Positions 1 through 64,000 of a stretch of 64,000 nucleotides of DNA are shown here, one piece after another. The notes under the pieces were generated by a model. The model was not told the origin of the DNA. It saw only the letters and a program-made list of their open reading frames with translations, and made no database searches. The DNA lies in assembly GCA_964010795.1 (NCBI GenBank), contig CAXGMH010000001.1, forward strand, positions 8,003 through 72,002. The letters run 5' to 3'. Every line of letters starts with the position of its first letter. The stretch's first letter is position 1. The translations under genes and the position numbers were made by a program. Source of the DNA: an uncultured Alphaproteobacteria bacterium. GTDB taxonomy: Bacteria; Pseudomonadota; Alphaproteobacteria; Micavibrionales; UBA9664.

Positions 1-1
1 C

Positions 2-283
2 CCGCTTTATTACTGCTTTGACGCGACCATCACACTCGCCCGCCGCTTTGCAAAGGGAGAGAAAATCTGGGAACCGCATAAAACGCATTTCTTCCATCTT
101 GCCAGTGACACGCTCGGCCATGCCAAAGTCGTTTTGATGATTCTAGGGTTGAATGTATTTTTGTTTATCAGCGCAGCCTTTGCGACCAGCGAGATTTTAT
201 TTGTGAAATACGCTGCCGTTCTTGCTTCAGGCTTTGCGACCCTTGGCTTGCTCAGCTATTTCAACAACTTACGCTCTAAGTAA
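2..283 (+). CDS. 3' end of a membrane protein that runs off the window edge. The C-terminus resembles MraY/WecA-type (glycosyltransferase family 4) polyprenyl-phosphate sugar-phosphate transferases.
   Basis: Frame 2 is open from the window edge to TAA at 281-283. The translation reads ...RRFAKGEKIWEPHKTHFFHLASDTLGHAKVVLMILGLNVFLFISAAFATSEILFVKYAAVLASGFATLGLL..., with a GE-x-W-x-x-H-[KR]-x-H-[FY]-like motif followed by hydrophobic helices. It is absent from the ORF track because no start lies in the window. Confidence 0.4.
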   Translation, partial: PLYYCFDATITLARRFAKGEKIWEPHKTHFFHLASDTLGHAKVVLMILGLNVFLFISAAFATSEILFVKYAAVLASGFATLGLLSYFNNLRSK

Positions 284-286
284 TTA

Positions 287-646
287 TCAGGGCTTATCAA
301 AATGATAATGCACATCAATCCGGCGGCCCTTATATCTCATACCTCTGTCAAAGATCATATCAAGGAAAGCACGCACAGTTGCATCATCACCGGCCTTAAA
401 ACCGTGTGACATTGCAAATGTAATATCCAGGACAGGATTCAATCTCTCAGGATATTGACTGAGGACGGCTGTGCACTGTACATCACGCTTGTTAAATTCC
501 ATTCTTAGACTATGACCAATATTATTGCGGATTGTAGTCAGTTCTGATACTAAAACTGGATTTCGGAAATCGCCAATATTTGCACGCTTTTCATCTATTT
601 GATTCAGTCTTGTAAGTCCTTCATGCGTTGTCATCATATCCCCCAT
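287..646 (-). CDS. Hypothetical small protein, paralog A1 of the ORF at 1168..1506
   Basis: This is a 119-aa ORF. It aligns by eye with the 112-aa ORF at 1168..1506 (MEFN..C.A.L...P.RL.PVL.ITF..S..F.AGD...VRA[FY]LD[ML]IFD). The true start may be an internal ATG near 634, which is preceded by GGGGGA. Confidence 0.6.
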   Translation of the reverse strand: MGDMMTTHEGLTRLNQIDEKRANIGDFRNPVLVSELTTIRNNIGHSLRMEFNKRDVQCTAVLSQYPERLNPVLDITFAMSHGFKAGDDATVRAFLDMIFDRGMRYKGRRIDVHYHFDKP

Positions 647-691
647 TTAACCCACACATAATTAACACATAAAAAAATATTATGTCAATAT

Positions 692-1036
692 TTATGGGGC
701 GCTTGGTTGCAGCATATCGTCATGACCGAGGATATCTCCTTTATAGCCACCGATACTTTCAAAGGAAACACTCCGTACATGAATAAATACGACACTGCTC
801 AGAAACTGAAGTTCTTTGGCAATTTGTTTTAAATAATTTTTGTAATCAGCACCAGAACAATCATCATAGGCATCACCAGACATGGAAATATCAAGAGACC
901 TTTTTGACTGGTCAAAAAAGATGATAACCATGCTTTCCGTTTCTTCATCACGTAGAATAGTCTTGCGCTCTTGCCTAAGCACCGCATCTTTACATTTTTG
1001 CGCTAACTCATCCGCTTCAATTTGTCCGCCGCGCAT
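692..1036 (-). CDS. Hypothetical small protein B, sitting upstream of A1 in a two-gene module
   Basis: The ORF track gives 692..1057 with a TTG start. The ATG at 1036 is preceded by AAGGGAG at a 7-nt spacing, so I prefer it (MRGGQIEADELAQKCKD...). I recognised no motif. Confidence 0.55.
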   Translation of the reverse strand: MRGGQIEADELAQKCKDAVLRQERKTILRDEETESMVIIFFDQSKRSLDISMSGDAYDDCSGADYKNYLKQIAKELQFLSSVVFIHVRSVSFESIGGYKGDILGHDDMLQPSAP

Positions 1037-1046
1037 CCTAGAACTC

Positions 1047-1105
1047 CCTTTTCGCAATTAACTTATGAAAATTAAGTCAAACTTTTAAGGAAATTGCAAC
1101 TTATT
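1047..1105. repeat. 59-bp repeat copy 1, the leader/promoter region of gene B
   Basis: ccttttcgcaattaacttatgaaaattaagtcaaacttttaaggaaattgcaacttatt recurs at 1650..1708 with 2 mismatches. Confidence 0.85.
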
Positions 1106-1167
1106 CTTACTTTCTTCCTAGATCTAAAAACCTATTAAGCTAATTTACGAACCTTCGCCCTGAGTAA

Positions 1168-1506
1168 TCAGTCTTGTTTAAAGTCATAATAGATTCTTGC
1201 TTTGCGTGCATTGACTTCTACACCATCAAAAATCAGATCGAGATAAGCACGAACGCTTGCGCTATCGCCGGCTGCAAAATTTCTTGATAATAGGAAAGTA
1301 ATATTCAAAACAGGTGTTAATCTTCCCGGCTCTTCCTGCAACAACGCCACACACTTTAAACCGTGCTCGTTAAATTCCATTTTAGCGTTCGGGCGAATAC
1401 TATCACGGACATTCATCAAGTCTTTTTCAACCTTCGGGAAATCGCCATGTGCTTCGCGAATTCTTGTGGTGCGTTCTCCTCTGCCTGATATTGCATCTAC
1501 TAACAT
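1168..1506 (-). CDS. Hypothetical small protein, paralog A2 of the ORF at 287..646
   Basis: This is a 112-aa ORF with a GAAGGAGA RBS 7 nt upstream of the ATG. Its similarity to the 287..646 product is clear. Confidence 0.65.
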   Translation of the reverse strand: MLVDAISGRGERTTRIREAHGDFPKVEKDLMNVRDSIRPNAKMEFNEHGLKCVALLQEEPGRLTPVLNITFLLSRNFAAGDSASVRAYLDLIFDGVEVNARKARIYYDFKQD

Positions 1507-1564
1507 ATATTTATCTCCTTCAAAAACAGCATCAGTAGCACAGCCGAAACATTATGTCAACAAT

Positions 1565-1649
1565 CGTAGCGCACCAAGAGTGAGCAATCATCATGGCCAA
1601 GAATATCTTCTTTGTATCCATGGATAGTTCGAAAGGAAATATCGAGAGA
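1565..1649 (-). pseudogene. Internally deleted remnant of a second copy of gene B
   Basis: The segment tcatcatggccaagaatatcttctttgtatccatggatagttcgaaaggaaatatcgagagacc is homologous to B positions ~712-768, joined directly to ~889-905. It is followed by the 59-bp leader repeat. No intact ORF remains. Confidence 0.55.
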
Positions 1650-1708
1650 CCTTTTCGCAATTTACTTATGAAAAGTAAGTCAAACTTTTAAGGAAATTGC
1701 AACTTATT
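1650..1708. repeat. 59-bp repeat copy 2
   Basis: It matches 1047..1105 with 2 mismatches. Its distal end overlaps the rnr stop codon (1704-1706). Confidence 0.85.
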
Positions 1709-4022
1709 TTTGTTTTTTGCGTTTATGCTTCGGCGTCGTTTGTTTTTTCTTCTTAGGCTTAAACCCCTGTTCAGGCTTTTTCTTACCCTTATAACCACCT
1801 TTGCGGAAAGGCTTATCACTTGGCGGCCGGCGCCGTGATTTAAACGGATCCTGAAAGCCCGGAACCTCAGCACCCGGCTTGCCGACAATTTCCAGCATAA
1901 CAGATCCGGTCATACCATCGGCCTCGACCACTTTCACGGTCACAGGAGCACAAAGACGATAAACAGCCTTTTTGCGTTTACCGACCAAAGCGTGAGCCTT
2001 CTCATCATGATAATAATAATCATCCTTGAGGCTGCGCATCGGGATGATCCCATCCGCACCATTTTCATCCAAGGTCACAAAAAGGCCAAAGCGCGTAACG
2101 CCCGAAATGCGGCCCGTAAAGGTTGCCCCCTCTTGCTCGGCCAGATAACTGGCCGTGAAACGATCAACCGCTGAGCGCTCAGCCTCCATAGAGCGTCGCT
2201 CTGTGCCCGAGATCAAATCAGCGATCTCCGCAGCACGTGACGCTTCTTCATCGGATAGATGGCCTTCGCCAAACCCATAAGCTTTAATCAAAGAGCGGTG
2301 AACAAATAGATCCGCATAACGGCGGATAGGCGAGGTAAAATGCGCATAATGGCGTAAGGCCAAGCCGAAATGCCCGTTATTATCGGGGCTGTATACAGCC
2401 TGTGACTGACAACGCAGTACGACTTGCGAAACCAGTTGACCAAGGCCGATACCGTCTTCTTCGCCTTTGCTCTTGGCCGTCTTCAAAAGGCGGTTAAGGT
2501 TCTCAGGCTGCACCACCTGACCCTTAGGAAAAGACAGCCCCAGCCCTTCGATAAAACCGCGCACAGAGTCCAGCTTCTCCCCATCGGGGCGGTCGTGAAC
2601 GCGGTAAAGGCACGGTGCTTTCTTATCCTCTAATGCAAGGGCTGTTGCAACATTAGCGAGGATCATCATCTCTTCGATCAACTTATGCGCATCAAGTCTG
2701 TTGCGCTTTTTAACACCTGTCATCTCGCCTTGTTCATTGACGATGATCTGGCGTTCAGGCAAATCAAGGTCAAGCGCTCCGCGCTCTTCGCGTGCCTTGT
2801 CCAAGATATCGTAAACGGCATATAAAGGCTCGATCACACGATCCATAAGCGGGGCGGTCATCTCATCAGCTTGCCCGTCTCTGGCGGCTTGCACCTGCTC
2901 ATAGATCAGTCTCGCACAGGATTTAATCAGTGCCCGTACAGGCTTAAAGCGCAAAAGCCTGCCATCGCGGTCAATCCACATATGCATTGCCATAGCAGCT
3001 CGCTCTTCATCAGGTCTGAGCGAACATAAATCATTGGACAGCGCCTCAGGCAGCATTGGCACAACACGATCAGGAAAATACGTCGAGTTTCCGCGTTTTA
3101 GCGCCTCGCGGTCAAGCTGTGAGCCGGGGCGCACATAATGCGCAACATCGGCAATTGCGACAATAATATGGTATCCGCCCTCATTTTTCGGATCAGAATC
3201 GGCTTCTGCAAACACGGCATCATCAAAATCACGCGCATCTGCTCCGTCTATTGTGACCAGTGGCAAATCTCGTAAATCCTCGCGCTTCCCCAGCGGCGGC
3301 ACCTTCAGCCCCTCACATTCTTTAAGCACGGCATCAGGGAACACATGAGGTATGGCGCGCTCATGAATAGCAACGAGAGAGAATATCTTGGGATCATCTT
3401 GTTTGCCCAGAACCTCAACAATGCGCGCCTGTTTCTTTGCAGACCCTCTGGAGGCAGGGTGAACTTCGCCCGAGACAAGGTCACCGATCTCAGCCCCTCC
3501 CAAATCAGCCAAAGGCACCATAAAATCATAGCGCGCCTTCTTGTCTACGGGGCGCAAAACATAGCCCTCTCCGACCTGCTCCAATGTGCCAAGCACCATA
3601 TTTCTTTCGGTGCTCAGGCGTTTAAGCGCCTGCCCGACATAGGTGCCGTCATCTGTATAATCCAGCTTTGCTAAAATCCGCTCACCTTTTGCAAAGGCCG
3701 GGTGGCCTTTCTTAGGCGGCTTCATCTCAATAATCGGCGGAGCACCAAGATATTCTTCGGCCCAGTCCGAAGGGACGGCAAACACATCACCGTCCATATC
3801 GATATCTGTAATTTCAATTACGGCAACAGATGCCAAACGTTCAGGCAGTGTGTAATTGCGGCCACCTTTACGCTCAATATCACCGGCCTTCTCTAGCGCT
3901 TTCAGCGTGTCACGAAGTTGGGCACGAGCCTCCGGCCCACTCACTTTCAATGCTTTGGCGATAACGGATTTGGAGACTGGCGCTTCTGCACCCGAAAGAA
4001 GTTTTAAAATCTCTTGTTTCAT
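1704..4022 (-). CDS. rnr: Ribonuclease R
   Basis: 772 aa. It has RNB-domain motifs (DGADARDFDDAV, HFGLALRHYAHFTSPIRRYADLFVHR), a C-terminal S1 domain (GRISGVTRFGLFVTLDE) and a Lys-rich tail. Confidence 0.95.
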   Translation of the reverse strand: MKQEILKLLSGAEAPVSKSVIAKALKVSGPEARAQLRDTLKALEKAGDIERKGGRNYTLPERLASVAVIEITDIDMDGDVFAVPSDWAEEYLGAPPIIEMKPPKKGHPAFAKGERILAKLDYTDDGTYVGQALKRLSTERNMVLGTLEQVGEGYVLRPVDKKARYDFMVPLADLGGAEIGDLVSGEVHPASRGSAKKQARIVEVLGKQDDPKIFSLVAIHERAIPHVFPDAVLKECEGLKVPPLGKREDLRDLPLVTIDGADARDFDDAVFAEADSDPKNEGGYHIIVAIADVAHYVRPGSQLDREALKRGNSTYFPDRVVPMLPEALSNDLCSLRPDEERAAMAMHMWIDRDGRLLRFKPVRALIKSCARLIYEQVQAARDGQADEMTAPLMDRVIEPLYAVYDILDKAREERGALDLDLPERQIIVNEQGEMTGVKKRNRLDAHKLIEEMMILANVATALALEDKKAPCLYRVHDRPDGEKLDSVRGFIEGLGLSFPKGQVVQPENLNRLLKTAKSKGEEDGIGLGQLVSQVVLRCQSQAVYSPDNNGHFGLALRHYAHFTSPIRRYADLFVHRSLIKAYGFGEGHLSDEEASRAAEIADLISGTERRSMEAERSAVDRFTASYLAEQEGATFTGRISGVTRFGLFVTLDENGADGIIPMRSLKDDYYYHDEKAHALVGKRKKAVYRLCAPVTVKVVEADGMTGSVMLEIVGKPGAEVPGFQDPFKSRRRPPSDKPFRKGGYKGKKKPEQGFKPKKKKQTTPKHKRKKQK

Positions 4023-4047
4023 CTCTGCGATATTAGCACAGCTTTAA

Positions 4048-6666
4048 TCACTTTGCTGTATTTTTCTTAGCCACTGTTTTCTTTGCTGTCGCTTTCTTGG
4101 CAGGTGCTTTTTTCGCAGCCGTTTTCTTCTTACCTTTGGCCGCACCCTCTTTCTTGGCAAGCAGCTCTAGTGCACCTTCAAGCGTGGCTTGCTCGGGTTG
4201 TAAATCCTTGGGCAGAGAGGCCATTGTCTTCTTGTGCTTCACATAAGGGCCATAGCGTCCAGAATAGACGCCGATCTCTTCACCGCTATCAGGGTGCTTG
4301 CCCAAAACCTTAATCGGCTTTCCGCCCGCGCCCGATGCACCGCGACCACCTTTAACAGGGGCATTGGCGATAATATCAACAGCACGGTTCAACCCGACAG
4401 TGAGAACATCTTCATCTTTTGGTAAAGAAACAAAACGCCCATCATGCTTGAGATATGGACCGTAACGGCCAATTCCTGCCTCAACCATCTCTCCTGTATC
4501 AGGGTGTTTACCCAGCTCACGCGGCAAAGCCAACAAATCCAGCGCTTTCTCAAGCGTAACATCAGCAGGGCTTACGCCTTTCGGCAGGCCTTGGCGCTTT
4601 GGCTTTTCTTTTTTATTCTCAGGGTCACTTGGTTCCATTTGAACATAAACACCGTAAGGGCCTTTGCGGATAGACACAGCACGTCCCTCATCATTCGAAC
4701 CAAGCTCTTTCGGCCCTGCATCAAGATCAAGCCCGCCCGTCTCTTCACCTTCTTTCGGCACTTCCAGACGGCGCGTGTAGTTACATTCGGGATAATTCGA
4801 ACAACCGATAAAGGCTCCGAATTTACCAAGCTTAAGCGATAGTTCGCCAGTATCACAAGACGGACATTTACGCCCATCTGCGAAGAAATGCGGTGCCAGT
4901 TCCTCATTCAACTGGTCTATCACTTGCGTAATCGTCAAATCTTTGGTTTGCTCGACCGCTGCGGAGAAATCTTTCCAGAACAAGGCCAAAGCTTGCTTCC
5001 ATGCGACATGGCCGCCGGAAATCGCATCCAAATCATCCTCAAGCGAGGCAGTAAAATCATATTCCACATAGCGCGGGAAGAAGTTCTTGAGGAAAGTCAC
5101 GACGATTCGGCCGCGATCTTCGGGAATAAAGCGCTTTTGATCCAGACGCACATAGTCGCGGTCTTGTAAAACCTGAATAATGGAGGCATAAGTCGACGGG
5201 CGGCCAATCCCCAGCTCTTCTAGTTTTTTAACCAAAGAAGCTTCTGTATAACGGGGTGGCGGCTGTGTGAAATGCTGTTCCGGCATGATATCGAGCAGGC
5301 CGATCTTATCCCCCTCTTCAAGAGGCGGCAAAATTCTATCATCATCGTCGTCTGACTTTTTATCGTCGTCAAAACCTTCGCGATAGACTTTGAAGAAACC
5401 GTCAAAGGCAATGACCGAACCGGTGGCGCGCAAAACCACGTCATCCGTACCATCAGAGATATCTACGCCGACCTGATCCAGCACAGCGGATTCCATCTGA
5501 CACGCGATCGTACGTTTCCAGATAAGTGTATAAAGCTTGAGCCCTGCCTCATCGAGGTAAGGTTTCAAACTGTCAGGGTCGCGGCTAAGGTCAGTCGGAC
5601 GGATCGCCTCGTGCGCTTCTTGCGCATTTTTGGCCTTGGATTTATAGGCACGCGGAGATTTAGGCAGATATTTATCGCCGTATTTCTGGCCGATAACATC
5701 ACGCGCCTGAGCAATCGCTTCACCCGACAGGGTAATGCCGTCCGTACGCATATAGGTAATAAGGCCGACCGTTTCCCCCTTGATATCAACGCCCTCATAT
5801 AGCTTTTGCGCGGTACGCATTGTCGCCGTTGCACCGAAGCCAAGCTTTCTAGAAGCCTCTTGCTGAAGCGTCGAAGTGATGAAAGGCGCTGCCGGATTAC
5901 GGCGGCTTTGCTTTTTCTCGACGCTTTGAACTTTCAACTCTTTGTGTCTAATGCGTTCAACAGCCGCATTTGCCTTTGCCTCATCAGGTATGTCCAGCTT
6001 ATCCAGCTTATTACCTGCCAAATGCGTCAGGCGTGCTTTGAAATGTGCGCCATCAGGATTTTTCAAAAGCGTATCAACTGTCCAGTATTCATCCGCCTTA
6101 AAGACCTCGATCTCGGCTTCGCGCTCACTAATCAGGCGAAGTGCTACCGATTGCACGCGGCCGGCTGATTTAGAGCCGGGCAGTTTACGCCACAATACAG
6201 GCGAGAGTGTAAAGCCGAACAGATAATCCAGCGCACGACGCGCCAGATAGGCTTGGATCAAATGCTCATCAAGATCACGTGCCTGTTCGAATGCCTTTTG
6301 AACGGCTGCCTTGGTAATTTCGTTAAAGGTCACACGTTTTGTGTCTTTCCCCTTAAGCGCATTTTTTTCTTCCAGATGCTCTTTTACGTGCCATGCAATG
6401 GCCTCCCCCTCGCGATCCGGGTCAGTCGCCAGAATAAGCGTATCCGCATCTTTTAACGCATCGCGAATTTCTTTGAGGGTTTTCTTTCCACGGTCAGAGA
6501 CATCCCAGCTCATCGCAAAATCTTCATCAGGGCGCACAGATCCATCTTTTGGCGGCAAGTCACGCACATGACCAAAAGAAGCCAGAACCGTATAATCTTT
6601 TCCTAAATATTTATTGATGGTTTTCGCTTTAGCGGGAGATTCAACAATGACCAGAGTATGTGTCAC
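4048..6666 (-). CDS. topA: DNA topoisomerase I
   Basis: 872 aa. It has the TOPRIM N-terminus (LVIVESPAKAKTINKYLG, ATDPDREGEAIAWH), the active-site region ITYMRTDG, a C4 zinc ribbon (CPSCDTG...CSNYPEC) and a basic tail. Confidence 0.96.
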   Translation of the reverse strand: MTHTLVIVESPAKAKTINKYLGKDYTVLASFGHVRDLPPKDGSVRPDEDFAMSWDVSDRGKKTLKEIRDALKDADTLILATDPDREGEAIAWHVKEHLEEKNALKGKDTKRVTFNEITKAAVQKAFEQARDLDEHLIQAYLARRALDYLFGFTLSPVLWRKLPGSKSAGRVQSVALRLISEREAEIEVFKADEYWTVDTLLKNPDGAHFKARLTHLAGNKLDKLDIPDEAKANAAVERIRHKELKVQSVEKKQSRRNPAAPFITSTLQQEASRKLGFGATATMRTAQKLYEGVDIKGETVGLITYMRTDGITLSGEAIAQARDVIGQKYGDKYLPKSPRAYKSKAKNAQEAHEAIRPTDLSRDPDSLKPYLDEAGLKLYTLIWKRTIACQMESAVLDQVGVDISDGTDDVVLRATGSVIAFDGFFKVYREGFDDDKKSDDDDDRILPPLEEGDKIGLLDIMPEQHFTQPPPRYTEASLVKKLEELGIGRPSTYASIIQVLQDRDYVRLDQKRFIPEDRGRIVVTFLKNFFPRYVEYDFTASLEDDLDAISGGHVAWKQALALFWKDFSAAVEQTKDLTITQVIDQLNEELAPHFFADGRKCPSCDTGELSLKLGKFGAFIGCSNYPECNYTRRLEVPKEGEETGGLDLDAGPKELGSNDEGRAVSIRKGPYGVYVQMEPSDPENKKEKPKRQGLPKGVSPADVTLEKALDLLALPRELGKHPDTGEMVEAGIGRYGPYLKHDGRFVSLPKDEDVLTVGLNRAVDIIANAPVKGGRGASGAGGKPIKVLGKHPDSGEEIGVYSGRYGPYVKHKKTMASLPKDLQPEQATLEGALELLAKKEGAAKGKKKTAAKKAPAKKATAKKTVAKKNTAK

Positions 6667-6706
6667 TTAACCTTTTCCTTCTTATTCCTGTCGCCCCTCA
6701 AAGCCA

Positions 6707-7876
6707 TTAAGACAAGCGGCAAACCCGATTTCCGGGCAATCGTTCGATCTCGCCAGCCAGCTCCATCGCCAAAAGAGCGGTATTTAATTCCGATACAGAG
6801 ACATGACACGCCCTGACCAATTCGTCAATGGCAAGAGGTTGACCACTCAGCGCATCAAGGATCGTCTCATTTATATTTTCGGGCGCAACGCTTTCTTGTA
6901 AGATGCCCGTTCCAGACACGGCTCCATTGCTTATTTCAAAGTGAAACTCCTCTTCACTTTCGAGCAGGCTTGGCTGTTTCGGAGAAGGAAGCTGCCAACC
7001 GCTCAGAGCGTCGATAACGTCTTGGGCATGACGAACCAAAAGCGCACCCTCACGGATCAGCTTATTCGGCCCGGATGCGCGCGGATCATCAGGATAGCCG
7101 GGCACGGCCATAACGTCACGCCCCTGCTCTAACGCCAGTCTTGCAGTAATTAAAGAGCCTGAACGCTCACTTGCCTCAACCACAATAACGGCTCGAGAAA
7201 GACCCGAGACAATGCGGTTGCGGCGCGGAAAAAGTTGCGCTGATGGTTGTGTGCCCACAGGATTTTCTGCAACGATACAACCCTGCTTAATAATCTTGGC
7301 ATAAAGCTCTTTATTTTCCCGTGGATAAATTACATCCGCCCCGCCCGCAAGCACAGCCACCGTCTGACCACCTGCGGCCAAAGCCCCTTCATGCGCAGAT
7401 GTGTCAACTCCGCGCGCCAAACCAGAGGTCACAACAAACCCTGCCTGCACCAGATCACCCGCCAGCTTATACGTAAACTTACGGGCATTGAGCGATGCAT
7501 TACGCGCACCGACAATAGCAATTTGCGGCTTTGTTAAAATAGAGACATCACCCAAAATCGAGAGCACCGGCGGACTATCCTCAACAACAGACAAACTTTC
7601 GGGATAGCGTTCATCGCCCCATAAAAGGTGCTGGCCGCCTATTTTATGCAATTGCTTTATTTCCAATTGCACAGCCTCCGGAGATAACGGCTCAAGCACC
7701 TTCCCTCCTTTTTTAGAGAGATGCGGCAAAGCGGCAAGCGCATCTTGGGGCTTATCAAACCGTGCCAAAAGGCGGCGCAGAGTTATTGGCCCGACCCTTT
7801 GCGTACGAGCAAGTCGCAGCAAAGCATATTGCTCGGGAGTAAGTTCAGGTGCTTTCGTCTCTTTTACGGCAAACAT
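6707..7876 (-). CDS. dprA: DNA-processing protein DprA
   Basis: It has the Rossmann-like core IAIVGARNASLNARKF...VTSGLARGVDTSAHEGAL. The ORF extends to 7963, but that start would overlap plsY. The ATG at 7876 (MFAVKETK...) is more plausible. Confidence 0.88.
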   Translation of the reverse strand: MFAVKETKAPELTPEQYALLRLARTQRVGPITLRRLLARFDKPQDALAALPHLSKKGGKVLEPLSPEAVQLEIKQLHKIGGQHLLWGDERYPESLSVVEDSPPVLSILGDVSILTKPQIAIVGARNASLNARKFTYKLAGDLVQAGFVVTSGLARGVDTSAHEGALAAGGQTVAVLAGGADVIYPRENKELYAKIIKQGCIVAENPVGTQPSAQLFPRRNRIVSGLSRAVIVVEASERSGSLITARLALEQGRDVMAVPGYPDDPRASGPNKLIREGALLVRHAQDVIDALSGWQLPSPKQPSLLESEEEFHFEISNGAVSGTGILQESVAPENINETILDALSGQPLAIDELVRACHVSVSELNTALLAMELAGEIERLPGNRVCRLS

Positions 7877-7887
7877 GAATGTGACAC

Positions 7888-8529
7888 TTACTTCTTCTTT
7901 TGACCGATTTTCGGCTCTTCTCCCTTGATAAGACGCACGATATTCTCGTGATGCCTTGCCCATGCAATGAGCGCGATCAAACCGATGAGATAGACCTGAT
8001 TAGGCTCTCCTATGACTAGTGCAGCAACGGGCGCAAGTGCCATCGAAACCAAAGCCGACAGTGATGAAATTCTGAAGATCAGAGCTGTAAGCAACCAAAT
8101 AAGACAGGCGGCAATACCGGTCGGCCAGTTCAGCGCCAATAAAACACCCAATGTTGTCGCAATCCCCTTCCCGCCCTTGAACTTAAGCCACACAGGAAAG
8201 TTATGACCTAAGATAGAGCCAAGTGCTGCGCCAAAGGCATAAGCCGGCCCCAAACACCAGCCGATCAAAACTGCAATCGCGCCCTTACCGCCATCAAGCA
8301 AAACTGTCAGGAATGCCAGATCCTTACGGCCGGCTCTTAAGACATTAGTAGCGCCGATATTGCCGGAACCGATCTTGCGAATATCACCAAGCCCCGCCAA
8401 TGAGCAAAGCACCAAACCAAAAGGGATAGCCCCAAGCATATAGCCGCCCAAAATTCCAATTAAACCGTCTACGCCTATATGCTGACCGAACGCCTCGACC
8501 GCACGAAGCAAAAATCCAAATTCAGGCAT
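7888..8529 (-). CDS. plsY: Glycerol-3-phosphate acyltransferase PlsY
   Basis: 213-aa polytopic protein with GSGNIGATNVLR and FKGGKG motifs. Confidence 0.93.
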   Translation of the reverse strand: MPEFGFLLRAVEAFGQHIGVDGLIGILGGYMLGAIPFGLVLCSLAGLGDIRKIGSGNIGATNVLRAGRKDLAFLTVLLDGGKGAIAVLIGWCLGPAYAFGAALGSILGHNFPVWLKFKGGKGIATTLGVLLALNWPTGIAACLIWLLTALIFRISSLSALVSMALAPVAALVIGEPNQVYLIGLIALIAWARHHENIVRLIKGEEPKIGQKKK

Positions 8530-8546
8530 TCACACCTCCTGTTTTT

Positions 8547-9479
8547 TTAATCTCTTAAAAGCGCACGCTTCAAAATCGCCATACGCATTGCAACACCATT
8601 ACGCACCTGCCTCAGCACAAGACTGCGCTGCGGATCATCCGCCAAAACAGGGTCAATTTCCACACCGCGATTCATAGGGCCCGGATGCATTACATATGCA
8701 CCGTCATTGGCATAAGCGAGACTATCATAATTCAAACCGAACTCCGCATGAAAATCATTCGGATCAGGCACCAACCCTGCGGCCATGCGCTCTTTTTGAA
8801 TGCGCAGGCACATCACGATGTCACAGCCGCTAAGCCCGTCTTTAAGATTATCGAAACAAGTAACGCCCTCAGGCAAATCCTTCTCTCTCGGCATTAACGC
8901 TTCAGGTGCAACAACGTGAAGTTCAGCACCGAGCTTTGATAACAAAGCCAGATTAGAGCGCGCCACACGGCTATGCGCTATATCGCCGCAAATTGCGATA
9001 CGCCGCCTCTTAAGATCACCCAATACCTGCCGCATAGTCACAGCGTCCAGCAAAGCCTGAGACGGATGCGCGCGCCACCCGTCACCACCATTGACCACAG
9101 GACAACCCACAAGCGAGGCCGCCGTGTAAGGCGCCTTATACTCACCATGGCGCATCACCAAAACATCAGGGCTCATAGCACCTAGATTAGCCAAAGTGTC
9201 GCTAAGATCCTCACCTTTGCTTGCCGAGCTTCCTGCCGCTGTCCAGTTAATCACCCGCAAACCAAGCCTATGCGCCGCCATTTCAAAAGACACACGCGTG
9301 CGTGTTGAATCTTCGAAAAAGGCATTTATCAAAACCTTGTCACGACAGCGCTCATCAATTGTGGATTTTTCTTGGGATAAATCTTGAACAAATCCATCCG
9401 CCTCATCCATTAGCGCAATGATCTCTGACGCGCTCAGTGACTCAATATCAAGCAAATGGGGTAACTCATTTTTAATCAT
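8547..9479 (-). CDS. pyrB: Aspartate carbamoyltransferase catalytic subunit
   Basis: 310 aa with the motifs STRTRVSFE, HPSQALLD and HPGPMNRGVEI. Confidence 0.95.
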   Translation of the reverse strand: MIKNELPHLLDIESLSASEIIALMDEADGFVQDLSQEKSTIDERCRDKVLINAFFEDSTRTRVSFEMAAHRLGLRVINWTAAGSSASKGEDLSDTLANLGAMSPDVLVMRHGEYKAPYTAASLVGCPVVNGGDGWRAHPSQALLDAVTMRQVLGDLKRRRIAICGDIAHSRVARSNLALLSKLGAELHVVAPEALMPREKDLPEGVTCFDNLKDGLSGCDIVMCLRIQKERMAAGLVPDPNDFHAEFGLNYDSLAYANDGAYVMHPGPMNRGVEIDPVLADDPQRSLVLRQVRNGVAMRMAILKRALLRD

Positions 9480-9663
9480 AGAAACATCCTACATCCAACT
9501 GAAAAAAAAGCAATATGACCTTTCTATTTACAACAGAGCAAGGTTTCACTACACTTTTTGTAGGTGATTCGTATCTTTCGCCTGAAAGGACAACCTGATT
9601 CAGACAATAATCCACAAGCATTGGGCCCAATATGTTTGTGGATAAACATTGAGAGAAACACGC

Positions 9664-10041
9664 GTGAGCTCTAAAATTTTGATCGTAGAAGACAACGACT
9701 TTGTCCGGATGCAAATCAAAAGCTTTCTGGAAGGTGCCGGCTATAACTGTGAAGAAGCCGCACAGGGAGATATTGCCCTTGATATCATTGACGACAGTTT
9801 CGATGCAGCCGTTGTCGACGTCCGTATGGAGCCCATAGACGGGCTTGGATTTGTCAAAGCCTTACGAGCGAGAGAACTAAACACACCTGTCGTACTTGTT
9901 ACCGGCGACCAAAGTCCAGACCTGCTGTCTGAGTCAGGCAAACTGGGCGTTAGCGGCGTATTAATCAAACCTGTTGAAAAAGACCGCCTTATTAAAATGG
10001 TGGAGCGGCTGATTGCCATGCGCAAAAGGAGGCCTTCATGA
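9664..10041 (+). CDS. Single-domain CheY-like response regulator (REC only), first gene of the pilus-like cluster
   Basis: The sequence KILIVEDNDFVR...AAVVDVRMEPIDGLGF...VVLVTGD...LIKP shows the acidic pocket, phospho-acceptor Asp, Thr and Lys positions. The GTG at 9664 is preferred over the TTG at 9649. The stop overlaps the next start (ATGA at 10038-10041). Confidence 0.85.
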   Translation: MSSKILIVEDNDFVRMQIKSFLEGAGYNCEEAAQGDIALDIIDDSFDAAVVDVRMEPIDGLGFVKALRARELNTPVVLVTGDQSPDLLSESGKLGVSGVLIKPVEKDRLIKMVERLIAMRKRRPS

Positions 10042-13000
10042 CGAACCTGTTTAACGGCAACTTAAAAAAAGCATTGCTTGCCTCATGCTGTGTATTTGCC
10101 CTGAGTGTTTCAGGCTGTGCGAAGGTTGACGCGCCATCAGCCAGAAACGCCTCAATCCCCGCACCAGCCACCGCAAAAGAAAGGCCTGATGCTCTTAACG
10201 AAGGTTACGACCCTGTTATTTACGTGCCACTTGGTGAAGATGTTTTAATCCCCGCACCTCTCGATCAAGAGCCGCTGCCAGACCGACGCGTCGGTCCGAT
10301 TGAGCTGCGCAATGAAACTTTGGCATCGGCGCTGCAACTAATCTTAGCCGACTACGATATCCCGCTCGCCTTTGAAACAGAAGAGGCGCTGAGCCGTCGC
10401 ATCACTGTTTCCGGCGTCAAAGGTAATCTTGAATCTGTAGTAAACCGCATATGTTCTCTTGCAGATCTATATTGCTCTTATGAAGAAGGCGTTTTAACCG
10501 TAAAAGAAACGCAAGCTTTCGTTGTCTCCCTCCCGCCGATCGGCGAAGATGATGTGTTTGACGACGTCGCAAGCGGCATTGAAGCCTTAACAGGAAACGC
10601 TCCCGTTATCGATCCGTCCACCAATACAATGATCTATACGGCAAGCCACCGTAGCGCCAAGCAAGCTGAGTCCTATTTCAACCGCCTTCGCGGTAACACC
10701 GCCCTGGTCGTCTATGAGACCTATATCTGGGAAGTGCAGCTTGATGGCGGAAATACAACAGGTATCCAGTGGGATTACCTCAACGACCTGGGTGATTTCA
10801 ATTTCGGTATCAATATTGACGGCAATGTCGATTCACAAGTCGGAACGCCGATCAGCATTGGTCTTCCCACACGTGCCGCCGTCGACCTTTCCAGCGGTGA
10901 TGTTTTCCGTTTTTTATCGTCGCAGGGGACAGTCAAAACCATTTCCCAGCCTCAAATCACAGTGCTTTCCGGCTCAGAGGCCGAGCTGCGCGTAGTCGAG
11001 ACAATTAACTACATTGAATCTCTTTCAAGAACGACGGATGAAGATGGTGACGAAACTGTCTCCACATCAACATCGACAGTCGATAGCGGTTTTACTCTGA
11101 ATATCTCTTCTGGCTGGGATGATTCCACGGTTTACGGGAATATCGAAATCGAGCTGGATGAATTTCTGGGCTTTGAAACCTTTAATGCTGGCGCGAGTGA
11201 AACTCTTCAACTTCCACGCACAAGTGAACGCGATTTAACAACGCAGGTGCGTGTGCGCCCCGGTGACTCCATCCTGATCGCCGGTCTTGTTCGTGAACAA
11301 GACGAATTCAGCACAGAAGGGCCCGGTTTGAACCGCCCTATCTTCCCGACATCAAGAACAGCAAAAACAACTAATTCCGAGCTCGTCTTCCTTTTGAGAC
11401 CACGCGTTATTGCCTATGTTCCAAAAGAAGAGCAAGAACGAGCCCGCAATCTGGAAAAAGCAAATGAGCAGAATAGCCGCACACAATCTTTGTTGCGCAA
11501 AGCTTTGCAAGAAAAACAAGAAGCCGAAGAAAAGCTTAACAGCATTCGTTACTCGCTTTCCGATGCTTTACTGAAAAAAGATGAGATGCAATCTCGTCAC
11601 AGTTCTTTAGCCGAGCAGGAAAACGCCTTGGTTATACAACGCCAAAGAGAGCTTAAAGGGCAGGTTTTGCTGGAAAAAGAGCTCGACAAAAACCGTATGA
11701 CCCATCTTCAGCTACAAACTGAAGTGAAGAAAGCGCAAATGGAACAGGAGGCGCAGGCCTCACTTGTTGAGCGCTTGCAAAGCAAGCTCGCCGATGCGCT
11801 GATTGACAAGGGTCGCTTGGCGAAAGAAGTAACAGAAGCCGAGAACAAGATCGCAATCCTTGAGGCCGAGCAACAGAAAAACACAAACAGCAAAACAATC
11901 CGTGATGACGAGATTAAAAGGCTGAGTGACGAGCTCGATCAGGCTCGCGAAGAGTACAAAAACATCAAAGATCAGCTAAATGAAGCCGACATCTCAACGT
12001 CTGCCTTGCGCGGAGCTTTGAAAACAGCCAACGCTGAAAAAACAGATCTCCAGCTTAACCTTGAAAAGACACTGGAGAGACTAAGAGCGGCCGAGAACAA
12101 GAATGTAGAGTTCGAGCATGAGCTCTCACAAACCGAATTACGCCTTGATAAAATGAACAATGCGCTCATGACTTTGCGTGATGAAAAAACGCAGTACAAG
12201 GCCGAGCTTGATACGTTGCAGCAAACGATGCAAATCGTGCAATCCAGAAAAGATCAACTGGAAGAAGAGCTAACACTGTCCAAGGCTGAGCTGAGCGAGG
12301 CAGAGGCACAACTTGAAGCAGCCGACCTTGCGCGTCAAAAAATTCAAAATGAGCTGAATATCGTCGAGAGCAAATTAACGGCTCAAAAACTTGAAGAAAG
12401 TGATGCAAAAAAGGCACTGATTTCTGCTGAAACGCAGGTTGAAGAACTGGAGCGTCAGCTCTCTGTCGCTGTGAATGACAGACAAAGCAAAGAAACGGAA
12501 ATAAACTCTTTGCATGAGGCGTTGGAGAATTCACGTCAACAGCGCATCGACCTGACTCAAGAGCTAAAGCAAACGCAAGGGATGCTGGCTACGTTTGAGT
12601 CTGACTATATTCAGGCCAAAGCCCGCATTGATAAAATGGAGGCGACCTTTGAGAGCCTGTCTCAAGATCACGAGCGTTTAAAAGTACAAAAATCCGCCCT
12701 TAGTGATGATCGCCTCGCACAAGAAGAAGAGCTCGCAAGATTGAGACTTAAGCTCGAAGATTATAACGCAATCGTAAGCGCCTATGAAAAGGCCGAGGCT
12801 GATAAGGTCGACCTTCAAAAGAAGATTGACGATCTGTCACTCTCTCTTGATAGCACCAGGCTTGATCTCTCTAAAACGCAAACAGACTTCGCGAAAACAG
12901 AGCAAACCCTTTCTATAGCAGAGGAAAAGCTCGAAGCCGCCAATGCAACCAAAGTCGTACTGCAAGAAAAGCTGGATATACGTATCGCCGAGACGGATGC

Positions 13001-13994
13001 GCTGAAAGTCAAGCAACAGGATTTACAAACACAACTGGCGCAAAAAGAAGCGCAGCTCAGCTCTACGCAAGACAAGCTGGAACGTGCATTGAAAGAAAAT
13101 CAGGATTTACGCAATCAACTCGCAGAAGCTCAAGCACAGCTAGAGCTCCGCAATGCAGAGATCGCAAGACTGAAAACACTGGTGAGCGAGCAGGACACGA
13201 CACTGGTCAGCCTAAAACAAGAGCTGACAGAAGCCCGTTTCAAGGCCGAGACAAACGCCGAGAAATCCGAAGTGATCGCAGCAAGAGCCGCCGAGACAAA
13301 GTCTCTGCTTGAGAGTATGGAAGCTGAGAAAAAAGCTCTTATGGAGGAATTAAAAACCGTTCGCTCCGAAGCTCAACTTGCCAGAGAAGAAAAAATGCGT
13401 GTTCAAGAAAGCCTTCAGGAATCACAAAAGGCGCGTAATGACGCAGTTGCACGCCTTGAGAAGACAGAAAGCGATCTTGATAATCTGGCCACAGAAAAAG
13501 AAAGCTTGATGGAAGAGCTGAACGGCCTGCGCAAATCTCTCGTTGAGACAGAAAACGCGCTTGAAGTGATGCGTATTAGTCGCAAGGAAGCCGAAGAAAG
13601 GCTACAAAAGGCAGAGAGCCAATTGAGCGAAGTAACAAAAACTCGCTCACAGCTTGAAGAGGCTTTGATAAGTACTCAAGCGCAAGCGCAAGCCGCTGAA
13701 CAAGCTTATGAACAAGCACAAAAAGAGCGCAACACAAGCACAGAAGAACTAAGACGTTTGCGCGCTAATCTATCACAAGCACAGGCCGATAACGCATCAG
13801 CACAGAGCAAGCTTGAAGATATGCAGAAAAAGGCCGATGCAGCCCAAGACAGCTATATTCAAGCTATGAAGCAAAGCAGAGAAATTGAGGAAGACTTGAA
13901 AGCCACCGAAAAACAAAGAGATCAAATCGCAGAAAAGACCATGAAATTTGGCAGCTTTTCCGCCGATCTCCTCAATCCCGGAGCCACTCAATAA
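10038..13994 (+). CDS. Outer-membrane lipoprotein secretin (T4bP PilN/BfpB-like) fused to a roughly 830-aa C-terminal coiled coil
   Basis: The lipobox is VSGC, with Cys at residue 27. An N0/STN-like segment lies at aa ~88-160. The secretin core lies at aa ~222-458 (YIWEVQLD..GIQW, FLSSQGTVKTISQPQITVLSGSEAELRVVE, GFTLNISS, TTQVRVRPGDSILIAGLV, ELVFLLRPRVI). From aa ~463 to ~1295 the sequence is an uninterrupted E/K/Q/L/A-rich heptad-like stretch. Confidence 0.85.
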   Translation: MTNLFNGNLKKALLASCCVFALSVSGCAKVDAPSARNASIPAPATAKERPDALNEGYDPVIYVPLGEDVLIPAPLDQEPLPDRRVGPIELRNETLASALQLILADYDIPLAFETEEALSRRITVSGVKGNLESVVNRICSLADLYCSYEEGVLTVKETQAFVVSLPPIGEDDVFDDVASGIEALTGNAPVIDPSTNTMIYTASHRSAKQAESYFNRLRGNTALVVYETYIWEVQLDGGNTTGIQWDYLNDLGDFNFGINIDGNVDSQVGTPISIGLPTRAAVDLSSGDVFRFLSSQGTVKTISQPQITVLSGSEAELRVVETINYIESLSRTTDEDGDETVSTSTSTVDSGFTLNISSGWDDSTVYGNIEIELDEFLGFETFNAGASETLQLPRTSERDLTTQVRVRPGDSILIAGLVREQDEFSTEGPGLNRPIFPTSRTAKTTNSELVFLLRPRVIAYVPKEEQERARNLEKANEQNSRTQSLLRKALQEKQEAEEKLNSIRYSLSDALLKKDEMQSRHSSLAEQENALVIQRQRELKGQVLLEKELDKNRMTHLQLQTEVKKAQMEQEAQASLVERLQSKLADALIDKGRLAKEVTEAENKIAILEAEQQKNTNSKTIRDDEIKRLSDELDQAREEYKNIKDQLNEADISTSALRGALKTANAEKTDLQLNLEKTLERLRAAENKNVEFEHELSQTELRLDKMNNALMTLRDEKTQYKAELDTLQQTMQIVQSRKDQLEEELTLSKAELSEAEAQLEAADLARQKIQNELNIVESKLTAQKLEESDAKKALISAETQVEELERQLSVAVNDRQSKETEINSLHEALENSRQQRIDLTQELKQTQGMLATFESDYIQAKARIDKMEATFESLSQDHERLKVQKSALSDDRLAQEEELARLRLKLEDYNAIVSAYEKAEADKVDLQKKIDDLSLSLDSTRLDLSKTQTDFAKTEQTLSIAEEKLEAANATKVVLQEKLDIRIAETDALKVKQQDLQTQLAQKEAQLSSTQDKLERALKENQDLRNQLAEAQAQLELRNAEIARLKTLVSEQDTTLVSLKQELTEARFKAETNAEKSEVIAARAAETKSLLESMEAEKKALMEELKTVRSEAQLAREEKMRVQESLQESQKARNDAVARLEKTESDLDNLATEKESLMEELNGLRKSLVETENALEVMRISRKEAEERLQKAESQLSEVTKTRSQLEEALISTQAQAQAAEQAYEQAQKERNTSTEELRRLRANLSQAQADNASAQSKLEDMQKKADAAQDSYIQAMKQSREIEEDLKATEKQRDQIAEKTMKFGSFSADLLNPGATQ

Positions 13995-15700
13995 TGATGT
14001 TTAAAAAGGCGCTTACATATTCATTTGCCGCATTGGTCGCAAGCCTCAGCCTTAGCAGCCCCAATATGTCTTTGGCGCAATCTGCATTCGATGACCCGAA
14101 GCCAGAAACAGAAAGCAATGCAGGTGCCGGCCGTGCAGACGGCGATTTTATCGCCGTTCAAAACAATGTCGAAGCCGGCGAGATCGCGATTGGGGCGAGT
14201 AGCAAAGTTTTAGCGTTCTTCCGCAATGAAAGCCGCGAGATCATTACAGTAGAGGACTTAAGCCTATATCCGTCATCGAACGTTCTCGCAACTGTTAGTA
14301 GCAATGAGTGCGGGGAAACAGCTCTAACACCGGGTGCTGAATGTGCAATCATCTTGAATGTACAGGGCTCCCAGCCCGGCAGTTATAGAGTTTCCTTACT
14401 CTTAAAACACACAGGCGTAAAACGCCTTGTTTCAGCCAACATCACAGGTGAGGTGGTTTTACAGGCCGAAGGAGCAAAAGACCAGAGCCTATCTGAACTT
14501 GAGACTGGCAAAGAGCGCATTGATTTCGGTTCTGTCACATCAACTCGTCCGATCATAGAAGCGATCACCCTTAAAAATATTTCATCCGATCCAATTACAG
14601 TTGAGAACATCAAGATAGAAAGCTCAAAGCAGTCCGGCTTATCGCTTTCTCATGGCTGCGGTGAACTACAAAGTAATCAAGTATGCCTCATCTCTGTAAA
14701 ATGGGAGCCACAGGTCGAAGGACTTGCAACAGGCTTTGTTGCGATCGAACATACAGGGCGAAACAAGATCAAATATGTACCATTACGTGGCTTGTATGAA
14801 GCATCGGACGCCCCTGACGCGAGCCTGTTCCCGAGCGCGCTTCCAGGCAAAGGGTTACTGATTTCAGATATCACAGAATTTGACTTTGGCTCCGATGTTG
14901 AAAATGACACGCTTTTAACAGCAACACTGATTAATGTCGGCGATGCCCCTTTAAGTTTCAAAGGGATTGAAGTCGCAGGTGGAACAAGCACTCTTAAAGT
15001 TCTGGAACGTGGTTGCCCTGAAGAAAAGAAACTGGAGCCTACACAAGCATGCCCGATTATCCTCAAATGGTCTCCGACCTATAACGACCAAGTTCTTTCT
15101 GATGCGATGCATATCAATCACACAGGGACACGCGGGCTCCTGATGTTACCGATCACGGGTCAGGGTAAAATTGAAAAATCTGCTGAGAGAGACACTCCGC
15201 CTACAAGAAACCCTGATTCGAATACACCTCCCATGCCAGCAAACCCGAATCAGGACTTTCCTTTGCCTGCCCCAGCAAACACGCCACCAAGACTGGATCT
15301 TATGGACGACCTTTTGGAAGAGCTAACCTCGCCTACCAATATACTTCCTCTGCCTGAGCTTTCTTTAGAAGAGGAAGCACCTGCCCCAGAACCGGTAGAA
15401 GAAGAGACTGAACCTGTATCTCTGCCGATCGTGCCCAGTGCCAAGCCCATTAATCCTGAAGATCTTGAGCCTGTTGAAACCTTCTCATTCAATAATTACA
15501 TGATTAGCGCTCTGTCAAATACCAGCGCCATCTTGACTGGAGACCAAGGCAGCCTAATGGTTCGTGACGGTCGCCACACCCGCATTGACGGCACACGCTG
15601 GAAGGTAACAATCAAAGATGGTGGTGTAGAGTTTTTATCCGACCGCGAAAAAATTCTCCTGCTATTTGATGACGCTCTCCCCGTTATGCAGAGCCAATAG
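13994..15700 (+). CDS. Secreted protein with three Ig-like (ASH/PapD-like) repeats, a Pro-rich linker and a PilP/GspC-HR-like C-terminal domain
   Basis: The signal peptide is MMFKKALTYSFAALVASLSLSSPNMSLA. There are three ~100-aa repeats, each with a Cys pair and an HTG motif (ECGETALTPGAECAIILNV..KHTG; GCGELQSNQVCLISVKWEP..EHTG; GCPEEKKLEPTQACPIILKWSP..NHTG). A P/E-rich linker spans aa ~400-495. The tail is FSFNNYMISAL..SAILTGDQGSLMVRDG..IDGTRWKVTIKDGGVEFL. The start overlaps the secretin stop (TAATG). Confidence 0.7.
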   Translation: MMFKKALTYSFAALVASLSLSSPNMSLAQSAFDDPKPETESNAGAGRADGDFIAVQNNVEAGEIAIGASSKVLAFFRNESREIITVEDLSLYPSSNVLATVSSNECGETALTPGAECAIILNVQGSQPGSYRVSLLLKHTGVKRLVSANITGEVVLQAEGAKDQSLSELETGKERIDFGSVTSTRPIIEAITLKNISSDPITVENIKIESSKQSGLSLSHGCGELQSNQVCLISVKWEPQVEGLATGFVAIEHTGRNKIKYVPLRGLYEASDAPDASLFPSALPGKGLLISDITEFDFGSDVENDTLLTATLINVGDAPLSFKGIEVAGGTSTLKVLERGCPEEKKLEPTQACPIILKWSPTYNDQVLSDAMHINHTGTRGLLMLPITGQGKIEKSAERDTPPTRNPDSNTPPMPANPNQDFPLPAPANTPPRLDLMDDLLEELTSPTNILPLPELSLEEEAPAPEPVEEETEPVSLPIVPSAKPINPEDLEPVETFSFNNYMISALSNTSAILTGDQGSLMVRDGRHTRIDGTRWKVTIKDGGVEFLSDREKILLLFDDALPVMQSQ

Positions 15701-15791
15701 ATAGGTGTTTTTATAGGCCGCAGGCTCTATATTAATGATGATGTAAGGTTTATTGGCAAAATATTAAGACTGGCAACTTAGAACAGATTTT

Positions 15792-17630
15792 ATGGACACA
15801 CCTTCAGATCACGACAAAGAAAAAGCAGATAAGCAAGTCATATCACCCGATATGGCTATGGGTGGCGAACGTCGTAATGATGAAGAACGCCGCGCCGAAA
15901 ATTCCGGCCCGCCCGCAGGACAGTCCGACCGAAGAAAACTAAAGGAGCGTAGACGCTCGTTTCAGGGCGAAGGCCGTGAGCGCTATCTTGATATGGTGCA
16001 AAAAGAGCGCCTGCTCTTGTTGGAACAGGGCATTTCACGCTCAACTGAACAGCTTCTCGATATGGCCGGCGCCTATGCGCCTACAGAACAAAGCGACGAT
16101 AAAGAGGCGGTACGTGATACCGCGACTGGTGACCAACTACGCTCAATCCTGCCAGTCCAGTCATGGCTACCGCTTAATATTCACCTGATCGGCTTGCGCG
16201 ACGGCATCTTAAAAGTCGCACCTCTAAACGACCTGACACAACGCCAACAAGACAGTCTCCTTTCCACTGCCAATCGCAGCGGCTTGAAAGTTGTGCGCAT
16301 GGAAACCGAGATATGGGATCGCGCCGAACTTCTTGAAACACTTCGAAATGTGCATGACCTCTCGGCAGATCGCTGCGAGAAAACACTGGCTGAATGGCTG
16401 GGTGATGTCGATAACGGCCTTTTGCTCAACCAGTTCCAAAGCGATATGCTCGCCGAAGCCTTACAGATGCGTGCTTCGGATATTCACCTAGTACAAGACA
16501 ATAATCCGGATTCCGCCAACTGGATCAAATATAGAATTGACGGCGATCTTATTCCTGTTCACCTGTTACCGCCCGATGCTATGGCACGTCTTACGACCCT
16601 GCTTAAAAGGGATGCCGGTTTGAACTTTGGTGACAAATCCACCCCCAAAGACGGACGTTTCGGCTTTACCTGGCAAGGCCGCGGCGTCGACGTCCGCGTA
16701 GCAGCGGGCCCGCAAGGGATGGATGGAGAAAAGCTGACCTTACGTATTCTTGACCGTGCCGCACTAAAAGGTTTTGACGAGCTGTTCAAACGTCACGAAG
16801 ATGTCGGCGACCAGCTGGCCAAACTCCTTAGCCCTGAAATCAAGGGTGGTGGTGGTTTGATCCTCCTCTCGGGGCCAACGGGATCCGGTAAGACAACAAC
16901 ACTTTATGCCTGTGTGCAGCAAATCGACCGTCGCCGCAAACACGTCCTCACGATTGAAGATCCGATCGAGTATGAAATGCGCTATGCCACACAGTGGCAA
17001 GTTCAAAAAGGCGAAGCCGATTTTGCCGGCCTTATCCGAGCTGCGATGCGTCATGATCCGGATTACATCGTAATTGGGGAGATGCGCGATGCAGAAACGG
17101 TTGAAACTGCCCTTAAGGCTGCAGAATCCGGTCACACAGTGATATCCACCATTCACGCCGATACAGCCGTACAAACCTTTGAGCGACTGCTGTCTCTGAT
17201 GCCTTTAGGGCGTGAACGCTCGACAATTTTCACTCTTGCGCAACAGGTACGCGCTATTATGAACCAGCGTCTTGTTAAAACACTGTGTCAGGGCTGTGCT
17301 CATAAGGTCAAAGTCAAAGAGGTTCTCTCTCCAGAAGAGCTTCGTATGCTGGGTATTGACGGTGAAGAAAATGTAAAAAGCCACAATACAACCGGATGTG
17401 ACCTTTGTAACCGTACCGGAATTTTGGGACGGACATTGCTTCTCGATACGCTTTTGGTTACATCCTCGGTCAATCAGCGAAACGATGTCTATCAAGCCTT
17501 TCTAAACAACGTCCATGACGTCATTCACCAAGATGGTGTTATCTTCCACTCACGTAAAGAAGGACTGGTCGATCTTGTCCGTTCAGGGCTGGTCGATCCG
17601 AAATCGGCGCTGTCCTATATGGATGAATAA
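15792..17630 (+). CDS. GspE/PilB-family secretion/pilus-assembly ATPase
   Basis: It has Walker A (GPTGSGKTTTLYA), an Asp box (TIEDPIEYE), Walker B (DPDYIVIGEMRD), a His box (GHTVISTIHA), a tetracysteine motif (CQGC...CDLC) and a T2SSE_N-like segment. It also has an unusual Arg/Glu-rich ~70-aa N-terminal extension. Confidence 0.93.
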   Translation: MDTPSDHDKEKADKQVISPDMAMGGERRNDEERRAENSGPPAGQSDRRKLKERRRSFQGEGRERYLDMVQKERLLLLEQGISRSTEQLLDMAGAYAPTEQSDDKEAVRDTATGDQLRSILPVQSWLPLNIHLIGLRDGILKVAPLNDLTQRQQDSLLSTANRSGLKVVRMETEIWDRAELLETLRNVHDLSADRCEKTLAEWLGDVDNGLLLNQFQSDMLAEALQMRASDIHLVQDNNPDSANWIKYRIDGDLIPVHLLPPDAMARLTTLLKRDAGLNFGDKSTPKDGRFGFTWQGRGVDVRVAAGPQGMDGEKLTLRILDRAALKGFDELFKRHEDVGDQLAKLLSPEIKGGGGLILLSGPTGSGKTTTLYACVQQIDRRRKHVLTIEDPIEYEMRYATQWQVQKGEADFAGLIRAAMRHDPDYIVIGEMRDAETVETALKAAESGHTVISTIHADTAVQTFERLLSLMPLGRERSTIFTLAQQVRAIMNQRLVKTLCQGCAHKVKVKEVLSPEELRMLGIDGEENVKSHNTTGCDLCNRTGILGRTLLLDTLLVTSSVNQRNDVYQAFLNNVHDVIHQDGVIFHSRKEGLVDLVRSGLVDPKSALSYMDE

Positions 17631-17670
17631 CATGACAAGCAAACGGTTTTACTGGTAAAATAATAGGGCT

Positions 17671-18903
17671 ATGAAACAGTGGATTGCTGAAATCGCAACG
17701 GATACGACATCTGGCGTCAAAGTCAGAACAGAGGCCTATTACCTTCCGACCAAAGAAGACGTTCGCAGGGCGATCACAAAAACAGGCGGCTATGTCCTGA
17801 AAATCCGCCCTTATGAGCGCAGCCCGATGGAACGCTTGATCGCACGCTCGTCATGGTGGCAAGTCCAGCTTTTGCGCGGGATTCAGTTCCGCTCCACCTC
17901 CACATCACCCGGCGTTGCCCTATGGCGTATTATTTCCGCAGAAACCAATCCGACACGGCAAAACATTCTCGCTCCCGCACGAGAAGCTTTGACACGTGGT
18001 CTGGGGGTCATTGACGCCCTCAAAGCACTGAATATTTTTGACCGCGGTACGCTTGCCATTCTAGCCGCCAGCGAACGCGCAAATAAATTGGCAGAAGGAA
18101 TTCCGCACGCCATTCAATCCATCACACAAAAGCGTAAGAATATGCGTGCGATTGCCGGAACGATGGGATGGCTTGGCTTTGACGTTTTAACGATCGTACA
18201 GGCGATGTTTTGGGGGAAAGGCATGGTTTTGGGATGGTTCCGCGAGAACGTCCCCACCGAAGAACCAAAACGCACAGAATATCTTGATGTTGTCGGCAAT
18301 CTTGAGCTCACTTGGAACGTACTGATTTTTATCGCCGTTGCCCAAGGTGTGTTTATGGTCTGGTGTATTATCTCTTTTTTCCTCAATCGCGGCAAGAAAG
18401 ACTGGCCGACCGCAAGGATTGTTCGGTCTATTCCATTGATCGGCGCTTATATGCGCGATCTGGGCTTTTCCGATTCAATGTCTGCAGCATCGCGTATGAT
18501 ACGCGGAAATGTACCTATTAACGATATGTTACTGCAATCCTCCGAAGCTACATCGGTGCCCGAAGTCGCGCGCTACTGGGAAGAATCCTCCGAAGACTTA
18601 TCTCGCGGTATTCCGCTCGGCTCAGCTCTCGACCGCGAGCCACTCAACCGTAATGAACGTCTTGAGCTTGCAAGCTTGTCTGATCTCGATCAGGTTGCTA
18701 CAATCATGGAGTCGATTGGTGAGATGCGGTCACAAAATGCAAAGACAAAGCATAGCCTCATCTTATGGATCGCATTTGCTTTTACGGGGCTGTTTCTGGC
18801 CATTGCCTTCGGGAGTGCGATTTTTGCACTGACTGTCATGAATATGTCGATGGACTCGATGCTTGGCGGTCTTACAGGGGGCGGCGGTCTCGGCGGTTTC
18901 TAA
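17671..18903 (+). CDS. Divergent GspF/PilC-like inner-membrane platform protein
   Basis: 410 aa with two helical cytoplasmic T2SSF-like halves and three predicted TM helices (GTMGWLGFDVLTIVQAMFWG, WNVLIFIAVAQGVFMVWCIISFFL, LILWIAFAFTGLFLAIAFGSAIFALTV). It sits directly after the ATPase. Confidence 0.7.
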   Translation: MKQWIAEIATDTTSGVKVRTEAYYLPTKEDVRRAITKTGGYVLKIRPYERSPMERLIARSSWWQVQLLRGIQFRSTSTSPGVALWRIISAETNPTRQNILAPAREALTRGLGVIDALKALNIFDRGTLAILAASERANKLAEGIPHAIQSITQKRKNMRAIAGTMGWLGFDVLTIVQAMFWGKGMVLGWFRENVPTEEPKRTEYLDVVGNLELTWNVLIFIAVAQGVFMVWCIISFFLNRGKKDWPTARIVRSIPLIGAYMRDLGFSDSMSAASRMIRGNVPINDMLLQSSEATSVPEVARYWEESSEDLSRGIPLGSALDREPLNRNERLELASLSDLDQVATIMESIGEMRSQNAKTKHSLILWIAFAFTGLFLAIAFGSAIFALTVMNMSMDSMLGGLTGGGGLGGF

Positions 18904-18973
18904 AGAAGCTGTCATAACGCAGAATTCAACCGGCATCCGCTCGGATTGCCATATTAGGGACATTTGAACGCGA

Positions 18974-19969
18974 ATGAGTACGACGGACAACACACAGTTC
19001 GGAAAATCCGAACCTTCAGGCGGGCTGAAAGCAGAAGATAACGGCGTAAGGTTATCTTCTATCAATTTCTTTGGCGGACAAAAAAACCACGGTGCAACCG
19101 AAACAAATATGCTCATGCCGTTTCTCTCCTCCGAGCTGATCGGTGGTTCCGTCCCTTACGTCCCCGGATCAGAAGACGAAGCCGTCTGGAACGCCGCTTC
19201 ACAGGCCTGCGCCAGCGAGAAAATTCATTACTGCTATACCATTGATGATAATCGCTGTTGGTATCTTGCCATGCCATCCTCGGCACTTGCTTCTCACCCT
19301 GACACATGGTGTCCACTGGCTGCGGCATTACCCGGCAATAGCGAATTCTGGGACAAGGAAACAGTTTATTTATACGAGCAAGAAGGTCTCGCCTCTGCTC
19401 TGAGATGGGATCCTGAGACAGGCCGGATGCAAGTCTATATCGGCCCGGCCAGAACGATCTTACCGCGCATCCAGAGTATGGATGCCAACTTTGTCTCTAT
19501 CAATCCCGAAATGGCAGATATCGTTCCGTGGAGGCAACGCTCCTTAAAAATAGAAGAGCTCTCAAGACAAGTCGGCTGGGGTATTCTGCTCTCTGGATTA
19601 TTGGTATCGATCATCGCTGTTTTATATGTTTTATTTATAAATCTGTCTGCAATTACTCTCAAAGCCGATTTGCAAAAGGCGAAAAGCGATACACGCTCCG
19701 CCACACAGAATTTGATGCAAACCGCAGCGATCACTCTGCAAAATGACTCCATCAGGCACATGGTACGTGTACAAGAACTATTAGATGTCTTGGGCGCAAA
19801 TAACGGTACATTGATCCGTTATCAGGTCAAAGACAGTGGTGGAACCGTAGAATGGGAAGCATTAGTACCACAAGCTTTTTCCCAAGGGGGCGTTCCGGAA
19901 CTACGCGGAGCCGAGGCCTTGCCTGGTCTGGAAAGCGATGGTCGGGTAAGGATACGAGGAACACGATAG
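18974..19969 (+). CDS. Bitopic GspL / PilM-PilN-like assembly protein
   Basis: It has a ~185-aa cytoplasmic N-domain, a single TM (VGWGILLSGLLVSIIAVLYVLFINL), a short coiled coil and a ~90-aa periplasmic C-domain. Its position in the cluster fits this call. The start is uncertain. Confidence 0.55.
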   Translation: MSTTDNTQFGKSEPSGGLKAEDNGVRLSSINFFGGQKNHGATETNMLMPFLSSELIGGSVPYVPGSEDEAVWNAASQACASEKIHYCYTIDDNRCWYLAMPSSALASHPDTWCPLAAALPGNSEFWDKETVYLYEQEGLASALRWDPETGRMQVYIGPARTILPRIQSMDANFVSINPEMADIVPWRQRSLKIEELSRQVGWGILLSGLLVSIIAVLYVLFINLSAITLKADLQKAKSDTRSATQNLMQTAAITLQNDSIRHMVRVQELLDVLGANNGTLIRYQVKDSGGTVEWEALVPQAFSQGGVPELRGAEALPGLESDGRVRIRGTR

Positions 19970-20109
19970 AAAATACGGCAAGAATAAGGCAGGGCTTGCG
20001 CAAATGTGGCGAATTCGCCATACTTTAACATGATCTTAATACTCCAGAGGATATACTGGAAATAATGTGACTAATTTCAGGGGCCTTCTAAAGGGCAGTA
20101 ACGTAAGAG

Positions 20110-20676
20110 ATGAAACAAAGTTTTGACACAAAACAGATTATGATCTGGTACAAGAAGCTAACGCATCCGCAAGCGTCTAATGACCTGATCGCCTTTTTAC
20201 AAGACCTGCCTAATAAAATCGGGACGGCCATACTTGCCATTGGCGGCATCGCCTGGGGCGTAGCGCTTGCCATTGTTATGTATGCTTCGGTTCAGTCGCA
20301 ACAAATCGCAAGCTTGAAAAGTGAAATTGCAAACACAAGAGGGCTAACCCCTCCTGTACCGAAAGTCACAAAAGTAAAAGTAGAAAAGGAAGAATTGGAG
20401 AAATTTATTGAAAAAGCAAAGAGTCAGTACTCTGATATGGGCGTGACGTTTTCTTTGCAAAATGATAAAATCCAAATCAAGGGTGATTCTGGGCGTCGTT
20501 ATGGAGTCTTTAGAGAGGCAGTCGGCCACCTTCAAAATGGAGGATCAGGCTGGCAGGTTTCTGTAGAGTCACTATGCGTGGGTCGAGAGTGCAAAAACAT
20601 ACAAGGGGGGGGAAACGCTTTTTTGTATGGTTCATTTGGTATTTCACGCGTGCGTGTTGAAATGCCTAAACTTTAA
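20110..20676 (+). CDS. Bitopic GspM / PilO-like assembly protein
   Basis: 188 aa with a short cytoplasmic N-terminus, one TM (IGTAILAIGGIAWGVALAIVMYASV), a helix and a small periplasmic domain. The call rests on topology and gene context only. Confidence 0.5.
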   Translation: MKQSFDTKQIMIWYKKLTHPQASNDLIAFLQDLPNKIGTAILAIGGIAWGVALAIVMYASVQSQQIASLKSEIANTRGLTPPVPKVTKVKVEKEELEKFIEKAKSQYSDMGVTFSLQNDKIQIKGDSGRRYGVFREAVGHLQNGGSGWQVSVESLCVGRECKNIQGGGNAFLYGSFGISRVRVEMPKL

Positions 20677-20706
20677 TGTCAATGCTTAAACAATAGGAGT
20701 GGAGCA

Positions 20707-21426
20707 ATGAAAATGACATCTTTTAAAAAACAGCAGGGGAATGTTTTATTCCTTATCCTGCTGGCTGTCGCGCTTTTCGCGGCACTATCTTACGCTGTAA
20801 CACAGTCCAGCCGTTCCGGTGGTTCTGATGCATCCAGCGAAACAGATGCTGTAAACGCAGCCTCTATCACACAGTACCCAACAGGCGTAAGAACAGCTAT
20901 TTTGCGTTTGACTGTTGACGGTACACAAGTTCAGTCTATTGAGTTCAACGACTCAGCTAACTTGGGTGACTGTTCAAGCTCAGGCGCATTGTGTGTGTTC
21001 CACCCATCAGGTGGCGGCGCATCTCACCAGCAAGCACCAGCAGCAGCTATGGCTAATGGCACCCCAGGTGACTGGACGTACAACATGGAATTCGAAATTC
21101 CACAAATCGGCACAACAACAGCTGACTCTTTGGCCGGCAATGAGCTGATCGCTTTCCTCGAAGGCGTGACATACTCTATGTGTAAAGAGCTCAACAAGCG
21201 CTATGAAGTCAATTCAGGTTCTAACTATGACCCCGTATTGTTCGGCTCTACTGTTACAGCAACAGTTGGCGTTAACCGCGATGATGCAACAGCACCAACC
21301 GGCGCTGATGTTGACTTCCCGGCTGGTTTGACTGGCGAGCCATATGGTTGCTTCGAAGACACAGACACAGCGTCTACAACTCAAGCTGGTAACTACGTTT
21401 ACTACCACACATTGGTTGAGAGATAA
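20707..21426 (+). CDS. Pilin/pseudopilin-like protein, probably the major subunit, lacking Glu5
   Basis: There is an AGGAG RBS. The N-terminus MKMTSFKKQQG|NVLFLILLAVALFAALSYAV resembles a class III signal (basic leader, Gly, ~20 hydrophobic residues), but position +5 is Leu. The protein has 4 Cys. A strong terminator follows. Confidence 0.65.
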   Translation: MKMTSFKKQQGNVLFLILLAVALFAALSYAVTQSSRSGGSDASSETDAVNAASITQYPTGVRTAILRLTVDGTQVQSIEFNDSANLGDCSSSGALCVFHPSGGGASHQQAPAAAMANGTPGDWTYNMEFEIPQIGTTTADSLAGNELIAFLEGVTYSMCKELNKRYEVNSGSNYDPVLFGSTVTATVGVNRDDATAPTGADVDFPAGLTGEPYGCFEDTDTASTTQAGNYVYYHTLVER

Positions 21427-21451
21427 GATATCTGTAATCTAAGATTTATTG

Positions 21452-21481
21452 AAACCGCCACTTTGTGTGGCGGTTTTTTTA
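21452..21481 (+). terminator. Rho-independent terminator after the pilin-like gene
   Basis: The sequence aaaccgccac-tttgt-gtggcggttt forms a 10-bp stem, followed by a T7 run. Confidence 0.85.
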
Positions 21482-21490
21482 TTGTATAAT
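21463..21490 (+). promoter_or_regulatory. Putative sigma70-type promoter for the second pilin-like gene
   Basis: A perfect TATAAT lies at 21485-21490. TTGTGT lies 16 nt upstream, inside the terminator hairpin. Confidence 0.35.
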
Positions 21491-21518
21491 CCTCTCAATT
21501 ATTACCTAGGAGACTTTC

Positions 21519-22178
21519 ATGAAAACAAGACGCGGTTCTGCCCTGATTTACATCCTTATTGCTATCGCACTTATGGGGGCTCTCACAGTGACATTCATGA
21601 ACTCCGATTCGCAACAAGCAAGGACTCAAAACTCCTTTCAACTGGCAACAACCATTCAAAGCCAAATACAGTATATACGCTCCGCGATTGAGGGCTGTGT
21701 CCTGACCTACCCTAAAGGTGATAACAGTATCGCAAGCGGAACAGACCCTGATTACATTGCTCCCTATCCGGTCAATCCCGCATCCGCACACTTCACCAGC
21801 TCAACTCTGGGTGCAGAAAGCGATAACGCCGTCAGAGGCATTCGTTGTCCCGGCAACGGTACAGGAAACGACCACGCCCCCATCTTTCAGGGAGGTACGG
21901 GATGGAACCTGCCGGCAACACCGCCCCTGATGGAACCATGGCTTTATTTCAACGGCAGCAAGACAGTCGATGACACAACTTATAACGGCATTTATATCCT
22001 GCTTAGCTCTGACCGTACAGACCCCTTTATCAGCGAAGCCTTTGATAAAGTAGACGACAAATTCTCCGCGTGCGAGGTTGAAGTTCTGGACAATACAGAT
22101 GACGAATGCGCGGCCATCGGAGCAAGCTATCAATGCCTGCGCTATTGGGTAATCCGCAAAGCACCGAGCTGCTCTTAA
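21519..22178 (+). CDS. Second pilin/pseudopilin-like protein lacking Glu5
   Basis: There is a TAGGAG RBS. The N-terminus MKTRRG|SALIYILIAIALMGALTVTFM parallels the QRGFTLIELL pseudopilin pattern, with Tyr at +5. The protein is Cys-rich and 219 aa long. Confidence 0.65.
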   Translation: MKTRRGSALIYILIAIALMGALTVTFMNSDSQQARTQNSFQLATTIQSQIQYIRSAIEGCVLTYPKGDNSIASGTDPDYIAPYPVNPASAHFTSSTLGAESDNAVRGIRCPGNGTGNDHAPIFQGGTGWNLPATPPLMEPWLYFNGSKTVDDTTYNGIYILLSSDRTDPFISEAFDKVDDKFSACEVEVLDNTDDECAAIGASYQCLRYWVIRKAPSCS

Positions 22179-22279
22179 AACTTTGCGGCAAATGAACAGT
22201 TTTTTGTTGCTTTTGCCGTTATGATTGGGCATAGTCCCGTTTTCGAAGAGATAACTTATAAAAGTAAAGAGATTTAACT

Positions 22280-22462
22280 ATGGCAAAACCTAAATATCAG
22301 AAAGTGATGCTTGAAAGCGAAGCTGGCACTGGATACCGCTATTACGTTCGCATCAACCCGACATCTCAAACAGAGAAAATGCGCCTGCGCAAATATGACC
22401 CAATCGCGCGCAAACACGTTCATTTCTCTCAAAAGAAATTGCCAAACCCAAAGAAAAACTAG
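22280..22462 (+). CDS. rpmG: 50S ribosomal protein L33
   Basis: 60 aa: MAKPKYQKVMLESEAGTGYRYYVRINP...KMRLRKYDPIARKHVHF. Confidence 0.95.
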   Translation: MAKPKYQKVMLESEAGTGYRYYVRINPTSQTEKMRLRKYDPIARKHVHFSQKKLPNPKKN

Positions 22463-22486
22463 ACTTTGACATTCATTACAAAAAAT

Positions 22487-22517
22487 TAAAAAGAGGCTCA
22501 AAGGCCTCTTTTTTTTA
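22487..22517. terminator. Bidirectional terminator between rpmG and pleD
   Basis: The hairpin aaaaagaggc-tcaaa-gcctctttttttt is flanked by an A-run and a T-run. Confidence 0.8.
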
Positions 22518-22560
22518 TTCCAATATAGCTATGAAATTTTATAGACCTTAAGAGCAGGTA

Positions 22561-24009
22561 TTAAGCGTTGGCTTCCTTATCTTCGGCTGTCGGACGCTCA
22601 ACAGGTGTAAATGCGGCTGCATCCACCTTACCCTCACCTTCAAAGATCGTACAGTTACGCCCCTCTTCCTTAGCCTTATAAAGAAGGTCGTCCGCGCGCT
22701 TCAATGCCTCTTCGCTATCCGTAACAGCCTCTTGATGGATAAAGGCACCACCAATGGATGTAGTCACAGATAACTCACCCTCGTCATTACTGACGCTAAA
22801 GGGCTTATCGGCAATCGCGTGGCGCAAACGTTCACAAATCGCCATAGCACGCTCTTTGGTTACATCCGGTAAAATAACCACGAACTCTTCACCGCCCAAA
22901 CGCGCGACAAGGTCAAAACTCCTCAGGGATTCATGAATACGGCTTCCGAACTCTTTTAGGACTTCATCTCCAACATTGTGGCCGTGGGTATCATTGACCT
23001 TCTTGAAGAAATCGATATCAAGCAAAAGCACAGCCATCGGCTTTTTCGTCTCAAAGCGGCGCTTCAACAGCTTCTCCATGTGAACCATCAAATAACGACG
23101 GTTATAAAGACCTGTGAGCGGGTCAGTCAGAGCCATGGACAGGCTGGTCTCGTAATTGTCACGCAGGCGCTCCTGAAAGCGCTTGCGGCGAATTTGCGAT
23201 CTTGCGCGCGCCAAAAGCTCGTTACGGTCTACAGGGCGCAGAATATAATCATGGGCACCGATCTCCAGACCATTGGCAATGCGCTCCATATCTTCTTCAT
23301 TAGCAACCATCAAAATAGGAACGGCGCGGGTTTTCTCATTCGACTTCAAATGCGAAACAAGACGAAGACCGTCTTCTTCCATCATATTAAGCGAAATCAT
23401 AATCATATCAAATTGATTAGCGGCACAAGCCTCCATGGCCTTCATGCCGTTCTCAGCCGCTACGACCTCATGATGGTCGCGTTGCAATGTCTCAACAAAT
23501 TTATCGGACTCAAAATTCTGATCCTCGACCACAAGGATATTGGCCGCAGTCGCCTTTTCATTCGCAGAGATAGCATCATCACCGGAAACCCCCAGCGTAT
23601 TCGCTGTGTTCTCACGAACTTTCCACTCATCGACCGTCATCTTAAGACGAACCAAAGAGCGCACACGCGCCATCAATGCCACGTCATTAACAGGTTTTGA
23701 CAAGAAATCATCTGCCCCGGCCTCAAGCCCTTTCACACGGTCAGTAGCATCGGTCAAGGCCGTTACCATCACGACGGGAATATGGCTCACACGCGGGTCT
23801 GCCTTGATACGCTTGCACACTTCAAAACCATCCATACCCGGCATCATAACATCCAACAAAACGATATCGGGGCCGTCATTGGCAATTTTCTCCAAAGCTT
23901 CCTCACCGCTTGTCGCGGTAATCACATCATAATAAGCCGTACTTAGCTTAGCCTCTAAAAGCTTTACATTGGGTAGAATATCATCGACGACCAAAACGCG
24001 CGCAGACAT
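22561..24009 (-). CDS. pleD: Response-regulator diguanylate cyclase PleD (REC-REC-GGDEF)
   Basis: It has two receiver domains (VLVVDDILPN...DVMMPGMDG and a second, degenerate one) plus a GGDEF domain with a GGEEF active site and an RxxD-type region. It lies directly downstream of divK. Confidence 0.92.
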   Translation of the reverse strand: MSARVLVVDDILPNVKLLEAKLSTAYYDVITATSGEEALEKIANDGPDIVLLDVMMPGMDGFEVCKRIKADPRVSHIPVVMVTALTDATDRVKGLEAGADDFLSKPVNDVALMARVRSLVRLKMTVDEWKVRENTANTLGVSGDDAISANEKATAANILVVEDQNFESDKFVETLQRDHHEVVAAENGMKAMEACAANQFDMIMISLNMMEEDGLRLVSHLKSNEKTRAVPILMVANEEDMERIANGLEIGAHDYILRPVDRNELLARARSQIRRKRFQERLRDNYETSLSMALTDPLTGLYNRRYLMVHMEKLLKRRFETKKPMAVLLLDIDFFKKVNDTHGHNVGDEVLKEFGSRIHESLRSFDLVARLGGEEFVVILPDVTKERAMAICERLRHAIADKPFSVSNDEGELSVTTSIGGAFIHQEAVTDSEEALKRADDLLYKAKEEGRNCTIFEGEGKVDAAAFTPVERPTAEDKEANA

Positions 24010-24026
24010 AAGAACTTCCTTTGTAT

Positions 24027-24431
24027 TTAATCGTCACGATTTTGCCCATGAGGGACGATCGGTGTTAATGTGACATATTGGCTAATTGTATCGATAAACG
24101 TCATAACATCAATGGGTTTTGAAATATAATCCTCGCAACCACCCTTGCGGATCTTATCTTCATCACCCTTCATCGCAAAGGCTGTGACAGCGATTACGGG
24201 GATATCGGCAATCTCTGGATCATCTTTAATCCACTTTGTGACCTCTAGGCCGGAAATTTCAGGCAGCTGAATATCCATCAAAATAAGGTCGGGGCGGGTC
24301 TCTTTAGCACGATCAACGACATCCATACCATTGCGTACTTGAACCGTCTGAACGCCATGCGCCTCTAACAAATCGTGAAAGAGTTTCATGTTCAGCTCAT
24401 TATCTTCAACAACCATGACTGTTTGTGTCAT
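24027..24431 (-). CDS. divK: Cell-cycle single-domain response regulator DivK
   Basis: [26 protein letters not shown]...[21 protein letters not shown]...[13 protein letters not shown]...YISKPI. The ATG at 24431 overlaps the upstream stop (TAATG). Confidence 0.92.
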
Positions 24432-25426
24432 TATTGCCCCTCCTCTGTTATTTCGCTCCCGCAATCAGGCCAGTCCAAAGCTTCAACGGCTTTTAATGAC
24501 TGTCTCACTGAGAAATCAGAATACTCAACCACCATATCGGAAACAAGGTTGTTTTCCAGCAAGGTAAAGCTCATCTCGTAATCCGGCTGCTCCATCCGCC
24601 CTGCATTATCAAAAAAGGCCATGCGCAGCCTGTGCCCGGGGCTGGACAGCAGGCTCTCCGCCTCTTCGCCTATAATCTCATGCCCTTCCGCAAGATTTGC
24701 GCGCAGCGCTTCCTCTGAAACTGGATCACCGATAAATGTATTAATCTCATAGGCAAGCGTTTCGTCACTACCGTCAAAAACAAGATCATTCACAAAACGC
24801 TGGCCGTCTTTAATATTGCGCATAATGCCGAGACTATGATCGACAGGAAACAACGTATTTGCCGGCAATAATTCAGTGCGGGGCTCTGGTTTTTGAAACT
24901 CAACCCTTACTGCGTCACTTTCGCCTTTAAGGACAACACCTTGAGCTGCCTCAATAACTTGCCCCTCACGACCACGGTGAGAGAGGAACGTCATCTCGGT
25001 TCCGTCATAGCGCTCAAAGGTTGAGAAGTCACTTTTGGCCGCGAAAGAAATACCATCGGCATATTGGTAATCAAGCTTAAAATGATGGTTGGTCACCCAG
25101 CCATCGCAAGCAGGGCGCAGCTCATACAACATTTGACCGCTTATATCGAGAATCTGTGAGCCGTTCTTTGCCGACACCAATTCAATATCATATAACGCCT
25201 TATGCGGCCTGACAGCCTTAACGACCTCAGCCGTTTCAGCATCAATCGCCTCAACCAGTTCTTTCGGTAAATAATCAGGAAGAACAACCTCGGACATCGC
25301 CGCAACAACTTTATCCTCCCCTATGCCATCAACCCCGCTTTCGACCGGTTCACATCCCAATAGCATGACACAGCCGAGCAAAACGGCAACAGAAGAGCGC
25401 AAGCTGAGTTTGGTTTGAATCATCAT
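24431..25426 (-). CDS. DUF1849/EipB-like periplasmic (lipo)protein
   Basis: The signal/lipobox is [25 protein letters not shown]. The body contains [25 protein letters not shown], which is typical of the alphaproteobacterial EipB family. The exact start is uncertain, and the ORF extends to 25528. Confidence 0.7.
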
Positions 25427-25844
25427 GAAAATTATCATAAAGCATTCCATAAGCCATGACCATGCAAACTTTACCGCATCGGCATAAATGAAGTGGGCAT
25501 TTTTTACCCACCCGCACACGAGGGGCAAGGCAAGAGAGGCAAGAAAATCCTTCTATATCAAGGCGCTATCAAGACACCCACAAAAACAACCTTAAATATT
25601 GTGACGCGCCAAAACTGGCACGCTTCTCGCAACTGTATAATCGAAATAACAATAATGAGGTTACCCCAACTCAAGATAAACATTTTTAAAATTACAAGAT
25701 TACAGTGGTAAGCCCTGGACTGCCTTTGATGACCCTACATCTCTTACCCTACATCATATGTCTATGGCGCACTGTTTTCACCTGTCGTACCTCCTCGCCC
25801 TAACCGTGAACCCCAAAACCCTAGTGCGACAGGATACACCAAGG

Positions 25845-25889
25845 ACCCGGGATCGCTCTTACCCCTTCGACCCCGGGTTTCTTTTTGTC
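25845..25889 (+). terminator. Orphan rho-independent terminator-like hairpin in the eipB-ndk intergenic region
   Basis: acccggg (25845-51) pairs with cccgggt (25872-78) and is followed by tttctttttgt. No plus-strand CDS lies upstream. Confidence 0.5.
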
Positions 25890-25971
25890 TTGAGTTCTTG
25901 CATTTCAGGGTTGATCCGCCTGTAGAGCTTCGCTATAAGCACATACAACTTTTAAAGATTAAGGAGTGACC

Positions 25972-26394
25972 ATGGCGGTACAAAGAACATTTTCTATTAT
26001 TAAACCTGACGCGACAAAGCGTAACCTTACAGGTGCAATCAACGCAAAATTCGAAGAAGCAGGCCTGCGCATCATCGCACAGCGCCGCATTCAAATGACC
26101 CGTGCTCAAGCAGAGCGTTTCTATGATGTACACAAAGAGCGGCCATTCTATGGCGAGCTTGTTGACTTCATGATTTCTGAACCGGTTGTCGTACAAGTTC
26201 TCGAAGGCGAAGACGCCGTTGCTAAAAACCGCGAAGTTATGGGCGCAACAAACCCAGAAGAAGCCGCAGAAGGCACAATCCGCAAGGAATTCGCACTATC
26301 AATCGGCGAAAACTCTGTTCACGGCTCAGACTCTGCTGAAAATGCCGAGATCGAAATCGCTCAGTTCTTCTCTGAAAGCGACATCGCAGGTTAA
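25972..26394 (+). CDS. ndk: Nucleoside diphosphate kinase
   Basis: There is an AAGGAG RBS 5 nt before the ATG at 25972. The sequence reads [14 protein letters not shown]...NSVHGSDS, which includes the active-site His. Confidence 0.96.
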
Positions 26395-26437
26395 GCAACG
26401 CATAAACTGATGCGTTAACACCAAAGATAAAAAATAC

Positions 26438-26470
26438 AAAAAACCCGCCCTAATCTGGCGGGTTTTATTT
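26438..26470. terminator. Bidirectional terminator shared by ndk and the convergent membrane-protein gene
   Basis: The hairpin aaaaacccgcc-ctaatct-ggcgggtttta has a 7-bp stem and flanking A/T runs. Confidence 0.8.
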
Positions 26471-27220
26471 TCTCAAAACTCTCCAAAGAGAACGAAAATC
26501 CTGCTGCAATGCCTTTAAAACTGATATATCTCTATCTTCAGCCGTGCGAGTAAAAATGATAAAATTAACAATCGCCAGCAGAAAATTTGCAGTGAAATAG
26601 AGCGGATCACCTTGATACAGCGTAATCAACGCCGTATAGGCAGAGGCGGCCGAAAACCAGATACGCGGCGCCCCGATATAGCCCTCACTTTTACGCATGC
26701 CGTTCATCAGACTTAAAACCATTCCAATAAAAAAAGAAAACAACGCGCCCAATAAGAGTGCTATATTTTCAATCGAAATACTGGCAATTGCAGCATAGCC
26801 AATTGCAGCATAAAAATCAGGATTACCGATAATATTCGCGCTCACACCTTTGCGCCTAAAATCAGTAAAGCGGGCCTGAACATGGCGCGCCAACAGCATA
26901 TTCGCCGAACCAAAACTTATACCCATCACAACATATGATATATGCTGATATGCAAGATCAAAATTATAAGGGATCAAAGCAAAGCTCAGAGCGATTACCC
27001 AAGAGGCACAGCCAAGCACCAAAAAAGGAAGCTCTGTTCGCAGGCTTTTATCGTGAATAAAAACAGCGGACAAAATTGTTGCGATCAATGCTGCCAATAT
27101 CAAGAGAAACGGCACAGTGTAAATTGAATAAATCAATGCTGTCGCAAGACAAGATAACGTTCCGGGTGCGGTTAATGTATGGAAAAAACGACCGCAAACA
27201 CTTTCCGAATTTGCCACCAT
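26465..27220 (-). CDS. Polytopic inner-membrane protein of unknown function
   Basis: 251 aa with about 7 hydrophobic helices. I recognised no motif. Confidence 0.6.
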   Translation of the reverse strand: MVANSESVCGRFFHTLTAPGTLSCLATALIYSIYTVPFLLILAALIATILSAVFIHDKSLRTELPFLVLGCASWVIALSFALIPYNFDLAYQHISYVVMGISFGSANMLLARHVQARFTDFRRKGVSANIIGNPDFYAAIGYAAIASISIENIALLLGALFSFFIGMVLSLMNGMRKSEGYIGAPRIWFSAASAYTALITLYQGDPLYFTANFLLAIVNFIIFTRTAEDRDISVLKALQQDFRSLWRVLRK

Positions 27221-27238
27221 AACCAGCGCTCTAAATCT

Positions 27239-29053
27239 TTAAGCCGCTTCGGAAGAGCTCTTCACTTCCTTGGGCAAAGACAGCTTTAGATGCAGGTCTT
27301 TGAGCTGCTCCTCACTAATCATGCTAGGAGCGGCCATCATGTGATCTTCATATTGGCCATTCATAACAAAAGCATAGACTTCGCGCAAATTAGGCTCATT
27401 CGCAAGCAACATCACAATACGGTCAAGACCATATGCAATTCCGCCGTGAGGAGGCGCGCCATAGCGCATTGCGTTGAGCATTCCGCCGAATTTTGCCTCC
27501 AAGACAGAACGGTCATAACCGGCAATCTCAAAGGCCTTTTCCATGATCTCCGGCTTGTGGTTACGGATAGCGCCGGATGCCAGCTCAAAGCCATTACACA
27601 CACAGTCGTATAGATAAGCCTTAACCTTGAGCGGGTCATCACCTTCAAGCGCTTCCAGACCGCCTTGTGGCATAGAGAACGGATTGTGAGAGAATTCAAT
27701 CTTGCCTGTTTTCTCATCCAGCTCATACATCGGGAAATCCACGATCCAGCAGAATTTGAACACACCCGTCTCACGGTTGCCCATTGCATCGCAAATTGCT
27801 TCACGTGCTTTGCCCGCAAATTTTTCGGCATCTTTTTTCTGGTTACAGATAAAGAAAACAGCATCACCGTCATCAATTGAGGCCACCTCGCGCAGTTTGG
27901 CCTGTGCCTCGCTCGGGATAAATTTCGCGATCGGGCCTGTGCCTTCACCATCCTTGAACAAAACATAGCCCAAACCGGGCGCACCCTCGCCTTGAGCCCA
28001 TGCATTTAACTTATCAAAGAACGAGCGTGGCTGTTCGGATACTTGTGGCGCACGGATTGCACGAACCACGCCGCCCTTGGCGATCACGCCTTTAAATGCC
28101 TTAAACTCAACATCGTCACGGGCAAACACTTCTGTAACATCGCAAATCTCAAGCGGGTTACGGAGGTCAGGCTTGTCCGAACCATATTTCAACATAGCAT
28201 CATCATATGTGATATGCGGAAACGGTGTTTGCGTAACATCCATTTTCTCGCCCGTAAAATCGGCAAATTGCTTGAATGTCTCGGCAATCACGGGCTCCAT
28301 CGTGTCAAAAACATCTTGCTGTGTGACAAAGCTCATCTCGACGTCAAGCTGATAAAATTCAGCCAAACGATCCGCACGACCATCTTCATCGCGGAAACAT
28401 GGGGCGATTTGGAAATATCTGTCAAAACCTGACATCATCAACAGTTGTTTGAATTGCTGTGGCGCCTGAGGAAGAGCATAAAACTTACCCGGATGCAGGC
28501 GTGAAGGCACGAGATAATCGCGCGCGCCCTCTGGTGAACTGGCCGTCAGGATCGGTGTCTGAAATTCCTGAAAGCCTTGCTCATGCATACGGGCACGCAA
28601 AGAACGCGTCACACCGTTACGCAAGCCGATCTTGCGCTGCATTCCGTCACGGCGCAAATCAAGATAGCGGTATTTTAAACGGATATCTTCGCCAGCATCA
28701 TCATCAACGGCGACCTGAAAGGGCAAAACATCCGCAGCCGACTGCATCTCGGCCGTTTCAATACGCACCTCAATCTCGCCAGTCGGCAAGCGTGAATTAA
28801 CCGTTTCATCGGTTCTGGCAACCACTTCGCCCGTAATTGTCACAACGGACTCCAAACGCCAATTCTCAACCTGACTCAAAAGCGGAGACCCCTCATCGAC
28901 GATACATTGCGTCAAACCATAATGGTCACGCACATCAACAAACAATACACCACCGTGATCGCGCAATTTATGCACCCAGCCAGACAGCCGAACTGTCTCA
29001 CCAACGTTATCTTTTCTCAGCTCATTACATTTATGGGTGCGAAATTCATGCAT
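27239..29053 (-). CDS. aspS: Aspartate--tRNA ligase
   Basis: It has class II motifs ([23 protein letters not shown]) and an OB-fold N-terminus ([23 protein letters not shown]). The start is at [12 protein letters not shown] (29053). The ORF track extends to 29074. Confidence 0.95.
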
Positions 29054-29219
29054 CGTATTCAACCTTAGTTCCATCTTTATTGTTATTCAGCCGCGACTAT
29101 CCCAAATCCCGCAGCGTATGTCCAGTCTCAAAAAGTTGACAACCTCAATAAATTTTCATAAAACATATTAGGCTTAAAAAATAATGCACATAACCTTTAA
29201 ACGCCAAGGAGAGCATAAG

Positions 29220-29690
29220 ATGGCTGAACTGGGTATAAGACAGGTCATAACAGAGAAAGAGCTTCGCTCACATTTCCAAGCGGCAAAAGAAAAAGGGCAC
29301 GATTTCATGTGCCTTATCAGATATAGCTCTAACGACCTTCCCGGCATGGTGGACTCATTGCAAACTACGCTGTCCTTCTTATCACAAGATCAGGATTCCA
29401 TTGATGAGATGCTTTCAAAATATGCCGATCTAAATATGTTTCATCTAGGCACTCCCATACCGTTCAGTGTCGATAGCCTCTATAATCTGAAAAAGCCATT
29501 CGATGAAGCCAAAGAAGAAAAGCATTGGCTTGAAGCGTTACCTCAGACCGTACACACACGGATCAAAGCAATGCTGGAATATTACGACTATCAGTCTCGG
29601 GGGCCGATAAATAGACTCTTGTACAGGATCACGAATAACAAACCCAGAGATTGGAGACCACAGGCCAGCGCTCCAACACAGACGCACTAA
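29220..29690 (+). CDS. Hypothetical protein, member 1 of a tandem three-gene paralog family
   Basis: There is an AAGGAGAG RBS before the ATG at 29220. The C-terminus YNLKKPFDEAKEE...RIKAMLEYYDYQSRG...NKPRDWRP parallels member 3. Confidence 0.6.
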   Translation: MAELGIRQVITEKELRSHFQAAKEKGHDFMCLIRYSSNDLPGMVDSLQTTLSFLSQDQDSIDEMLSKYADLNMFHLGTPIPFSVDSLYNLKKPFDEAKEEKHWLEALPQTVHTRIKAMLEYYDYQSRGPINRLLYRITNNKPRDWRPQASAPTQTH

Positions 29691-29719
29691 ATGCTATCAG
29701 AGAGTTTGGAACCAACACT

Positions 29720-30070
29720 ATGAGCGGCTATCACGGCGTATCCGGCATCAGCGAAGATAAACTGACACATGCTTTTGAATACGCCAAGAAGCACCATCAC
29801 GATATCATCCTCGTTTATTGCTTTCTGGCGAATGTAACCGCAAAAACCTTTTCAACAATATATGAGTGCGACTCATTAAACTCTCAAGACCCTGCAAGTA
29901 TCGACAAAGCGTGCAAACAGATAAAGACAAAAAGAGAAACACTTAAGCTCAACTCTGTCTATATTTTCAATCCTGCGACTAAACAATATGAGAGGACCTT
30001 CTATGACATCGTACCCACGCCCTTAAAAGATATAAGCACCCTTCCGCGCAGCGTAAGAGAATATAAGTGA
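29720..30070 (+). CDS. Hypothetical protein, member 2 of the paralog family
   Basis: MSGYHGVSGISEDKLTHAFEYAKKHHHD...LNSQDPASIDKA aligns with member 1 (ITEKELRSHFQAAKEKGHD...LSQDQDSIDEM). The ORF-track start at 29651 is a TTG that overlaps member 1. Confidence 0.55.
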   Translation: MSGYHGVSGISEDKLTHAFEYAKKHHHDIILVYCFLANVTAKTFSTIYECDSLNSQDPASIDKACKQIKTKRETLKLNSVYIFNPATKQYERTFYDIVPTPLKDISTLPRSVREYK

Positions 30071-30137
30071 TAAAATGGTTGACTCTGGTGTCATTTTCAT
30101 AAAACCTTAAGCACCAAAAGCAAAAGGTCATGATTTT

Positions 30138-30497
30138 ATGGTTTTGTATACTTTCATGATCGGTACAGAGGGAACACCTGACTTAAGCCAAGAGACCACC
30201 TCTTTCAATTCTGCCGATATCGCGTCCGTGGATACCGCGCTCACTAATTATTCTGTTTTCAATTTTATGGACAATCCGCGTGGCATGAAAAGCTTTAAGC
30301 CTCTGGCTGTATTCGACCTGAACAAACCATATGATTTCGAAGAGGCAAAAGCCAACATAGATAAGCTTGACAGCATATTACCTGCCTTAGCGATCAAACG
30401 AATACAAAGCATGGAAGATTATTACAGCCTTCAAAGACAATCTTTCTGGAAACGGCTATTTACGACAAACAAGCCATCATGGAGACCTTTTCCCTGA
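30138..30497 (+). CDS. Hypothetical protein, member 3 of the paralog family
   Basis: FDLNKPYDFEEAKANIDKL...RIQSMEDYYSLQRQS...NKPSWRP matches the C-terminus of member 1. Confidence 0.6.
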   Translation: MVLYTFMIGTEGTPDLSQETTSFNSADIASVDTALTNYSVFNFMDNPRGMKSFKPLAVFDLNKPYDFEEAKANIDKLDSILPALAIKRIQSMEDYYSLQRQSFWKRLFTTNKPSWRPFP

Positions 30498-30560
30498 TAA
30501 AACATTGCAGAAAAAACACAAATATTGTTTTGTCTGACGAATTATGCTCTTAAATAACAT

Positions 30561-31715
30561 ATGCTGATCCTCGATCAAAACACGCTCGAAAAATATTGCC
30601 AGTCTATCAAAGCACCTTATATCACAATTGATACAGAGTTCTTGCGGGATAAGACTTACTATCCGAAATTATGCCTTATTCAGGTATCCGGCCCTGGTCT
30701 TGAGCCGGTCGCGATTGACCCTCTCGCAGAAGATATTGATCTTGCTCCGCTTGTTGCCATTCTCGAAGACACATCAATCACCAAGGTTTTTCATTCAGGC
30801 CGCCAAGACCTCGAAATTTTCTATACGGTCATGGACGGCAAATTGCCCAGCCCTATTTTTGATACACAGGTTGCGGCCTCTGTTTTAGGCTACGGAGACC
30901 AAGTCAGCTACGCTGCTCTTGTTAAACAAATCTGTGATGCTGAAATCGATAAAAGCAACCAGTTCACAGATTGGGCGCGTCGCCCTCTATCTCAAAAACA
31001 GCTGTCATACGCGCTATCTGATGTTACATATCTATGCGATGTCTATGAAAAGCTGCTTAAAGACCTCGATAAGACTGGTCGAGGCCGATGGACAGCAGAA
31101 GAAATGAAACGGCTGCAAGATACGGGCGGATTTGATATTGCGCCCGAAGACGCATGGAAACGGATCAAAATCCGCTCCAAGAAAAAGCAAGACCTTGTCA
31201 CTTTGCAAGCACTTGCGGCTTGGCGGGAAGAGATGGCACAGCAAAAAGACATCCCGCGTGGGCGTATCCTCAAAGATGAAATTCTAGCACAACTAGCTAT
31301 GCTCAAGCCGTCATCGGAAAATGACTTGAAATCCGTACGCGGCCTATCCGACGGCTACCGCAAAGGCCGACAAGCAGAAATCATTCTGGATATGGTGGCC
31401 AAAGCCAAACAGAATTGGAAATCCAGCGAGATAGACCTGCCCAAACCTCGTCCCAAACATGACCGTGATATTTCCGCGGCCATGGATATGCTCAAGCTTT
31501 TGCTGAAAATCAAAGCATCAGAAGCCAGTATAGCGCCAAAGATGCTCGCCACAGCCAGCGATTTGGAAGACATAGCTCTTGGCCATGGCGACAATCTCCC
31601 CGTTATGAAAGGCTGGCGAAAAGAAATCTTTGGGCGTGATGCGCTTGCGCTTCTGGACGGTAAAATATGCTTGTCCCTTAAGGGAGAGAAAGTAAAAATT
31701 GAACGATCCAAATAA
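30561..31715 (+). CDS. rnd: Ribonuclease D
   Basis: It has DEDD exonuclease motifs (ITIDTEF, HSGRQDLE, YALSDVTYL) plus HRDC-like regions. Confidence 0.92.
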   Translation: MLILDQNTLEKYCQSIKAPYITIDTEFLRDKTYYPKLCLIQVSGPGLEPVAIDPLAEDIDLAPLVAILEDTSITKVFHSGRQDLEIFYTVMDGKLPSPIFDTQVAASVLGYGDQVSYAALVKQICDAEIDKSNQFTDWARRPLSQKQLSYALSDVTYLCDVYEKLLKDLDKTGRGRWTAEEMKRLQDTGGFDIAPEDAWKRIKIRSKKKQDLVTLQALAAWREEMAQQKDIPRGRILKDEILAQLAMLKPSSENDLKSVRGLSDGYRKGRQAEIILDMVAKAKQNWKSSEIDLPKPRPKHDRDISAAMDMLKLLLKIKASEASIAPKMLATASDLEDIALGHGDNLPVMKGWRKEIFGRDALALLDGKICLSLKGEKVKIERSK

Positions 31716-31814
31716 CGTTGACATAAATTGGTCAGCAATCTATATTCCAGCATACATAACAAATAATAAGAACAGCTTAGAACAAATCAGATAAAATTAA
31801 GATCATTCACATAA

Positions 31815-32702
31815 ATGACATCGTATCACCACCAGCTCGTAGAATTAATTGACCATCTGGAACAAGGTATCCGCAAAGGGGAATTTGCGTTTATTTTTGA
31901 TGTCGATAAAACACTTGCCGAAGACCGTCCGGGCGACCATACATCACACAGCAAAAAAGAAGAGCTTTTTGAGCTTTTATCTTTTCTTCAAAGTGTCACA
32001 GGCGGTGCGGTAGCCATTAACACTGGCCGCCCCAATCTTTACCTCAAGACAATTATACCTCATTTCTCCGGCATCAAGGCAACTGAAAACGGCTCTATCA
32101 TTCGCCGCGGAGATTATGCTATTTTGTTCGAGCAAACCCCGGGCGACCTCGAACAACTTAGAGAGCTTTTAGAAAAAGAGCTTAAAACCTTCCTGCGACG
32201 GAAATTGGGCAGCCGAAAATCCAATGATCTACACCTTGAGCGCTGTTATTTAGAAGAAGGCAAAGAGGCCAGCCTAACAGTTCAATTCACAGATGTCGCA
32301 GATTACAGCAGAGCAAAAGAATTCGGTGACGAATTGTTCGAACATATTCAAAATGCAATGGTCGCCTCTAAGTTTTCTGATCGCTATTACATAAAAAACG
32401 GCACAGTGCCGGGCAATGCCTATATCGAAGTCTTACAAGACAAAATCGATAAAGGAACAACGATGCAACGCATTATGTCGGCGCTGGACTTTAAAGGTAA
32501 AAATCCAGTATTTTTTGGCGATAGCAGTCCCGATGAACCAGCAATGCAGGCCTGCATAGAGATGGGCGGATTTGCCGTAGGCATCACTGAATCCGCACCG
32601 ACAATCGCGGCACACAGGTTAAAAAATTACCAAGATACAATCGCTGTTCTGAAAGGGCTGAAAGCCCGCTTTGACCAACAGCCCCTGAGGCTTAATCTTT
32701 AG
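31815..32702 (+). CDS. HAD-IIB family sugar-phosphate phosphatase (OtsB-like)
   Basis: It has FIFDVDKTLAE (DxD), INTGRP and FFGDSSPDEPAM motifs. The substrate cannot be inferred. Confidence 0.6.
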   Translation: MTSYHHQLVELIDHLEQGIRKGEFAFIFDVDKTLAEDRPGDHTSHSKKEELFELLSFLQSVTGGAVAINTGRPNLYLKTIIPHFSGIKATENGSIIRRGDYAILFEQTPGDLEQLRELLEKELKTFLRRKLGSRKSNDLHLERCYLEEGKEASLTVQFTDVADYSRAKEFGDELFEHIQNAMVASKFSDRYYIKNGTVPGNAYIEVLQDKIDKGTTMQRIMSALDFKGKNPVFFGDSSPDEPAMQACIEMGGFAVGITESAPTIAAHRLKNYQDTIAVLKGLKARFDQQPLRLNL

Positions 32703-33648
32703 CGACCAATCGGCGCAGCCCTTCAAAAGCAGGGTAGTCATGCGTAATAACAAAAGCTGGGATCGCTTTCATATAATCACGGAAATTCCCTTTTGATTCA
32801 AACTCCAAGCGAAATTCGGACGCTTCCAGCGCTGGCAAGATTTGCGGCAAAATACCGCCAGCAAGATACACGCCACCATAGGCATTCACATTCAACACCA
32901 TATTAGATGCCACACGCCCCAAGAATCGGAACATAAGGTGCATAACTTCCTGGCAAATCTCACAATTACCGAACTGTGCTTTCTGGCTTATTTCTTCAGG
33001 AGTCAATGCGGGGCGATCCATCTTATCATCCAAAGCACGTACCGTGTCATAAAGGTTCATCAACCCCTTACCTGAACACACACGTTCAGCAGAGACATGG
33101 CTATATTTATGCGTCTGCATATGCTGAAAAATATCGAACTCGCGCTCTGTCCTCGCCGCCATTGTGGAATGCTGTCCTTCGCCCGCCACTGAGAAGAAAC
33201 GTCCATCCTGCCACAAAAGATACGCCGTCCCCAGACCCGAGCCGGGACCAAGCACGGCGATATTCCGCTCAGGCACCGCTTCACCACCCCCGATTTGACG
33301 CAAATAGCGATCCGTTAAACCGGGTACGGCCAAGGCAACAGCCTCAAAATCATTTACAACAGTCAGCTCTTCAAGATCGAATTCGCCTTTTAGAGCTTCT
33401 TGTGAAAACCCCCATTGATGATTGGTCATCTTGACCTCATCCCCAAGTATTGGCGCTGCGATTGCCAGAGCGACACGCTTTGGACAGGCATCAAGTCCGC
33501 GCTGTTTGATATAGGCGCGCAAGGCCTGTGCAAATGATGGATAAGAACCGCATTTTAAAATAACTTCTTGCGTAATTTTCCCACTCGCATCAACCAGTGC
33601 AAATCGTGCATTCGTTGCACCTATATCAGCAATTAAGCCTTGTACCAT
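32692..33648 (-). CDS. glk: Glucokinase
   Basis: LIADIGATNARFALVD at the N-terminus, with ROK-independent Glk family architecture. 318 aa. Confidence 0.9.
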   Translation of the reverse strand: MVQGLIADIGATNARFALVDASGKITQEVILKCGSYPSFAQALRAYIKQRGLDACPKRVALAIAAPILGDEVKMTNHQWGFSQEALKGEFDLEELTVVNDFEAVALAVPGLTDRYLRQIGGGEAVPERNIAVLGPGSGLGTAYLLWQDGRFFSVAGEGQHSTMAARTEREFDIFQHMQTHKYSHVSAERVCSGKGLMNLYDTVRALDDKMDRPALTPEEISQKAQFGNCEICQEVMHLMFRFLGRVASNMVLNVNAYGGVYLAGGILPQILPALEASEFRLEFESKGNFRDYMKAIPAFVITHDYPAFEGLRRLVAKD

Positions 33649-33676
33649 GGAGTATTTCCTTTATTGTTTATTTATT

Positions 33677-34192
33677 ATGAATACAGCATCGAAGACAATA
33701 CATCTGTTAAGGCACGCTGCAAAGGATTTTTCCCCTCAATCCGACTTCCTTACACCATTAACACGAAAAGGTCAGGAGCAAGCGGCAAAACTTGGCATGA
33801 TGCTAAAAGAAAGCGCAATCAAGCCAGATCTGATTTTATGCTCTCCCAGTTTGAGAACAAGACAAACGCGTGACGAGCTCCTCAAAGCTGCGGAATTTGA
33901 CCATAGCTTTGCGAGTGAAGAAAACTATCATATTTATGAAGGACGCTATTCCGACATTTTTAACCAGATACAAAAACTGCCTCAAAGCGCAAATAGCGTT
34001 TTATTGATCGGACACAACCCGCAAATCCCTCAGCTTATAAGCTTCCTCGCCTCCGACGCATCTGTTCAGTCCCATTTTGGCGGCTATGTGGGCATTGAAC
34101 CATGTACTCTGACCAGCATAGACATCTGTGCTGAGAATTGGCAGGATATTCAACCGAATGAGAACATGGTTATGAGCGTTTTAAAACCCTAA
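33677..34192 (+). CDS. SixA-like histidine phosphatase
   Basis: IHLLRHAAK...PLTRKGQEQA...CSPSLRTRQT...LIGHNP. The ATG at 33677 avoids an overlap with the glk start. Confidence 0.75.
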   Translation: MNTASKTIHLLRHAAKDFSPQSDFLTPLTRKGQEQAAKLGMMLKESAIKPDLILCSPSLRTRQTRDELLKAAEFDHSFASEENYHIYEGRYSDIFNQIQKLPQSANSVLLIGHNPQIPQLISFLASDASVQSHFGGYVGIEPCTLTSIDICAENWQDIQPNENMVMSVLKP

Positions 34193-34894
34193 GTCACTTT
34201 GGTTTTCTCGGTCCATACGGTCCATAACAGACCTGATAAGAGGCACAGTTACACCGCGCTTTTCTTCCAAGGCCTGCTTATCTGCGAGATCGACCAAACG
34301 CCGCGCTGCCTTGAAAGAACGCTCCATCCGCGCCAGAATATAGACAATTACATCATCCCCCACAACGACCTGACGGTCATGGAATAATTTCACCAGCACA
34401 GCCTTAAGAAGCTGGTCATCAGGAGAATATATCGCAACAGAAGGAACCGAGCACAGACGCGACTTTAAATCCGCGACCTCGAAACGCCAGTTCATAGGCG
34501 CATCCAAAGCCGTTAGAAACAGGCTTGCCTGTTCTTCCTTAGCCATATTATAGAGGTGAAATAGCGCTGTCTCGCTTTCACGCTCGCCGATAACCTGGTC
34601 AATGTCTTCGATGATAACCGCCTTATTTCTGGCAATCAAAGAACTGAAATCTCCATCGGCCAAATCACCGGAAGGAATCCGGACTGCATCGCTTCTTTCC
34701 TGCCAGACATACGACAAATGCGTCTTACCACTAGCTGGCTCACCGTATAAAATCATGGCCGGCGCCGGCCATTGAGGCCACGCATCAATCCATGCCACGG
34801 CCTGCTCATTGCTTGGCGCAATAAGAAAGTCTTCGCGGCCATAAGCGGCACGAAGCGGCAAATCCAAAGCGAATTGTTGTGTCTTAGCGTTCAT
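34181..34894 (-). CDS. hdaA: DnaA regulatory inactivator HdaA
   Basis: It has the N-terminal clamp-binding-like QFALDLP and the AAA+ Walker A YGEPASGKTHL, and is 237 aa. Both are typical of alphaproteobacterial HdaA. Confidence 0.88.
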   Translation of the reverse strand: MNAKTQQFALDLPLRAAYGREDFLIAPSNEQAVAWIDAWPQWPAPAMILYGEPASGKTHLSYVWQERSDAVRIPSGDLADGDFSSLIARNKAVIIEDIDQVIGERESETALFHLYNMAKEEQASLFLTALDAPMNWRFEVADLKSRLCSVPSVAIYSPDDQLLKAVLVKLFHDRQVVVGDDVIVYILARMERSFKAARRLVDLADKQALEEKRGVTVPLIRSVMDRMDRENQSDLGF

Positions 34895-34939
34895 AGAATG
34901 TATCTAGCATTATACGACGTGATAAGCGAGACAGAATAA

Positions 34940-35716
34940 TTACCGTCTTGCATATTGCAATGGACGCGCAAGTCTGGCCGTCCTTGCACTCAAGCTTGGC
35001 TCAGCCTCTAAGACCTCAAGCGCTTCTGTGAAGCACTCTATCTCGTCCACACCCTCGGGCGCCCCCATGAATTCATAGGTAAAGCCGTAAATCTGAGCCC
35101 TGCCTGAAAAAGCCTCCAAAGCCGATTCAAAACCCGTAGGGCTATCTTCAAAAACCGTATGCTGCGCGTCATCATCAAGAGAGATTCCCAACTTCTGGCA
35201 CGATAAAAGATACGGCACCGGAGACGGTTTTCTATGCTCCCCCACATCATCCAACGTCACCACCGAATCGAAAAACGCATATCCGGCCTCAACAGAACCA
35301 AACATCTTAACAAAATCAGCTTCTGTATCCTGCTTATCGGAATTGGTGACAAGTGCGACCAGATACCCTCTATCTTTATAGGCCTGCATTAACTCCACAG
35401 CATAGGGGCGGACACTGACGAGATGAGAGAGCAATGGCCACTGCTCCTTGCAAAGACGCTCGAACTCTTCTGGACAAAAAGCATCAATGCGCTCAACGAT
35501 TTCATCTTTCTGCTCTTCGGCAAAATGCTCCCTTAAGATTCCTGCAATGCGAGACTCACTTGATCCCGCACAGATCGGCCACAGATTTAAATCCCAGTAT
35601 TTCTGGTCATTGGGAATACCAAATAACTCTTCGGCAAATTTCTGAATAACACCGCGATTCCTGTCCTCGGACAAAATCAAAGTGCCGTCTTTGTCGAAAT
35701 GGACAACCTTCTTCAT
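34940..35716 (-). CDS. HAD-IA family hydrolase
   Basis: It has HFDKDGTL (DxDGT), VTNS and a C-terminal ED motif. Confidence 0.7.
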   Translation of the reverse strand: MKKVVHFDKDGTLILSEDRNRGVIQKFAEELFGIPNDQKYWDLNLWPICAGSSESRIAGILREHFAEEQKDEIVERIDAFCPEEFERLCKEQWPLLSHLVSVRPYAVELMQAYKDRGYLVALVTNSDKQDTEADFVKMFGSVEAGYAFFDSVVTLDDVGEHRKPSPVPYLLSCQKLGISLDDDAQHTVFEDSPTGFESALEAFSGRAQIYGFTYEFMGAPEGVDEIECFTEALEVLEAEPSLSARTARLARPLQYARR

Positions 35717-35733
35717 GAAACCCCCACCTAAGC

Positions 35734-36216
35734 TTAAGCTCTAACAGCCTTTTGTTTATCTGTCTGCTCAATCAAATTGATCTGCTCCGTGTAAATACCG
35801 ATTTCTATATCATGCCCATAAGTGATATCGGAAATATGCGGGCACAAAATCTCAAACATCATATTCCCCAAAAACTCAATAGGTTTAGTCTCAGGATGCG
35901 GATAATAGACAAACCCCTTATGTTCAACTCCTTTGAAACGGATCAAACACTCACACATAGAAAACGTCTCGGGCGGGAAATCTTCGTGCCAGAACATATT
36001 CTCAACCTTGAAAAAAGGTTTCAATATCTCATATTCAAAGGGGCTGATATCAACATTGATCGTGCCGTTATGAAGGTTATACGCATCCATATCAAAGCCA
36101 AGTCGCTTGAAAAAAGGGCGCTGTGCATTGATTGTTCCCCCCATCTCCTGACAACCACGAGCGCCTGAGGCGATGCCATGCCCTGGAACAACTTTGCCTT
36201 CAATCCATTGAAGCAT
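35734..36216 (-). CDS. Hypothetical protein with weak resemblance to CTP-dependent riboflavin kinase/DUF120
   Basis: GKVVPGHGIASG...FKRLGFDM..YNLHNGTINVDIS resembles the G-x-V-x-x-G-x-G...PGTLNV pattern. The assignment is tentative. Confidence 0.4.
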   Translation of the reverse strand: MLQWIEGKVVPGHGIASGARGCQEMGGTINAQRPFFKRLGFDMDAYNLHNGTINVDISPFEYEILKPFFKVENMFWHEDFPPETFSMCECLIRFKGVEHKGFVYYPHPETKPIEFLGNMMFEILCPHISDITYGHDIEIGIYTEQINLIEQTDKQKAVRA

Positions 36217-36278
36217 ATTTATGACCTTTCATTCATCGAGCTAATTAACATAACAAAGAAACTTCTTATCTGCAAGAT

Positions 36279-37493
36279 TTATTGAAGCGTTAAGACGGGA
36301 CGTCGCGCCAAACCCAGTTCCCGCATAACACCAGCCTGATCTCCAGCAGCCACTTCCGGCCGCTCCAAGCGCAGCCCATGCTGCTCCATCGACAACGCCA
36401 AACGATCAAAACGCCCGCGGAAATCAAGCCTCAGCACAGCTTGTCCGGGTGAAAGCGAGAGCAAATCATACCCGGTCAATGCCTCAACACGGTCAAGTCT
36501 CGCCCGCGCCTCCACAAGCACACTGATATCAGACATAAATAAGCTAACCTCGATTGTTGCATTTTGAGCCGCAGCATCGAGAACGGTTTGCGCCTTCCAG
36601 TCTTTTTGCAAAAATTCGTTGATTTGCTGAACCCCAGCCTCCAAAGCCTCCGCCGTAAGTGACACACGCCCCAGCGCAAAGCTTTTAACCAACAACAAAC
36701 CCGTTTCAGTCTGCCTGTAAAGTTCAGCACTGGCGGGACCCACAGGCACGCCATCCGATGTCCAGTTACTTGGCGCTCCCGGACGTTGGAAACGCAACAA
36801 AGCGACAAGCACATCTTTGACACCATATCGTTGGGCAGCATTGTCAAAACCTTGCGGATCGTAAGCAAAAGGGTCTGAAACAGGAAAGTCTGCAAGATCT
36901 CCGGAATCACCCGCAGGTGTCAGCAAAGGAACAAGCCCGGCTAAATTTTCTTCTTGCGCCTGCCATGCTTGCAACCAGATATTTTGCAAGCCGAGCAGCT
37001 CTACATCGCGAACAAGGCGACCTTGCGCATCTTCTATCGAAAGATAGGGTAATATCAACAAAGCTTGTGCCGAAATATCGCTAAAGCTGAAGCCAAGAGA
37101 GGAAAAGTAATCACGTGCGCGCTCTTCTTCGAAACGGAACAGAAAACGCCCCACATATCGCTGAGAGGACAATTGCTCCTCTAGCACCTCGAAATCTTTA
37201 ATCATCGAAGAGACAACCTGATCGTCGGGCACACTGAATTGCTCAAACTGTTCCGGCGAAAGAAGCCTGCGTCCCAATTTGCTGAAGGCTTGCGCCCGCG
37301 CCTGCACATAGGCTCGATCACGCGCTTGAACGGCATTAGCAGCAGTTACATCCACCGACACACCACTCACCGTAAAAGTAGCGCTGGCTTTAACTTCGGC
37401 AGAGCCCATTACAGACATACAAATAAGGGCTATAAACAGCCAATACTGGCCTGTGATTTTTAATTTTGGCAATATAGCCGTTGCGTCCCTCAT
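36279..37493 (-). CDS. Secreted DUF2066-like protein
   Basis: It has a signal peptide (YWLFIALICMSVMGSAEVKA) and is Ala/Leu-rich. It is divergent from purM, as I recall for DUF2066 genes. The family call comes from memory only. Confidence 0.5.
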   Translation of the reverse strand: MRDATAILPKLKITGQYWLFIALICMSVMGSAEVKASATFTVSGVSVDVTAANAVQARDRAYVQARAQAFSKLGRRLLSPEQFEQFSVPDDQVVSSMIKDFEVLEEQLSSQRYVGRFLFRFEEERARDYFSSLGFSFSDISAQALLILPYLSIEDAQGRLVRDVELLGLQNIWLQAWQAQEENLAGLVPLLTPAGDSGDLADFPVSDPFAYDPQGFDNAAQRYGVKDVLVALLRFQRPGAPSNWTSDGVPVGPASAELYRQTETGLLLVKSFALGRVSLTAEALEAGVQQINEFLQKDWKAQTVLDAAAQNATIEVSLFMSDISVLVEARARLDRVEALTGYDLLSLSPGQAVLRLDFRGRFDRLALSMEQHGLRLERPEVAAGDQAGVMRELGLARRPVLTLQ

Positions 37494-37559
37494 ACTCAGC
37501 CTTTACAGTCAAAATCATTATTTACTGAATTGTTATAACGCCTGAAAGACAACAAGACA

Positions 37560-38630
37560 ATGCCAGAGAAAAGTTATAAAGAAGATGCTTACAAACAAGC
37601 CGGCGTCGATATCGAAGCAGGAAATGCGCTTGTGAGGCAAATTAAAGACACGGTGAAATCAACACATAGACCGGGTGTGCTTACTGATATTGGCGGTTTT
37701 GGCGCGCTTTTTGGCCTAAAAGAAAGCGGCCAGTGGAAAGACCCTGTCTTAGTCTCGGCCACAGACGGCGTCGGCACAAAACTCAAAGTTGCATTTGCAA
37801 GCGACATCCATGACACAGTCGGCATTGATCTGGTCGCTATGTGCGCGAATGACTTAATCGTTCAGGGCGCAACTCCTCTTTTCTTTCTGGATTATTTTGC
37901 AACCGGCAAACTGGAAACAGGGGTCGCAGCAAAGGTTATCGAGGGCATCGCCAATGGTTGTAAACAGGCTGAATGCGCCCTCATCGGCGGAGAAACAGCC
38001 GAAATGCCCGGAATGTACGCAAGCGGGCATTATGATCTTGCCGGATTTTGCGTCGGCGCGGTTGAGCGCGATTCTATTATTGACGGCTCACACATCAACC
38101 CCGGTGATGCGGTATTGGGACTGCCCTCTTCCGGCCTGCACTCTAACGGCTTTTCTCTGGTTCGGAAAATCATTGAGGATCAAGGCCTGAGCTATAGCGA
38201 GAAAGCCCCGTTTGAAACGGAATTCGCAACTCTGGGAGAGGCCTTGCTCACACCCACACGCATTTACCACAACGCCCTTAAGTCACCAATATCAAAAGGT
38301 CTTGTCAAAGGTCTCGCCCACATCACAGGTGGTGGCCTGCTCGAAAATATTCCGCGTATACTGCCCTCTGGTTGTGGTGTGGAGCTGAACGGCAAGAACT
38401 GGACGGTTCCAGAGGTCATGACGTGGCTTGCAGCCAAAGCGGATTTAAGTAACAAAGATATGCTGACGACTTTCAACTGCGGCCTTGGGATGATTGTAAT
38501 CTGCGCTAGCGAAGATAAAGAGGCGTTGATTAACGACTTCAAGCGTCATGACGAAGCTGTTCTGGAAATCGGCACGGTAACAGACGGACAAGACGTCATC
38601 ATCAAAGACTTTCATTCCGGCAAAGCTTAA
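37560..38630 (+). CDS. purM: Phosphoribosylformylglycinamidine cyclo-ligase (AIR synthase)
   Basis: YKQAGVDIEAGN, ATDGVGTKLK and GGETAEMPG motifs. Confidence 0.96.
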   Translation: MPEKSYKEDAYKQAGVDIEAGNALVRQIKDTVKSTHRPGVLTDIGGFGALFGLKESGQWKDPVLVSATDGVGTKLKVAFASDIHDTVGIDLVAMCANDLIVQGATPLFFLDYFATGKLETGVAAKVIEGIANGCKQAECALIGGETAEMPGMYASGHYDLAGFCVGAVERDSIIDGSHINPGDAVLGLPSSGLHSNGFSLVRKIIEDQGLSYSEKAPFETEFATLGEALLTPTRIYHNALKSPISKGLVKGLAHITGGGLLENIPRILPSGCGVELNGKNWTVPEVMTWLAAKADLSNKDMLTTFNCGLGMIVICASEDKEALINDFKRHDEAVLEIGTVTDGQDVIIKDFHSGKA

Positions 38631-38648
38631 ACACCGCAGGTGTATTTC

Positions 38649-39227
38649 ATGAAAAAGATCAAAACCGCGATACTTATTTCTGGCCGAGGCAGCAATATGC
38701 GAAGCCTGCACACAGCCAGCCTTGCATCGGATTATCCGGCTGAAATAACGCTGGTTTTATCAAATAAAGCAGATGCAGCGGGACTGGACTACGCAGCGCA
38801 GAACGGCATTCCGACCGAAATCTTAAACCACAAGGACTTTGATAGCCGCGAAAGCTTTGACACAAAAATGCAACTGGTTTTGGAAAAACACGGCATAGAG
38901 CTCGTCTGTCTAGCCGGTTTCATGCGAATCCTAAGCGCAGATTTCGTGGCAAAATGGCCTGATAAGATATTGAATATCCATCCTTCTTTACTCCCCAAAT
39001 ACAAGGGTCTTCATCCACAAAGGCAAGCACTCGAAGCCAATGAGGATGAAAGCGGATGCTCAGTACATCTTGTCACCAAAGAGCTGGATGACGGCCCAAT
39101 TTTAGCGCAGTCCCGTGTCCCGATCCACCCAGACGACACGGAGGAAAGCCTGTCTGCGCGCATCTTGGAAGCCGAACACCTGCTCTATCCGGCGGTGCTG
39201 AAACGCTATGCTGAAATGCTGTTGTAA
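38649..39227 (+). CDS. purN: Phosphoribosylglycinamide formyltransferase
   Basis: MKKIKTAILISGRGSNM, NIHPSLLPKYKG and the Asp in VHLVTKELDDGPIL. Confidence 0.95.
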   Translation: MKKIKTAILISGRGSNMRSLHTASLASDYPAEITLVLSNKADAAGLDYAAQNGIPTEILNHKDFDSRESFDTKMQLVLEKHGIELVCLAGFMRILSADFVAKWPDKILNIHPSLLPKYKGLHPQRQALEANEDESGCSVHLVTKELDDGPILAQSRVPIHPDDTEESLSARILEAEHLLYPAVLKRYAEMLL

Positions 39228-39306
39228 AAGGCGTTGAAAAAAAAGGCTTTTTAAAGGAAAATAAAGAAGTTTTATTTAATGTAACTCATATAAAAAGGAA
39301 TGAGAT

Positions 39307-39450
39307 ATGGGACATCACAGCAAACCGGACATTGATCCAGCCTACGAAGAAAATGCCCGCAACCTATGGCAAGGCTTTATTAAACTCTCTAAATGGTGCG
39401 CAGGTATCGTTATTGTTGTTTTGATACTAATGGGATTATTCCTCTTGTAA
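39307..39450 (+). CDS. Small membrane protein resembling aa3-type cytochrome c oxidase subunit IV (47 aa)
   Basis: There is an AGGAA RBS. The ATG is at 39307 and the TAA at 39448-39450. The sequence is MGHHSKPDIDPAYEENARNLWQGFIKLSKWCAGIVIVVLILMGLFLL, with an HH..D...W.GF.K..KW pattern plus a single TM. It falls below the ORF-track length cutoff. Confidence 0.6.
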   Translation: MGHHSKPDIDPAYEENARNLWQGFIKLSKWCAGIVIVVLILMGLFLL

Positions 39451-39505
39451 AATCTGACCTCGTAAACGGTAGGCATTTATCCTTATACAGCAGCCCAAAA
39501 CATGG

Positions 39506-42500
39506 ATGCATCTCATATTCAGCCTGTGCTTGTTTTTCCTCGCACAGCCGTTGGCCGCCCATGCCCAGAATACGGCCACCGCAAATTCAGATGTTGATCC
39601 GACAGCCTTGGTTCTGGATAGTCTGGATGCCTATTACCCGCTTGTGCCGGCGATCTACACCACCCGAGACGAAGAATCCCGCCTGTCATGGCGCGAGGTT
39701 CTTTCACGCCACAGCAATAATATTCGTGGCTTTCGTCAACGGGACGACTTCCTTAATCTCAGTTACGATCCTGCCCCGCATTATTTTGTCTTCACATTAC
39801 ACAACAAGACATCCGAGACCGAGTGGATGTTTGATTTCGGGAAATACACGGAAGGTCGCGTCGGCTTGATCGATTCTTTTTACCTCTATGATGTGACTCA
39901 AAACCGTATGCTTGTTGACGGTTTTGTCCGCCCCAATGCTCCAGACACGCTTGGCGCCAACTTGATTGACAGCTCCACACCGCTCTATCTACCCAGCGGC
40001 CAGAGCAAAACCTTCCTCTTATATTTAAAAAGCAACGCTCTTTTACCCATGACTTTGCCGATCACGGTACAGCCCGAGAACATCTATCTTGATAAAGTGA
40101 AGAGCCACAGCCTCTTGCGCTTTATACTGCTTTCCTCTCTAGTGATCGGATTGGGCTTTTTCTTAGGCCTCTGCTTTATCGCACCAAGAGCCGAATATTT
40201 CCTTTTTGCCGCTTATTTCGCCCTCCAGATTGGCCTGCACGGAGCGTTAGAAAACACTATTTTCCAACCATTCACACCGCAAGTCCCGCTTCTCCTTGCA
40301 CTTACAAGCGGGTTGGGGATTGTCATCATCTGGATGACACGCTGCTTTTTAGGTCTGAATTTTCAGGAAAACAAGCTTGCATCTATACTAACAATTACAC
40401 TGAGCGTGCTTTTGATTGCCTTACCCGTTCTTGCCTATATAAATATGGCACTGCTCAGCACCGTAACGGCCTTTGTATCGTCATGGCTTTTCCTCTTACC
40501 AATTATGCTTGCCGGTCTTTCCAGCATGGTCATATCCCTTGCCCACGCTGGTGATGAGCGTTTTGGTGTCGGCTTTTATGCGCTTGGCTGGACAGTCTAT
40601 CTTATCGGAGCATTGGTCGGGCAAATGACTTTCCTTGATATTTTCAGCGCCTCAACACATCTGATTAACGCTTTATGGTACTGCACATTGCCGCAAACAG
40701 TCCTGTTTATCACCGCTGTAGCCTTCAAATTCCGCGCACAACAGGATTACCGCATAAGACAGGCTTTGCGCGCCAATCTTGCCGAAGAGAATAAAGCACG
40801 CCTCCAGCACTCCAAAGAATCCGCCGACCAGCAAAGGCTGTTACGTGTGCTTGAGCGTGAACGGGAAGTCATGGAAGAATTGCGCCAGCGCGAAGCCCAG
40901 CGTACAGAAGAAATGCGCCGCGCCAAAGAGGCCGCCGATGAGGCCAACCGTGCAAAATCTGCGTTCCTCGCCGTTATCTCGCACGAGATCCGCACACCAA
41001 TGACTGGCATTATGGGGATGGTTCGCCTGCTCCTTGATACGCAACTTTCCAAACAGCAAACCGAATATGCGACCACAATTCAAGAATCGGGTAATACAAT
41101 GCTCGCGCTCTTAAACGACATTCTCGACTTTGAAAAAATTGAGACCGGCAAGATGGACATCGAAAGCGTTCCCTTTGACGTTCACCGCCTCTTGCGCTCA
41201 GTCATTACACTGATGTCCGGCCGTGCAAAAGAACAAGACATCACTCTGGAACTTGACCTGAAAGACAATGTTCCTGTCCATATGATGGGCGATCCGACCC
41301 GTATCCGTCAGGTTCTTTTGAACCTTGTAGGGAACGCGATCAAATTCACCAATCAAGGCGGCGTCACCCTTCAGGTGCAAAATATAAATGATGACGAACA
41401 CGACACAACGAGTGACCATCAAGCCCTTTATTTCGCAGTTAAAGACACAGGGATCGGCATCTCGGAAGAAGCCCAGCGCAACCTCTTTAACCCCTTTTCT
41501 CAAGCCGACAGCTCTATATCACGAAAATTCGGCGGTAGCGGCCTCGGACTGGCTATTTGTAAACGCCTGATCGAAGCCATGGGCAGCACGATTAACCTTG
41601 TCTCCAAAGAAGGTGAAGGCTCGACCTTCTTCTTCACACTAAAACTCGAAGAAGCCGCAGAGCAGGCCGCAGAAGAAGAACGCCAAAAGCAAAAGATCGA
41701 GCGTGAAGAAGAGCAGGCAAAAGACATCTCTTACCGTATTCTGGTCGCCGAAGATAACGAGATCAACCGCAAGGTTATGATGGGTTTCCTTGATCGCGGA
41801 GACCATCAAATCGATATGGCCGTCAATGGTCAAGAGGCCGTAGACAAGGCCGAACAAAACACATATGACATCATCTTTATGGATATCGAGATGCCTGTCA
41901 TGAAAGGGACAGAAGCAGTCTCGAAAATCCGCGATGGCGATGGTCCTAACGCTAATACACCGGTGATCGCCCTTACCGGTAACGTTATGGAAGACGACAT
42001 CCAGACCTATTATATGCACGGTATGAACGACCATGTCGCCAAGCCGATCACACCGGAACAGCTCAAACGGATGCTTACCGCTATCCCGACCCAACGCTTT
42101 AAAAGCCCTCTCGAGCTTAAGAAAACAAAAGAAAAAGTCGCTACGCCGCAAAGGGCTGATAAAGACAACGGTGAAACGACACAAGATACAACAGCGCAGG
42201 AAAGTGAAACAAAAACCGAAGACAAGCCGTATGTATCACCATTCGCTTATAAAAACCCTGAAGATAAGCCAAAACGCACAGTCTTGAGGCCACAAAGACA
42301 GCCAAAAGTCGAAGACTATACTCACGAAGAAAGCGCTACCGCTGGTGATACAGCACAAGATGATGATAACAGCGAATATGATTTCTCCTACCAAACAACA
42401 GAGAAAGACGAGAGTAAAACCTCTGACACAGAAAGCGCCAACACAAGCGACAATACAGACACTCACCCGGATACAGATACAGGATCGGCGAAAGGTTCAT

Positions 42501-42880
42501 CATCTTTCCCACTTGATCCGGAAAAATTCGACGAAATCATGCTTTCAAGCCTGAACGACTCCGTTGGCGCAAGCCAGCTTAAAGAGCTTATGGCCGGGCT
42601 TTACGAGAAAACGGAAGAAATTTTGACCGCCCTGCGCGAGGCACTAAACAATGATAACGCCGAAGAGCTGTATGCCCGCGCCCATGAGCTTAAAGGCATG
42701 GCCGGTAATTTTGGGATGAAGGATATCTCATCGATTGCGGCTCAAATCGAAAAGCTCGGTCGCAGCACAAAGCTAGGCGATGTGGGGCCACTTCTTGATC
42801 GATTACCGAATGAATATGAAGCGTCTAAATCCGCTCTGGATGCTTGGCTAGAAGACGAAGTTGCCAAAGAAGGCAAATAA
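39506..42880 (+). CDS. Hybrid sensor histidine kinase (7TMR-DISM sensor, HisKA, HATPase_c, REC, HPt)
   Basis: It has a signal peptide plus a periplasmic domain and 7 TM helices, then a coiled coil. The H-box is [15 protein letters not shown]. The N, G1 and G2 boxes are [16 protein letters not shown] and [13 protein letters not shown]. The REC domain reads [11 protein letters not shown]...[13 protein letters not shown] ~150-aa acidic linker follows, and the HPt domain contains [12 protein letters not shown]. Confidence 0.9.
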
Positions 42881-42904
42881 TAATCTATAATTAATCTGGC
42901 TTTT

Positions 42905-43087
42905 CTATTGATCCAGAACACGCGCAGCTTCTGGCAACATAACGGGGATGCCGTCTTGGATCGGAAAAGCCAGATTTGCTTTCTCAGAGATAAGTTCTTG
43001 CGCCTCTTTATCATAGCGCAAAGCTGTCTTACTGAGCGGACAAACCAGTATCTCAAGCAGTTTCGGGTCAATTTGTGTCGTTGGCAT
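42905..43087 (-). CDS. Trm112/YcaR (UPF0434) family protein
   Basis: 60 aa: [14 protein letters not shown]...[15 protein letters not shown]. Confidence 0.85.
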
Positions 43088-43740
43088 TATTGCATTCCTT
43101 TACAATGATAGGACTCGCTTTGCAATGCCATGTCAATGATTTTGCGGAACATCTCAAACCTGTCAGCCTCTGTCGCGGCCTCAAGCAATGCCTGTTTTTC
43201 CGACGGAGCAAAAGGACAAACCATACACAATAAAGTCAAAAGCTCCGGACGCGATGTATTCTCCACCATATCCCAGTCACATTGCATATCCTGAGAAATA
43301 AAGTAGTTCCTCAGTTGCGAGCACAGGCTCTCCCAGTCATGGTCGACCATCTCTGCATCCTCTTTGACGCTGTTCTTATCTGCACCATAGTTGGAATAAT
43401 CCGCAAGCACACGGCGGTAACCATGGCTCATCTCCAATTCCTCCACTGCACGGAAACGGCTTATTCCCGATAAGGTAATCAGATAACGGCCATCCTCAGT
43501 CTCGTGAAATGTTGTGATCCGGCCTGTGCAACCTGTATCATACAAACCGTCCTGTTTTTGGGGCTGGATCATTCCAATGACGCGCGAGTCGGTTTTGAGC
43601 GCATCTTCGACCATTGTCAGGTAGCGAGGCTCAAAAATATTGAGGGGCAATTGGCCACCGGGCAGCAATATCGCGCCGCTAAGCGGAAAAATAGGAATAA
43701 TCTCGGTATCATCCGTTTGTGCTGATTTGCTCATAATCAC
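43087..43740 (-). CDS. LON substrate-binding (N-terminal) domain protein
   Basis: [34 protein letters not shown]. 217 aa. Confidence 0.85.
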
Positions 43741-43871
43741 TCCTTACAAGATAGAAGATATGGCATATTCGCCCAAAGACAAGCAATCGAAAATCAAATG
43801 CAGTTTAGGCTGCAAAAAAAGCTTGAAATGCATTTCAATATGATCTATCTCTACTGTCTATTCCAAAGAGA

Positions 43872-43946
43872 GCGGGTGTAGCTCAGGGGTAGAGCGTCAC
43901 CTTGCCAAGGTGAAAGTCGAGGGTTCGAATCCCTTCACCCGCTCCA
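43872..43946 (+). tRNA. tRNA-Gly (anticodon GCC), CCA encoded
   Basis: The cloverleaf folds by hand. The acceptor stem is gcgggtg/cacccgc, the D stem gctc/gagc and the anticodon stem tcacc/ggtga with loop ttGCCaa. The T arm is gaggg-ttcgaat-ccctt, followed by t-cca. Confidence 0.95.
43926..43946 (+). repeat. attL core (3' end of tRNA-Gly)
   Basis: cgaatcccttcaccc gc tcca. Confidence 0.8.
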
Positions 43947-44109
43947 TTTTATTTTCTCGAAAATTCTAAAAACGTCTAAATACCTTGATTTTAAGGGGAT
44001 TTTGTGCCAGCGTTTTATCTTAAGCTGTCTCAAGACATGCCCCCACATCTAGGATATTTGGGGGCACTAGAGGGGGCATAGAAAAATATTAGAGAAAAAT
44101 GTGCCCCCA

Positions 44110-45309
44110 ATGAAGTTAACAAACATTCAATGCAAGAACGCTAAGCCTAAAGAGAAGCCCTACAAGCTAGCCGCCGGACGTGGCCTATATCTGGAGATCA
44201 TGCCGAACGGCTCAAAATATTGGCGCCTGAAATATCGAATTAAGGCCGATGGAAAGCTCAAAGAGAAGCGCATAGCTTTTGGCGTGTACCCTGAAATATC
44301 ACTGAAAGAAGCCGATGAGCGTTGTACAGAGGCCAGAAAACTACTGGATCAAGACCTCGACCCTTCTGCAATTAGGAGAGAAACCAGACGCTCAGCCGAA
44401 ATAAACTCGGACAATAACTTTGAAGCCATCGCTCGTAAATGGCATGAGACATTTAAAGAGAAGTGGACTGACAGACACGCCAATACTGTATTGCGCCGCT
44501 TAGAAACTGACGTATTTTCAGAGATAGGCTCGATGCCTATTAAAGACATCAAGCCCTCACAACTGATAAACGTATTGAAGAAGGTACAAAAACGTGGAGC
44601 ATATGAACCAGCGCACCGCTTGCGCCAATACTGTGCACAGATTTTCCGCTACGCAATCATTCACGAAATCACAGACACGAACCCCGCCGCCGAAATCGGC
44701 ATGGTACTCAAGCCCTTAGTGAAAAAGCATTATGCTTGCCTCGATATAAAAGAAATACCGGAACTACTCAAAGCTATACATTTTAATAACGCACGGCTGC
44801 ATACAGACACGCGCTTGGCAATAAAACTTCTCATGCTTACTTTTGTGCGTACGAAAGAGCTTATTGAAGCCAAATGGAATGAGTTCGATTTAGAGAACGC
44901 TGAATGGATAATTCCGGCTGAGCGCATGAAGATGAGGAAGGAGCATATCGTGCCTTTGTCAAAACAGGCCGTAGACATGCTCAAAGACCTAAAAGAGCGC
45001 AATGAAAAATGGGAATGGGTTTTTCCCGGACACCATTCGCCGCGCAAACACATGAGTAATAATACAATTCTAAAGGGACTGGAGCGTTTGGGCTTTAAAG
45101 GCCGCATGACTGGCCACGGTTTCCGCGCACTGGCCATGAGCACAATAAAAGAGAAATTAGGCTACCGCCACGAAGTTGTAGACAGGCAGCTTGCTCATGC
45201 TCCCAAAAGCATGGTGCAACGCGCCTATGACCGCGCAAAATTTTTAGATGAACGTAAAGTTATGATGCAAGAATGGGCAGATTATTTGGATAGGCTTGAT
45301 AAAGCATGA
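44110..45309 (+). CDS. int: P4-type tyrosine integrase (N-terminal Arm/DUF4102 domain)
   Basis: MKLTNIQCKNAKPKEKPYKLAAGRGLYLEIMPNGSKYWRLKYR matches the P4-integrase arm-binding domain. The catalytic region has TFVRTKEL (Arg), HGFRALAMS (H-x-x-R) and LAHA...AY. It lies next to the tRNA. Confidence 0.92.
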   Translation: MKLTNIQCKNAKPKEKPYKLAAGRGLYLEIMPNGSKYWRLKYRIKADGKLKEKRIAFGVYPEISLKEADERCTEARKLLDQDLDPSAIRRETRRSAEINSDNNFEAIARKWHETFKEKWTDRHANTVLRRLETDVFSEIGSMPIKDIKPSQLINVLKKVQKRGAYEPAHRLRQYCAQIFRYAIIHEITDTNPAAEIGMVLKPLVKKHYACLDIKEIPELLKAIHFNNARLHTDTRLAIKLLMLTFVRTKELIEAKWNEFDLENAEWIIPAERMKMRKEHIVPLSKQAVDMLKDLKERNEKWEWVFPGHHSPRKHMSNNTILKGLERLGFKGRMTGHGFRALAMSTIKEKLGYRHEVVDRQLAHAPKSMVQRAYDRAKFLDERKVMMQEWADYLDRLDKA

Positions 45310-45941
45310 GGCTAGGACAAATTCGAACACTGTTGAACAAACCAAAATCCTCTCAGGTTTATACGGAAGCGGAAGCTATAAGTCATGTGATTGAGTGCTT
45401 TGACAACAAACCTGAATTTCGGAAAGAAGACATTGAGAAATTTGCTTATTTTATAGTCAAAACCGCTGGCAGAAGGGTAAGTGTGGCAACGCTTCATAAA
45501 GAGATAAAAAAAGACCGTAAGGAACTTAAAAAACTAATAAGCAAGACAATGAGCGATATAAAACATCTTCAAAAGCGTCTCAAAAACACACAATATCCTG
45601 CAACCATATATCTAAATGAAATTATTCACCATGCTACGCAAGACAATCTTGAGAGCTTAAATGATGTGCTTAGCTCTCTGCAAAGTTATTCAGATACACT
45701 CGGAAACCTACCTTTGAATAATAACTCTAATGCTCATATTCTCCACGTCACGCTAGCGCAAAGCATTCGAACCGATTACATTAACTTTTTTGGAACTGAG
45801 CCCGGCACGTCAAGAAGCATGCCCACACCCTATTCCAAAACCTGCAATATAGTGGCCGAATATATTGGATTACCAAAGCCTCGAACAAATGCAGAAAACA
45901 CCATGACGGATCAAATTCTCTCAAAAGCACGTCAAATATAG
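45306..45941 (+). CDS. Hypothetical island protein
   Basis: 211-aa ORF whose start overlaps the int stop (ATGA). It is AT-rich and I recognised no motif. Confidence 0.55.
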   Translation: MRLGQIRTLLNKPKSSQVYTEAEAISHVIECFDNKPEFRKEDIEKFAYFIVKTAGRRVSVATLHKEIKKDRKELKKLISKTMSDIKHLQKRLKNTQYPATIYLNEIIHHATQDNLESLNDVLSSLQSYSDTLGNLPLNNNSNAHILHVTLAQSIRTDYINFFGTEPGTSRSMPTPYSKTCNIVAEYIGLPKPRTNAENTMTDQILSKARQI

Positions 45942-46040
45942 GGCGATTATGCGATAAATAAAATCGCTAATCGCCTCATTCATCTATGAAACCTCATGTT
46001 AGACAAACCTGTATCTTTTAATAAACAACAGGAGACAAAG

Positions 46041-46250
46041 ATGTCTAACAAACAAGAAAATATTTTACGCTTGCCAGAGGTCATAAAACGCACAGGCATT
46101 CCCCGATCTTCCATCTATTCCGCAATAAAAGAAGGCCAATTCCCAGCGCCTATTCAATTAGGCGCAAGGCGCATAGGTTTTCTTGAAAGTGAAATAGAGG
46201 CATGGCTTGAGGAATGCATCAAACTATCCCGCCTCAACGACATCGCATAA
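46041..46250 (+). CDS. alpA: AlpA/MerR-type HTH regulator or excisionase-like protein
   Basis: There is a GGAGA RBS. The sequence is MSNKQENILRLPEVIKRTGIPRSSIYSAIKEGQFPAPIQLGARRIGFLESEIEAWL. Confidence 0.8.
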   Translation: MSNKQENILRLPEVIKRTGIPRSSIYSAIKEGQFPAPIQLGARRIGFLESEIEAWLEECIKLSRLNDIA

Positions 46251-46264
46251 TAGAGGAGAAACCA

Positions 46265-47362
46265 ATGCATAATAGCTCTTCTAATTATTTTGAAGTTGTA
46301 GATTTCAATCGGCCTGAAGCTTTCGATATCGATTATCTCTTTGAACAAATTCTTCCCAGTCTAGGGGTTAGCTTATTGCTTGGTAAAAGCAGTTGTGGAA
46401 AAACCGCAGCGCTTCTACACACAGCATATACTTTGGCCACAAGAAAACCTTTTGGGAATTTTAAAGGAGACAAGGTTTTTGAAGAATGCCATTCCCCCTT
46501 TCACGCTTCACCCATGAAAAAAGGGAGTACAATTCTTTTTGTTGGCGAGGATAAACACGATTGCCCTGCGCGTGTAGTAGCATCCGAGATTCTTTATACA
46601 CCAGAACAATTACAGAGTTTTCCCGATGGGCGACCTCCTATCATTATTGTTAAGGGCGGCCATGTAAAATTGCAGGACGCTAAACAAGCTTACGAGCTAA
46701 AAGAAGCGCTGCAAGAGCAGATAGACTTATACACCGCTTATGGCTATCCGCCTAGATTGCTTGCGTTCGACACATTATTTTCATGTTTCTTCGTCAAGGA
46801 TCAAAATAATAATGCTGAGGGAGAAGCGGTTATGAGTGCCCTAAATATTTACGCTGAAGTTTTTCAGTGTCATGTCATGGCTACAATGCATCCAGCTAAA
46901 TCAAGCAGGGCTGATAAAACGCTTAATAGCGGCGCTGCGGCTTATTTTAACCGAGCAGATGCTGTATTACAGATGAGTTCTGTTAATCAAACTCCAGCAC
47001 GCAAAATCCGCGTTGTAAAAACTAGAAACAGCCCCAGCGAAAATGCAGTAGCGCAATACCGTATTACAGGCCATGGGAATGTGCCGTTGCTACAATCCGA
47101 AAAGAGTCACGCCGCGCTCGCTGCGAATAATTCCATATCCAGAAGGGTTTATCACAAAGAGATTGTGGCATTTATGAAGGAAAATGGAGCAGCAAGCTTG
47201 GATGAAATGGCAAAAGGCATTAAACCGAGAAGAAATACCAAACCCGAAAGCATGAAGAAGAGGCTTAAAGAACGAATTGCAGAAATGATTGACAACGGAG
47301 AGGCCAAAAAAATCGGTGATCCAGTTAGTAGCCAAAAAGCTCGTTATGAATTGACGATATAG
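46265..47362 (+). CDS. RepA/AAA_25-like P-loop ATPase with a C-terminal winged-helix-like domain
   Basis: There is a GAGGAG RBS. It has Walker A (LLLGKSSCGKTA) and Walker B-like (RLLAFDTLF) motifs and is 365 aa from the ATG at 46265. The architecture is typical of small integrative elements and satellites. Confidence 0.7.
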   Translation: MHNSSSNYFEVVDFNRPEAFDIDYLFEQILPSLGVSLLLGKSSCGKTAALLHTAYTLATRKPFGNFKGDKVFEECHSPFHASPMKKGSTILFVGEDKHDCPARVVASEILYTPEQLQSFPDGRPPIIIVKGGHVKLQDAKQAYELKEALQEQIDLYTAYGYPPRLLAFDTLFSCFFVKDQNNNAEGEAVMSALNIYAEVFQCHVMATMHPAKSSRADKTLNSGAAAYFNRADAVLQMSSVNQTPARKIRVVKTRNSPSENAVAQYRITGHGNVPLLQSEKSHAALAANNSISRRVYHKEIVAFMKENGAASLDEMAKGIKPRRNTKPESMKKRLKERIAEMIDNGEAKKIGDPVSSQKARYELTI

Positions 47363-47463
47363 CAAATCTGCTAACATGAAATCATGCGCGCGTGAAAACA
47401 GAAACAGGCCGAGTTGGAAAATCTATCTTCTTCTTATAGCCCTTATACAAATCATATATGCCT

Positions 47464-47536
47464 TAACCATGGCCTAAACAAAAGCTCTATAAGCCAGATA
47501 CGGGCTTTTAGCATAAGTGCTATTAGGCCATGGTTA
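47464..47536. repeat. Perfect 14-bp inverted repeat with a 45-nt spacer in the island's non-coding region
   Basis: taaccatggcctaa (47464-47477) pairs with ttaggccatggtta (47523-47536). The spacer holds a small hairpin, aagcc-agatac-gggctt. Confidence 0.8.
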
Positions 47537-47715
47537 TCTTATCAAGGCTTTTCCTTTACGGCGCACTTCTATCCCACTTACTTACGACGGGGATAGAAGC
47601 ACAGCCGTAATTGTCCAGATTTAAGTCATTGAAAGCGAAAAGTTTTTCTACCTTAAGCGGAAAAAGGACATTTTAGCAGAGCTGCTATTTTGTCTTTTTG
47701 TCCTTAGCTGTTTTG

Positions 47716-48129
47716 CTAATTGCCCTCATGCTTCTCCAATAACAGGCGGTTTAATGCTTCTAGCTGTGCTTCATAATATTGAGTTTCGTCTTTGTATTTT
47801 TTCTCAAAAAGGAAACAAACAGTTATCAAAAAGGCACCGATAAAAAAGGCATAAATATCAAAACTATTTTCTGCCAATGAATCTTGTAATTGAGGAAAAC
47901 TCATAAAAATAAAGCCGATACCAACAAGGCCAAGAAGTCCAGTTAATGTGTGGATATCAAATAAACGCCTTCTTCTTTGCCTATGATCTACCAACAAGCC
48001 CTGTATTTTTTCAAAATTCTCGCTTAGTTGTTTTTTGCTATAACCTTTGTACAGGCTATACCAACCATTGAAGCCTATGTTCTTACTAGTCCAAAACACA
48101 TTTTTTATTTTCATCTTATCAACGCCCAT
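47716..48129 (-). CDS. Small 2-TM membrane protein (candidate effector or immunity partner)
   Basis: 137 aa with two hydrophobic helices (LTGLLGLVGIGFIFMSF, IYAFFIGAFLITVCFLF) flanked by charged segments. It is divergent from the XRE gene. Confidence 0.55.
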   Translation of the reverse strand: MGVDKMKIKNVFWTSKNIGFNGWYSLYKGYSKKQLSENFEKIQGLLVDHRQRRRRLFDIHTLTGLLGLVGIGFIFMSFPQLQDSLAENSFDIYAFFIGAFLITVCFLFEKKYKDETQYYEAQLEALNRLLLEKHEGN

Positions 48130-48138
48130 TCTTAAAAT

Positions 48139-48154
48139 ATGTATTATAATACAT
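48139..48154. promoter_or_regulatory. Perfect 16-bp palindrome, the probable operator in the divergent promoter region
   Basis: atgtattataatacat is centred in the 60-bp gap between 47716..48129 (-) and the XRE gene (+). It contains a TATAAT-like core. Confidence 0.6.
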
Positions 48155-48189
48155 GGCGCTAAAAGTCAAAAAATTGTCCATCTTTATAG

Positions 48190-48408
48190 ATGGATATAAA
48201 AAAAACCGTAGGTGCAAATATTCAAAAACATCGTAAAGCAGCCAAAATCTCGCAAGAGGAGTTGGCTGCTAGAATAGGCGCGTCCGTAGACCAAGCATAC
48301 GTTAGCAGGCTGGAAGCAGGAGAGTTAAACCCTACACTTGAGACATTGCACGCAGCCAGTAACGCGCTGGATATAGATATAAAAGACCTGTTTTCACAAG
48401 GCCAATAA
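48190..48408 (+). CDS. XRE-family HTH transcriptional regulator
   Basis: 72 aa: VGANIQKHRKAAKISQEELAARIGASVDQAYVSRLEAGELNPTLETL. Confidence 0.88.
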   Translation: MDIKKTVGANIQKHRKAAKISQEELAARIGASVDQAYVSRLEAGELNPTLETLHAASNALDIDIKDLFSQGQ

Positions 48409-48487
48409 GCAGAATTTTTAGCATATATTTTTGCTCTACTTATAAAAAAGAAAGCTTTTACAGGCACATAAGATGAAAAAAAAATTT

Positions 48488-48509
48488 ACCCCCTACCCCC
48501 TACCCCGCC
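48488..48509. repeat. C-rich heptamer repeat (G-quadruplex-capable on the minus strand)
   Basis: cccccta cccccta ccccgccc. The complement is GGGCGGGGTAGGGGGTAGGGGG, with four G-tracts of at least 3 and 1-2-nt loops. Confidence 0.7.
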
Positions 48510-48553
48510 CGAGGTAGCAATAAGACGGCTAAGTGAAACACCAACCCTATATA

Positions 48554-48582
48554 TTGTTAGAAATCATCTTGTAGAGTATGCT
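48554..48582 (+). promoter_or_regulatory. Putative sigma70-type promoter of the TIR-like gene
   Basis: TTGTTA, a 17-nt spacer, then TATGCT, lying 27 nt upstream of the ATG at 48609. Confidence 0.3.
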
Positions 48583-48608
48583 AAAACATCGAAGGAACAC
48601 AAAAGACA

Positions 48609-50048
48609 ATGAGCACACAAGATAATACAAGCCTTTTTATATCATATAGCTGGAAACCAGATGACCACGAAGAATGGGTTTTAGAGCTCGCAACAGCCTT
48701 ACGTCAAGACGGTGTTGACGTCATTTTAGACAAATGGGACTTGAAAGAAGGGCACGACGCTCATAAATTTATGGAACGCATGGTAGCCGATAAAAAGGTA
48801 CAGAAAGTTGCCATTATCAGTAATAGCACATATGTAGAAAAAGCTAATGGTAGAGAAGGCGGCGTGGGCACTGAAACTCAAATTATCACTCCCCAAATAT
48901 ATCAAAAGCAGGAACAATCAAAATTCGTAGCTATTGTTTCTGAGCACGACGAAAATGGTAATCCTTACCTTCCTGTATATTATCAATCTCGTATTTACAT
49001 AGATTTGAGCACTCCGGAGCTTTATGCTAAAAACTATGAGCAACTGTTAAGGTGGATATATGATAAGCCCGTATACATCAAACCTGATTTGGGGAAAAAG
49101 CCTTCTTTTATTGAGGATAATGATGCTCCAAAACTTGAAACCGCAGTACAATTTAAGAGAGCTCTTGATGCCATTAAATTTGATCGGCCTAATAAATGGA
49201 CAACTTTACAAACTTATCTAGAATTATTCTCAGAGAACTTAGAACGCTTTCGTATTAGCCTAAGCAGAGAAGAAACGCCCGAAAAAATAATAGAAAATAT
49301 TAAACAATTCCTTCCGTTTCGGAACGAAATATTAGAAACATTTTTTGTAATTGTTCAATACACGCCGGAACCAGAAGCATGGAAAACGATACATAGGTTT
49401 TTTGAGAAGCTGCTTACATATACGTTCCGTCCAGAGCACATAAATAGTTACTCGTCATGGGATTTCGAAAACTTTAAGTTTATCGTACACGAGCTATTTT
49501 TATACCTGCAAGCTATCTTACTTAAATATGAGCATTTTGATGCCGCCCGCTATTTTCTCGTAAATGAATATTACGTAGATAACTCAGGTGAAGAAAATGG
49601 AATGGTTTCTTATGATAAAATACGCCCTCATCTCGATTCTTTAGAGAGCCACGGAAGAAAGAATAGACGACTTTCTTTTCATGCCGATCTGCTTGAGCAA
49701 AGAGCGAAAACATCCGGCCTAAACTTTTCTTATATTATGCAAGCAGACTTTACCTTATTTTTAAGAGACATATTAGCAGCCGTAAATAATGAACGTTATC
49801 AAACTTGGTGGCCATACTCACTTCTATATATCAGAAACAAGCACAAACCCTTTGAAATTTTCGCTCGCTCGCAATCCAAAAAGTATTTTCAAAATATAAC
49901 TCCTTTATTAGGAATAAAATCAAAAACCGATCTGGACAGACTTTCAGAGGCCATTAAGGAAGGTAAAGTAAAAATACCTAGGTGGGAGTTTGCAAGTTTT
50001 GATTTATTTAGCTTAATTGGCTACAATAAACTTTCTACAAAGGAATAA
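48609..50048 (+). CDS. TIR/SEFIR-fold (STIR superfamily) N-terminal domain protein with a ~330-aa uncharacterised helical C-terminal domain
   Basis: The N-terminus reads SLFISYSWKPDDHEEWVLELATALRQDGVDVILDKWDLKEGHDAHKFMERMV..KVQKVAIISNSTYVEKANGREGGVGTETQII. This fits the FISYS...H..WV..LA..L...G..V.LD.W pattern of bacterial TIR/SEFIR domains. The remainder carries no motif I recognise. Confidence 0.7.
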   Translation: MSTQDNTSLFISYSWKPDDHEEWVLELATALRQDGVDVILDKWDLKEGHDAHKFMERMVADKKVQKVAIISNSTYVEKANGREGGVGTETQIITPQIYQKQEQSKFVAIVSEHDENGNPYLPVYYQSRIYIDLSTPELYAKNYEQLLRWIYDKPVYIKPDLGKKPSFIEDNDAPKLETAVQFKRALDAIKFDRPNKWTTLQTYLELFSENLERFRISLSREETPEKIIENIKQFLPFRNEILETFFVIVQYTPEPEAWKTIHRFFEKLLTYTFRPEHINSYSSWDFENFKFIVHELFLYLQAILLKYEHFDAARYFLVNEYYVDNSGEENGMVSYDKIRPHLDSLESHGRKNRRLSFHADLLEQRAKTSGLNFSYIMQADFTLFLRDILAAVNNERYQTWWPYSLLYIRNKHKPFEIFARSQSKKYFQNITPLLGIKSKTDLDRLSEAIKEGKVKIPRWEFASFDLFSLIGYNKLSTKE

Positions 50049-50136
50049 GTTTTAAATCTTGGGGGCATAAATGGGGGACTTTGTATAGTTCTAATTTAAA
50101 CTTTATGAACTATATCAATCTATTAAAATTCATTTA

Positions 50137-50155
50137 CGAATCCCTTCACCCTCCA
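50137..50155 (+). repeat. attR core
   Basis: cgaatcccttcaccc tcca gives a 15/15 match to the tRNA 3' end, plus tcca after a 2-nt gap. Confidence 0.8.
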
Positions 50156-50190
50156 GTTTTTTATCATATATAAAGAAATCTCAGTGACAC

Positions 50191-50691
50191 TTATTTTTGC
50201 TCTGTGTCACTTTTATCTCCATTACCGAATAAATCTTCGCGGAAATAGCCAAAGACAACCAGAATAACAAGCAAACTGGTGAAGCCGAGAATAGCCAGAC
50301 TATACAGCCCAAAGCCGATCATAAGCCCCATAGCACCGGCCGCCCAAATGCTGGCGCCTGTTGCCGTGCCGATAATCTCATTGTCATTTTCTGACTTCAT
50401 AATAGCGCCCGCACCAAGAAACCCGATTCCCGTCAGCACACCCTGCACCATCTTCATCACATCAAGGCTCATATCATCATGGCGTGCCTCATATATATGC
50501 AAAAGCTCCAGCGACATGATTGCGAGAAGGGTCGTCGCAGCAGCCACAATCATATAAACACGGAAATCGATCGGCTTATGCTTTTTATTGCGGTCATAAC
50601 CAATGAAATAGCCAAATGCCAGTGCCAATACGAGCCTGAGAAACGCCTCGGCAAGCGAAAGAGAATCCAAATAAATAGGAAGATCGTCCAT
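50191..50691 (-). CDS. MgtC/SapB family membrane protein
   Basis: 166 aa with 4-5 TM helices and a GIGFLGAGAI motif. Confidence 0.8.
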   Translation of the reverse strand: MDDLPIYLDSLSLAEAFLRLVLALAFGYFIGYDRNKKHKPIDFRVYMIVAAATTLLAIMSLELLHIYEARHDDMSLDVMKMVQGVLTGIGFLGAGAIMKSENDNEIIGTATGASIWAAGAMGLMIGFGLYSLAILGFTSLLVILVVFGYFREDLFGNGDKSDTEQK

Positions 50692-50777
50692 AAGTCCTGT
50701 TCCACTTTAATGTTATCTTCATCCAAGCAAACGAGACAAAACCTCAAAAAGTTCCACAAGAACAACGGTAAAGCTGG

Positions 50778-52193
50778 CTATCGACGCGGTTTAAAATGCA
50801 GCCTGATTGCCTTTTTCGGGCGAGTGGTCAGGCGGTTAATCGGCTCAGGAGCTTTCTCTCCTTCAGGCATTGATATCTCAAACCGTCTCAAAATATGGGC
50901 GAGGACAATCATTGCCTCTTGCTGGGCAAAGCCCTTACCAAGACATATACGCGGACCTTTCCCGAATGGCATATAAGCGCATTTTTGCGCCTCTTTTTGC
51001 TCTGGGTCATCAAAACGGTCAGGGTCAAAACTATGCGGACATGGCCAATATTTCTCATTGCGCTGTATCAACCATGGCGAGACTGTGATGATGTCGCCCG
51101 GATGCATCTCTTTGTTACGGATCTGCATAGAGCGGGCAATCTCCCTCATAAAAAAACTGATCGGCGGATACAGGCGCAAGCTCTCTGCAAAGGTGTTCCT
51201 TAAGTGATGCATATCCTTAAGACTTGCCAGACCCATCAAGTCAGAGTCACCGAACACCGCGTCAATTTCACTATGAAGACGCGTTTGCAGATGCGGGCAA
51301 CTCGCGATTAAGTACAAAGTCCAGCTTAAGGCACTGGCCGATGTTTCATGACCGGCAAGGAAAATGAGCGCAATTTGATCCAAAAGATCTTGCACCTCAA
51401 ACGGCTCACCCGTATCGGGGTGTCGCGCATTTAAAAGACTATCCAGAATGTCCTTTGGATCATCTATCAACCTAAAGCCGTTTTTTTTCAATTCATTATA
51501 GCGTTTTTCTACATCCGGCTTGAAGATCGTATGAATGCGTTTTGCCGTTTTTTTGGCTCGATTATACCAAAACCCTGCACCGGGAACGGAATGAAAGCGC
51601 AAGATCAAATAGCATTGTGACTGGCTCTGATATTTTGCCGCTGCTTCAAACAAATCCAAAGACTGCTCGAGCGTCATTGGCTTAGAAAGCATAGTACGAC
51701 AAATGATATCAGCCGTGATATGAGTCATAAACGGGTCAATTGACACCCGTTCCTGACCCGTTTTTGCCCGCCCCCCGATTGCTTCGCAAAGCTCCAAAGT
51801 CGCGTCCTGCATCATACCAAAGCTTCGTGATGACTGCGTATGCGCATAAGAGGGTGCGACCATTTTACGTTGCGCCTCCCATACAGCGCCATTTGTAGCA
51901 AACATACTTTGCCCGATCAGCGGTCTGAGCATATCCTCAAGAAAACGGTGCTTGGGAAAATCCTCTGGTGCCTTCCTTAAAATCCGGTCGATAAGATCAG
52001 GGTCATTAGCGATGAAATAGCCGATCCCGGGTAGCTTTATCTCACCCAGCATCATTGTATAGCTCTTCTCGTACAAAGTATGAATCCAGCTTCCTGCTCC
52101 AACCATCAAACGCGCAATCGCGCCGAGCTTAAACTTATACGGCTTGGGAAAGGGCGGCGTAAACAATACCTTTTTCTTGCCTTGATTGCTCAT
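50778..52193 (-). CDS. Cytochrome P450
   Basis: Heme-thiolate loop FGKGPRICLGKGFA, I-helix AGHETS, K-helix ESLR. 471 aa. Confidence 0.92.
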   Translation of the reverse strand: MSNQGKKKVLFTPPFPKPYKFKLGAIARLMVGAGSWIHTLYEKSYTMMLGEIKLPGIGYFIANDPDLIDRILRKAPEDFPKHRFLEDMLRPLIGQSMFATNGAVWEAQRKMVAPSYAHTQSSRSFGMMQDATLELCEAIGGRAKTGQERVSIDPFMTHITADIICRTMLSKPMTLEQSLDLFEAAAKYQSQSQCYLILRFHSVPGAGFWYNRAKKTAKRIHTIFKPDVEKRYNELKKNGFRLIDDPKDILDSLLNARHPDTGEPFEVQDLLDQIALIFLAGHETSASALSWTLYLIASCPHLQTRLHSEIDAVFGDSDLMGLASLKDMHHLRNTFAESLRLYPPISFFMREIARSMQIRNKEMHPGDIITVSPWLIQRNEKYWPCPHSFDPDRFDDPEQKEAQKCAYMPFGKGPRICLGKGFAQQEAMIVLAHILRRFEISMPEGEKAPEPINRLTTRPKKAIRLHFKPRR

Positions 52194-53323
52194 GAGACCA
52201 GCTCCTTTATAGATTGCGCCCGCAAGAGCAAAGATAAAAACTCGTATTCACTCGGCATATCCAGCGCTTTCAGGTAATAAAAATGAAGCTCGAATTTATT
52301 ATGTTTCAAGCCTTTATAGCGCTGTGCGTCAATGAATTTAAAGAAACGGGGGTTCACTGTCTTGTAGTGATAAACGAGCGCTTCGTCTTTGATAAACGGT
52401 GCAAGAGGCGATGTGCGACAACAAGATGCACCATCGGTCGGCGCTGTAACATCGAGCCAATAAAGCCCTTCATCATTAAGTGCAGATAAAGACTTCCTGA
52501 CTGCACTTGCCTTACGCATAAAACCGCAAAGGCCGATCGATTGCGCAAATGTCAGGAGCGCAAGCTTGCTCTTTTGCGCTTCATCAAGACTATCCCATAA
52601 ACGCTGCATCAAAAGACTCGCGAGCATACAGCCATTGCTGTGTCCGGCCACAAGAACCTCTTGCCATGCATCACGATGCTCAATTTCAGTACGGGCAAAA
52701 ACCGCAAAGCGCACGAGCTTTTCCTCGACATCGCCGCGAAGCTCGGCATTGCTCAAGGCCTGCATATTAAAGATAAAGAACTGAAGCAACCACACGCCTT
52801 TGAAACGGCGCATCGCCATAGGCAAAATAACGGCAATAGCGACAACCCCTGCAATTGCACCCATCAGGGCATTGCCGCTCAACCCGCCAACGATCAGGCT
52901 GCCCAACGCAAAGCCAAGCAACGTGAAGGCCAGCATAATAATCAGCGGAAAGAAAAGCGTTGCAATTGACCAGCTGCGCACCAGTTTGAAATAGCTTGTA
53001 TCCGCACCTGTAATAAATTTGAAATAGCCCTTAAACCCCTCCACAATCATCGGCGCAGTCTTGCGGAACCACTGTTTGCGGATCACATCATCCCATGCCA
53101 GAAAGTAAAAATCCGTACAGCACGCCTCATCCTCAACACTCCAGTGATGCGCGACGACTCCTTTTTCATCTTTGATAGCGCGCCTCTTACTGATCTTAAT
53201 CGATTTGCCGTCACGCTTATTTGTCGCGGATACGGCCTCGGCCATTGTCTGTCGGTACATACTGACCCCGCGCGGGTCAAAACCTGAAAAATGAAAGACA
53301 GCTCTGCGATACGGTTTATTCAT
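52190..53323 (-). CDS. Membrane-anchored protein with an alpha/beta-hydrolase-like G-H-S-N-G nucleophile elbow
   Basis: 377 aa with central TM helices (SIATLFFPLIIMLAFTLLGFALGSLIV, AIAGVVAIAVILPMAM) and the motif VAGHSNGC. The stop overlaps the P450 start (ATGA). Confidence 0.55.
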   Translation of the reverse strand: MNKPYRRAVFHFSGFDPRGVSMYRQTMAEAVSATNKRDGKSIKISKRRAIKDEKGVVAHHWSVEDEACCTDFYFLAWDDVIRKQWFRKTAPMIVEGFKGYFKFITGADTSYFKLVRSWSIATLFFPLIIMLAFTLLGFALGSLIVGGLSGNALMGAIAGVVAIAVILPMAMRRFKGVWLLQFFIFNMQALSNAELRGDVEEKLVRFAVFARTEIEHRDAWQEVLVAGHSNGCMLASLLMQRLWDSLDEAQKSKLALLTFAQSIGLCGFMRKASAVRKSLSALNDEGLYWLDVTAPTDGASCCRTSPLAPFIKDEALVYHYKTVNPRFFKFIDAQRYKGLKHNKFELHFYYLKALDMPSEYEFLSLLLRAQSIKELVS

Positions 53324-53361
53324 GTCTTTTTTTAACCAAAAGGGCGTGCTAGAACAAGAGC

Positions 53362-53685
53362 ATGATGACTAATCAGAGTGAAAAAGAGCGCAATTACTGT
53401 CTTTTCTTGGCAGGTGAGAAATATAATCGCAACAAAGCGTGCCGCCTACATGACAATTTATACGGCATTCGCGGCGGTGGCGGGCGCACGGACAGACTGG
53501 CCGCAGACCGCAAACTCTATAACCATATGCGCGAAAATAAAGACCCAATAGCCCTGCCTGCCTTTTTAGGCATCCGTTGTTTTGGTTGGTTCTTCTTTAA
53601 CTATCATGCAGGCAAAGCGCCCTGGACAGGCCAGCTTATCAAGAAAATCTGGCCGAACTATAACGCTCCAAAATCAAAGCAATAA
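53362..53685 (+). CDS. Small protein with a phospholipase A2-like C-x-x-H-D-x-x-Y motif
   Basis: 107 aa: ACRLHDNLYGIRGGGGRTDRLAADRKLY, which fits CxxHDxxY...R..AD..[LF], followed by a hydrophobic helix. The call rests on the motif only. Confidence 0.4.
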   Translation: MMTNQSEKERNYCLFLAGEKYNRNKACRLHDNLYGIRGGGGRTDRLAADRKLYNHMRENKDPIALPAFLGIRCFGWFFFNYHAGKAPWTGQLIKKIWPNYNAPKSKQ

Positions 53686-53692
53686 CAATCGA

Positions 53693-53959
53693 TCAGTAAT
53701 GCTCGATGCGATCAGATACGTTCTCTTCTTCCCAGCCGCGGGACAGGTAAGAATTGCTTATGATCTTCTTTGACAAACAAGCATAGACGATCCATGCAAT
53801 AAAGAAGGTCGGCCCTGAAAGCGCGACCAAGATCAGTGCATGGTTCCAGACATTGTGATAAAGGTAGTAAAACGGCCCAGCCAAGAGAGACCAGAGCCAG
53901 GCCTTGCCAACTATTTTACGGTAGCCGTTCTCAGGCCGCTTAAAGATACGTTTTGACAT
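53693..53959 (-). CDS. Small 2-TM membrane protein, hypothetical
   Basis: 88-aa ORF directly downstream of pheT with two hydrophobic helices. Confidence 0.5.
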   Translation of the reverse strand: MSKRIFKRPENGYRKIVGKAWLWSLLAGPFYYLYHNVWNHALILVALSGPTFFIAWIVYACLSKKIISNSYLSRGWEEENVSDRIEHY

Positions 53960-53961
53960 GA

Positions 53962-56409
53962 TTAGCCTCTCAGTTTTCCGCCTGTTTGCTTTTCAACATT
54001 GGCGATGATTTTGCCAGAGATCGCCTCAATCTCTTCCTCAGTCAATGTCTTATCCGAAGGTTGCAACGTCACAGAGATCGCCAAAGATTTATGTCCGTCT
54101 TCAACACCTTTACCTTGATAGACGTCGAATAGATCCACATTTGTAATCAGACCTTTATCGGCAGCAGCCGCAGCCGCCATAAGGCTTTGCGCTTCAACCG
54201 ACTGATCGACCACAAAGGCAAAATCACGGCTAAGCGGCATAAGCGAGTTTAGCGCCAAATTGCCTTTATGCGCCGATCCCTTGCGTGCCGCAGGAATAGC
54301 CTCAAGATATATTTCAAACCCGACAACAGGACCGTTTGCATCCAGTGCCTTAAGCGCAAGCGGGTGCAACTCTCCGAAATAGCCCAGAACCACCTTCCCC
54401 AAACGCAAAGCAGCGGAACGGCCGGGATGATAATAATTCGGTGCATCGCCTGCCACGACCTGCGCTGCACCTGCCTTAAAGCCGCAGGCTTCAAGCACGG
54501 CCAAAGCATCGGCCTTTGCGTCATACAGATCAACTTTGCGCGGATTTTGATCCGCCTGCCAAGCTTTCTCTTGGGCAAAGCCAGTGCGAATGCCGGATGC
54601 CGTCAATGGCTGTTTATCCTCCTCGAGGCCGAAAAACACAGGGCCGACCTCAAAAAACGATGCATTGGCAAGGCCACGATCGGCATTACGCTGCGCAGCC
54701 TGTGCCAGATTAGGCAAAATTGATGGGCGCATATGCGCCAAATCTTCGCTGATCGGATTCACGACCCTGAGTGGAGACGCCTGCCCATCACTGGTATTAT
54801 CATTTGCACCGAATATTCTCGCAAGGCTTTCATCCATAAACGCCCAGCTGACCGACTCAAGAAGACCGCGCGCTGCCAATGCATGACGGCTTTTACGTGA
54901 AAGCCATGTTTTGCGCGTCTCGGCAGAAACGCTTACAGCGCTTACAGCGCTTAGCTTTGGCAAGGTCACAGCCTCAACCTTGTTAAGACCTTCGATACGG
55001 ATTACTTCCTCGACCAGATCGGCAGCGCCTTCTATATCGGGGCGCCAGCTTGGGCTTTGAACCTCAAACACACCGTTTTGACCCATCTCAACCTCAAACC
55101 CGAGTGCCCCCAAAATCTCTTTCTGGCGCTCAGCGTCCACTTCCACGCCTGTCAGTTTGGCAACACGAGCAGGATCAAAAGAAATGCTCTTGCGCTGATC
55201 CGGCGCTTCACCCGCCTGAACCACCGTGCCGGCCTCGCCACCACATAGATCCATAACCATCTGAGAAGCAATATCTATCGCCGGAACAGTGAAGGCAGGG
55301 TCAATCCCGCGCTCAAAACGGTAACGCGCATCAGAAATCACCTGAAGCTTACGTCCAGTCATAGCCGTTCGGATCGGGTCAAAATAAGCACATTCAATTG
55401 TGACATTTGTGGTTTCTTCGGTACAGCCCGTCTCCGCGCCACCAAGAATGCCCCCAATCCCTATAACACCGCTATCATCAGATATAACAGTCATCCCATC
55501 TTCAAGGCTGTAGGATTTATCATTCAAACCATTCAAGGTTTCGCCGCCCTTTGAGAGATGCACGCGCAAATTACCCTGAAGCTTATCCGTATCAAAGACG
55601 TGCAGCGGACGGCACATCGCAAAGCTCATATAGTTAGTGATATCAACAAGGGCTGAGATCGGACGCAATCCAATTGCCTTGAGGCGTTGTTGCAGCCATT
55701 GCGGCGAAGGGCCGTTTTTCACACCGCGGATCGTACGCGACAGGAAAAGCGGACAAGGTTGATTATCTTCGACATCAGGAAAATCAAGCACAACACCGAC
55801 AGGGTTATCAAAGCTCTCTTTGATCTGCGGGATCTCTGGCTCTTTGAGCTTGCCCAAACCCGCTGCGGCCAGATCACGGGCGATACCGATAATACCTGCG
55901 CAATCAGGGCGGTTTGGCGTCAAACCAATTTCAATCACAGGATCGTCCATACCGAAAAGTTCGGCCAAAGGCACGCCGATAGGCGTATCTTCTGGAAGGT
56001 CGATAATGCCTTTATGTTCATCAGAAATCAGCATTTCTTTCTCAGAAACCAACATTCCGTTTGATTCAACACCGCGAATTTTGGCCTTTTTCAAAGTCAC
56101 ATCCAGACCGGGGATATAAGAGCCAGAAGGTGCGAAAACAGCTGTCATACCTGCCCTTGCGTTAGGCGCGCCACAAACGATCTGCATGATGCCGTGATCG
56201 GCCGTCTCGACCTTGCAGAGCTTGAGTTTATCCGCATCGGGATGTTTTTCAGCCGAGACGACTTTTGCCGTTTTAAAATTCGCAAATTGCTCAGCCTTGT
56301 CCTCAACCCCCTCGACCTCAAGGCCAATTGCCGTCAAGCCGATACAAATCTCGTCAAGCGTAGCATTTGTTTCTAAATAGTCTTTGAGCCAGCTCAATGT
56401 GAATTTCAT
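53962..56409 (-). CDS. pheT: Phenylalanine--tRNA ligase beta subunit
   Basis: 815 aa. It starts [12 protein letters not shown], has a tRNA-binding OB domain ([13 protein letters not shown]) and B3/4, B5 and FDX-ACB regions. It overlaps the pheS stop. Confidence 0.96.
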
Positions 56410-57518
56410 GCTGCACCGCCTTTGTTCTTCTTGTTCTTGATCGCCGCTTTCGGCTCACCCGTGGCCACATTTGGCGGGTCGAGCGGATCAAATCCGTAAT
56501 AAGACAGCCAGCGCGTGTCATTATCAAAAAAGCTGCGCAGATCAGGAATACCGTATTTCAACATCGCAATACGCTCGATCCCCATACCAAAGGCAAATCC
56601 TTGATATTCTTCCGGATCAAGTCCGCAATTGCGCAAGACATTCGGATGCACCATACCGCAACCCAGGATTTCCAGCCAATCATCGCCAGCACCTATTTTA
56701 AGCTCTCCTCCACCACGGGAACAACCGATATCGACCTCTGCCGAAGGCTCTGTAAACGGGAAGTAAGACGGGCGGAATCGCATCGGCAAATCCTCAACCT
56801 CGAAGTAACGCTCGAGGAATGCTTTAAGTGTGCCTTTGAGATGCCCCATATGCGTTGCCTTATCAATGACCAGCCCCTCGACCTGATGAAACATCGGCGT
56901 ATGTGTCATGTCGTAATCCGAGCGATAGGTGCGACCCGGGATAATCAAGCGTAAAGGCGGTTTTCGCTCACGCATGGCGCGTATCTGCACAGGCGATGTA
57001 TGCGTGCGCAGTACATATTTCTCACCATTTTCATCCATAGGCATGAAGAACGTATCCTGCATTTCACGTGCAGGGTGGTGCTCGGGGAAATTCAACGCTG
57101 TAAAGTTATGTTCATCCGTCTCGATATCCGGCCCCTCAGCCATTTCAAAGCCCATATCGGCAAAGATCGAAATGATCTCTTCAATTGTCTGGCTGATCGG
57201 GTGGATCGTGCCCTTGCGCTCGGCGCGCACAGGCAAAGTCACATCCATCGTCTCGGCAGCCAAACGCTCAGCCATCGCCTGCTCGGCAAGCTGGCTTTCC
57301 TGACGTGCAATCAATGCCGCGATTTCGTCTTTCAAGACATTTAGCGCCTGCCCTTTTTCCTTACGCTCTTCGGGGCTCATCTGTCCCAGCGTTTTCATCT
57401 GGGCGGTCAAGCGCCCCTTTTTTCCCAAAATAGAGACCCGGGCCGCCTCGAGGCTGTCCAGATCATTGGCGGCCTCAATATCGGCGCGCAACTCTTGTTT
57501 TAATTTTGCTATATCCAT
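56406..57518 (-). CDS. pheS: Phenylalanine--tRNA ligase alpha subunit
   Basis: It has class II motifs ([29 protein letters not shown]). The start is at [10 protein letters not shown] (57518). The ORF extends to 57554. Confidence 0.95.

Positions 57519-64000: not shown

What the first reader, a model, noticed from the sequence alone, without database searches (positions are those of the whole stretch)
10038..13994. Secretin fused to a roughly 830-residue C-terminal coiled coil
SEEN: A single uninterrupted 1318-codon ORF encodes four regions in order. Residues 1-27 are a lipoprotein signal (VSGC). Residues ~88-160 are an N0/STN-like domain. Residues ~222-458 are a recognisable secretin beta-domain. 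From ~463 to ~1295 (nt ~11424-13922) the sequence is continuous E/K/Q/L/A-rich heptad-like sequence with no Pro/Gly breaks that I can see and no nucleotide-binding motif.

KNOWN: Secretin C-termini normally end shortly after the beta-barrel with a short S-domain that binds a pilotin. An alpha-helix rises about 0.15 nm per residue.

INFERRED: A fully extended coil of this length would exceed 100 nm, far more than periplasmic width. It must therefore fold back, lie along the envelope, or be exposed outside the cell. With 12-15 secretin protomers it could form a large collar, tether or fibre bundle around the pore. I know of no characterised secretin with such an appendage.
Basis: partly seen in the sequence, partly recalled or inferred. 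Interest (0 to 1): 0.82.

Follow-up and report, generated by a model that had tools for sequence, protein, structure and literature searches.

The report
Secretin with giant coiled-coil tail tether
An outer-membrane pilus pore of a Micavibrio-like predatory bacterium carries a real, selected coiled-coil rod of about 830 residues between its barrel and a short conserved end-peptide, an appendage found on only one other known secretin; what it does is not known.

Summary
ORF 10038-13994 encodes a 1318-aa lipoprotein secretin whose nearest solved relative is BfpB. From residue 463 to about 1300 it is an almost unbroken heptad coiled coil.

It is not an assembly artefact. An independent contig (P0001/L081) has the same gene order, the same 1318 codons and no indels. 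Synonymous sites are saturated there, while pN is only 0.167 in the coil.

This secretin belongs to a type IV-filament operon conserved across Micavibrio-like genomes: 249 confirmed matches, 80 loci inspected. Its orthologues carry a hypervariable C-terminal extension of 7 to about 440 aa, usually proline-rich.

In 45 of 75 orthologues the extension ends in a conserved peptide, F-P-x-G-[TS]-[LI]-x-x-D-[LM]-L-N-P. The window protein ends GSFSADLLNPGATQ, the same motif.

The coil is therefore a lineage-specific, rigid replacement of a normally 40-50-aa flexible linker between the barrel and a terminal docking peptide. This resembles the S-domain tail that binds pilotins. The partner, the oligomeric state and the geometry remain inferred.

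No other protein in 5.8 billion clusters matches the coil. I rate it a new variant of a known kind, of moderate to high interest.

The parts
10038..10118 (+). Lipoprotein signal peptide, residues 1-27, lipobox VSG|C with Cys27. The start ATG overlaps the stop of the upstream response-regulator gene (ATGA). A Shine-Dalgarno-like AAAGGAGG lies just upstream.
   Evidence: C27 is invariant in 39 homologues.
10119..10286 (+). Conserved extended N-terminal linker, residues 28-83. It is predicted disordered, but many residues are invariant (R36, N54, L65, D68, L70, P72, P81). By position it corresponds to the LG region of BfpB.
   Evidence: pLDDT below 50 for residues 26-57. LG domain as described in PMC12531336. 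The equivalence is inferred, not tested.
10287..10529 (+). N0-like periplasmic domain, residues 84-164.
   Evidence: AlphaFold2 pLDDT about 84-91. Foldseek hits to MxiD, InvG, EscC and GspD N0-N1 structures at E of about 3e-4 to 2e-3.
10548..10742 (+). Second small alpha/beta ring-building domain, N3-like, residues 171-235.
   Evidence: Secondary-structure order. The BfpB alignment starts at residue 171.
10743..11420 (+). Secretin beta-barrel domain, residues 236-461. The Pfam match covers 293-458. The last strand is 443-461.
   Evidence: PF00263, E=4e-18. AlphaFold2 strands 297-461. Best structural match BfpB 9u5s, E=5e-18.
11424..11888 (+). Coiled-coil segment 1, residues 463-617. It is the part most conserved with the sister species (83-97 % identity up to residue 582).
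11889..11903 (+). Predicted helix break, residues 618-622 (KNTNS; YSNGK in the sister). This is one of the three lowest helix-propensity points in the coil.
11904..12686 (+). Coiled-coil segment 2, residues 623-883.
12702..13949 (+). Coiled-coil segment 3, residues 889-1304. The single heptad phase shift lies at about residues 913-916. A highly conserved block covers 1033-1242.
13950..13979 (+). Conserved terminal peptide G-S-F-S-A-D-L-L-N-P, residues 1305-1314. Four more residues and the stop codon (13992-13994) follow.
   Evidence: Family consensus F-P-x-G-[TS]-[LI]-[PS]-x-D-[LM]-L-[ND]-P in 45 of 75 orthologues. 94 % identical to the sister over residues 1301-1318.
9649..10041 (+). Stand-alone response-regulator receiver gene. 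It is the first gene of the operon and is translationally coupled to the secretin gene.
   Evidence: PF00072, E=1e-23. Synteny in 80 loci.
13994..15700 (+). p568, a secreted protein. It has a signal peptide, Ig-like ASH / choice-of-anchor-D domains, a proline-rich linker and a conserved C-terminal domain of about 90 aa. Its start overlaps the secretin stop (TAATG). It is a candidate partner of the secretin.
   Evidence: Present directly downstream in the related loci where downstream sequence is available.
15792..17630 (+). GspE/PilB-family assembly ATPase.
   Evidence: PF00437, E=1e-79. TIGR02533 and TIGR02538 match but below their cut-offs.
17671..18903 (+). GspF/PilC-like inner-membrane platform protein.
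   Evidence: PF00482, E=6e-7.
18974..22178 (+). Four conserved genes with no family match: p331 and p188, each with a hydrophobic stretch read as a membrane-spanning segment, and p239 and p219, with pilin-like hydrophobic N-termini lacking Glu5.
   Evidence: Conserved in order in the related loci where downstream sequence is available.

Best explanation
The gene encodes the outer-membrane secretin of a type IV-filament (pilus-like) machine that is conserved in Micavibrio-like predatory alphaproteobacteria. It is a self-targeting lipoprotein secretin of the BfpB/MshL kind.

In this family the polypeptide does not stop at the barrel. It continues as a hypervariable periplasmic linker that ends, in most lineages, in a conserved peptide of about 13 residues (F-P-x-G-[TS]-[LI]-x-x-D-[LM]-L-N-P). 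I read this peptide as a docking tail that binds a still unidentified periplasmic or outer-membrane partner. That is how the C-terminal tails of S-domains bind pilotins, for example RcpA residues 412-416 in the TadD groove.

In the window's lineage and one sister species, the usual flexible linker of 40-50 residues has been replaced by a canonical, two-stranded-type heptad coiled coil of about 830 residues. Each of the 12-17 protomers of the ring would then carry a rigid rod in the periplasm: about 124 nm if straight, about 62 nm if folded back once. The rod is too long to stand across the periplasm, so it must run along the envelope. It would hold the docking peptide, or whatever it captures, at a defined distance, or return it to the pore if the rod is a hairpin.

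Shown here:
- the ORF is real and its protein sequence is under purifying selection;
- the secretin fold;
- the coiled-coil character and its constant length;
- the conserved tail motif;
- the orthology and the variability of the linker.

Inferred:
- the periplasmic location;
- the docking function of the tail;
- the spacer or scaffold role of the coil.
For: Reality and selection.
- The sister contig L081 has the same gene order and the same 1318 codons with zero indels. pS is about 0.8 (saturated), against pN 0.044 in the core and 0.167 in the coil.
- Between the same two genomes, the proline-rich linker of the neighbouring p568 has 40 gap columns.
- Some coil blocks are 87-97 % identical and others only 37-50 %.

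Secretin identity..

Operon orthology. The order topA-dprA-plsY-pyrB / RR-secretin-p568-ATPase-platform-p331-p188-p239-p219 holds across the 80 Micavibrio-type loci, apart from a few short or divergent contigs.

Linker variability.
- Extensions run from 7 to 443 aa in other orthologues and are mostly proline-rich. The median is 13.5 % Pro in the 102 of 111 extensions that have no coil.
- The nearest relatives of the window protein have extensions of 51 and 68 aa.

Tail motif.
- It is present in 45 of 75 orthologues, always 1-10 residues from the C-terminus.
- The distance from the barrel end to the motif is 40-50 aa at the mode and 857 aa in the window.
- On an NJ tree the motif is widespread, and the forms lacking it make up one derived clade.

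Coil properties.
- One phase shift in about 830 residues, at the same place in both species.
- Core positions are a = Leu 43-49 % plus Lys/Arg 17-21 %, and d = Leu plus Ala. This is typical of two-stranded coils (established knowledge).

Precedent for a tail plus flexible linker. [quoted passage not shown] The C-terminal tails of S-domains sit in pilotin cavities (PMC12531336).
Against: - No partner for the tail was identified. The operon and the 64-kb window hold no TPR- or pilotin-like lipoprotein.
- As a lipoprotein, this secretin should not need a pilotin for targeting.
- One whole clade of orthologues has lost both linker and motif while keeping the operon. The tail is therefore dispensable for basic pore function.
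- The periplasmic location rests on homology with solved secretins, not on data for this protein.
- The hairpin geometry rests only on a shallow AlphaFold2 monomer model (pTM 0.29). Two independent sequence tests did not support it.
- Only two sequences carry the coil, so comparative power is low.
Confidence: 0.5

Rival explanations
1. Load-bearing periplasmic scaffold. The coils of neighbouring protomers pair in parallel, or pair with coils of neighbouring pores. They form spokes or a lattice in the plane of the cell wall. This would anchor the pilus portal, spread retraction forces at the predator's attachment pole, or set the spacing between machines. On this reading the tail motif is secondary. 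This overlaps with the best explanation and may be true at the same time.
For: - Core composition typical of two-stranded coils.
- Strict length and phase conservation.
- Blocks of 87-97 % identity within the coil suggest specific contacts.
- The secretin shows no hit to a peptidoglycan-binding domain such as AMIN or LysM, so some other anchorage would be useful.
- The length (62-124 nm) demands an in-plane arrangement.
Against: - There is no evidence on oligomeric state.
- Most orthologues manage with a short or disordered extension.
- Odd-numbered rings (13, 15 and 17 protomers in the solved secretins RcpA, XcpQ/PilQ and BfpB) cannot pair all protomers.
Confidence: 0.25
2. Nearly neutral runaway expansion. 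The linker tolerates almost any sequence, as its hypervariability in the family shows. In this lineage it happened to drift into a long helical low-complexity tract with no specific role beyond connecting barrel and tail.
For: - Extreme variability of length and composition among orthologues.
- One clade has lost the extension.
- The coil occurs in only two known sequences.
Against: - There are no indels over 856 residues, despite saturated synonymous divergence. A genuinely disordered linker in the adjacent gene gained or lost 40 positions over the same divergence.
- pN/pS is about 0.2 in the coil.
- The heptad phase is unbroken for 447 and 382 residues.
- There are no recent internal repeats of the kind produced by slippage.
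Confidence: 0.12
3. Surface-exposed fibre or adhesin. The coil is exported and displayed outside the cell around the pore, for example to contact prey.
For: - The host clade is predatory, or labelled as such (PMC3189940).
- The length exceeds the periplasmic width.
- Foldseek's weak hits include the surface stalk protein PrgA.
Against: - In solved secretins the C-terminus or S-domain lies on the periplasmic outside of the barrel (PMC12531336; established knowledge).
- No known route exports a secretin C-terminus.
- Orthologues with 40-aa linkers keep the same tail, which could not reach the surface.
Confidence: 0.05
4. Artefact. Two genes, a secretin and a coiled-coil protein, were fused by a sequencing frameshift or an assembly misjoin.
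For: None found.
Against: - An independent assembly (Logan SRR17165154) of a diverged relative has the same continuous 1318-codon ORF. Its junction residues 441-472 are 31 of 32 identical to the window's.
- All orthologues continue past the barrel in frame.
- The conserved family tail motif sits at the end of the coil.
Confidence: 0.01

Closest known systems
BfpB, the lipoprotein secretin of the EPEC type IVb bundle-forming pilus (PDB 9u5s; PMC12531336)
   Same: - Best sequence match (phmmer E=1e-11) and best structural match (Foldseek E=5e-18).
- N-terminal lipobox.
- An extended conserved linker before N0.
- N0 followed by a single N3-like domain and then the secretin barrel.
- Encoded next to a GspE-type ATPase and a platform protein.
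   Different: - BfpB ends at the barrel and has no S-domain or C-terminal extension. The window protein continues for 857 residues.
- Sequence identity is only about 16 %.
- No BfpG homologue was detected. The gene downstream is instead a 568-aa Ig-domain protein.
MshL, the secretin of the MSHA pilus (TIGR02519)
   Same: Best-scoring NCBIfam model, covering its whole length over residues 190-458. JGI labels one homologue 'MSHA biogenesis protein MshL'.
   Different: - The score is 95 bits against a trusted cut-off of 250, so it is not an equivalog.
- The operon lacks recognisable MshI/J/K/M/N genes.
- As far as I know, no C-terminal coil is described for MshL.
S-domain or C-terminal tail of pilotin-dependent secretins (GspD-AspS, PulD-PulS, InvG-InvH, RcpA-TadD)
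   Same: The architecture matches: barrel, then a flexible segment, then a short C-terminal peptide that docks into a partner. In RcpA a linker of about 30 aa is unresolved and the last five residues bind TadD (PMC10499894). The window family has the same layout, with a conserved tail 1-10 residues from the C-terminus.
   Different: - The tail sequence is unrelated.
- No pilotin was found.
- The protein is itself a lipoprotein.
- The linker here is a rigid coil of about 830 residues instead of about 30 disordered residues.
Long antiparallel or two-stranded coiled-coil rods (SMC/MukB/Rad50 arms, Enterococcal PrgA stalk, colicin Ia)
   Same: Weak fold and profile similarity over helical rods. 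Leu/Ala core and comparable length.
   Different: There are no ATPase heads, hinge or globular end domains. All matches are below family cut-offs or at E>=1e-3. The similarity is generic to coiled coils.
Other periplasmic links between secretins and the envelope (PilQ AMIN domains, TsaP, FimV, GspB/OutB)
   Same: Possible shared purpose: tying the outer-membrane pore to the wall or inner membrane. GspB/OutB anchors the secretin to the inner membrane and peptidoglycan (PMC9239104 title and abstract).
   Different: Those are separate proteins or N-terminal domains with recognised peptidoglycan-binding folds. None is a C-terminal coiled coil of the secretin itself.

Membership tests
Secretin superfamily (PF00263) | Secretin beta-domain recognised by the family HMM above its gathering score | tested here: met
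   66 bits against a cut-off of 27.5, E=4e-18, residues 293-458.
Secretin superfamily (PF00263) | Periplasmic N0 domain plus ring-building domain(s) preceding a double-walled barrel fold | tested here: met
   AlphaFold2 model. All 43 Foldseek hits with E<=0.001 are secretins or secretin N-domains.
Secretin superfamily (PF00263) | Assembly into a 12-17-mer outer-membrane ring | not testable with these tools
   Needs biochemistry or cryo-EM.
Secretin superfamily (PF00263) | Encoded with a type IV-filament ATPase and platform protein | tested here: met
   T2SSE ATPase at 15792-17630 and T2SSF-like protein at 17671-18903 in the same operon. Conserved in the related loci where downstream sequence is available.
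Lipoprotein-type (self-piloting) secretins such as BfpB, PilN and TcpC | N-terminal lipobox with an acylatable Cys | tested here: met
   VSG|C27, invariant Cys.
Lipoprotein-type (self-piloting) secretins such as BfpB, PilN and TcpC | Family-specific HMM (TIGR02520, PilN-family type IVB) above its trusted cut-off | tested here: not met
   69.6 bits against 287.65. A related fold, but not a member of that equivalog.
Lipoprotein-type (self-piloting) secretins such as BfpB, PilN and TcpC | No S-domain; the polypeptide ends at the barrel | tested here: not met
   857 residues follow the barrel. BfpB lacks any such region (PMC12531336).
MshL (MSHA pilus secretin, TIGR02519) | Equivalog HMM above its trusted cut-off | tested here: not met
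   95.1 bits against 250.2.
Pilotin-dependent secretins with an S-domain tail | Conserved C-terminal peptide separated from the barrel by a linker | tested here: met
   Motif in 45 of 75 orthologues, 1-10 residues from the end.
Pilotin-dependent secretins with an S-domain tail | A cognate pilotin lipoprotein that binds the tail | tested here: inconclusive
   None is recognisable in the operon or the 64-kb window. The rest of the genome was not available.
SMC/Rad50-type coiled-coil ATPases | Walker A/B ATPase head domains flanking the coil | tested here: not met
   Only 5 Gly in residues 463-1300 and no P-loop. The NCBIfam SMC hits cover coil regions only, at 67 bits against a cut-off of 567.

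The most novel reading that the evidence does not exclude
The 12-17 coiled-coil rods of one secretin ring radiate 60-120 nm through the periplasm and lock, through their conserved tail peptides, onto wall- or membrane-bound partners or onto neighbouring pores. This would make a secretin-templated periplasmic skeleton at the attachment pole of an epibiotic predator. Such a structure would be a previously unknown kind of periplasmic scaffold that braces or spaces pilus machines.
Probability: 0.15. Interest if true: 0.8.

Novelty: new variant of a known kind. Interest (0 to 1): 0.6.

Why it matters
Secretins are among the best-studied outer-membrane machines. Their known variation lies almost entirely in the N-terminal periplasmic rings and in a short S-domain.

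This locus shows two new things:
- A whole order-level family of pilus secretins carries a hypervariable C-terminal tether that ends in a conserved peptide. This implies an unrecognised partner interaction.
- That tether can be replaced by a rigid rod several times longer than the periplasm is wide, with its length held constant by selection.

If the rod spaces, braces or links pilus portals, it would be a new way of coupling an outer-membrane pore to the envelope. It would also be a natural 'molecular ruler' experiment in the periplasm.

The work also gives a concrete handle, the tail motif, for finding the missing partner in Micavibrio. That predator's attachment apparatus is still uncharacterised.

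Tried and rejected
- **Internal duplication as the origin of the coil.** BLASTP of the coil against itself, and Tandem Repeats Finder on nt 11400-14000, found no repeats beyond trivial short ones.
- **Homology of the coil to the partly helical extensions of P0002, P0035 and P0042.** No hit at E<=1e-3 with composition correction. Only a recurring short E-[KR]-x-x-L-x-E-E-L-[KR] helix was noticed by eye.
- **Donor or relatives of the coil.** A search of 5.8 billion protein clusters with the coil alone gave only P0001. A search of 1.84 billion representatives gave secretin-domain hits only among the best 150. Two metagenome scans gave nothing.
- **Hairpin test 1.** Conservation should mirror around the AlphaFold2 turn at residue 886. 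Observed r = -0.14, no better than circular shifts. Inconclusive to negative.
- **Hairpin test 2.** Helix-propensity minima shared by both species support the break at 618 but not the one at 884-888. The equal arm lengths in the model (421 and 423 residues) are therefore probably AlphaFold's compaction choice.
- **Correlating presence of the tail motif with domain loss in the downstream p568.** p568 length is similar in all classes. The motif-less short forms are a single clade, so the comparison has no power.
- **Other proteins sharing the tail.** No other ORF in the window ends with it.
- **Faint hits for the four unannotated operon proteins and the p568 C-terminal domain.** Pfam found nothing usable.
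- **Literature.** Two full-text searches found no description of a secretin with a coiled-coil or long C-terminal appendage, and nothing specific on Micavibrio secretins. The M. aeruginosavorus genome paper mentions only dispersed pil genes and a partial type II system.

Full report

The window contains one uninterrupted ORF at 10038-13994 on the + strand, 1318 codons with an ATG start.
- Its start overlaps the stop of an upstream receiver-domain gene (ATGA) and is preceded by AAAGGAGG.
- Its stop overlaps the start of the next gene (TAATG).
- Residues 1-27 form a lipoprotein signal with lipobox VSG|C. Cys27 is invariant in 39 homologues.
- Pfam Secretin (PF00263) matches residues 293-458 at E=4e-18, well above the gathering score.
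- From residue 463 the composition changes to E/L/A/Q/K-rich. Up to residue 1300 there are no prolines and only five glycines.
- The 3.5-residue periodicity of hydrophobic residues has power 6.4. The maximum in 5000 shuffles was 1.37.
- Tracking the heptad register shows one phase from 466 to 912, a single shift at about 913-916, and one phase from 916 to 1297.
- Core positions are Leu with about 20 % Lys/Arg at one position and Leu/Ala at the other. This is the usual signature of two-stranded coiled coils.
- The other two frames of this stretch hold 46 and 67 stop codons.

The description is correct, and the feature is far beyond chance.

**2. Is the fusion an artefact?**

No. A search of 5.8 billion protein clusters returned one full-length relative, P0001, also 1318 aa and 80 % identical. 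Its contig comes from an independent public run (Logan SRR17165154). It has the same neighbours: plsY and pyrB upstream, then receiver, secretin, Ig-domain protein, ATPase, platform, p331 and p188.

The two genes align without a single indel. Synonymous differences are saturated (pS about 0.8). Non-synonymous differences are 0.044 in the secretin core and 0.167 in the coil. The junction residues 441-472 are 31 of 32 identical between the two.

Between the same two genomes, the proline-rich linker of the adjacent gene has 40 gap columns. The coil is therefore translated, under purifying selection, and constrained in length and phase.

**3. What the N-terminal half is**

An AlphaFold2 model of residues 1-520, built with 39 homologues (mean pLDDT 70), shows the following:
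- a disordered but sequence-conserved linker after the lipid anchor;
- an N0-like domain at 84-164;
- a second small alpha/beta domain at 171-235;
- barrel strands at 297-461;
- a helix beginning at 463, directly after Pro462.

Foldseek against the PDB returns only secretins. BfpB (9u5s) is best at E=5e-18, followed by V. cholerae PilQ, InvG and GspD. Isolated N0-N1 structures also match. A sequence search of the PDB likewise puts BfpB first (E=1e-11) and XcpQ second. Among NCBIfam models the best are MshL and the PilN-type IVB secretin, both far below their trusted cut-offs.

The protein is therefore a lipoprotein-type secretin related to, but outside, the characterised MSHA and type IVb families.

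**4. Genomic and evolutionary context**

A scan of one genome per GTDB species found 249 confirmed loci. The 80 best are almost all MAGs labelled Micavibrio, Alphaproteobacteria or, under historical taxonomy, Bdellovibrionales.

tblastn of the window's proteins shows the same arrangement throughout, apart from a few short or divergent contigs:
- topA-dprA-plsY-pyrB on one strand;
- receiver-secretin-p568-ATPase-platform-p331-p188-p239-p219 on the other;
- usually followed by a GGDEF response regulator.

These are orthologous loci of a conserved, uncharacterised type IV-filament system. The best identity to the window secretin core is only about 64-65 %. The window's species is therefore not among the representatives.

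**5. The key finding: a variable tether with a conserved end**

In the orthologues the sequence after the last barrel strand ranges from 7 residues to about 440.
- Of 111 homologues with at least 35 extra residues, 102 have no coiled-coil-like segment. Their median proline content is 13.5 %.
- Only nine have any coil-like segment. Apart from P0001, the longest is about 190 residues.
- In 45 of 75 orthologues the extension ends with F-P-x-G-[TS]-[LI]-[PS]-x-D-[LM]-L-[ND]-P, followed by 1-10 residues.
- The window protein ends ...KFGSFSADLLNPGATQ. This fits the motif at every conserved position from Gly-9 to Pro0. The segment is 94 % identical in the sister.
- The distance from the barrel end to the motif is 40-50 residues at the mode and reaches 318 in other lineages. 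It is 857 in the window.
- On a neighbour-joining tree of the cores the motif is widespread. The very short, motif-less forms make up one derived clade.
- The nearest relatives of the window pair have extensions of 51 and 68 residues with the motif. The next relatives have 198, 235 and 322 residues.

The coil is thus a lineage-specific, rigid expansion of a normally short flexible linker between the barrel and a conserved terminal peptide.

A second type of ending occurs on many of the long proline-rich forms. It is acidic and aromatic, for example YETYDYYTPSY, and often has a terminal Tyr or Phe.

**6. Structure of the coil**

AlphaFold2 with the two available sequences predicts three helices: 463-617, 623-883 and 889-1311 (mean pLDDT 74.5, pTM 0.29).

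Foldseek gives only weak hits (E>=1.5e-3). They are to antiparallel rods such as SMC arms, PrgA, Rad50 and colicin Ia. The two arms around 884-888 are equal in length (421 and 423 residues). This would bring the tail back to the barrel, an attractive fit with the short-linker orthologues.

Two independent checks did not support that fold-back point:
- Conservation is not mirrored around residue 886 (r = -0.14).
- Residues 884-888 are not a helix-propensity minimum, whereas 618 is.

I therefore treat the hairpin as a hypothesis. At 0.148 nm per residue the rod is about 124 nm if extended and about 62 nm if folded once. The closest solved relative, BfpB, is about 14 nm tall (PMC12531336). Either way the rod cannot stand across the periplasm and must lie along the envelope.

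**7. Mechanism**

In solved secretins the segment after the barrel, the S-domain, lies on the periplasmic outside of the barrel, and its C-terminal tail docks into a pilotin (PMC12531336). In the Tad secretin RcpA, about 30 residues are disordered and the last five bind the TPR groove of TadD (PMC10499894).

The family described here has the same logic: barrel, then linker, then conserved tail. My best explanation is that the tail is a docking peptide for an unidentified partner. In this lineage the coil would convert a floppy leash into a long, rigid spacer or scaffold of fixed length.

The translationally coupled p568 is the obvious candidate partner. It has a signal peptide, Ig-like ASH / choice-of-anchor-D domains, a proline-rich linker and a conserved C-terminal domain. 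I could not test this.

Points against the model:
- No pilotin-like gene lies nearby.
- The secretin is already a lipoprotein.
- One clade has dispensed with the tail.

The rival explanations, in order of my confidence, are:
- a load-bearing scaffold of paired coils;
- near-neutral expansion;
- surface display;
- artefact.

They are weighed in the Rival explanations section. Artefact is excluded. Neutral drift is disfavoured by the absence of indels and by pN/pS of about 0.2.

**8. Novelty**

Beyond P0001, nothing matches the coil in any search:
- not in 5.8 billion clusters;
- not among the best 150 of 2116 hits in 1.84 billion representatives, all of which match through the secretin domain only;
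- not in two metagenome scans.

That search did show that long C-terminal extensions recur in more distant lipoprotein secretins. P0143 carries about 450 Pro/Ser/Ala-rich residues. P0098 carries repeated Lys/Glu/Ala-rich helical segments plus a C-terminal domain. None approaches an 830-residue canonical heptad coil.

Full-text searches found no description of such a secretin. The M. aeruginosavorus genome paper notes only dispersed pil genes.

I classify the finding as a new variant of a known kind. Interest is 0.6. It is genuinely unusual for a secretin, and it comes with a testable handle in the tail motif. Against that, it is known from only two uncultured lineages and its function is inferred.

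Noticed in passing
window 9649-22178; loci L001-L080: A nine-gene type IV-filament operon is conserved in order in the inspected Micavibrio-type loci where the sequence extends far enough. It always sits next to topA-dprA-plsY-pyrB. The gene order is receiver, secretin, p568, GspE-like ATPase, GspF-like platform, p331, p188, p239, p219. Four of its proteins match no Pfam family, and as far as I could find the system is uncharacterised.
   Followed up: partly
window 13994-15700: p568 is translationally coupled to the secretin (TAATG). It has a signal peptide, Ig-like ASH / choice-of-anchor-D domains and an indel-prone proline-rich linker. Its highly conserved C-terminal domain of about 90 residues looks PilP/GspC-HR-like by eye, but no HMM supports that.
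   Followed up: partly
window 20707-21426 and 21519-22178: Two proteins have pilin-like N-termini, a basic stretch followed by Gly and a hydrophobic helix (QQG|NVLFLILLAV, RRG|SALIYILIAI). Both lack the canonical Glu5. No major pilin or prepilin peptidase gene is recognisable in the operon.
   Followed up: no
homologues P0008, P0019, P0021, P0026, P0029, P0038, P0040 and others: Many orthologues with long proline-rich extensions lack the LNP tail. They end instead in an acidic/aromatic motif such as YETYDYYTPSY, often with a C-terminal Tyr or Phe. This may be a second class of docking tail.
   Followed up: no
P0098, P0143, P0153: More distant lipoprotein secretins from other lineages also carry long C-terminal extensions. 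P0143 has about 450 Pro/Ser/Ala-rich residues. P0098 has a duplicated Lys/Glu/Ala-rich helical block followed by a globular-looking C-terminal domain. C-terminal appendages on this secretin type may be a broader, undescribed theme.
   Followed up: no
window 43872-50100: A tRNA-Gly(GCC) gene at 43872-43946 is followed directly by a phage-type integrase (44101-45309), an AAA_25 protein (46214-47362) and a TIR/SEFIR-domain protein (48609-50048). The region has GC of only 0.37-0.43. It is probably an integrated island carrying a defence-type gene.
   Followed up: no
window 22561-24464: A response regulator-GGDEF diguanylate cyclase and a second stand-alone receiver lie on the opposite strand directly after the operon. 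A match to the GGDEF gene recurs at this position in many, but not all, related loci. This hints at c-di-GMP control of the machine.
   Followed up: no
window 57584-58699 and 50778-52193: A protein with a zeta-toxin-like P-loop segment and a cytochrome P450 gene sit among housekeeping genes (pheS, pheT).
   Followed up: no
window 12001-14000: AT skew rises to 0.35 over the coil-coding DNA. I put this down to the many codons for Glu, Lys and Gln. It is a compositional footprint that could flag similar coils in raw sequence.
   Followed up: no

Follow-up and report, generated by a model that had tools for sequence, protein, structure and literature searches.

A 6.2-kb integrative island in the tRNA-Gly(GCC) gene of an uncultured marine alphaproteobacterium carries bSEFIR and a displaced tRNA fragment lacking two nucleotides

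The 6.2-kb interval at a tRNA-Gly(GCC) gene of an uncultured marine alphaproteobacterium is a real mobile island, with its mobility deduced from sequence comparison, and by profile match its main cargo is bSEFIR, a known single-gene anti-phage system. Within the window (the whole stretch of DNA analysed, 64,000 nt), positions 43947-50155 very probably represent a site-specific integrative island inserted into the 3′ end of this tRNA gene. The interval measures 6,209 bp, inside the 2-200 kb range of Islander, and holds a tyrosine integrase gene. Between the terminal repeats lie, in this order, genes for the integrase, ORF211, AlpA, an AAA_25 ATPase, a 137-aa protein, an HTH regulator and the 479-aa bSEFIR protein (Table 1). 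Pfam searches thereby bore out the gene content and order of the original prediction, which had named a P4-type integrase, an overlapping ORF, AlpA, AAA_25 and three further genes. A GC check likewise reproduced the claimed AT-richness of the interval (40.0% GC versus 48.5% in the 6-kb flanks, a drop of 8.5 points), and the flanking core genes are those named, with a LON-substrate-binding-domain gene flanking one end and MgtC and P450 genes the other. New here are the identity of the bSEFIR cargo, the arm-site support for the island ends and an integrase family fixed to tRNA-Gly(GCC).

Table 1. Features of the island and its integration site (positions in the 64-kb window)
Feature	Position	Strand	Basis or remark
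tRNA-Gly(GCC), integration target	43872-43946	+	ARAGORN; Rfam tRNA model 72.9 bits
attL core CGAATCCCTTCACCC followed by GCTCCA, T-loop to CCA end	43926-43946	+	3′ part of the tRNA
P′ arm, four candidate arm-type sites GGGGGCA	44038-44044; 44060-44066; 44072-44078; 44102-44108	-; +; +; -	
P4-type heterobivalent tyrosine integrase, 399 aa	44110-45309	+	Pfam, PHROG, catalytic residues
ORF211, predicted all-helical	45306-45941	+	ATGA overlap with int at 45306-45309
AlpA-family HTH protein, 69 aa	46041-46250	+	Pfam Phage_AlpA 7e-19
AAA_25 (RepA/DnaB-like RecA-fold) ATPase, 365 aa	46265-47362	+	Pfam AAA_25 1.4e-13
Structured non-coding region	47363-47715		long hairpin at ~47462-47540
Small membrane protein, 137 aa	47716-48129	-	hydrophobic segments, one above the Kyte-Doolittle threshold
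Perfect 16-bp palindrome ATGTATTATAATACAT	48139-48154		between the divergent 137-aa and HTH genes
XRE/Cro-type HTH_3 regulator, 72 aa	48190-48408	+	Pfam HTH_3 9.4e-15
bSEFIR anti-phage protein, 479 aa, N-terminal SEFIR/TIR-like domain	48609-50048	+	
P arm, pair of candidate arm-type sites TTGGGGGCATAAATGGGGG	50059-50077	+	~60 nt left of the attR core
attR, displaced tRNA 3′ fragment CGAATCCCTTCACCC-TCCA, lacking 2 nt (GC) of the acceptor stem	50137-50155	+	

By the definition used in Islander, a complete tRNA gene is accompanied downstream by a displaced 3′ fragment of the same tRNA in the same orientation, and this is the arrangement found here. A sequence scan recovered the repeat of the tRNA 3′ end as originally described, with 15 of 15 identical positions and then TCCA after a 2-nt gap. 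With up to two mismatches allowed, the 15-nt core was present only twice in the window, at 43926-43940 and 50137-50151; 0.13 chance matches were expected, and two matches at ≤2 mismatches arose in 1 of 100 shuffles. Taken alone, a 15-nt repeat is weak evidence, and it could have arisen by chance or belong generically to the sequence that follows this tRNA, with the intervening genes being native. We consider this extremely improbable, since the right-hand copy lies ~60 nt from the arm-site pair, exactly as in all related islands, the integrase starts at the family-typical 164 nt from the tRNA, the GC content drops within the interval, and sister integrases at this tRNA differ in their cargo and in what adjoins them on the right. 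The arm-site spacing and the sister islands thus also disfavour the generic repeat that had been named as a finding that would overturn the original prediction.

The arm-type sites point to the same boundaries. Of the eight copies of GGGGGCA in the window, five fall in the island arms (four in the P′ arm and one at 50061), and the last P′ arm site directly abuts the start codon of int. The same layout was found in 19 related islands, and whether the site carries the C or the T variant agrees between both arms of each island (11 of 11). The P arm and the P′ arm thus each carry predicted sites, as expected for a heterobivalent integrase, and at the level of sequence the GGGGGCA sites in both arms confirm the island ends. 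Together with the related islands at the same tRNA, they sustain the predicted integrative island with an int-alpA-rep module at a tRNA 3′ end.

The integrase itself matched the Pfam families Arm-DNA-bind_3 (the former DUF4102; 1.8e-23), Phage_int_M (5.8e-33) and Phage_integrase (3.1e-24), as well as phrog_1 (integrase; 3.7e-65) and, below its curated cut-off, NCBIfam PRK09692 (3.4e-84). The catalytic residues had been predicted to be intact, and indeed R247, K274, H336, R339, H363 and Y373 are all present, forming the expected R-K-H-R-H-Y set, and are invariant across the subfamily. All 20 integrases of at least 72% identity for which upstream DNA was available, from other alphaproteobacterial MAGs, start 164-177 nt after a tRNA-Gly(GCC) gene, and integrases of 49-59% identity follow tRNA-Ser, Asn, Gln, Glu or Thr genes with similar spacing. 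The comparison of the tRNA-Gly locus in related genomes thus uncovered sister islands at the same tRNA with different cargo. They share a core of int, a hypervariable ORF and AlpA, next to swappable defence cargo: a type III R-M system; AbiD; Cas9 and Cas1 with a 12-repeat array; DRT9 and SbcB; or a type IIG R-M system. Replication genes occupy the same slot in some (AAA_25 in L035 and L080, a Toprim primase in L036), and several sister islands have none.

The att repeats were originally described as intact, which did not hold: the 15-nt core is exact, but attR lacks two nucleotides of the acceptor stem, directly before the discriminator T. Since independent Tara Oceans assemblies contain the same right end at 99.8-100% identity, the gap is not an assembly error, and a loss of 1-4 nt at the same place was observed in 12 of 13 related tRNA-Gly islands. 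Damage of this kind to the displaced fragment is already published for P4-integrase islands; in the class of CP4-57 and CP4So (Williams 2003; the 'damage' class in Islander), 1-5 nt are missing from the displaced 3′ fragment immediately before the discriminator, matching the small deletion seen here, and a crossover 5′ of the deletion on excision moves the defect into the target gene. We modelled the tRNA-Gly that would result from recombination within the 15-nt core, which has a C2-U71 mismatch, an altered discriminator and no encoded CCA. Because of the two nucleotides missing from attR, the tRNA-Gly(GCC) that remains in the chromosome after excision of the island would be defective. Carrying the intact tRNA 3′ end should therefore penalise spontaneous loss of the island, a penalty that a second tRNA-Gly(GCC) gene in the host, if present, would remove.

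All contigs with these proteins carry the island at the same place. Neither an empty attB, a circular attP junction nor an island-free strain was found among related genomes or viral and metagenome contigs, so that insertion and mobility are inferred by comparison and not observed; the description of the island as recent is unsupported as worded for the same reason. In the closest relative (LON protein 77% identical), the known contigs break off on the tRNA-proximal side of the LON gene, 15 nt short of its start. The occupied sites and the lack of a circular form, together with the missing two nucleotides, would fit a fixed, domesticated remnant that integrated once, was locked by the attR defect and is kept only as a chromosomal defence locus. 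This is possible but doubtful, as the int, alpA and AAA_25 frames are full length with the catalytic residues present, six arm sites are kept and the core is exact. Moreover, CP4So and CP4-57, published P4-type islands with a defect of this kind, are still excised, which inactivates the target gene, and the occurrence of the defect in sisters with differing cargo argues for continuing turnover rather than decay.

Turning to the remaining genes of the module, ORF211 had no family match in Pfam, PADLOC, PHROGs or NCBIfam, and a single relative (35% identity) was detected among 1.84 billion representatives. It is only 23% identical to the gene at the same position beside a 95%-identical integrase, and its structure model was unusable (pLDDT 44). 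AlpA also matched phrog_66 and phrog_2790 (excisionase, transcriptional regulator) and is a candidate excision activator or directionality factor. The ATPase has a Walker A motif (GKSSCGKT) at residue 40 and weak PHROG primase/helicase matches; no PDB match and no similarity to any PLSDB plasmid was found, and one word-sharing relative was the only one in 5.8 billion proteins. From its domain and position, it is a candidate replication helicase or initiator. The non-coding region downstream of it gave a DNA fold of -52.6 kcal/mol (z = -4.0 versus shuffles), contains a perfect 14-nt inverted repeat (I23) and had no Rfam family match; it may be a replication origin or another cis site.

The original prediction also expected anti-phage cargo, and PADLOC supplied it. 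The 479-aa protein matched the bSEFIR profile PDLC03957 over its full length (4.8e-117, residues 2-478) and phrog_11745 (3.4e-140), and in Pfam SEFIR (7.9e-16) came marginally ahead of TIR_2 (8.9e-16). It also matched the crystallised Bacillus SEFIR domain from B. cereus (PDB 5y8e; 3.3e-36), and distant homologues of 32-34% identity were present in prophages of the phage collection. Contact between SEFIR domains needs an Asp, which is D40 in the tested bSEFIR protein; here, the Asp of a conserved ILD(K/R)W motif aligned to the B. cereus domain and is a candidate equivalent of D40. According to the literature, bSEFIR depletes NAD+ upon phage infection (Millman et al. 2022). The HTH_3 regulator, which also matched the PADLOC models for HTH_VI, an R-M control protein and capH, is a probable regulator of the cargo genes, as judged from its position and domain, and the palindrome upstream of it is a candidate operator. 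No significant family was found for the 137-aa protein in Pfam, PADLOC or PHROGs.

These features suggest how the island might work. On this reading, the incoming island brought its own copy of the tRNA 3′ end, and the original fragment was moved to the opposite end of the interval as attR. If CP4-57, CP4So and PICMI115 are a guide, AlpA, probably acting with ORF211, would trigger Int-mediated excision, with a crossover inside the 15-nt core at the position taken from CP4So and CP4-57. Again by analogy, the AAA_25 ATPase would replicate the excised circle, perhaps from the structured non-coding region. While integrated, the island would pay its way via bSEFIR, through the NAD+ depletion described in published work. 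As there are no capsid, packaging or conjugation genes among the seven island proteins, its transfer would need outside help.

One conceivable helper is a co-resident conjugative element that moves the island as an integrative mobilizable element by acting on an unrecognised oriT. The absence of its own transfer genes would require some helper, and the structured region could hold a cis site; however, searches of Pfam, PHROGs and NCBIfam returned no relaxase, coupling protein or known oriT-type feature, and the AAA_25 protein shows no similarity to any PLSDB plasmid. We regard this route as improbable. Classification as an ICE or IME fails likewise, with no relaxase, T4SS or recognisable oriT in the same three collections.

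P4-like satellites are defined in SatelliteFinder by psu, delta, sid, ash, an alpha-type primase-helicase, int and alpA. The island has int and alpA alone of these, the others being without a match in PHROGs, Pfam and NCBIfam, and is about half the size of P4. What it has in common with P4-like satellites and mobile defence hotspots is the integrase family, AlpA and a variable anti-phage slot. Nor were terS, ppi/cpm, capsid or pri-rep families of PICI and cf-PICI detected among the seven proteins (PHROG, Pfam). Of the claim that its organisation is a hallmark of P4-like or PICI-like elements, the int-alpA-rep order at a tRNA therefore stands, whereas the gene content that defines either class does not.

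In layout, the island resembles the phage-inducible chromosomal minimalist islands (PICMI) of Vibrionaceae, defined by co-located int, alpA and a primase (DUF3987 or DUF5906), with integration next to fis as the authors' hallmark (PMC10803314). PICMI115 (6.1 kb) carries int, iolg with an ATGA overlap with int, alpA, up1, prim and an anti-phage gene; iolg genes belong to 13 unrelated families and are needed for excision (PMC10803314). Judged by layout, both are ~6 kb, run from int through an ATGA-overlapping, hypervariable gene to alpA, a replication gene and an anti-phage gene, lack capsid and packaging genes, and are marine; ORF211 takes the position of the iolg/icg-type gene, typical though not mandatory between int and alpA. 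In contrast, two defining features of the class fail here: Pfam found an AAA_25 ATPase and no primase domain, and the island sits in tRNA-Gly(GCC) with no adjacent fis, in an alphaproteobacterium. The island could nevertheless be a minimal satellite of this type, in which a helper phage induces AlpA, excision, AAA_25 replication and packaging in helper capsids while bSEFIR guards the host against other phages. The near-identical size and gene order, the iolg-like variability of ORF211 and the shared marine setting favour it, and damage to the tRNA on excision would be irrelevant to a host that a virulent helper is about to kill anyway. However, there is no known helper phage, IMG/VR contained no close relative of the integrase subfamily (best match 50% identity, in ordinary prophages), the viral and metagenome contigs contained no attP junction, the PICMI-type primase and the neighbouring fis are missing here, and several sisters have no replication gene. 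We therefore rate such a satellite as rather unlikely.

Our preferred reading, a site-specific integrative island, has its closest parallels in CP4-57 of E. coli and CP4So of Shewanella oneidensis, which likewise combine a P4-type integrase at the 3′ end of a tRNA-like gene with AlpA and defence-type cargo (R-M and TA systems in CP4So). They differ in that both target ssrA rather than tRNA-Gly(GCC) and are mosaic prophage remnants of 22-36 kb, compared to 6.2 kb here, and in their hosts; the effect of excision in our uncultured marine alphaproteobacterium is a prediction. The cargo in turn resembles bSEFIR of Bacillus sp. NIO-1130, where one protein likewise combines an N-terminal SEFIR domain with a long C-terminal region (Millman et al. 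2022), but here it is preceded by the HTH regulator and the divergent gene for the small membrane protein.

The 64-kb window holds a single tRNA, tRNA-Gly(GCC), according to ARAGORN and in agreement with Rfam. A 15-mer that spans its T-loop into the 3′ acceptor strand, CGAATCCCTTCACCC, occurs exactly twice in the window, even when up to 2 mismatches are allowed (chance expectation 0.13). Downstream of this core, the tRNA copy continues with GCTCCA and the right-end copy with TCCA, in line with the original prediction of a repeat with a 2-nt gap. The predicted order and domains of the genes between the repeats (an integrase gene, an overlapping ORF, alpA, an AAA_25 gene and three more genes) were likewise recovered, and the AT-richness ascribed to this interval was borne out by a GC content of 40.0%, compared to 48.5% in the flanks. 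Furthermore, the island sequence, including the shortened right repeat, was 99.8–100% identical in several independent Tara Oceans assemblies. With the tRNA, the repeat, the genes, the GC contrast and the right end all reproduced, the observation of an island at tRNA-Gly(GCC) is confirmed.

Features of the tRNA-Gly(GCC) island, listed from left to right
Feature	Position	Strand	Description
tRNA-Gly(GCC)	43872–43946	+	Target tRNA
attL core	43926–43940		First exact copy of the 15-mer
GGGGGCA, four copies	44038–44108		tRNA–int interval; last copy abuts the int start codon
int	44110–45309		P4-type heterobivalent integrase; Arm-DNA-bind_3, Phage_int_M and Phage_integrase domains
ORF211	45306–45941	+	211 aa; its start and the int stop codon share ATGA (45306–45309)
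alpA	46041–46250		Clear Phage_AlpA protein
AAA_25 ATPase gene	46265–47362		Walker A motif; weak similarity to phage primase-helicases
Non-coding stretch	47363–47715		353 nt, 3′ of the AAA_25 gene; folds far better than shuffles (z = −4.0)
137-aa gene		−	Between the non-coding stretch and the HTH_3 gene
HTH_3 gene			Divergent from the 137-aa gene; protein resembles control proteins of defence systems
bSEFIR gene			479 aa; last gene of the island
GGGGGCA, one copy	50061		Far arm; followed by GGGGGAC at 50072
attR	50137–50155		Second exact copy of the 15-mer at 50137–50151

The integrase has the catalytic set R247, K274, H336, R339, H363 and Y373, which is invariant in 23 close relatives. A viral origin of the island was not backed by IMG/VR, where integrase relatives reach 50% identity at most and where neither the AAA_25 protein nor ORF211, the product of the int-overlapping gene, has meaningful relatives. 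The AAA_25 protein is near-unique: among 5.8 billion proteins it has one word-sharing relative, and neither the PDB nor the PLSDB plasmids gave a match. Similarly, ORF211 has a single relative (35% identical) among 1.84 billion representatives and no family in Pfam, PHROGs, PADLOC or NCBIfam; its single-sequence AlphaFold model was unusable (pLDDT 44). The non-coding stretch, which contains a long hairpin at ∼47462–47540, might serve as an origin or packaging site or encode a small RNA; Rfam assigned it no family, the tRNA being the only Rfam hit at the island. A perfect 16-bp palindrome separates the HTH_3 gene from the divergent 137-aa gene. Promoter and terminator scans returned no more sites than in shuffled sequence.

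[quoted passage not shown] A C-rich direct repeat, ccccctaccccctaccccgccc, lies at 48486–48512, ∼100 nt before the bSEFIR gene starts. Taken alone, the window element is an unremarkable genomic island of small size that carries a known defence gene.

We compared it with 58 loci with related integrases from species-representative genomes, plus a few from metagenome assemblies. tRNA-Gly(GCC) lies 164–177 nt upstream of int for all 20 integrases of at least 72% identity with upstream DNA available, in MAGs labelled as Alphaproteobacteria, Micavibrio, Rhodospirillales or Pseudobdellovibrionaceae, and relatives at 49–59% identity lie about as far downstream of tRNA-Ser, Asn, Gln, Glu or Thr. The related islands measure 4.4–10.7 kb and have in common int, an int-overlapping or adjoining gene, and alpA. 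The slot after alpA holds a replication module (AAA_25 in L035 and L080, a Toprim primase alongside a 522-aa protein in L036), a 171-aa protein together with a second tyrosine recombinase, or nothing. The 171-aa protein, which has no family, and the shorter second recombinase form a conserved pair, seen in L025, L027, L029, L030 and L046, as exemplified by L025:12490–14021 (Phage_integrase, 7e-16). In the island with the closest integrase, L080, the integrase and AlpA are 95% and 84% identical to those of the window, but the overlapping gene and AAA_25 only 23% and 27%; int and alpA therefore form a conserved chassis, with fast turnover of the remainder.

The distal cargo of these sister islands is nearly always a recognisable defence system: type III R-M in L025 and L030, the latter also with AbiD, DRT9 with SbcB in L029, type IIG R-M in L046, and Cas9, Cas1 and a 12-repeat CRISPR array in L027. 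This last island (L027:9838–19555; OY969717.1, an uncultured alphaproteobacterium MAG) spans 9.7 kb at tRNA-Gly(GCC) and appears to carry a complete type II CRISPR-Cas locus, in which a 1048-aa Cas9, Cas1 and the array (66-nt period, 14070–14845) adjoin the int–ORF–AlpA chassis and the second tyrosine recombinase. The window element is one of a coherent family of minimal islands with defence cargo from uncultured alphaproteobacteria, and such a set of very small islands (4–11 kb) in these poorly known bacteria is apparently undescribed. By keeping one integration chassis and swapping defence systems, it offers a convenient natural inventory of the mobile immunity genes that marine and freshwater MAGs contain.

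The extent of the islands could be read from short repeats in their arms. The window contains eight GGGGGCA heptamers, five of them in the arms of the island. All related islands share one layout: in the arm next to the tRNA, two direct sites stand between two inverted ones, the last of the four abutting the int start codon, and in the far arm a direct pair lies ∼60 nt left of the displaced tRNA fragment. The variant, GGGGGCA or GGGGGTA, agrees across both arms in all 11 islands for which both were available, which is good evidence that these heptamers are the arm-type sites of the integrase. Because of this co-variation, the right end of the window island is fixed at 50155; the same sites give exact island boundaries that could be used for mining more cargo. 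In the window and all sister islands, the fourth site abuts the integrase start codon on its 5′ side, the two together (44102–44112 in the window) reading TGTGCCCCCAATG, or TGATACCCCCAATG in GGGGGTA-type islands. This position suggests that Int bound at attL may repress its own expression. At L016:14262–14300 and L032:17095–17150, the DNA on the right-hand side of the displaced tRNA fragment resembles the P′ arm of another island, which suggests tandem arrays or leftovers of earlier integrations at the same tRNA.

The att repeats had been described as intact, which holds for the exact 15-nt core but not for the rest of attR, which reads CACCC-TCCA where the tRNA has CACCCGCTCCA. Indeed, 12 of the 13 tRNA-Gly islands with a locatable attR lack 1–4 nt at the same place (acceptor positions ∼69–72), L030 being the only intact one, and comparable deletions occur in islands at tRNA-Asn, Ser and Gln. 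We had considered the deletion as a novel feature and dropped this idea, as the defect of the displaced fragment is already recorded in Islander, citing Williams 2003 (148 ‘islands with damage’ among 3919). A published table lists 1–5 nt deletions at the same position in ssrA fragments displaced by P4-integrase islands of six gamma-proteobacteria. For one island with a P4 integrase and AlpA, CP4So of Shewanella, excision was shown to leave ssrA one U short and to abolish tmRNA function, and excision of CP4-57 from E. coli has the same outcome. That the deletion is instead a part of attP, with the crossover 3′ of it, was also rejected, since in both cases excision passes the defect to the target gene; by this precedent, the crossover would be 5′ of the defect. 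As modelled, excision would leave a tRNA-Gly that has a C2–U71 mismatch, carries C rather than U as discriminator and lacks an encoded CCA. Bacterial GlyRS uses C2:G71 and U73 as identity elements, and this tRNA should therefore be non-functional. The window element is probably still recombination-competent, yet excising it would not regenerate the target. The recurrent defect extends to an essential tRNA, and to another class, what is known mainly for gamma-proteobacterial ssrA islands, so that a stabilising effect on islands can be put to the test.

Searches for an empty site returned no relative of the LON-domain flank protein in the genome contigs and none of the P450 flank protein in the metagenome contigs searched. 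The organism itself aside, the closest LON homologue is 77% identical and the next at most 54%; sampling of the host lineage is very sparse. The 77% relative is represented by two contigs (L078 and L079; Logan SRR17165154 and SRR17165150), each of which breaks off on the tRNA-proximal side, 15 nt short of the LON start (L078:1–15, L079:1–15). Variable or repeated DNA is where assemblies often break, and these ends hint that the locus is variable there too. All exact-protein contigs and short Tara contigs were collinear with the occupied site, and a gapped pattern for a circular or tandem attP junction (P-arm sites, core, P′-arm motif) had no match in viral and metagenome contigs. As these scans came back empty-handed and LON relatives are few, we infer the insertion from att architecture, composition and comparative evidence.

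A bolder interpretation makes the window element one of an undescribed family of satellites or defence shuttles similar to PICMIs, the phage-inducible chromosomal minimalist islands of Vibrionaceae (PMC10803314); as a whole, we regard this as unlikely. Such a family would be specific to tRNA-Gly(GCC), other tRNAs being served by sister lineages, and would reside in Alphaproteobacteria of the Micavibrio type and further uncultured members of the class. Its chassis of int, a hypervariable overlapping gene and alpA would ferry single defence systems across hosts, up to a complete Cas9 locus, and the 1–4 nt defect found in nearly every displaced tRNA fragment would serve as an addiction lock, since the working tRNA 3′ end is carried only by the island.

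The window element is a genuine integrative defence island of small size, located in tRNA-Gly(GCC), with bSEFIR and a known type of attR defect. By the Islander definition it is a tDNA island, and its place is among the P4-integrase/AlpA islands whose displaced fragment is damaged. It falls outside the gene-based definitions of P4-like satellites and PICIs because Pfam and PHROGs detected no psu, sid, delta, alpha-type primase, packaging or capsid genes in it. Its layout is strikingly close to that of PICMI115 of Vibrio chagasii (6.1 kb; int, iolg, alpA, up1, primase and an anti-phage gene), in which iolg overlaps int by ATGA and is needed for excision; iolg genes comprise 13 unrelated families. 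However, two defining features of PICMIs, a DUF3987/DUF5906 primase and a position beside fis, are absent from the window island, and for this reason we do not class it as a PICMI, although by analogy it may work like one.
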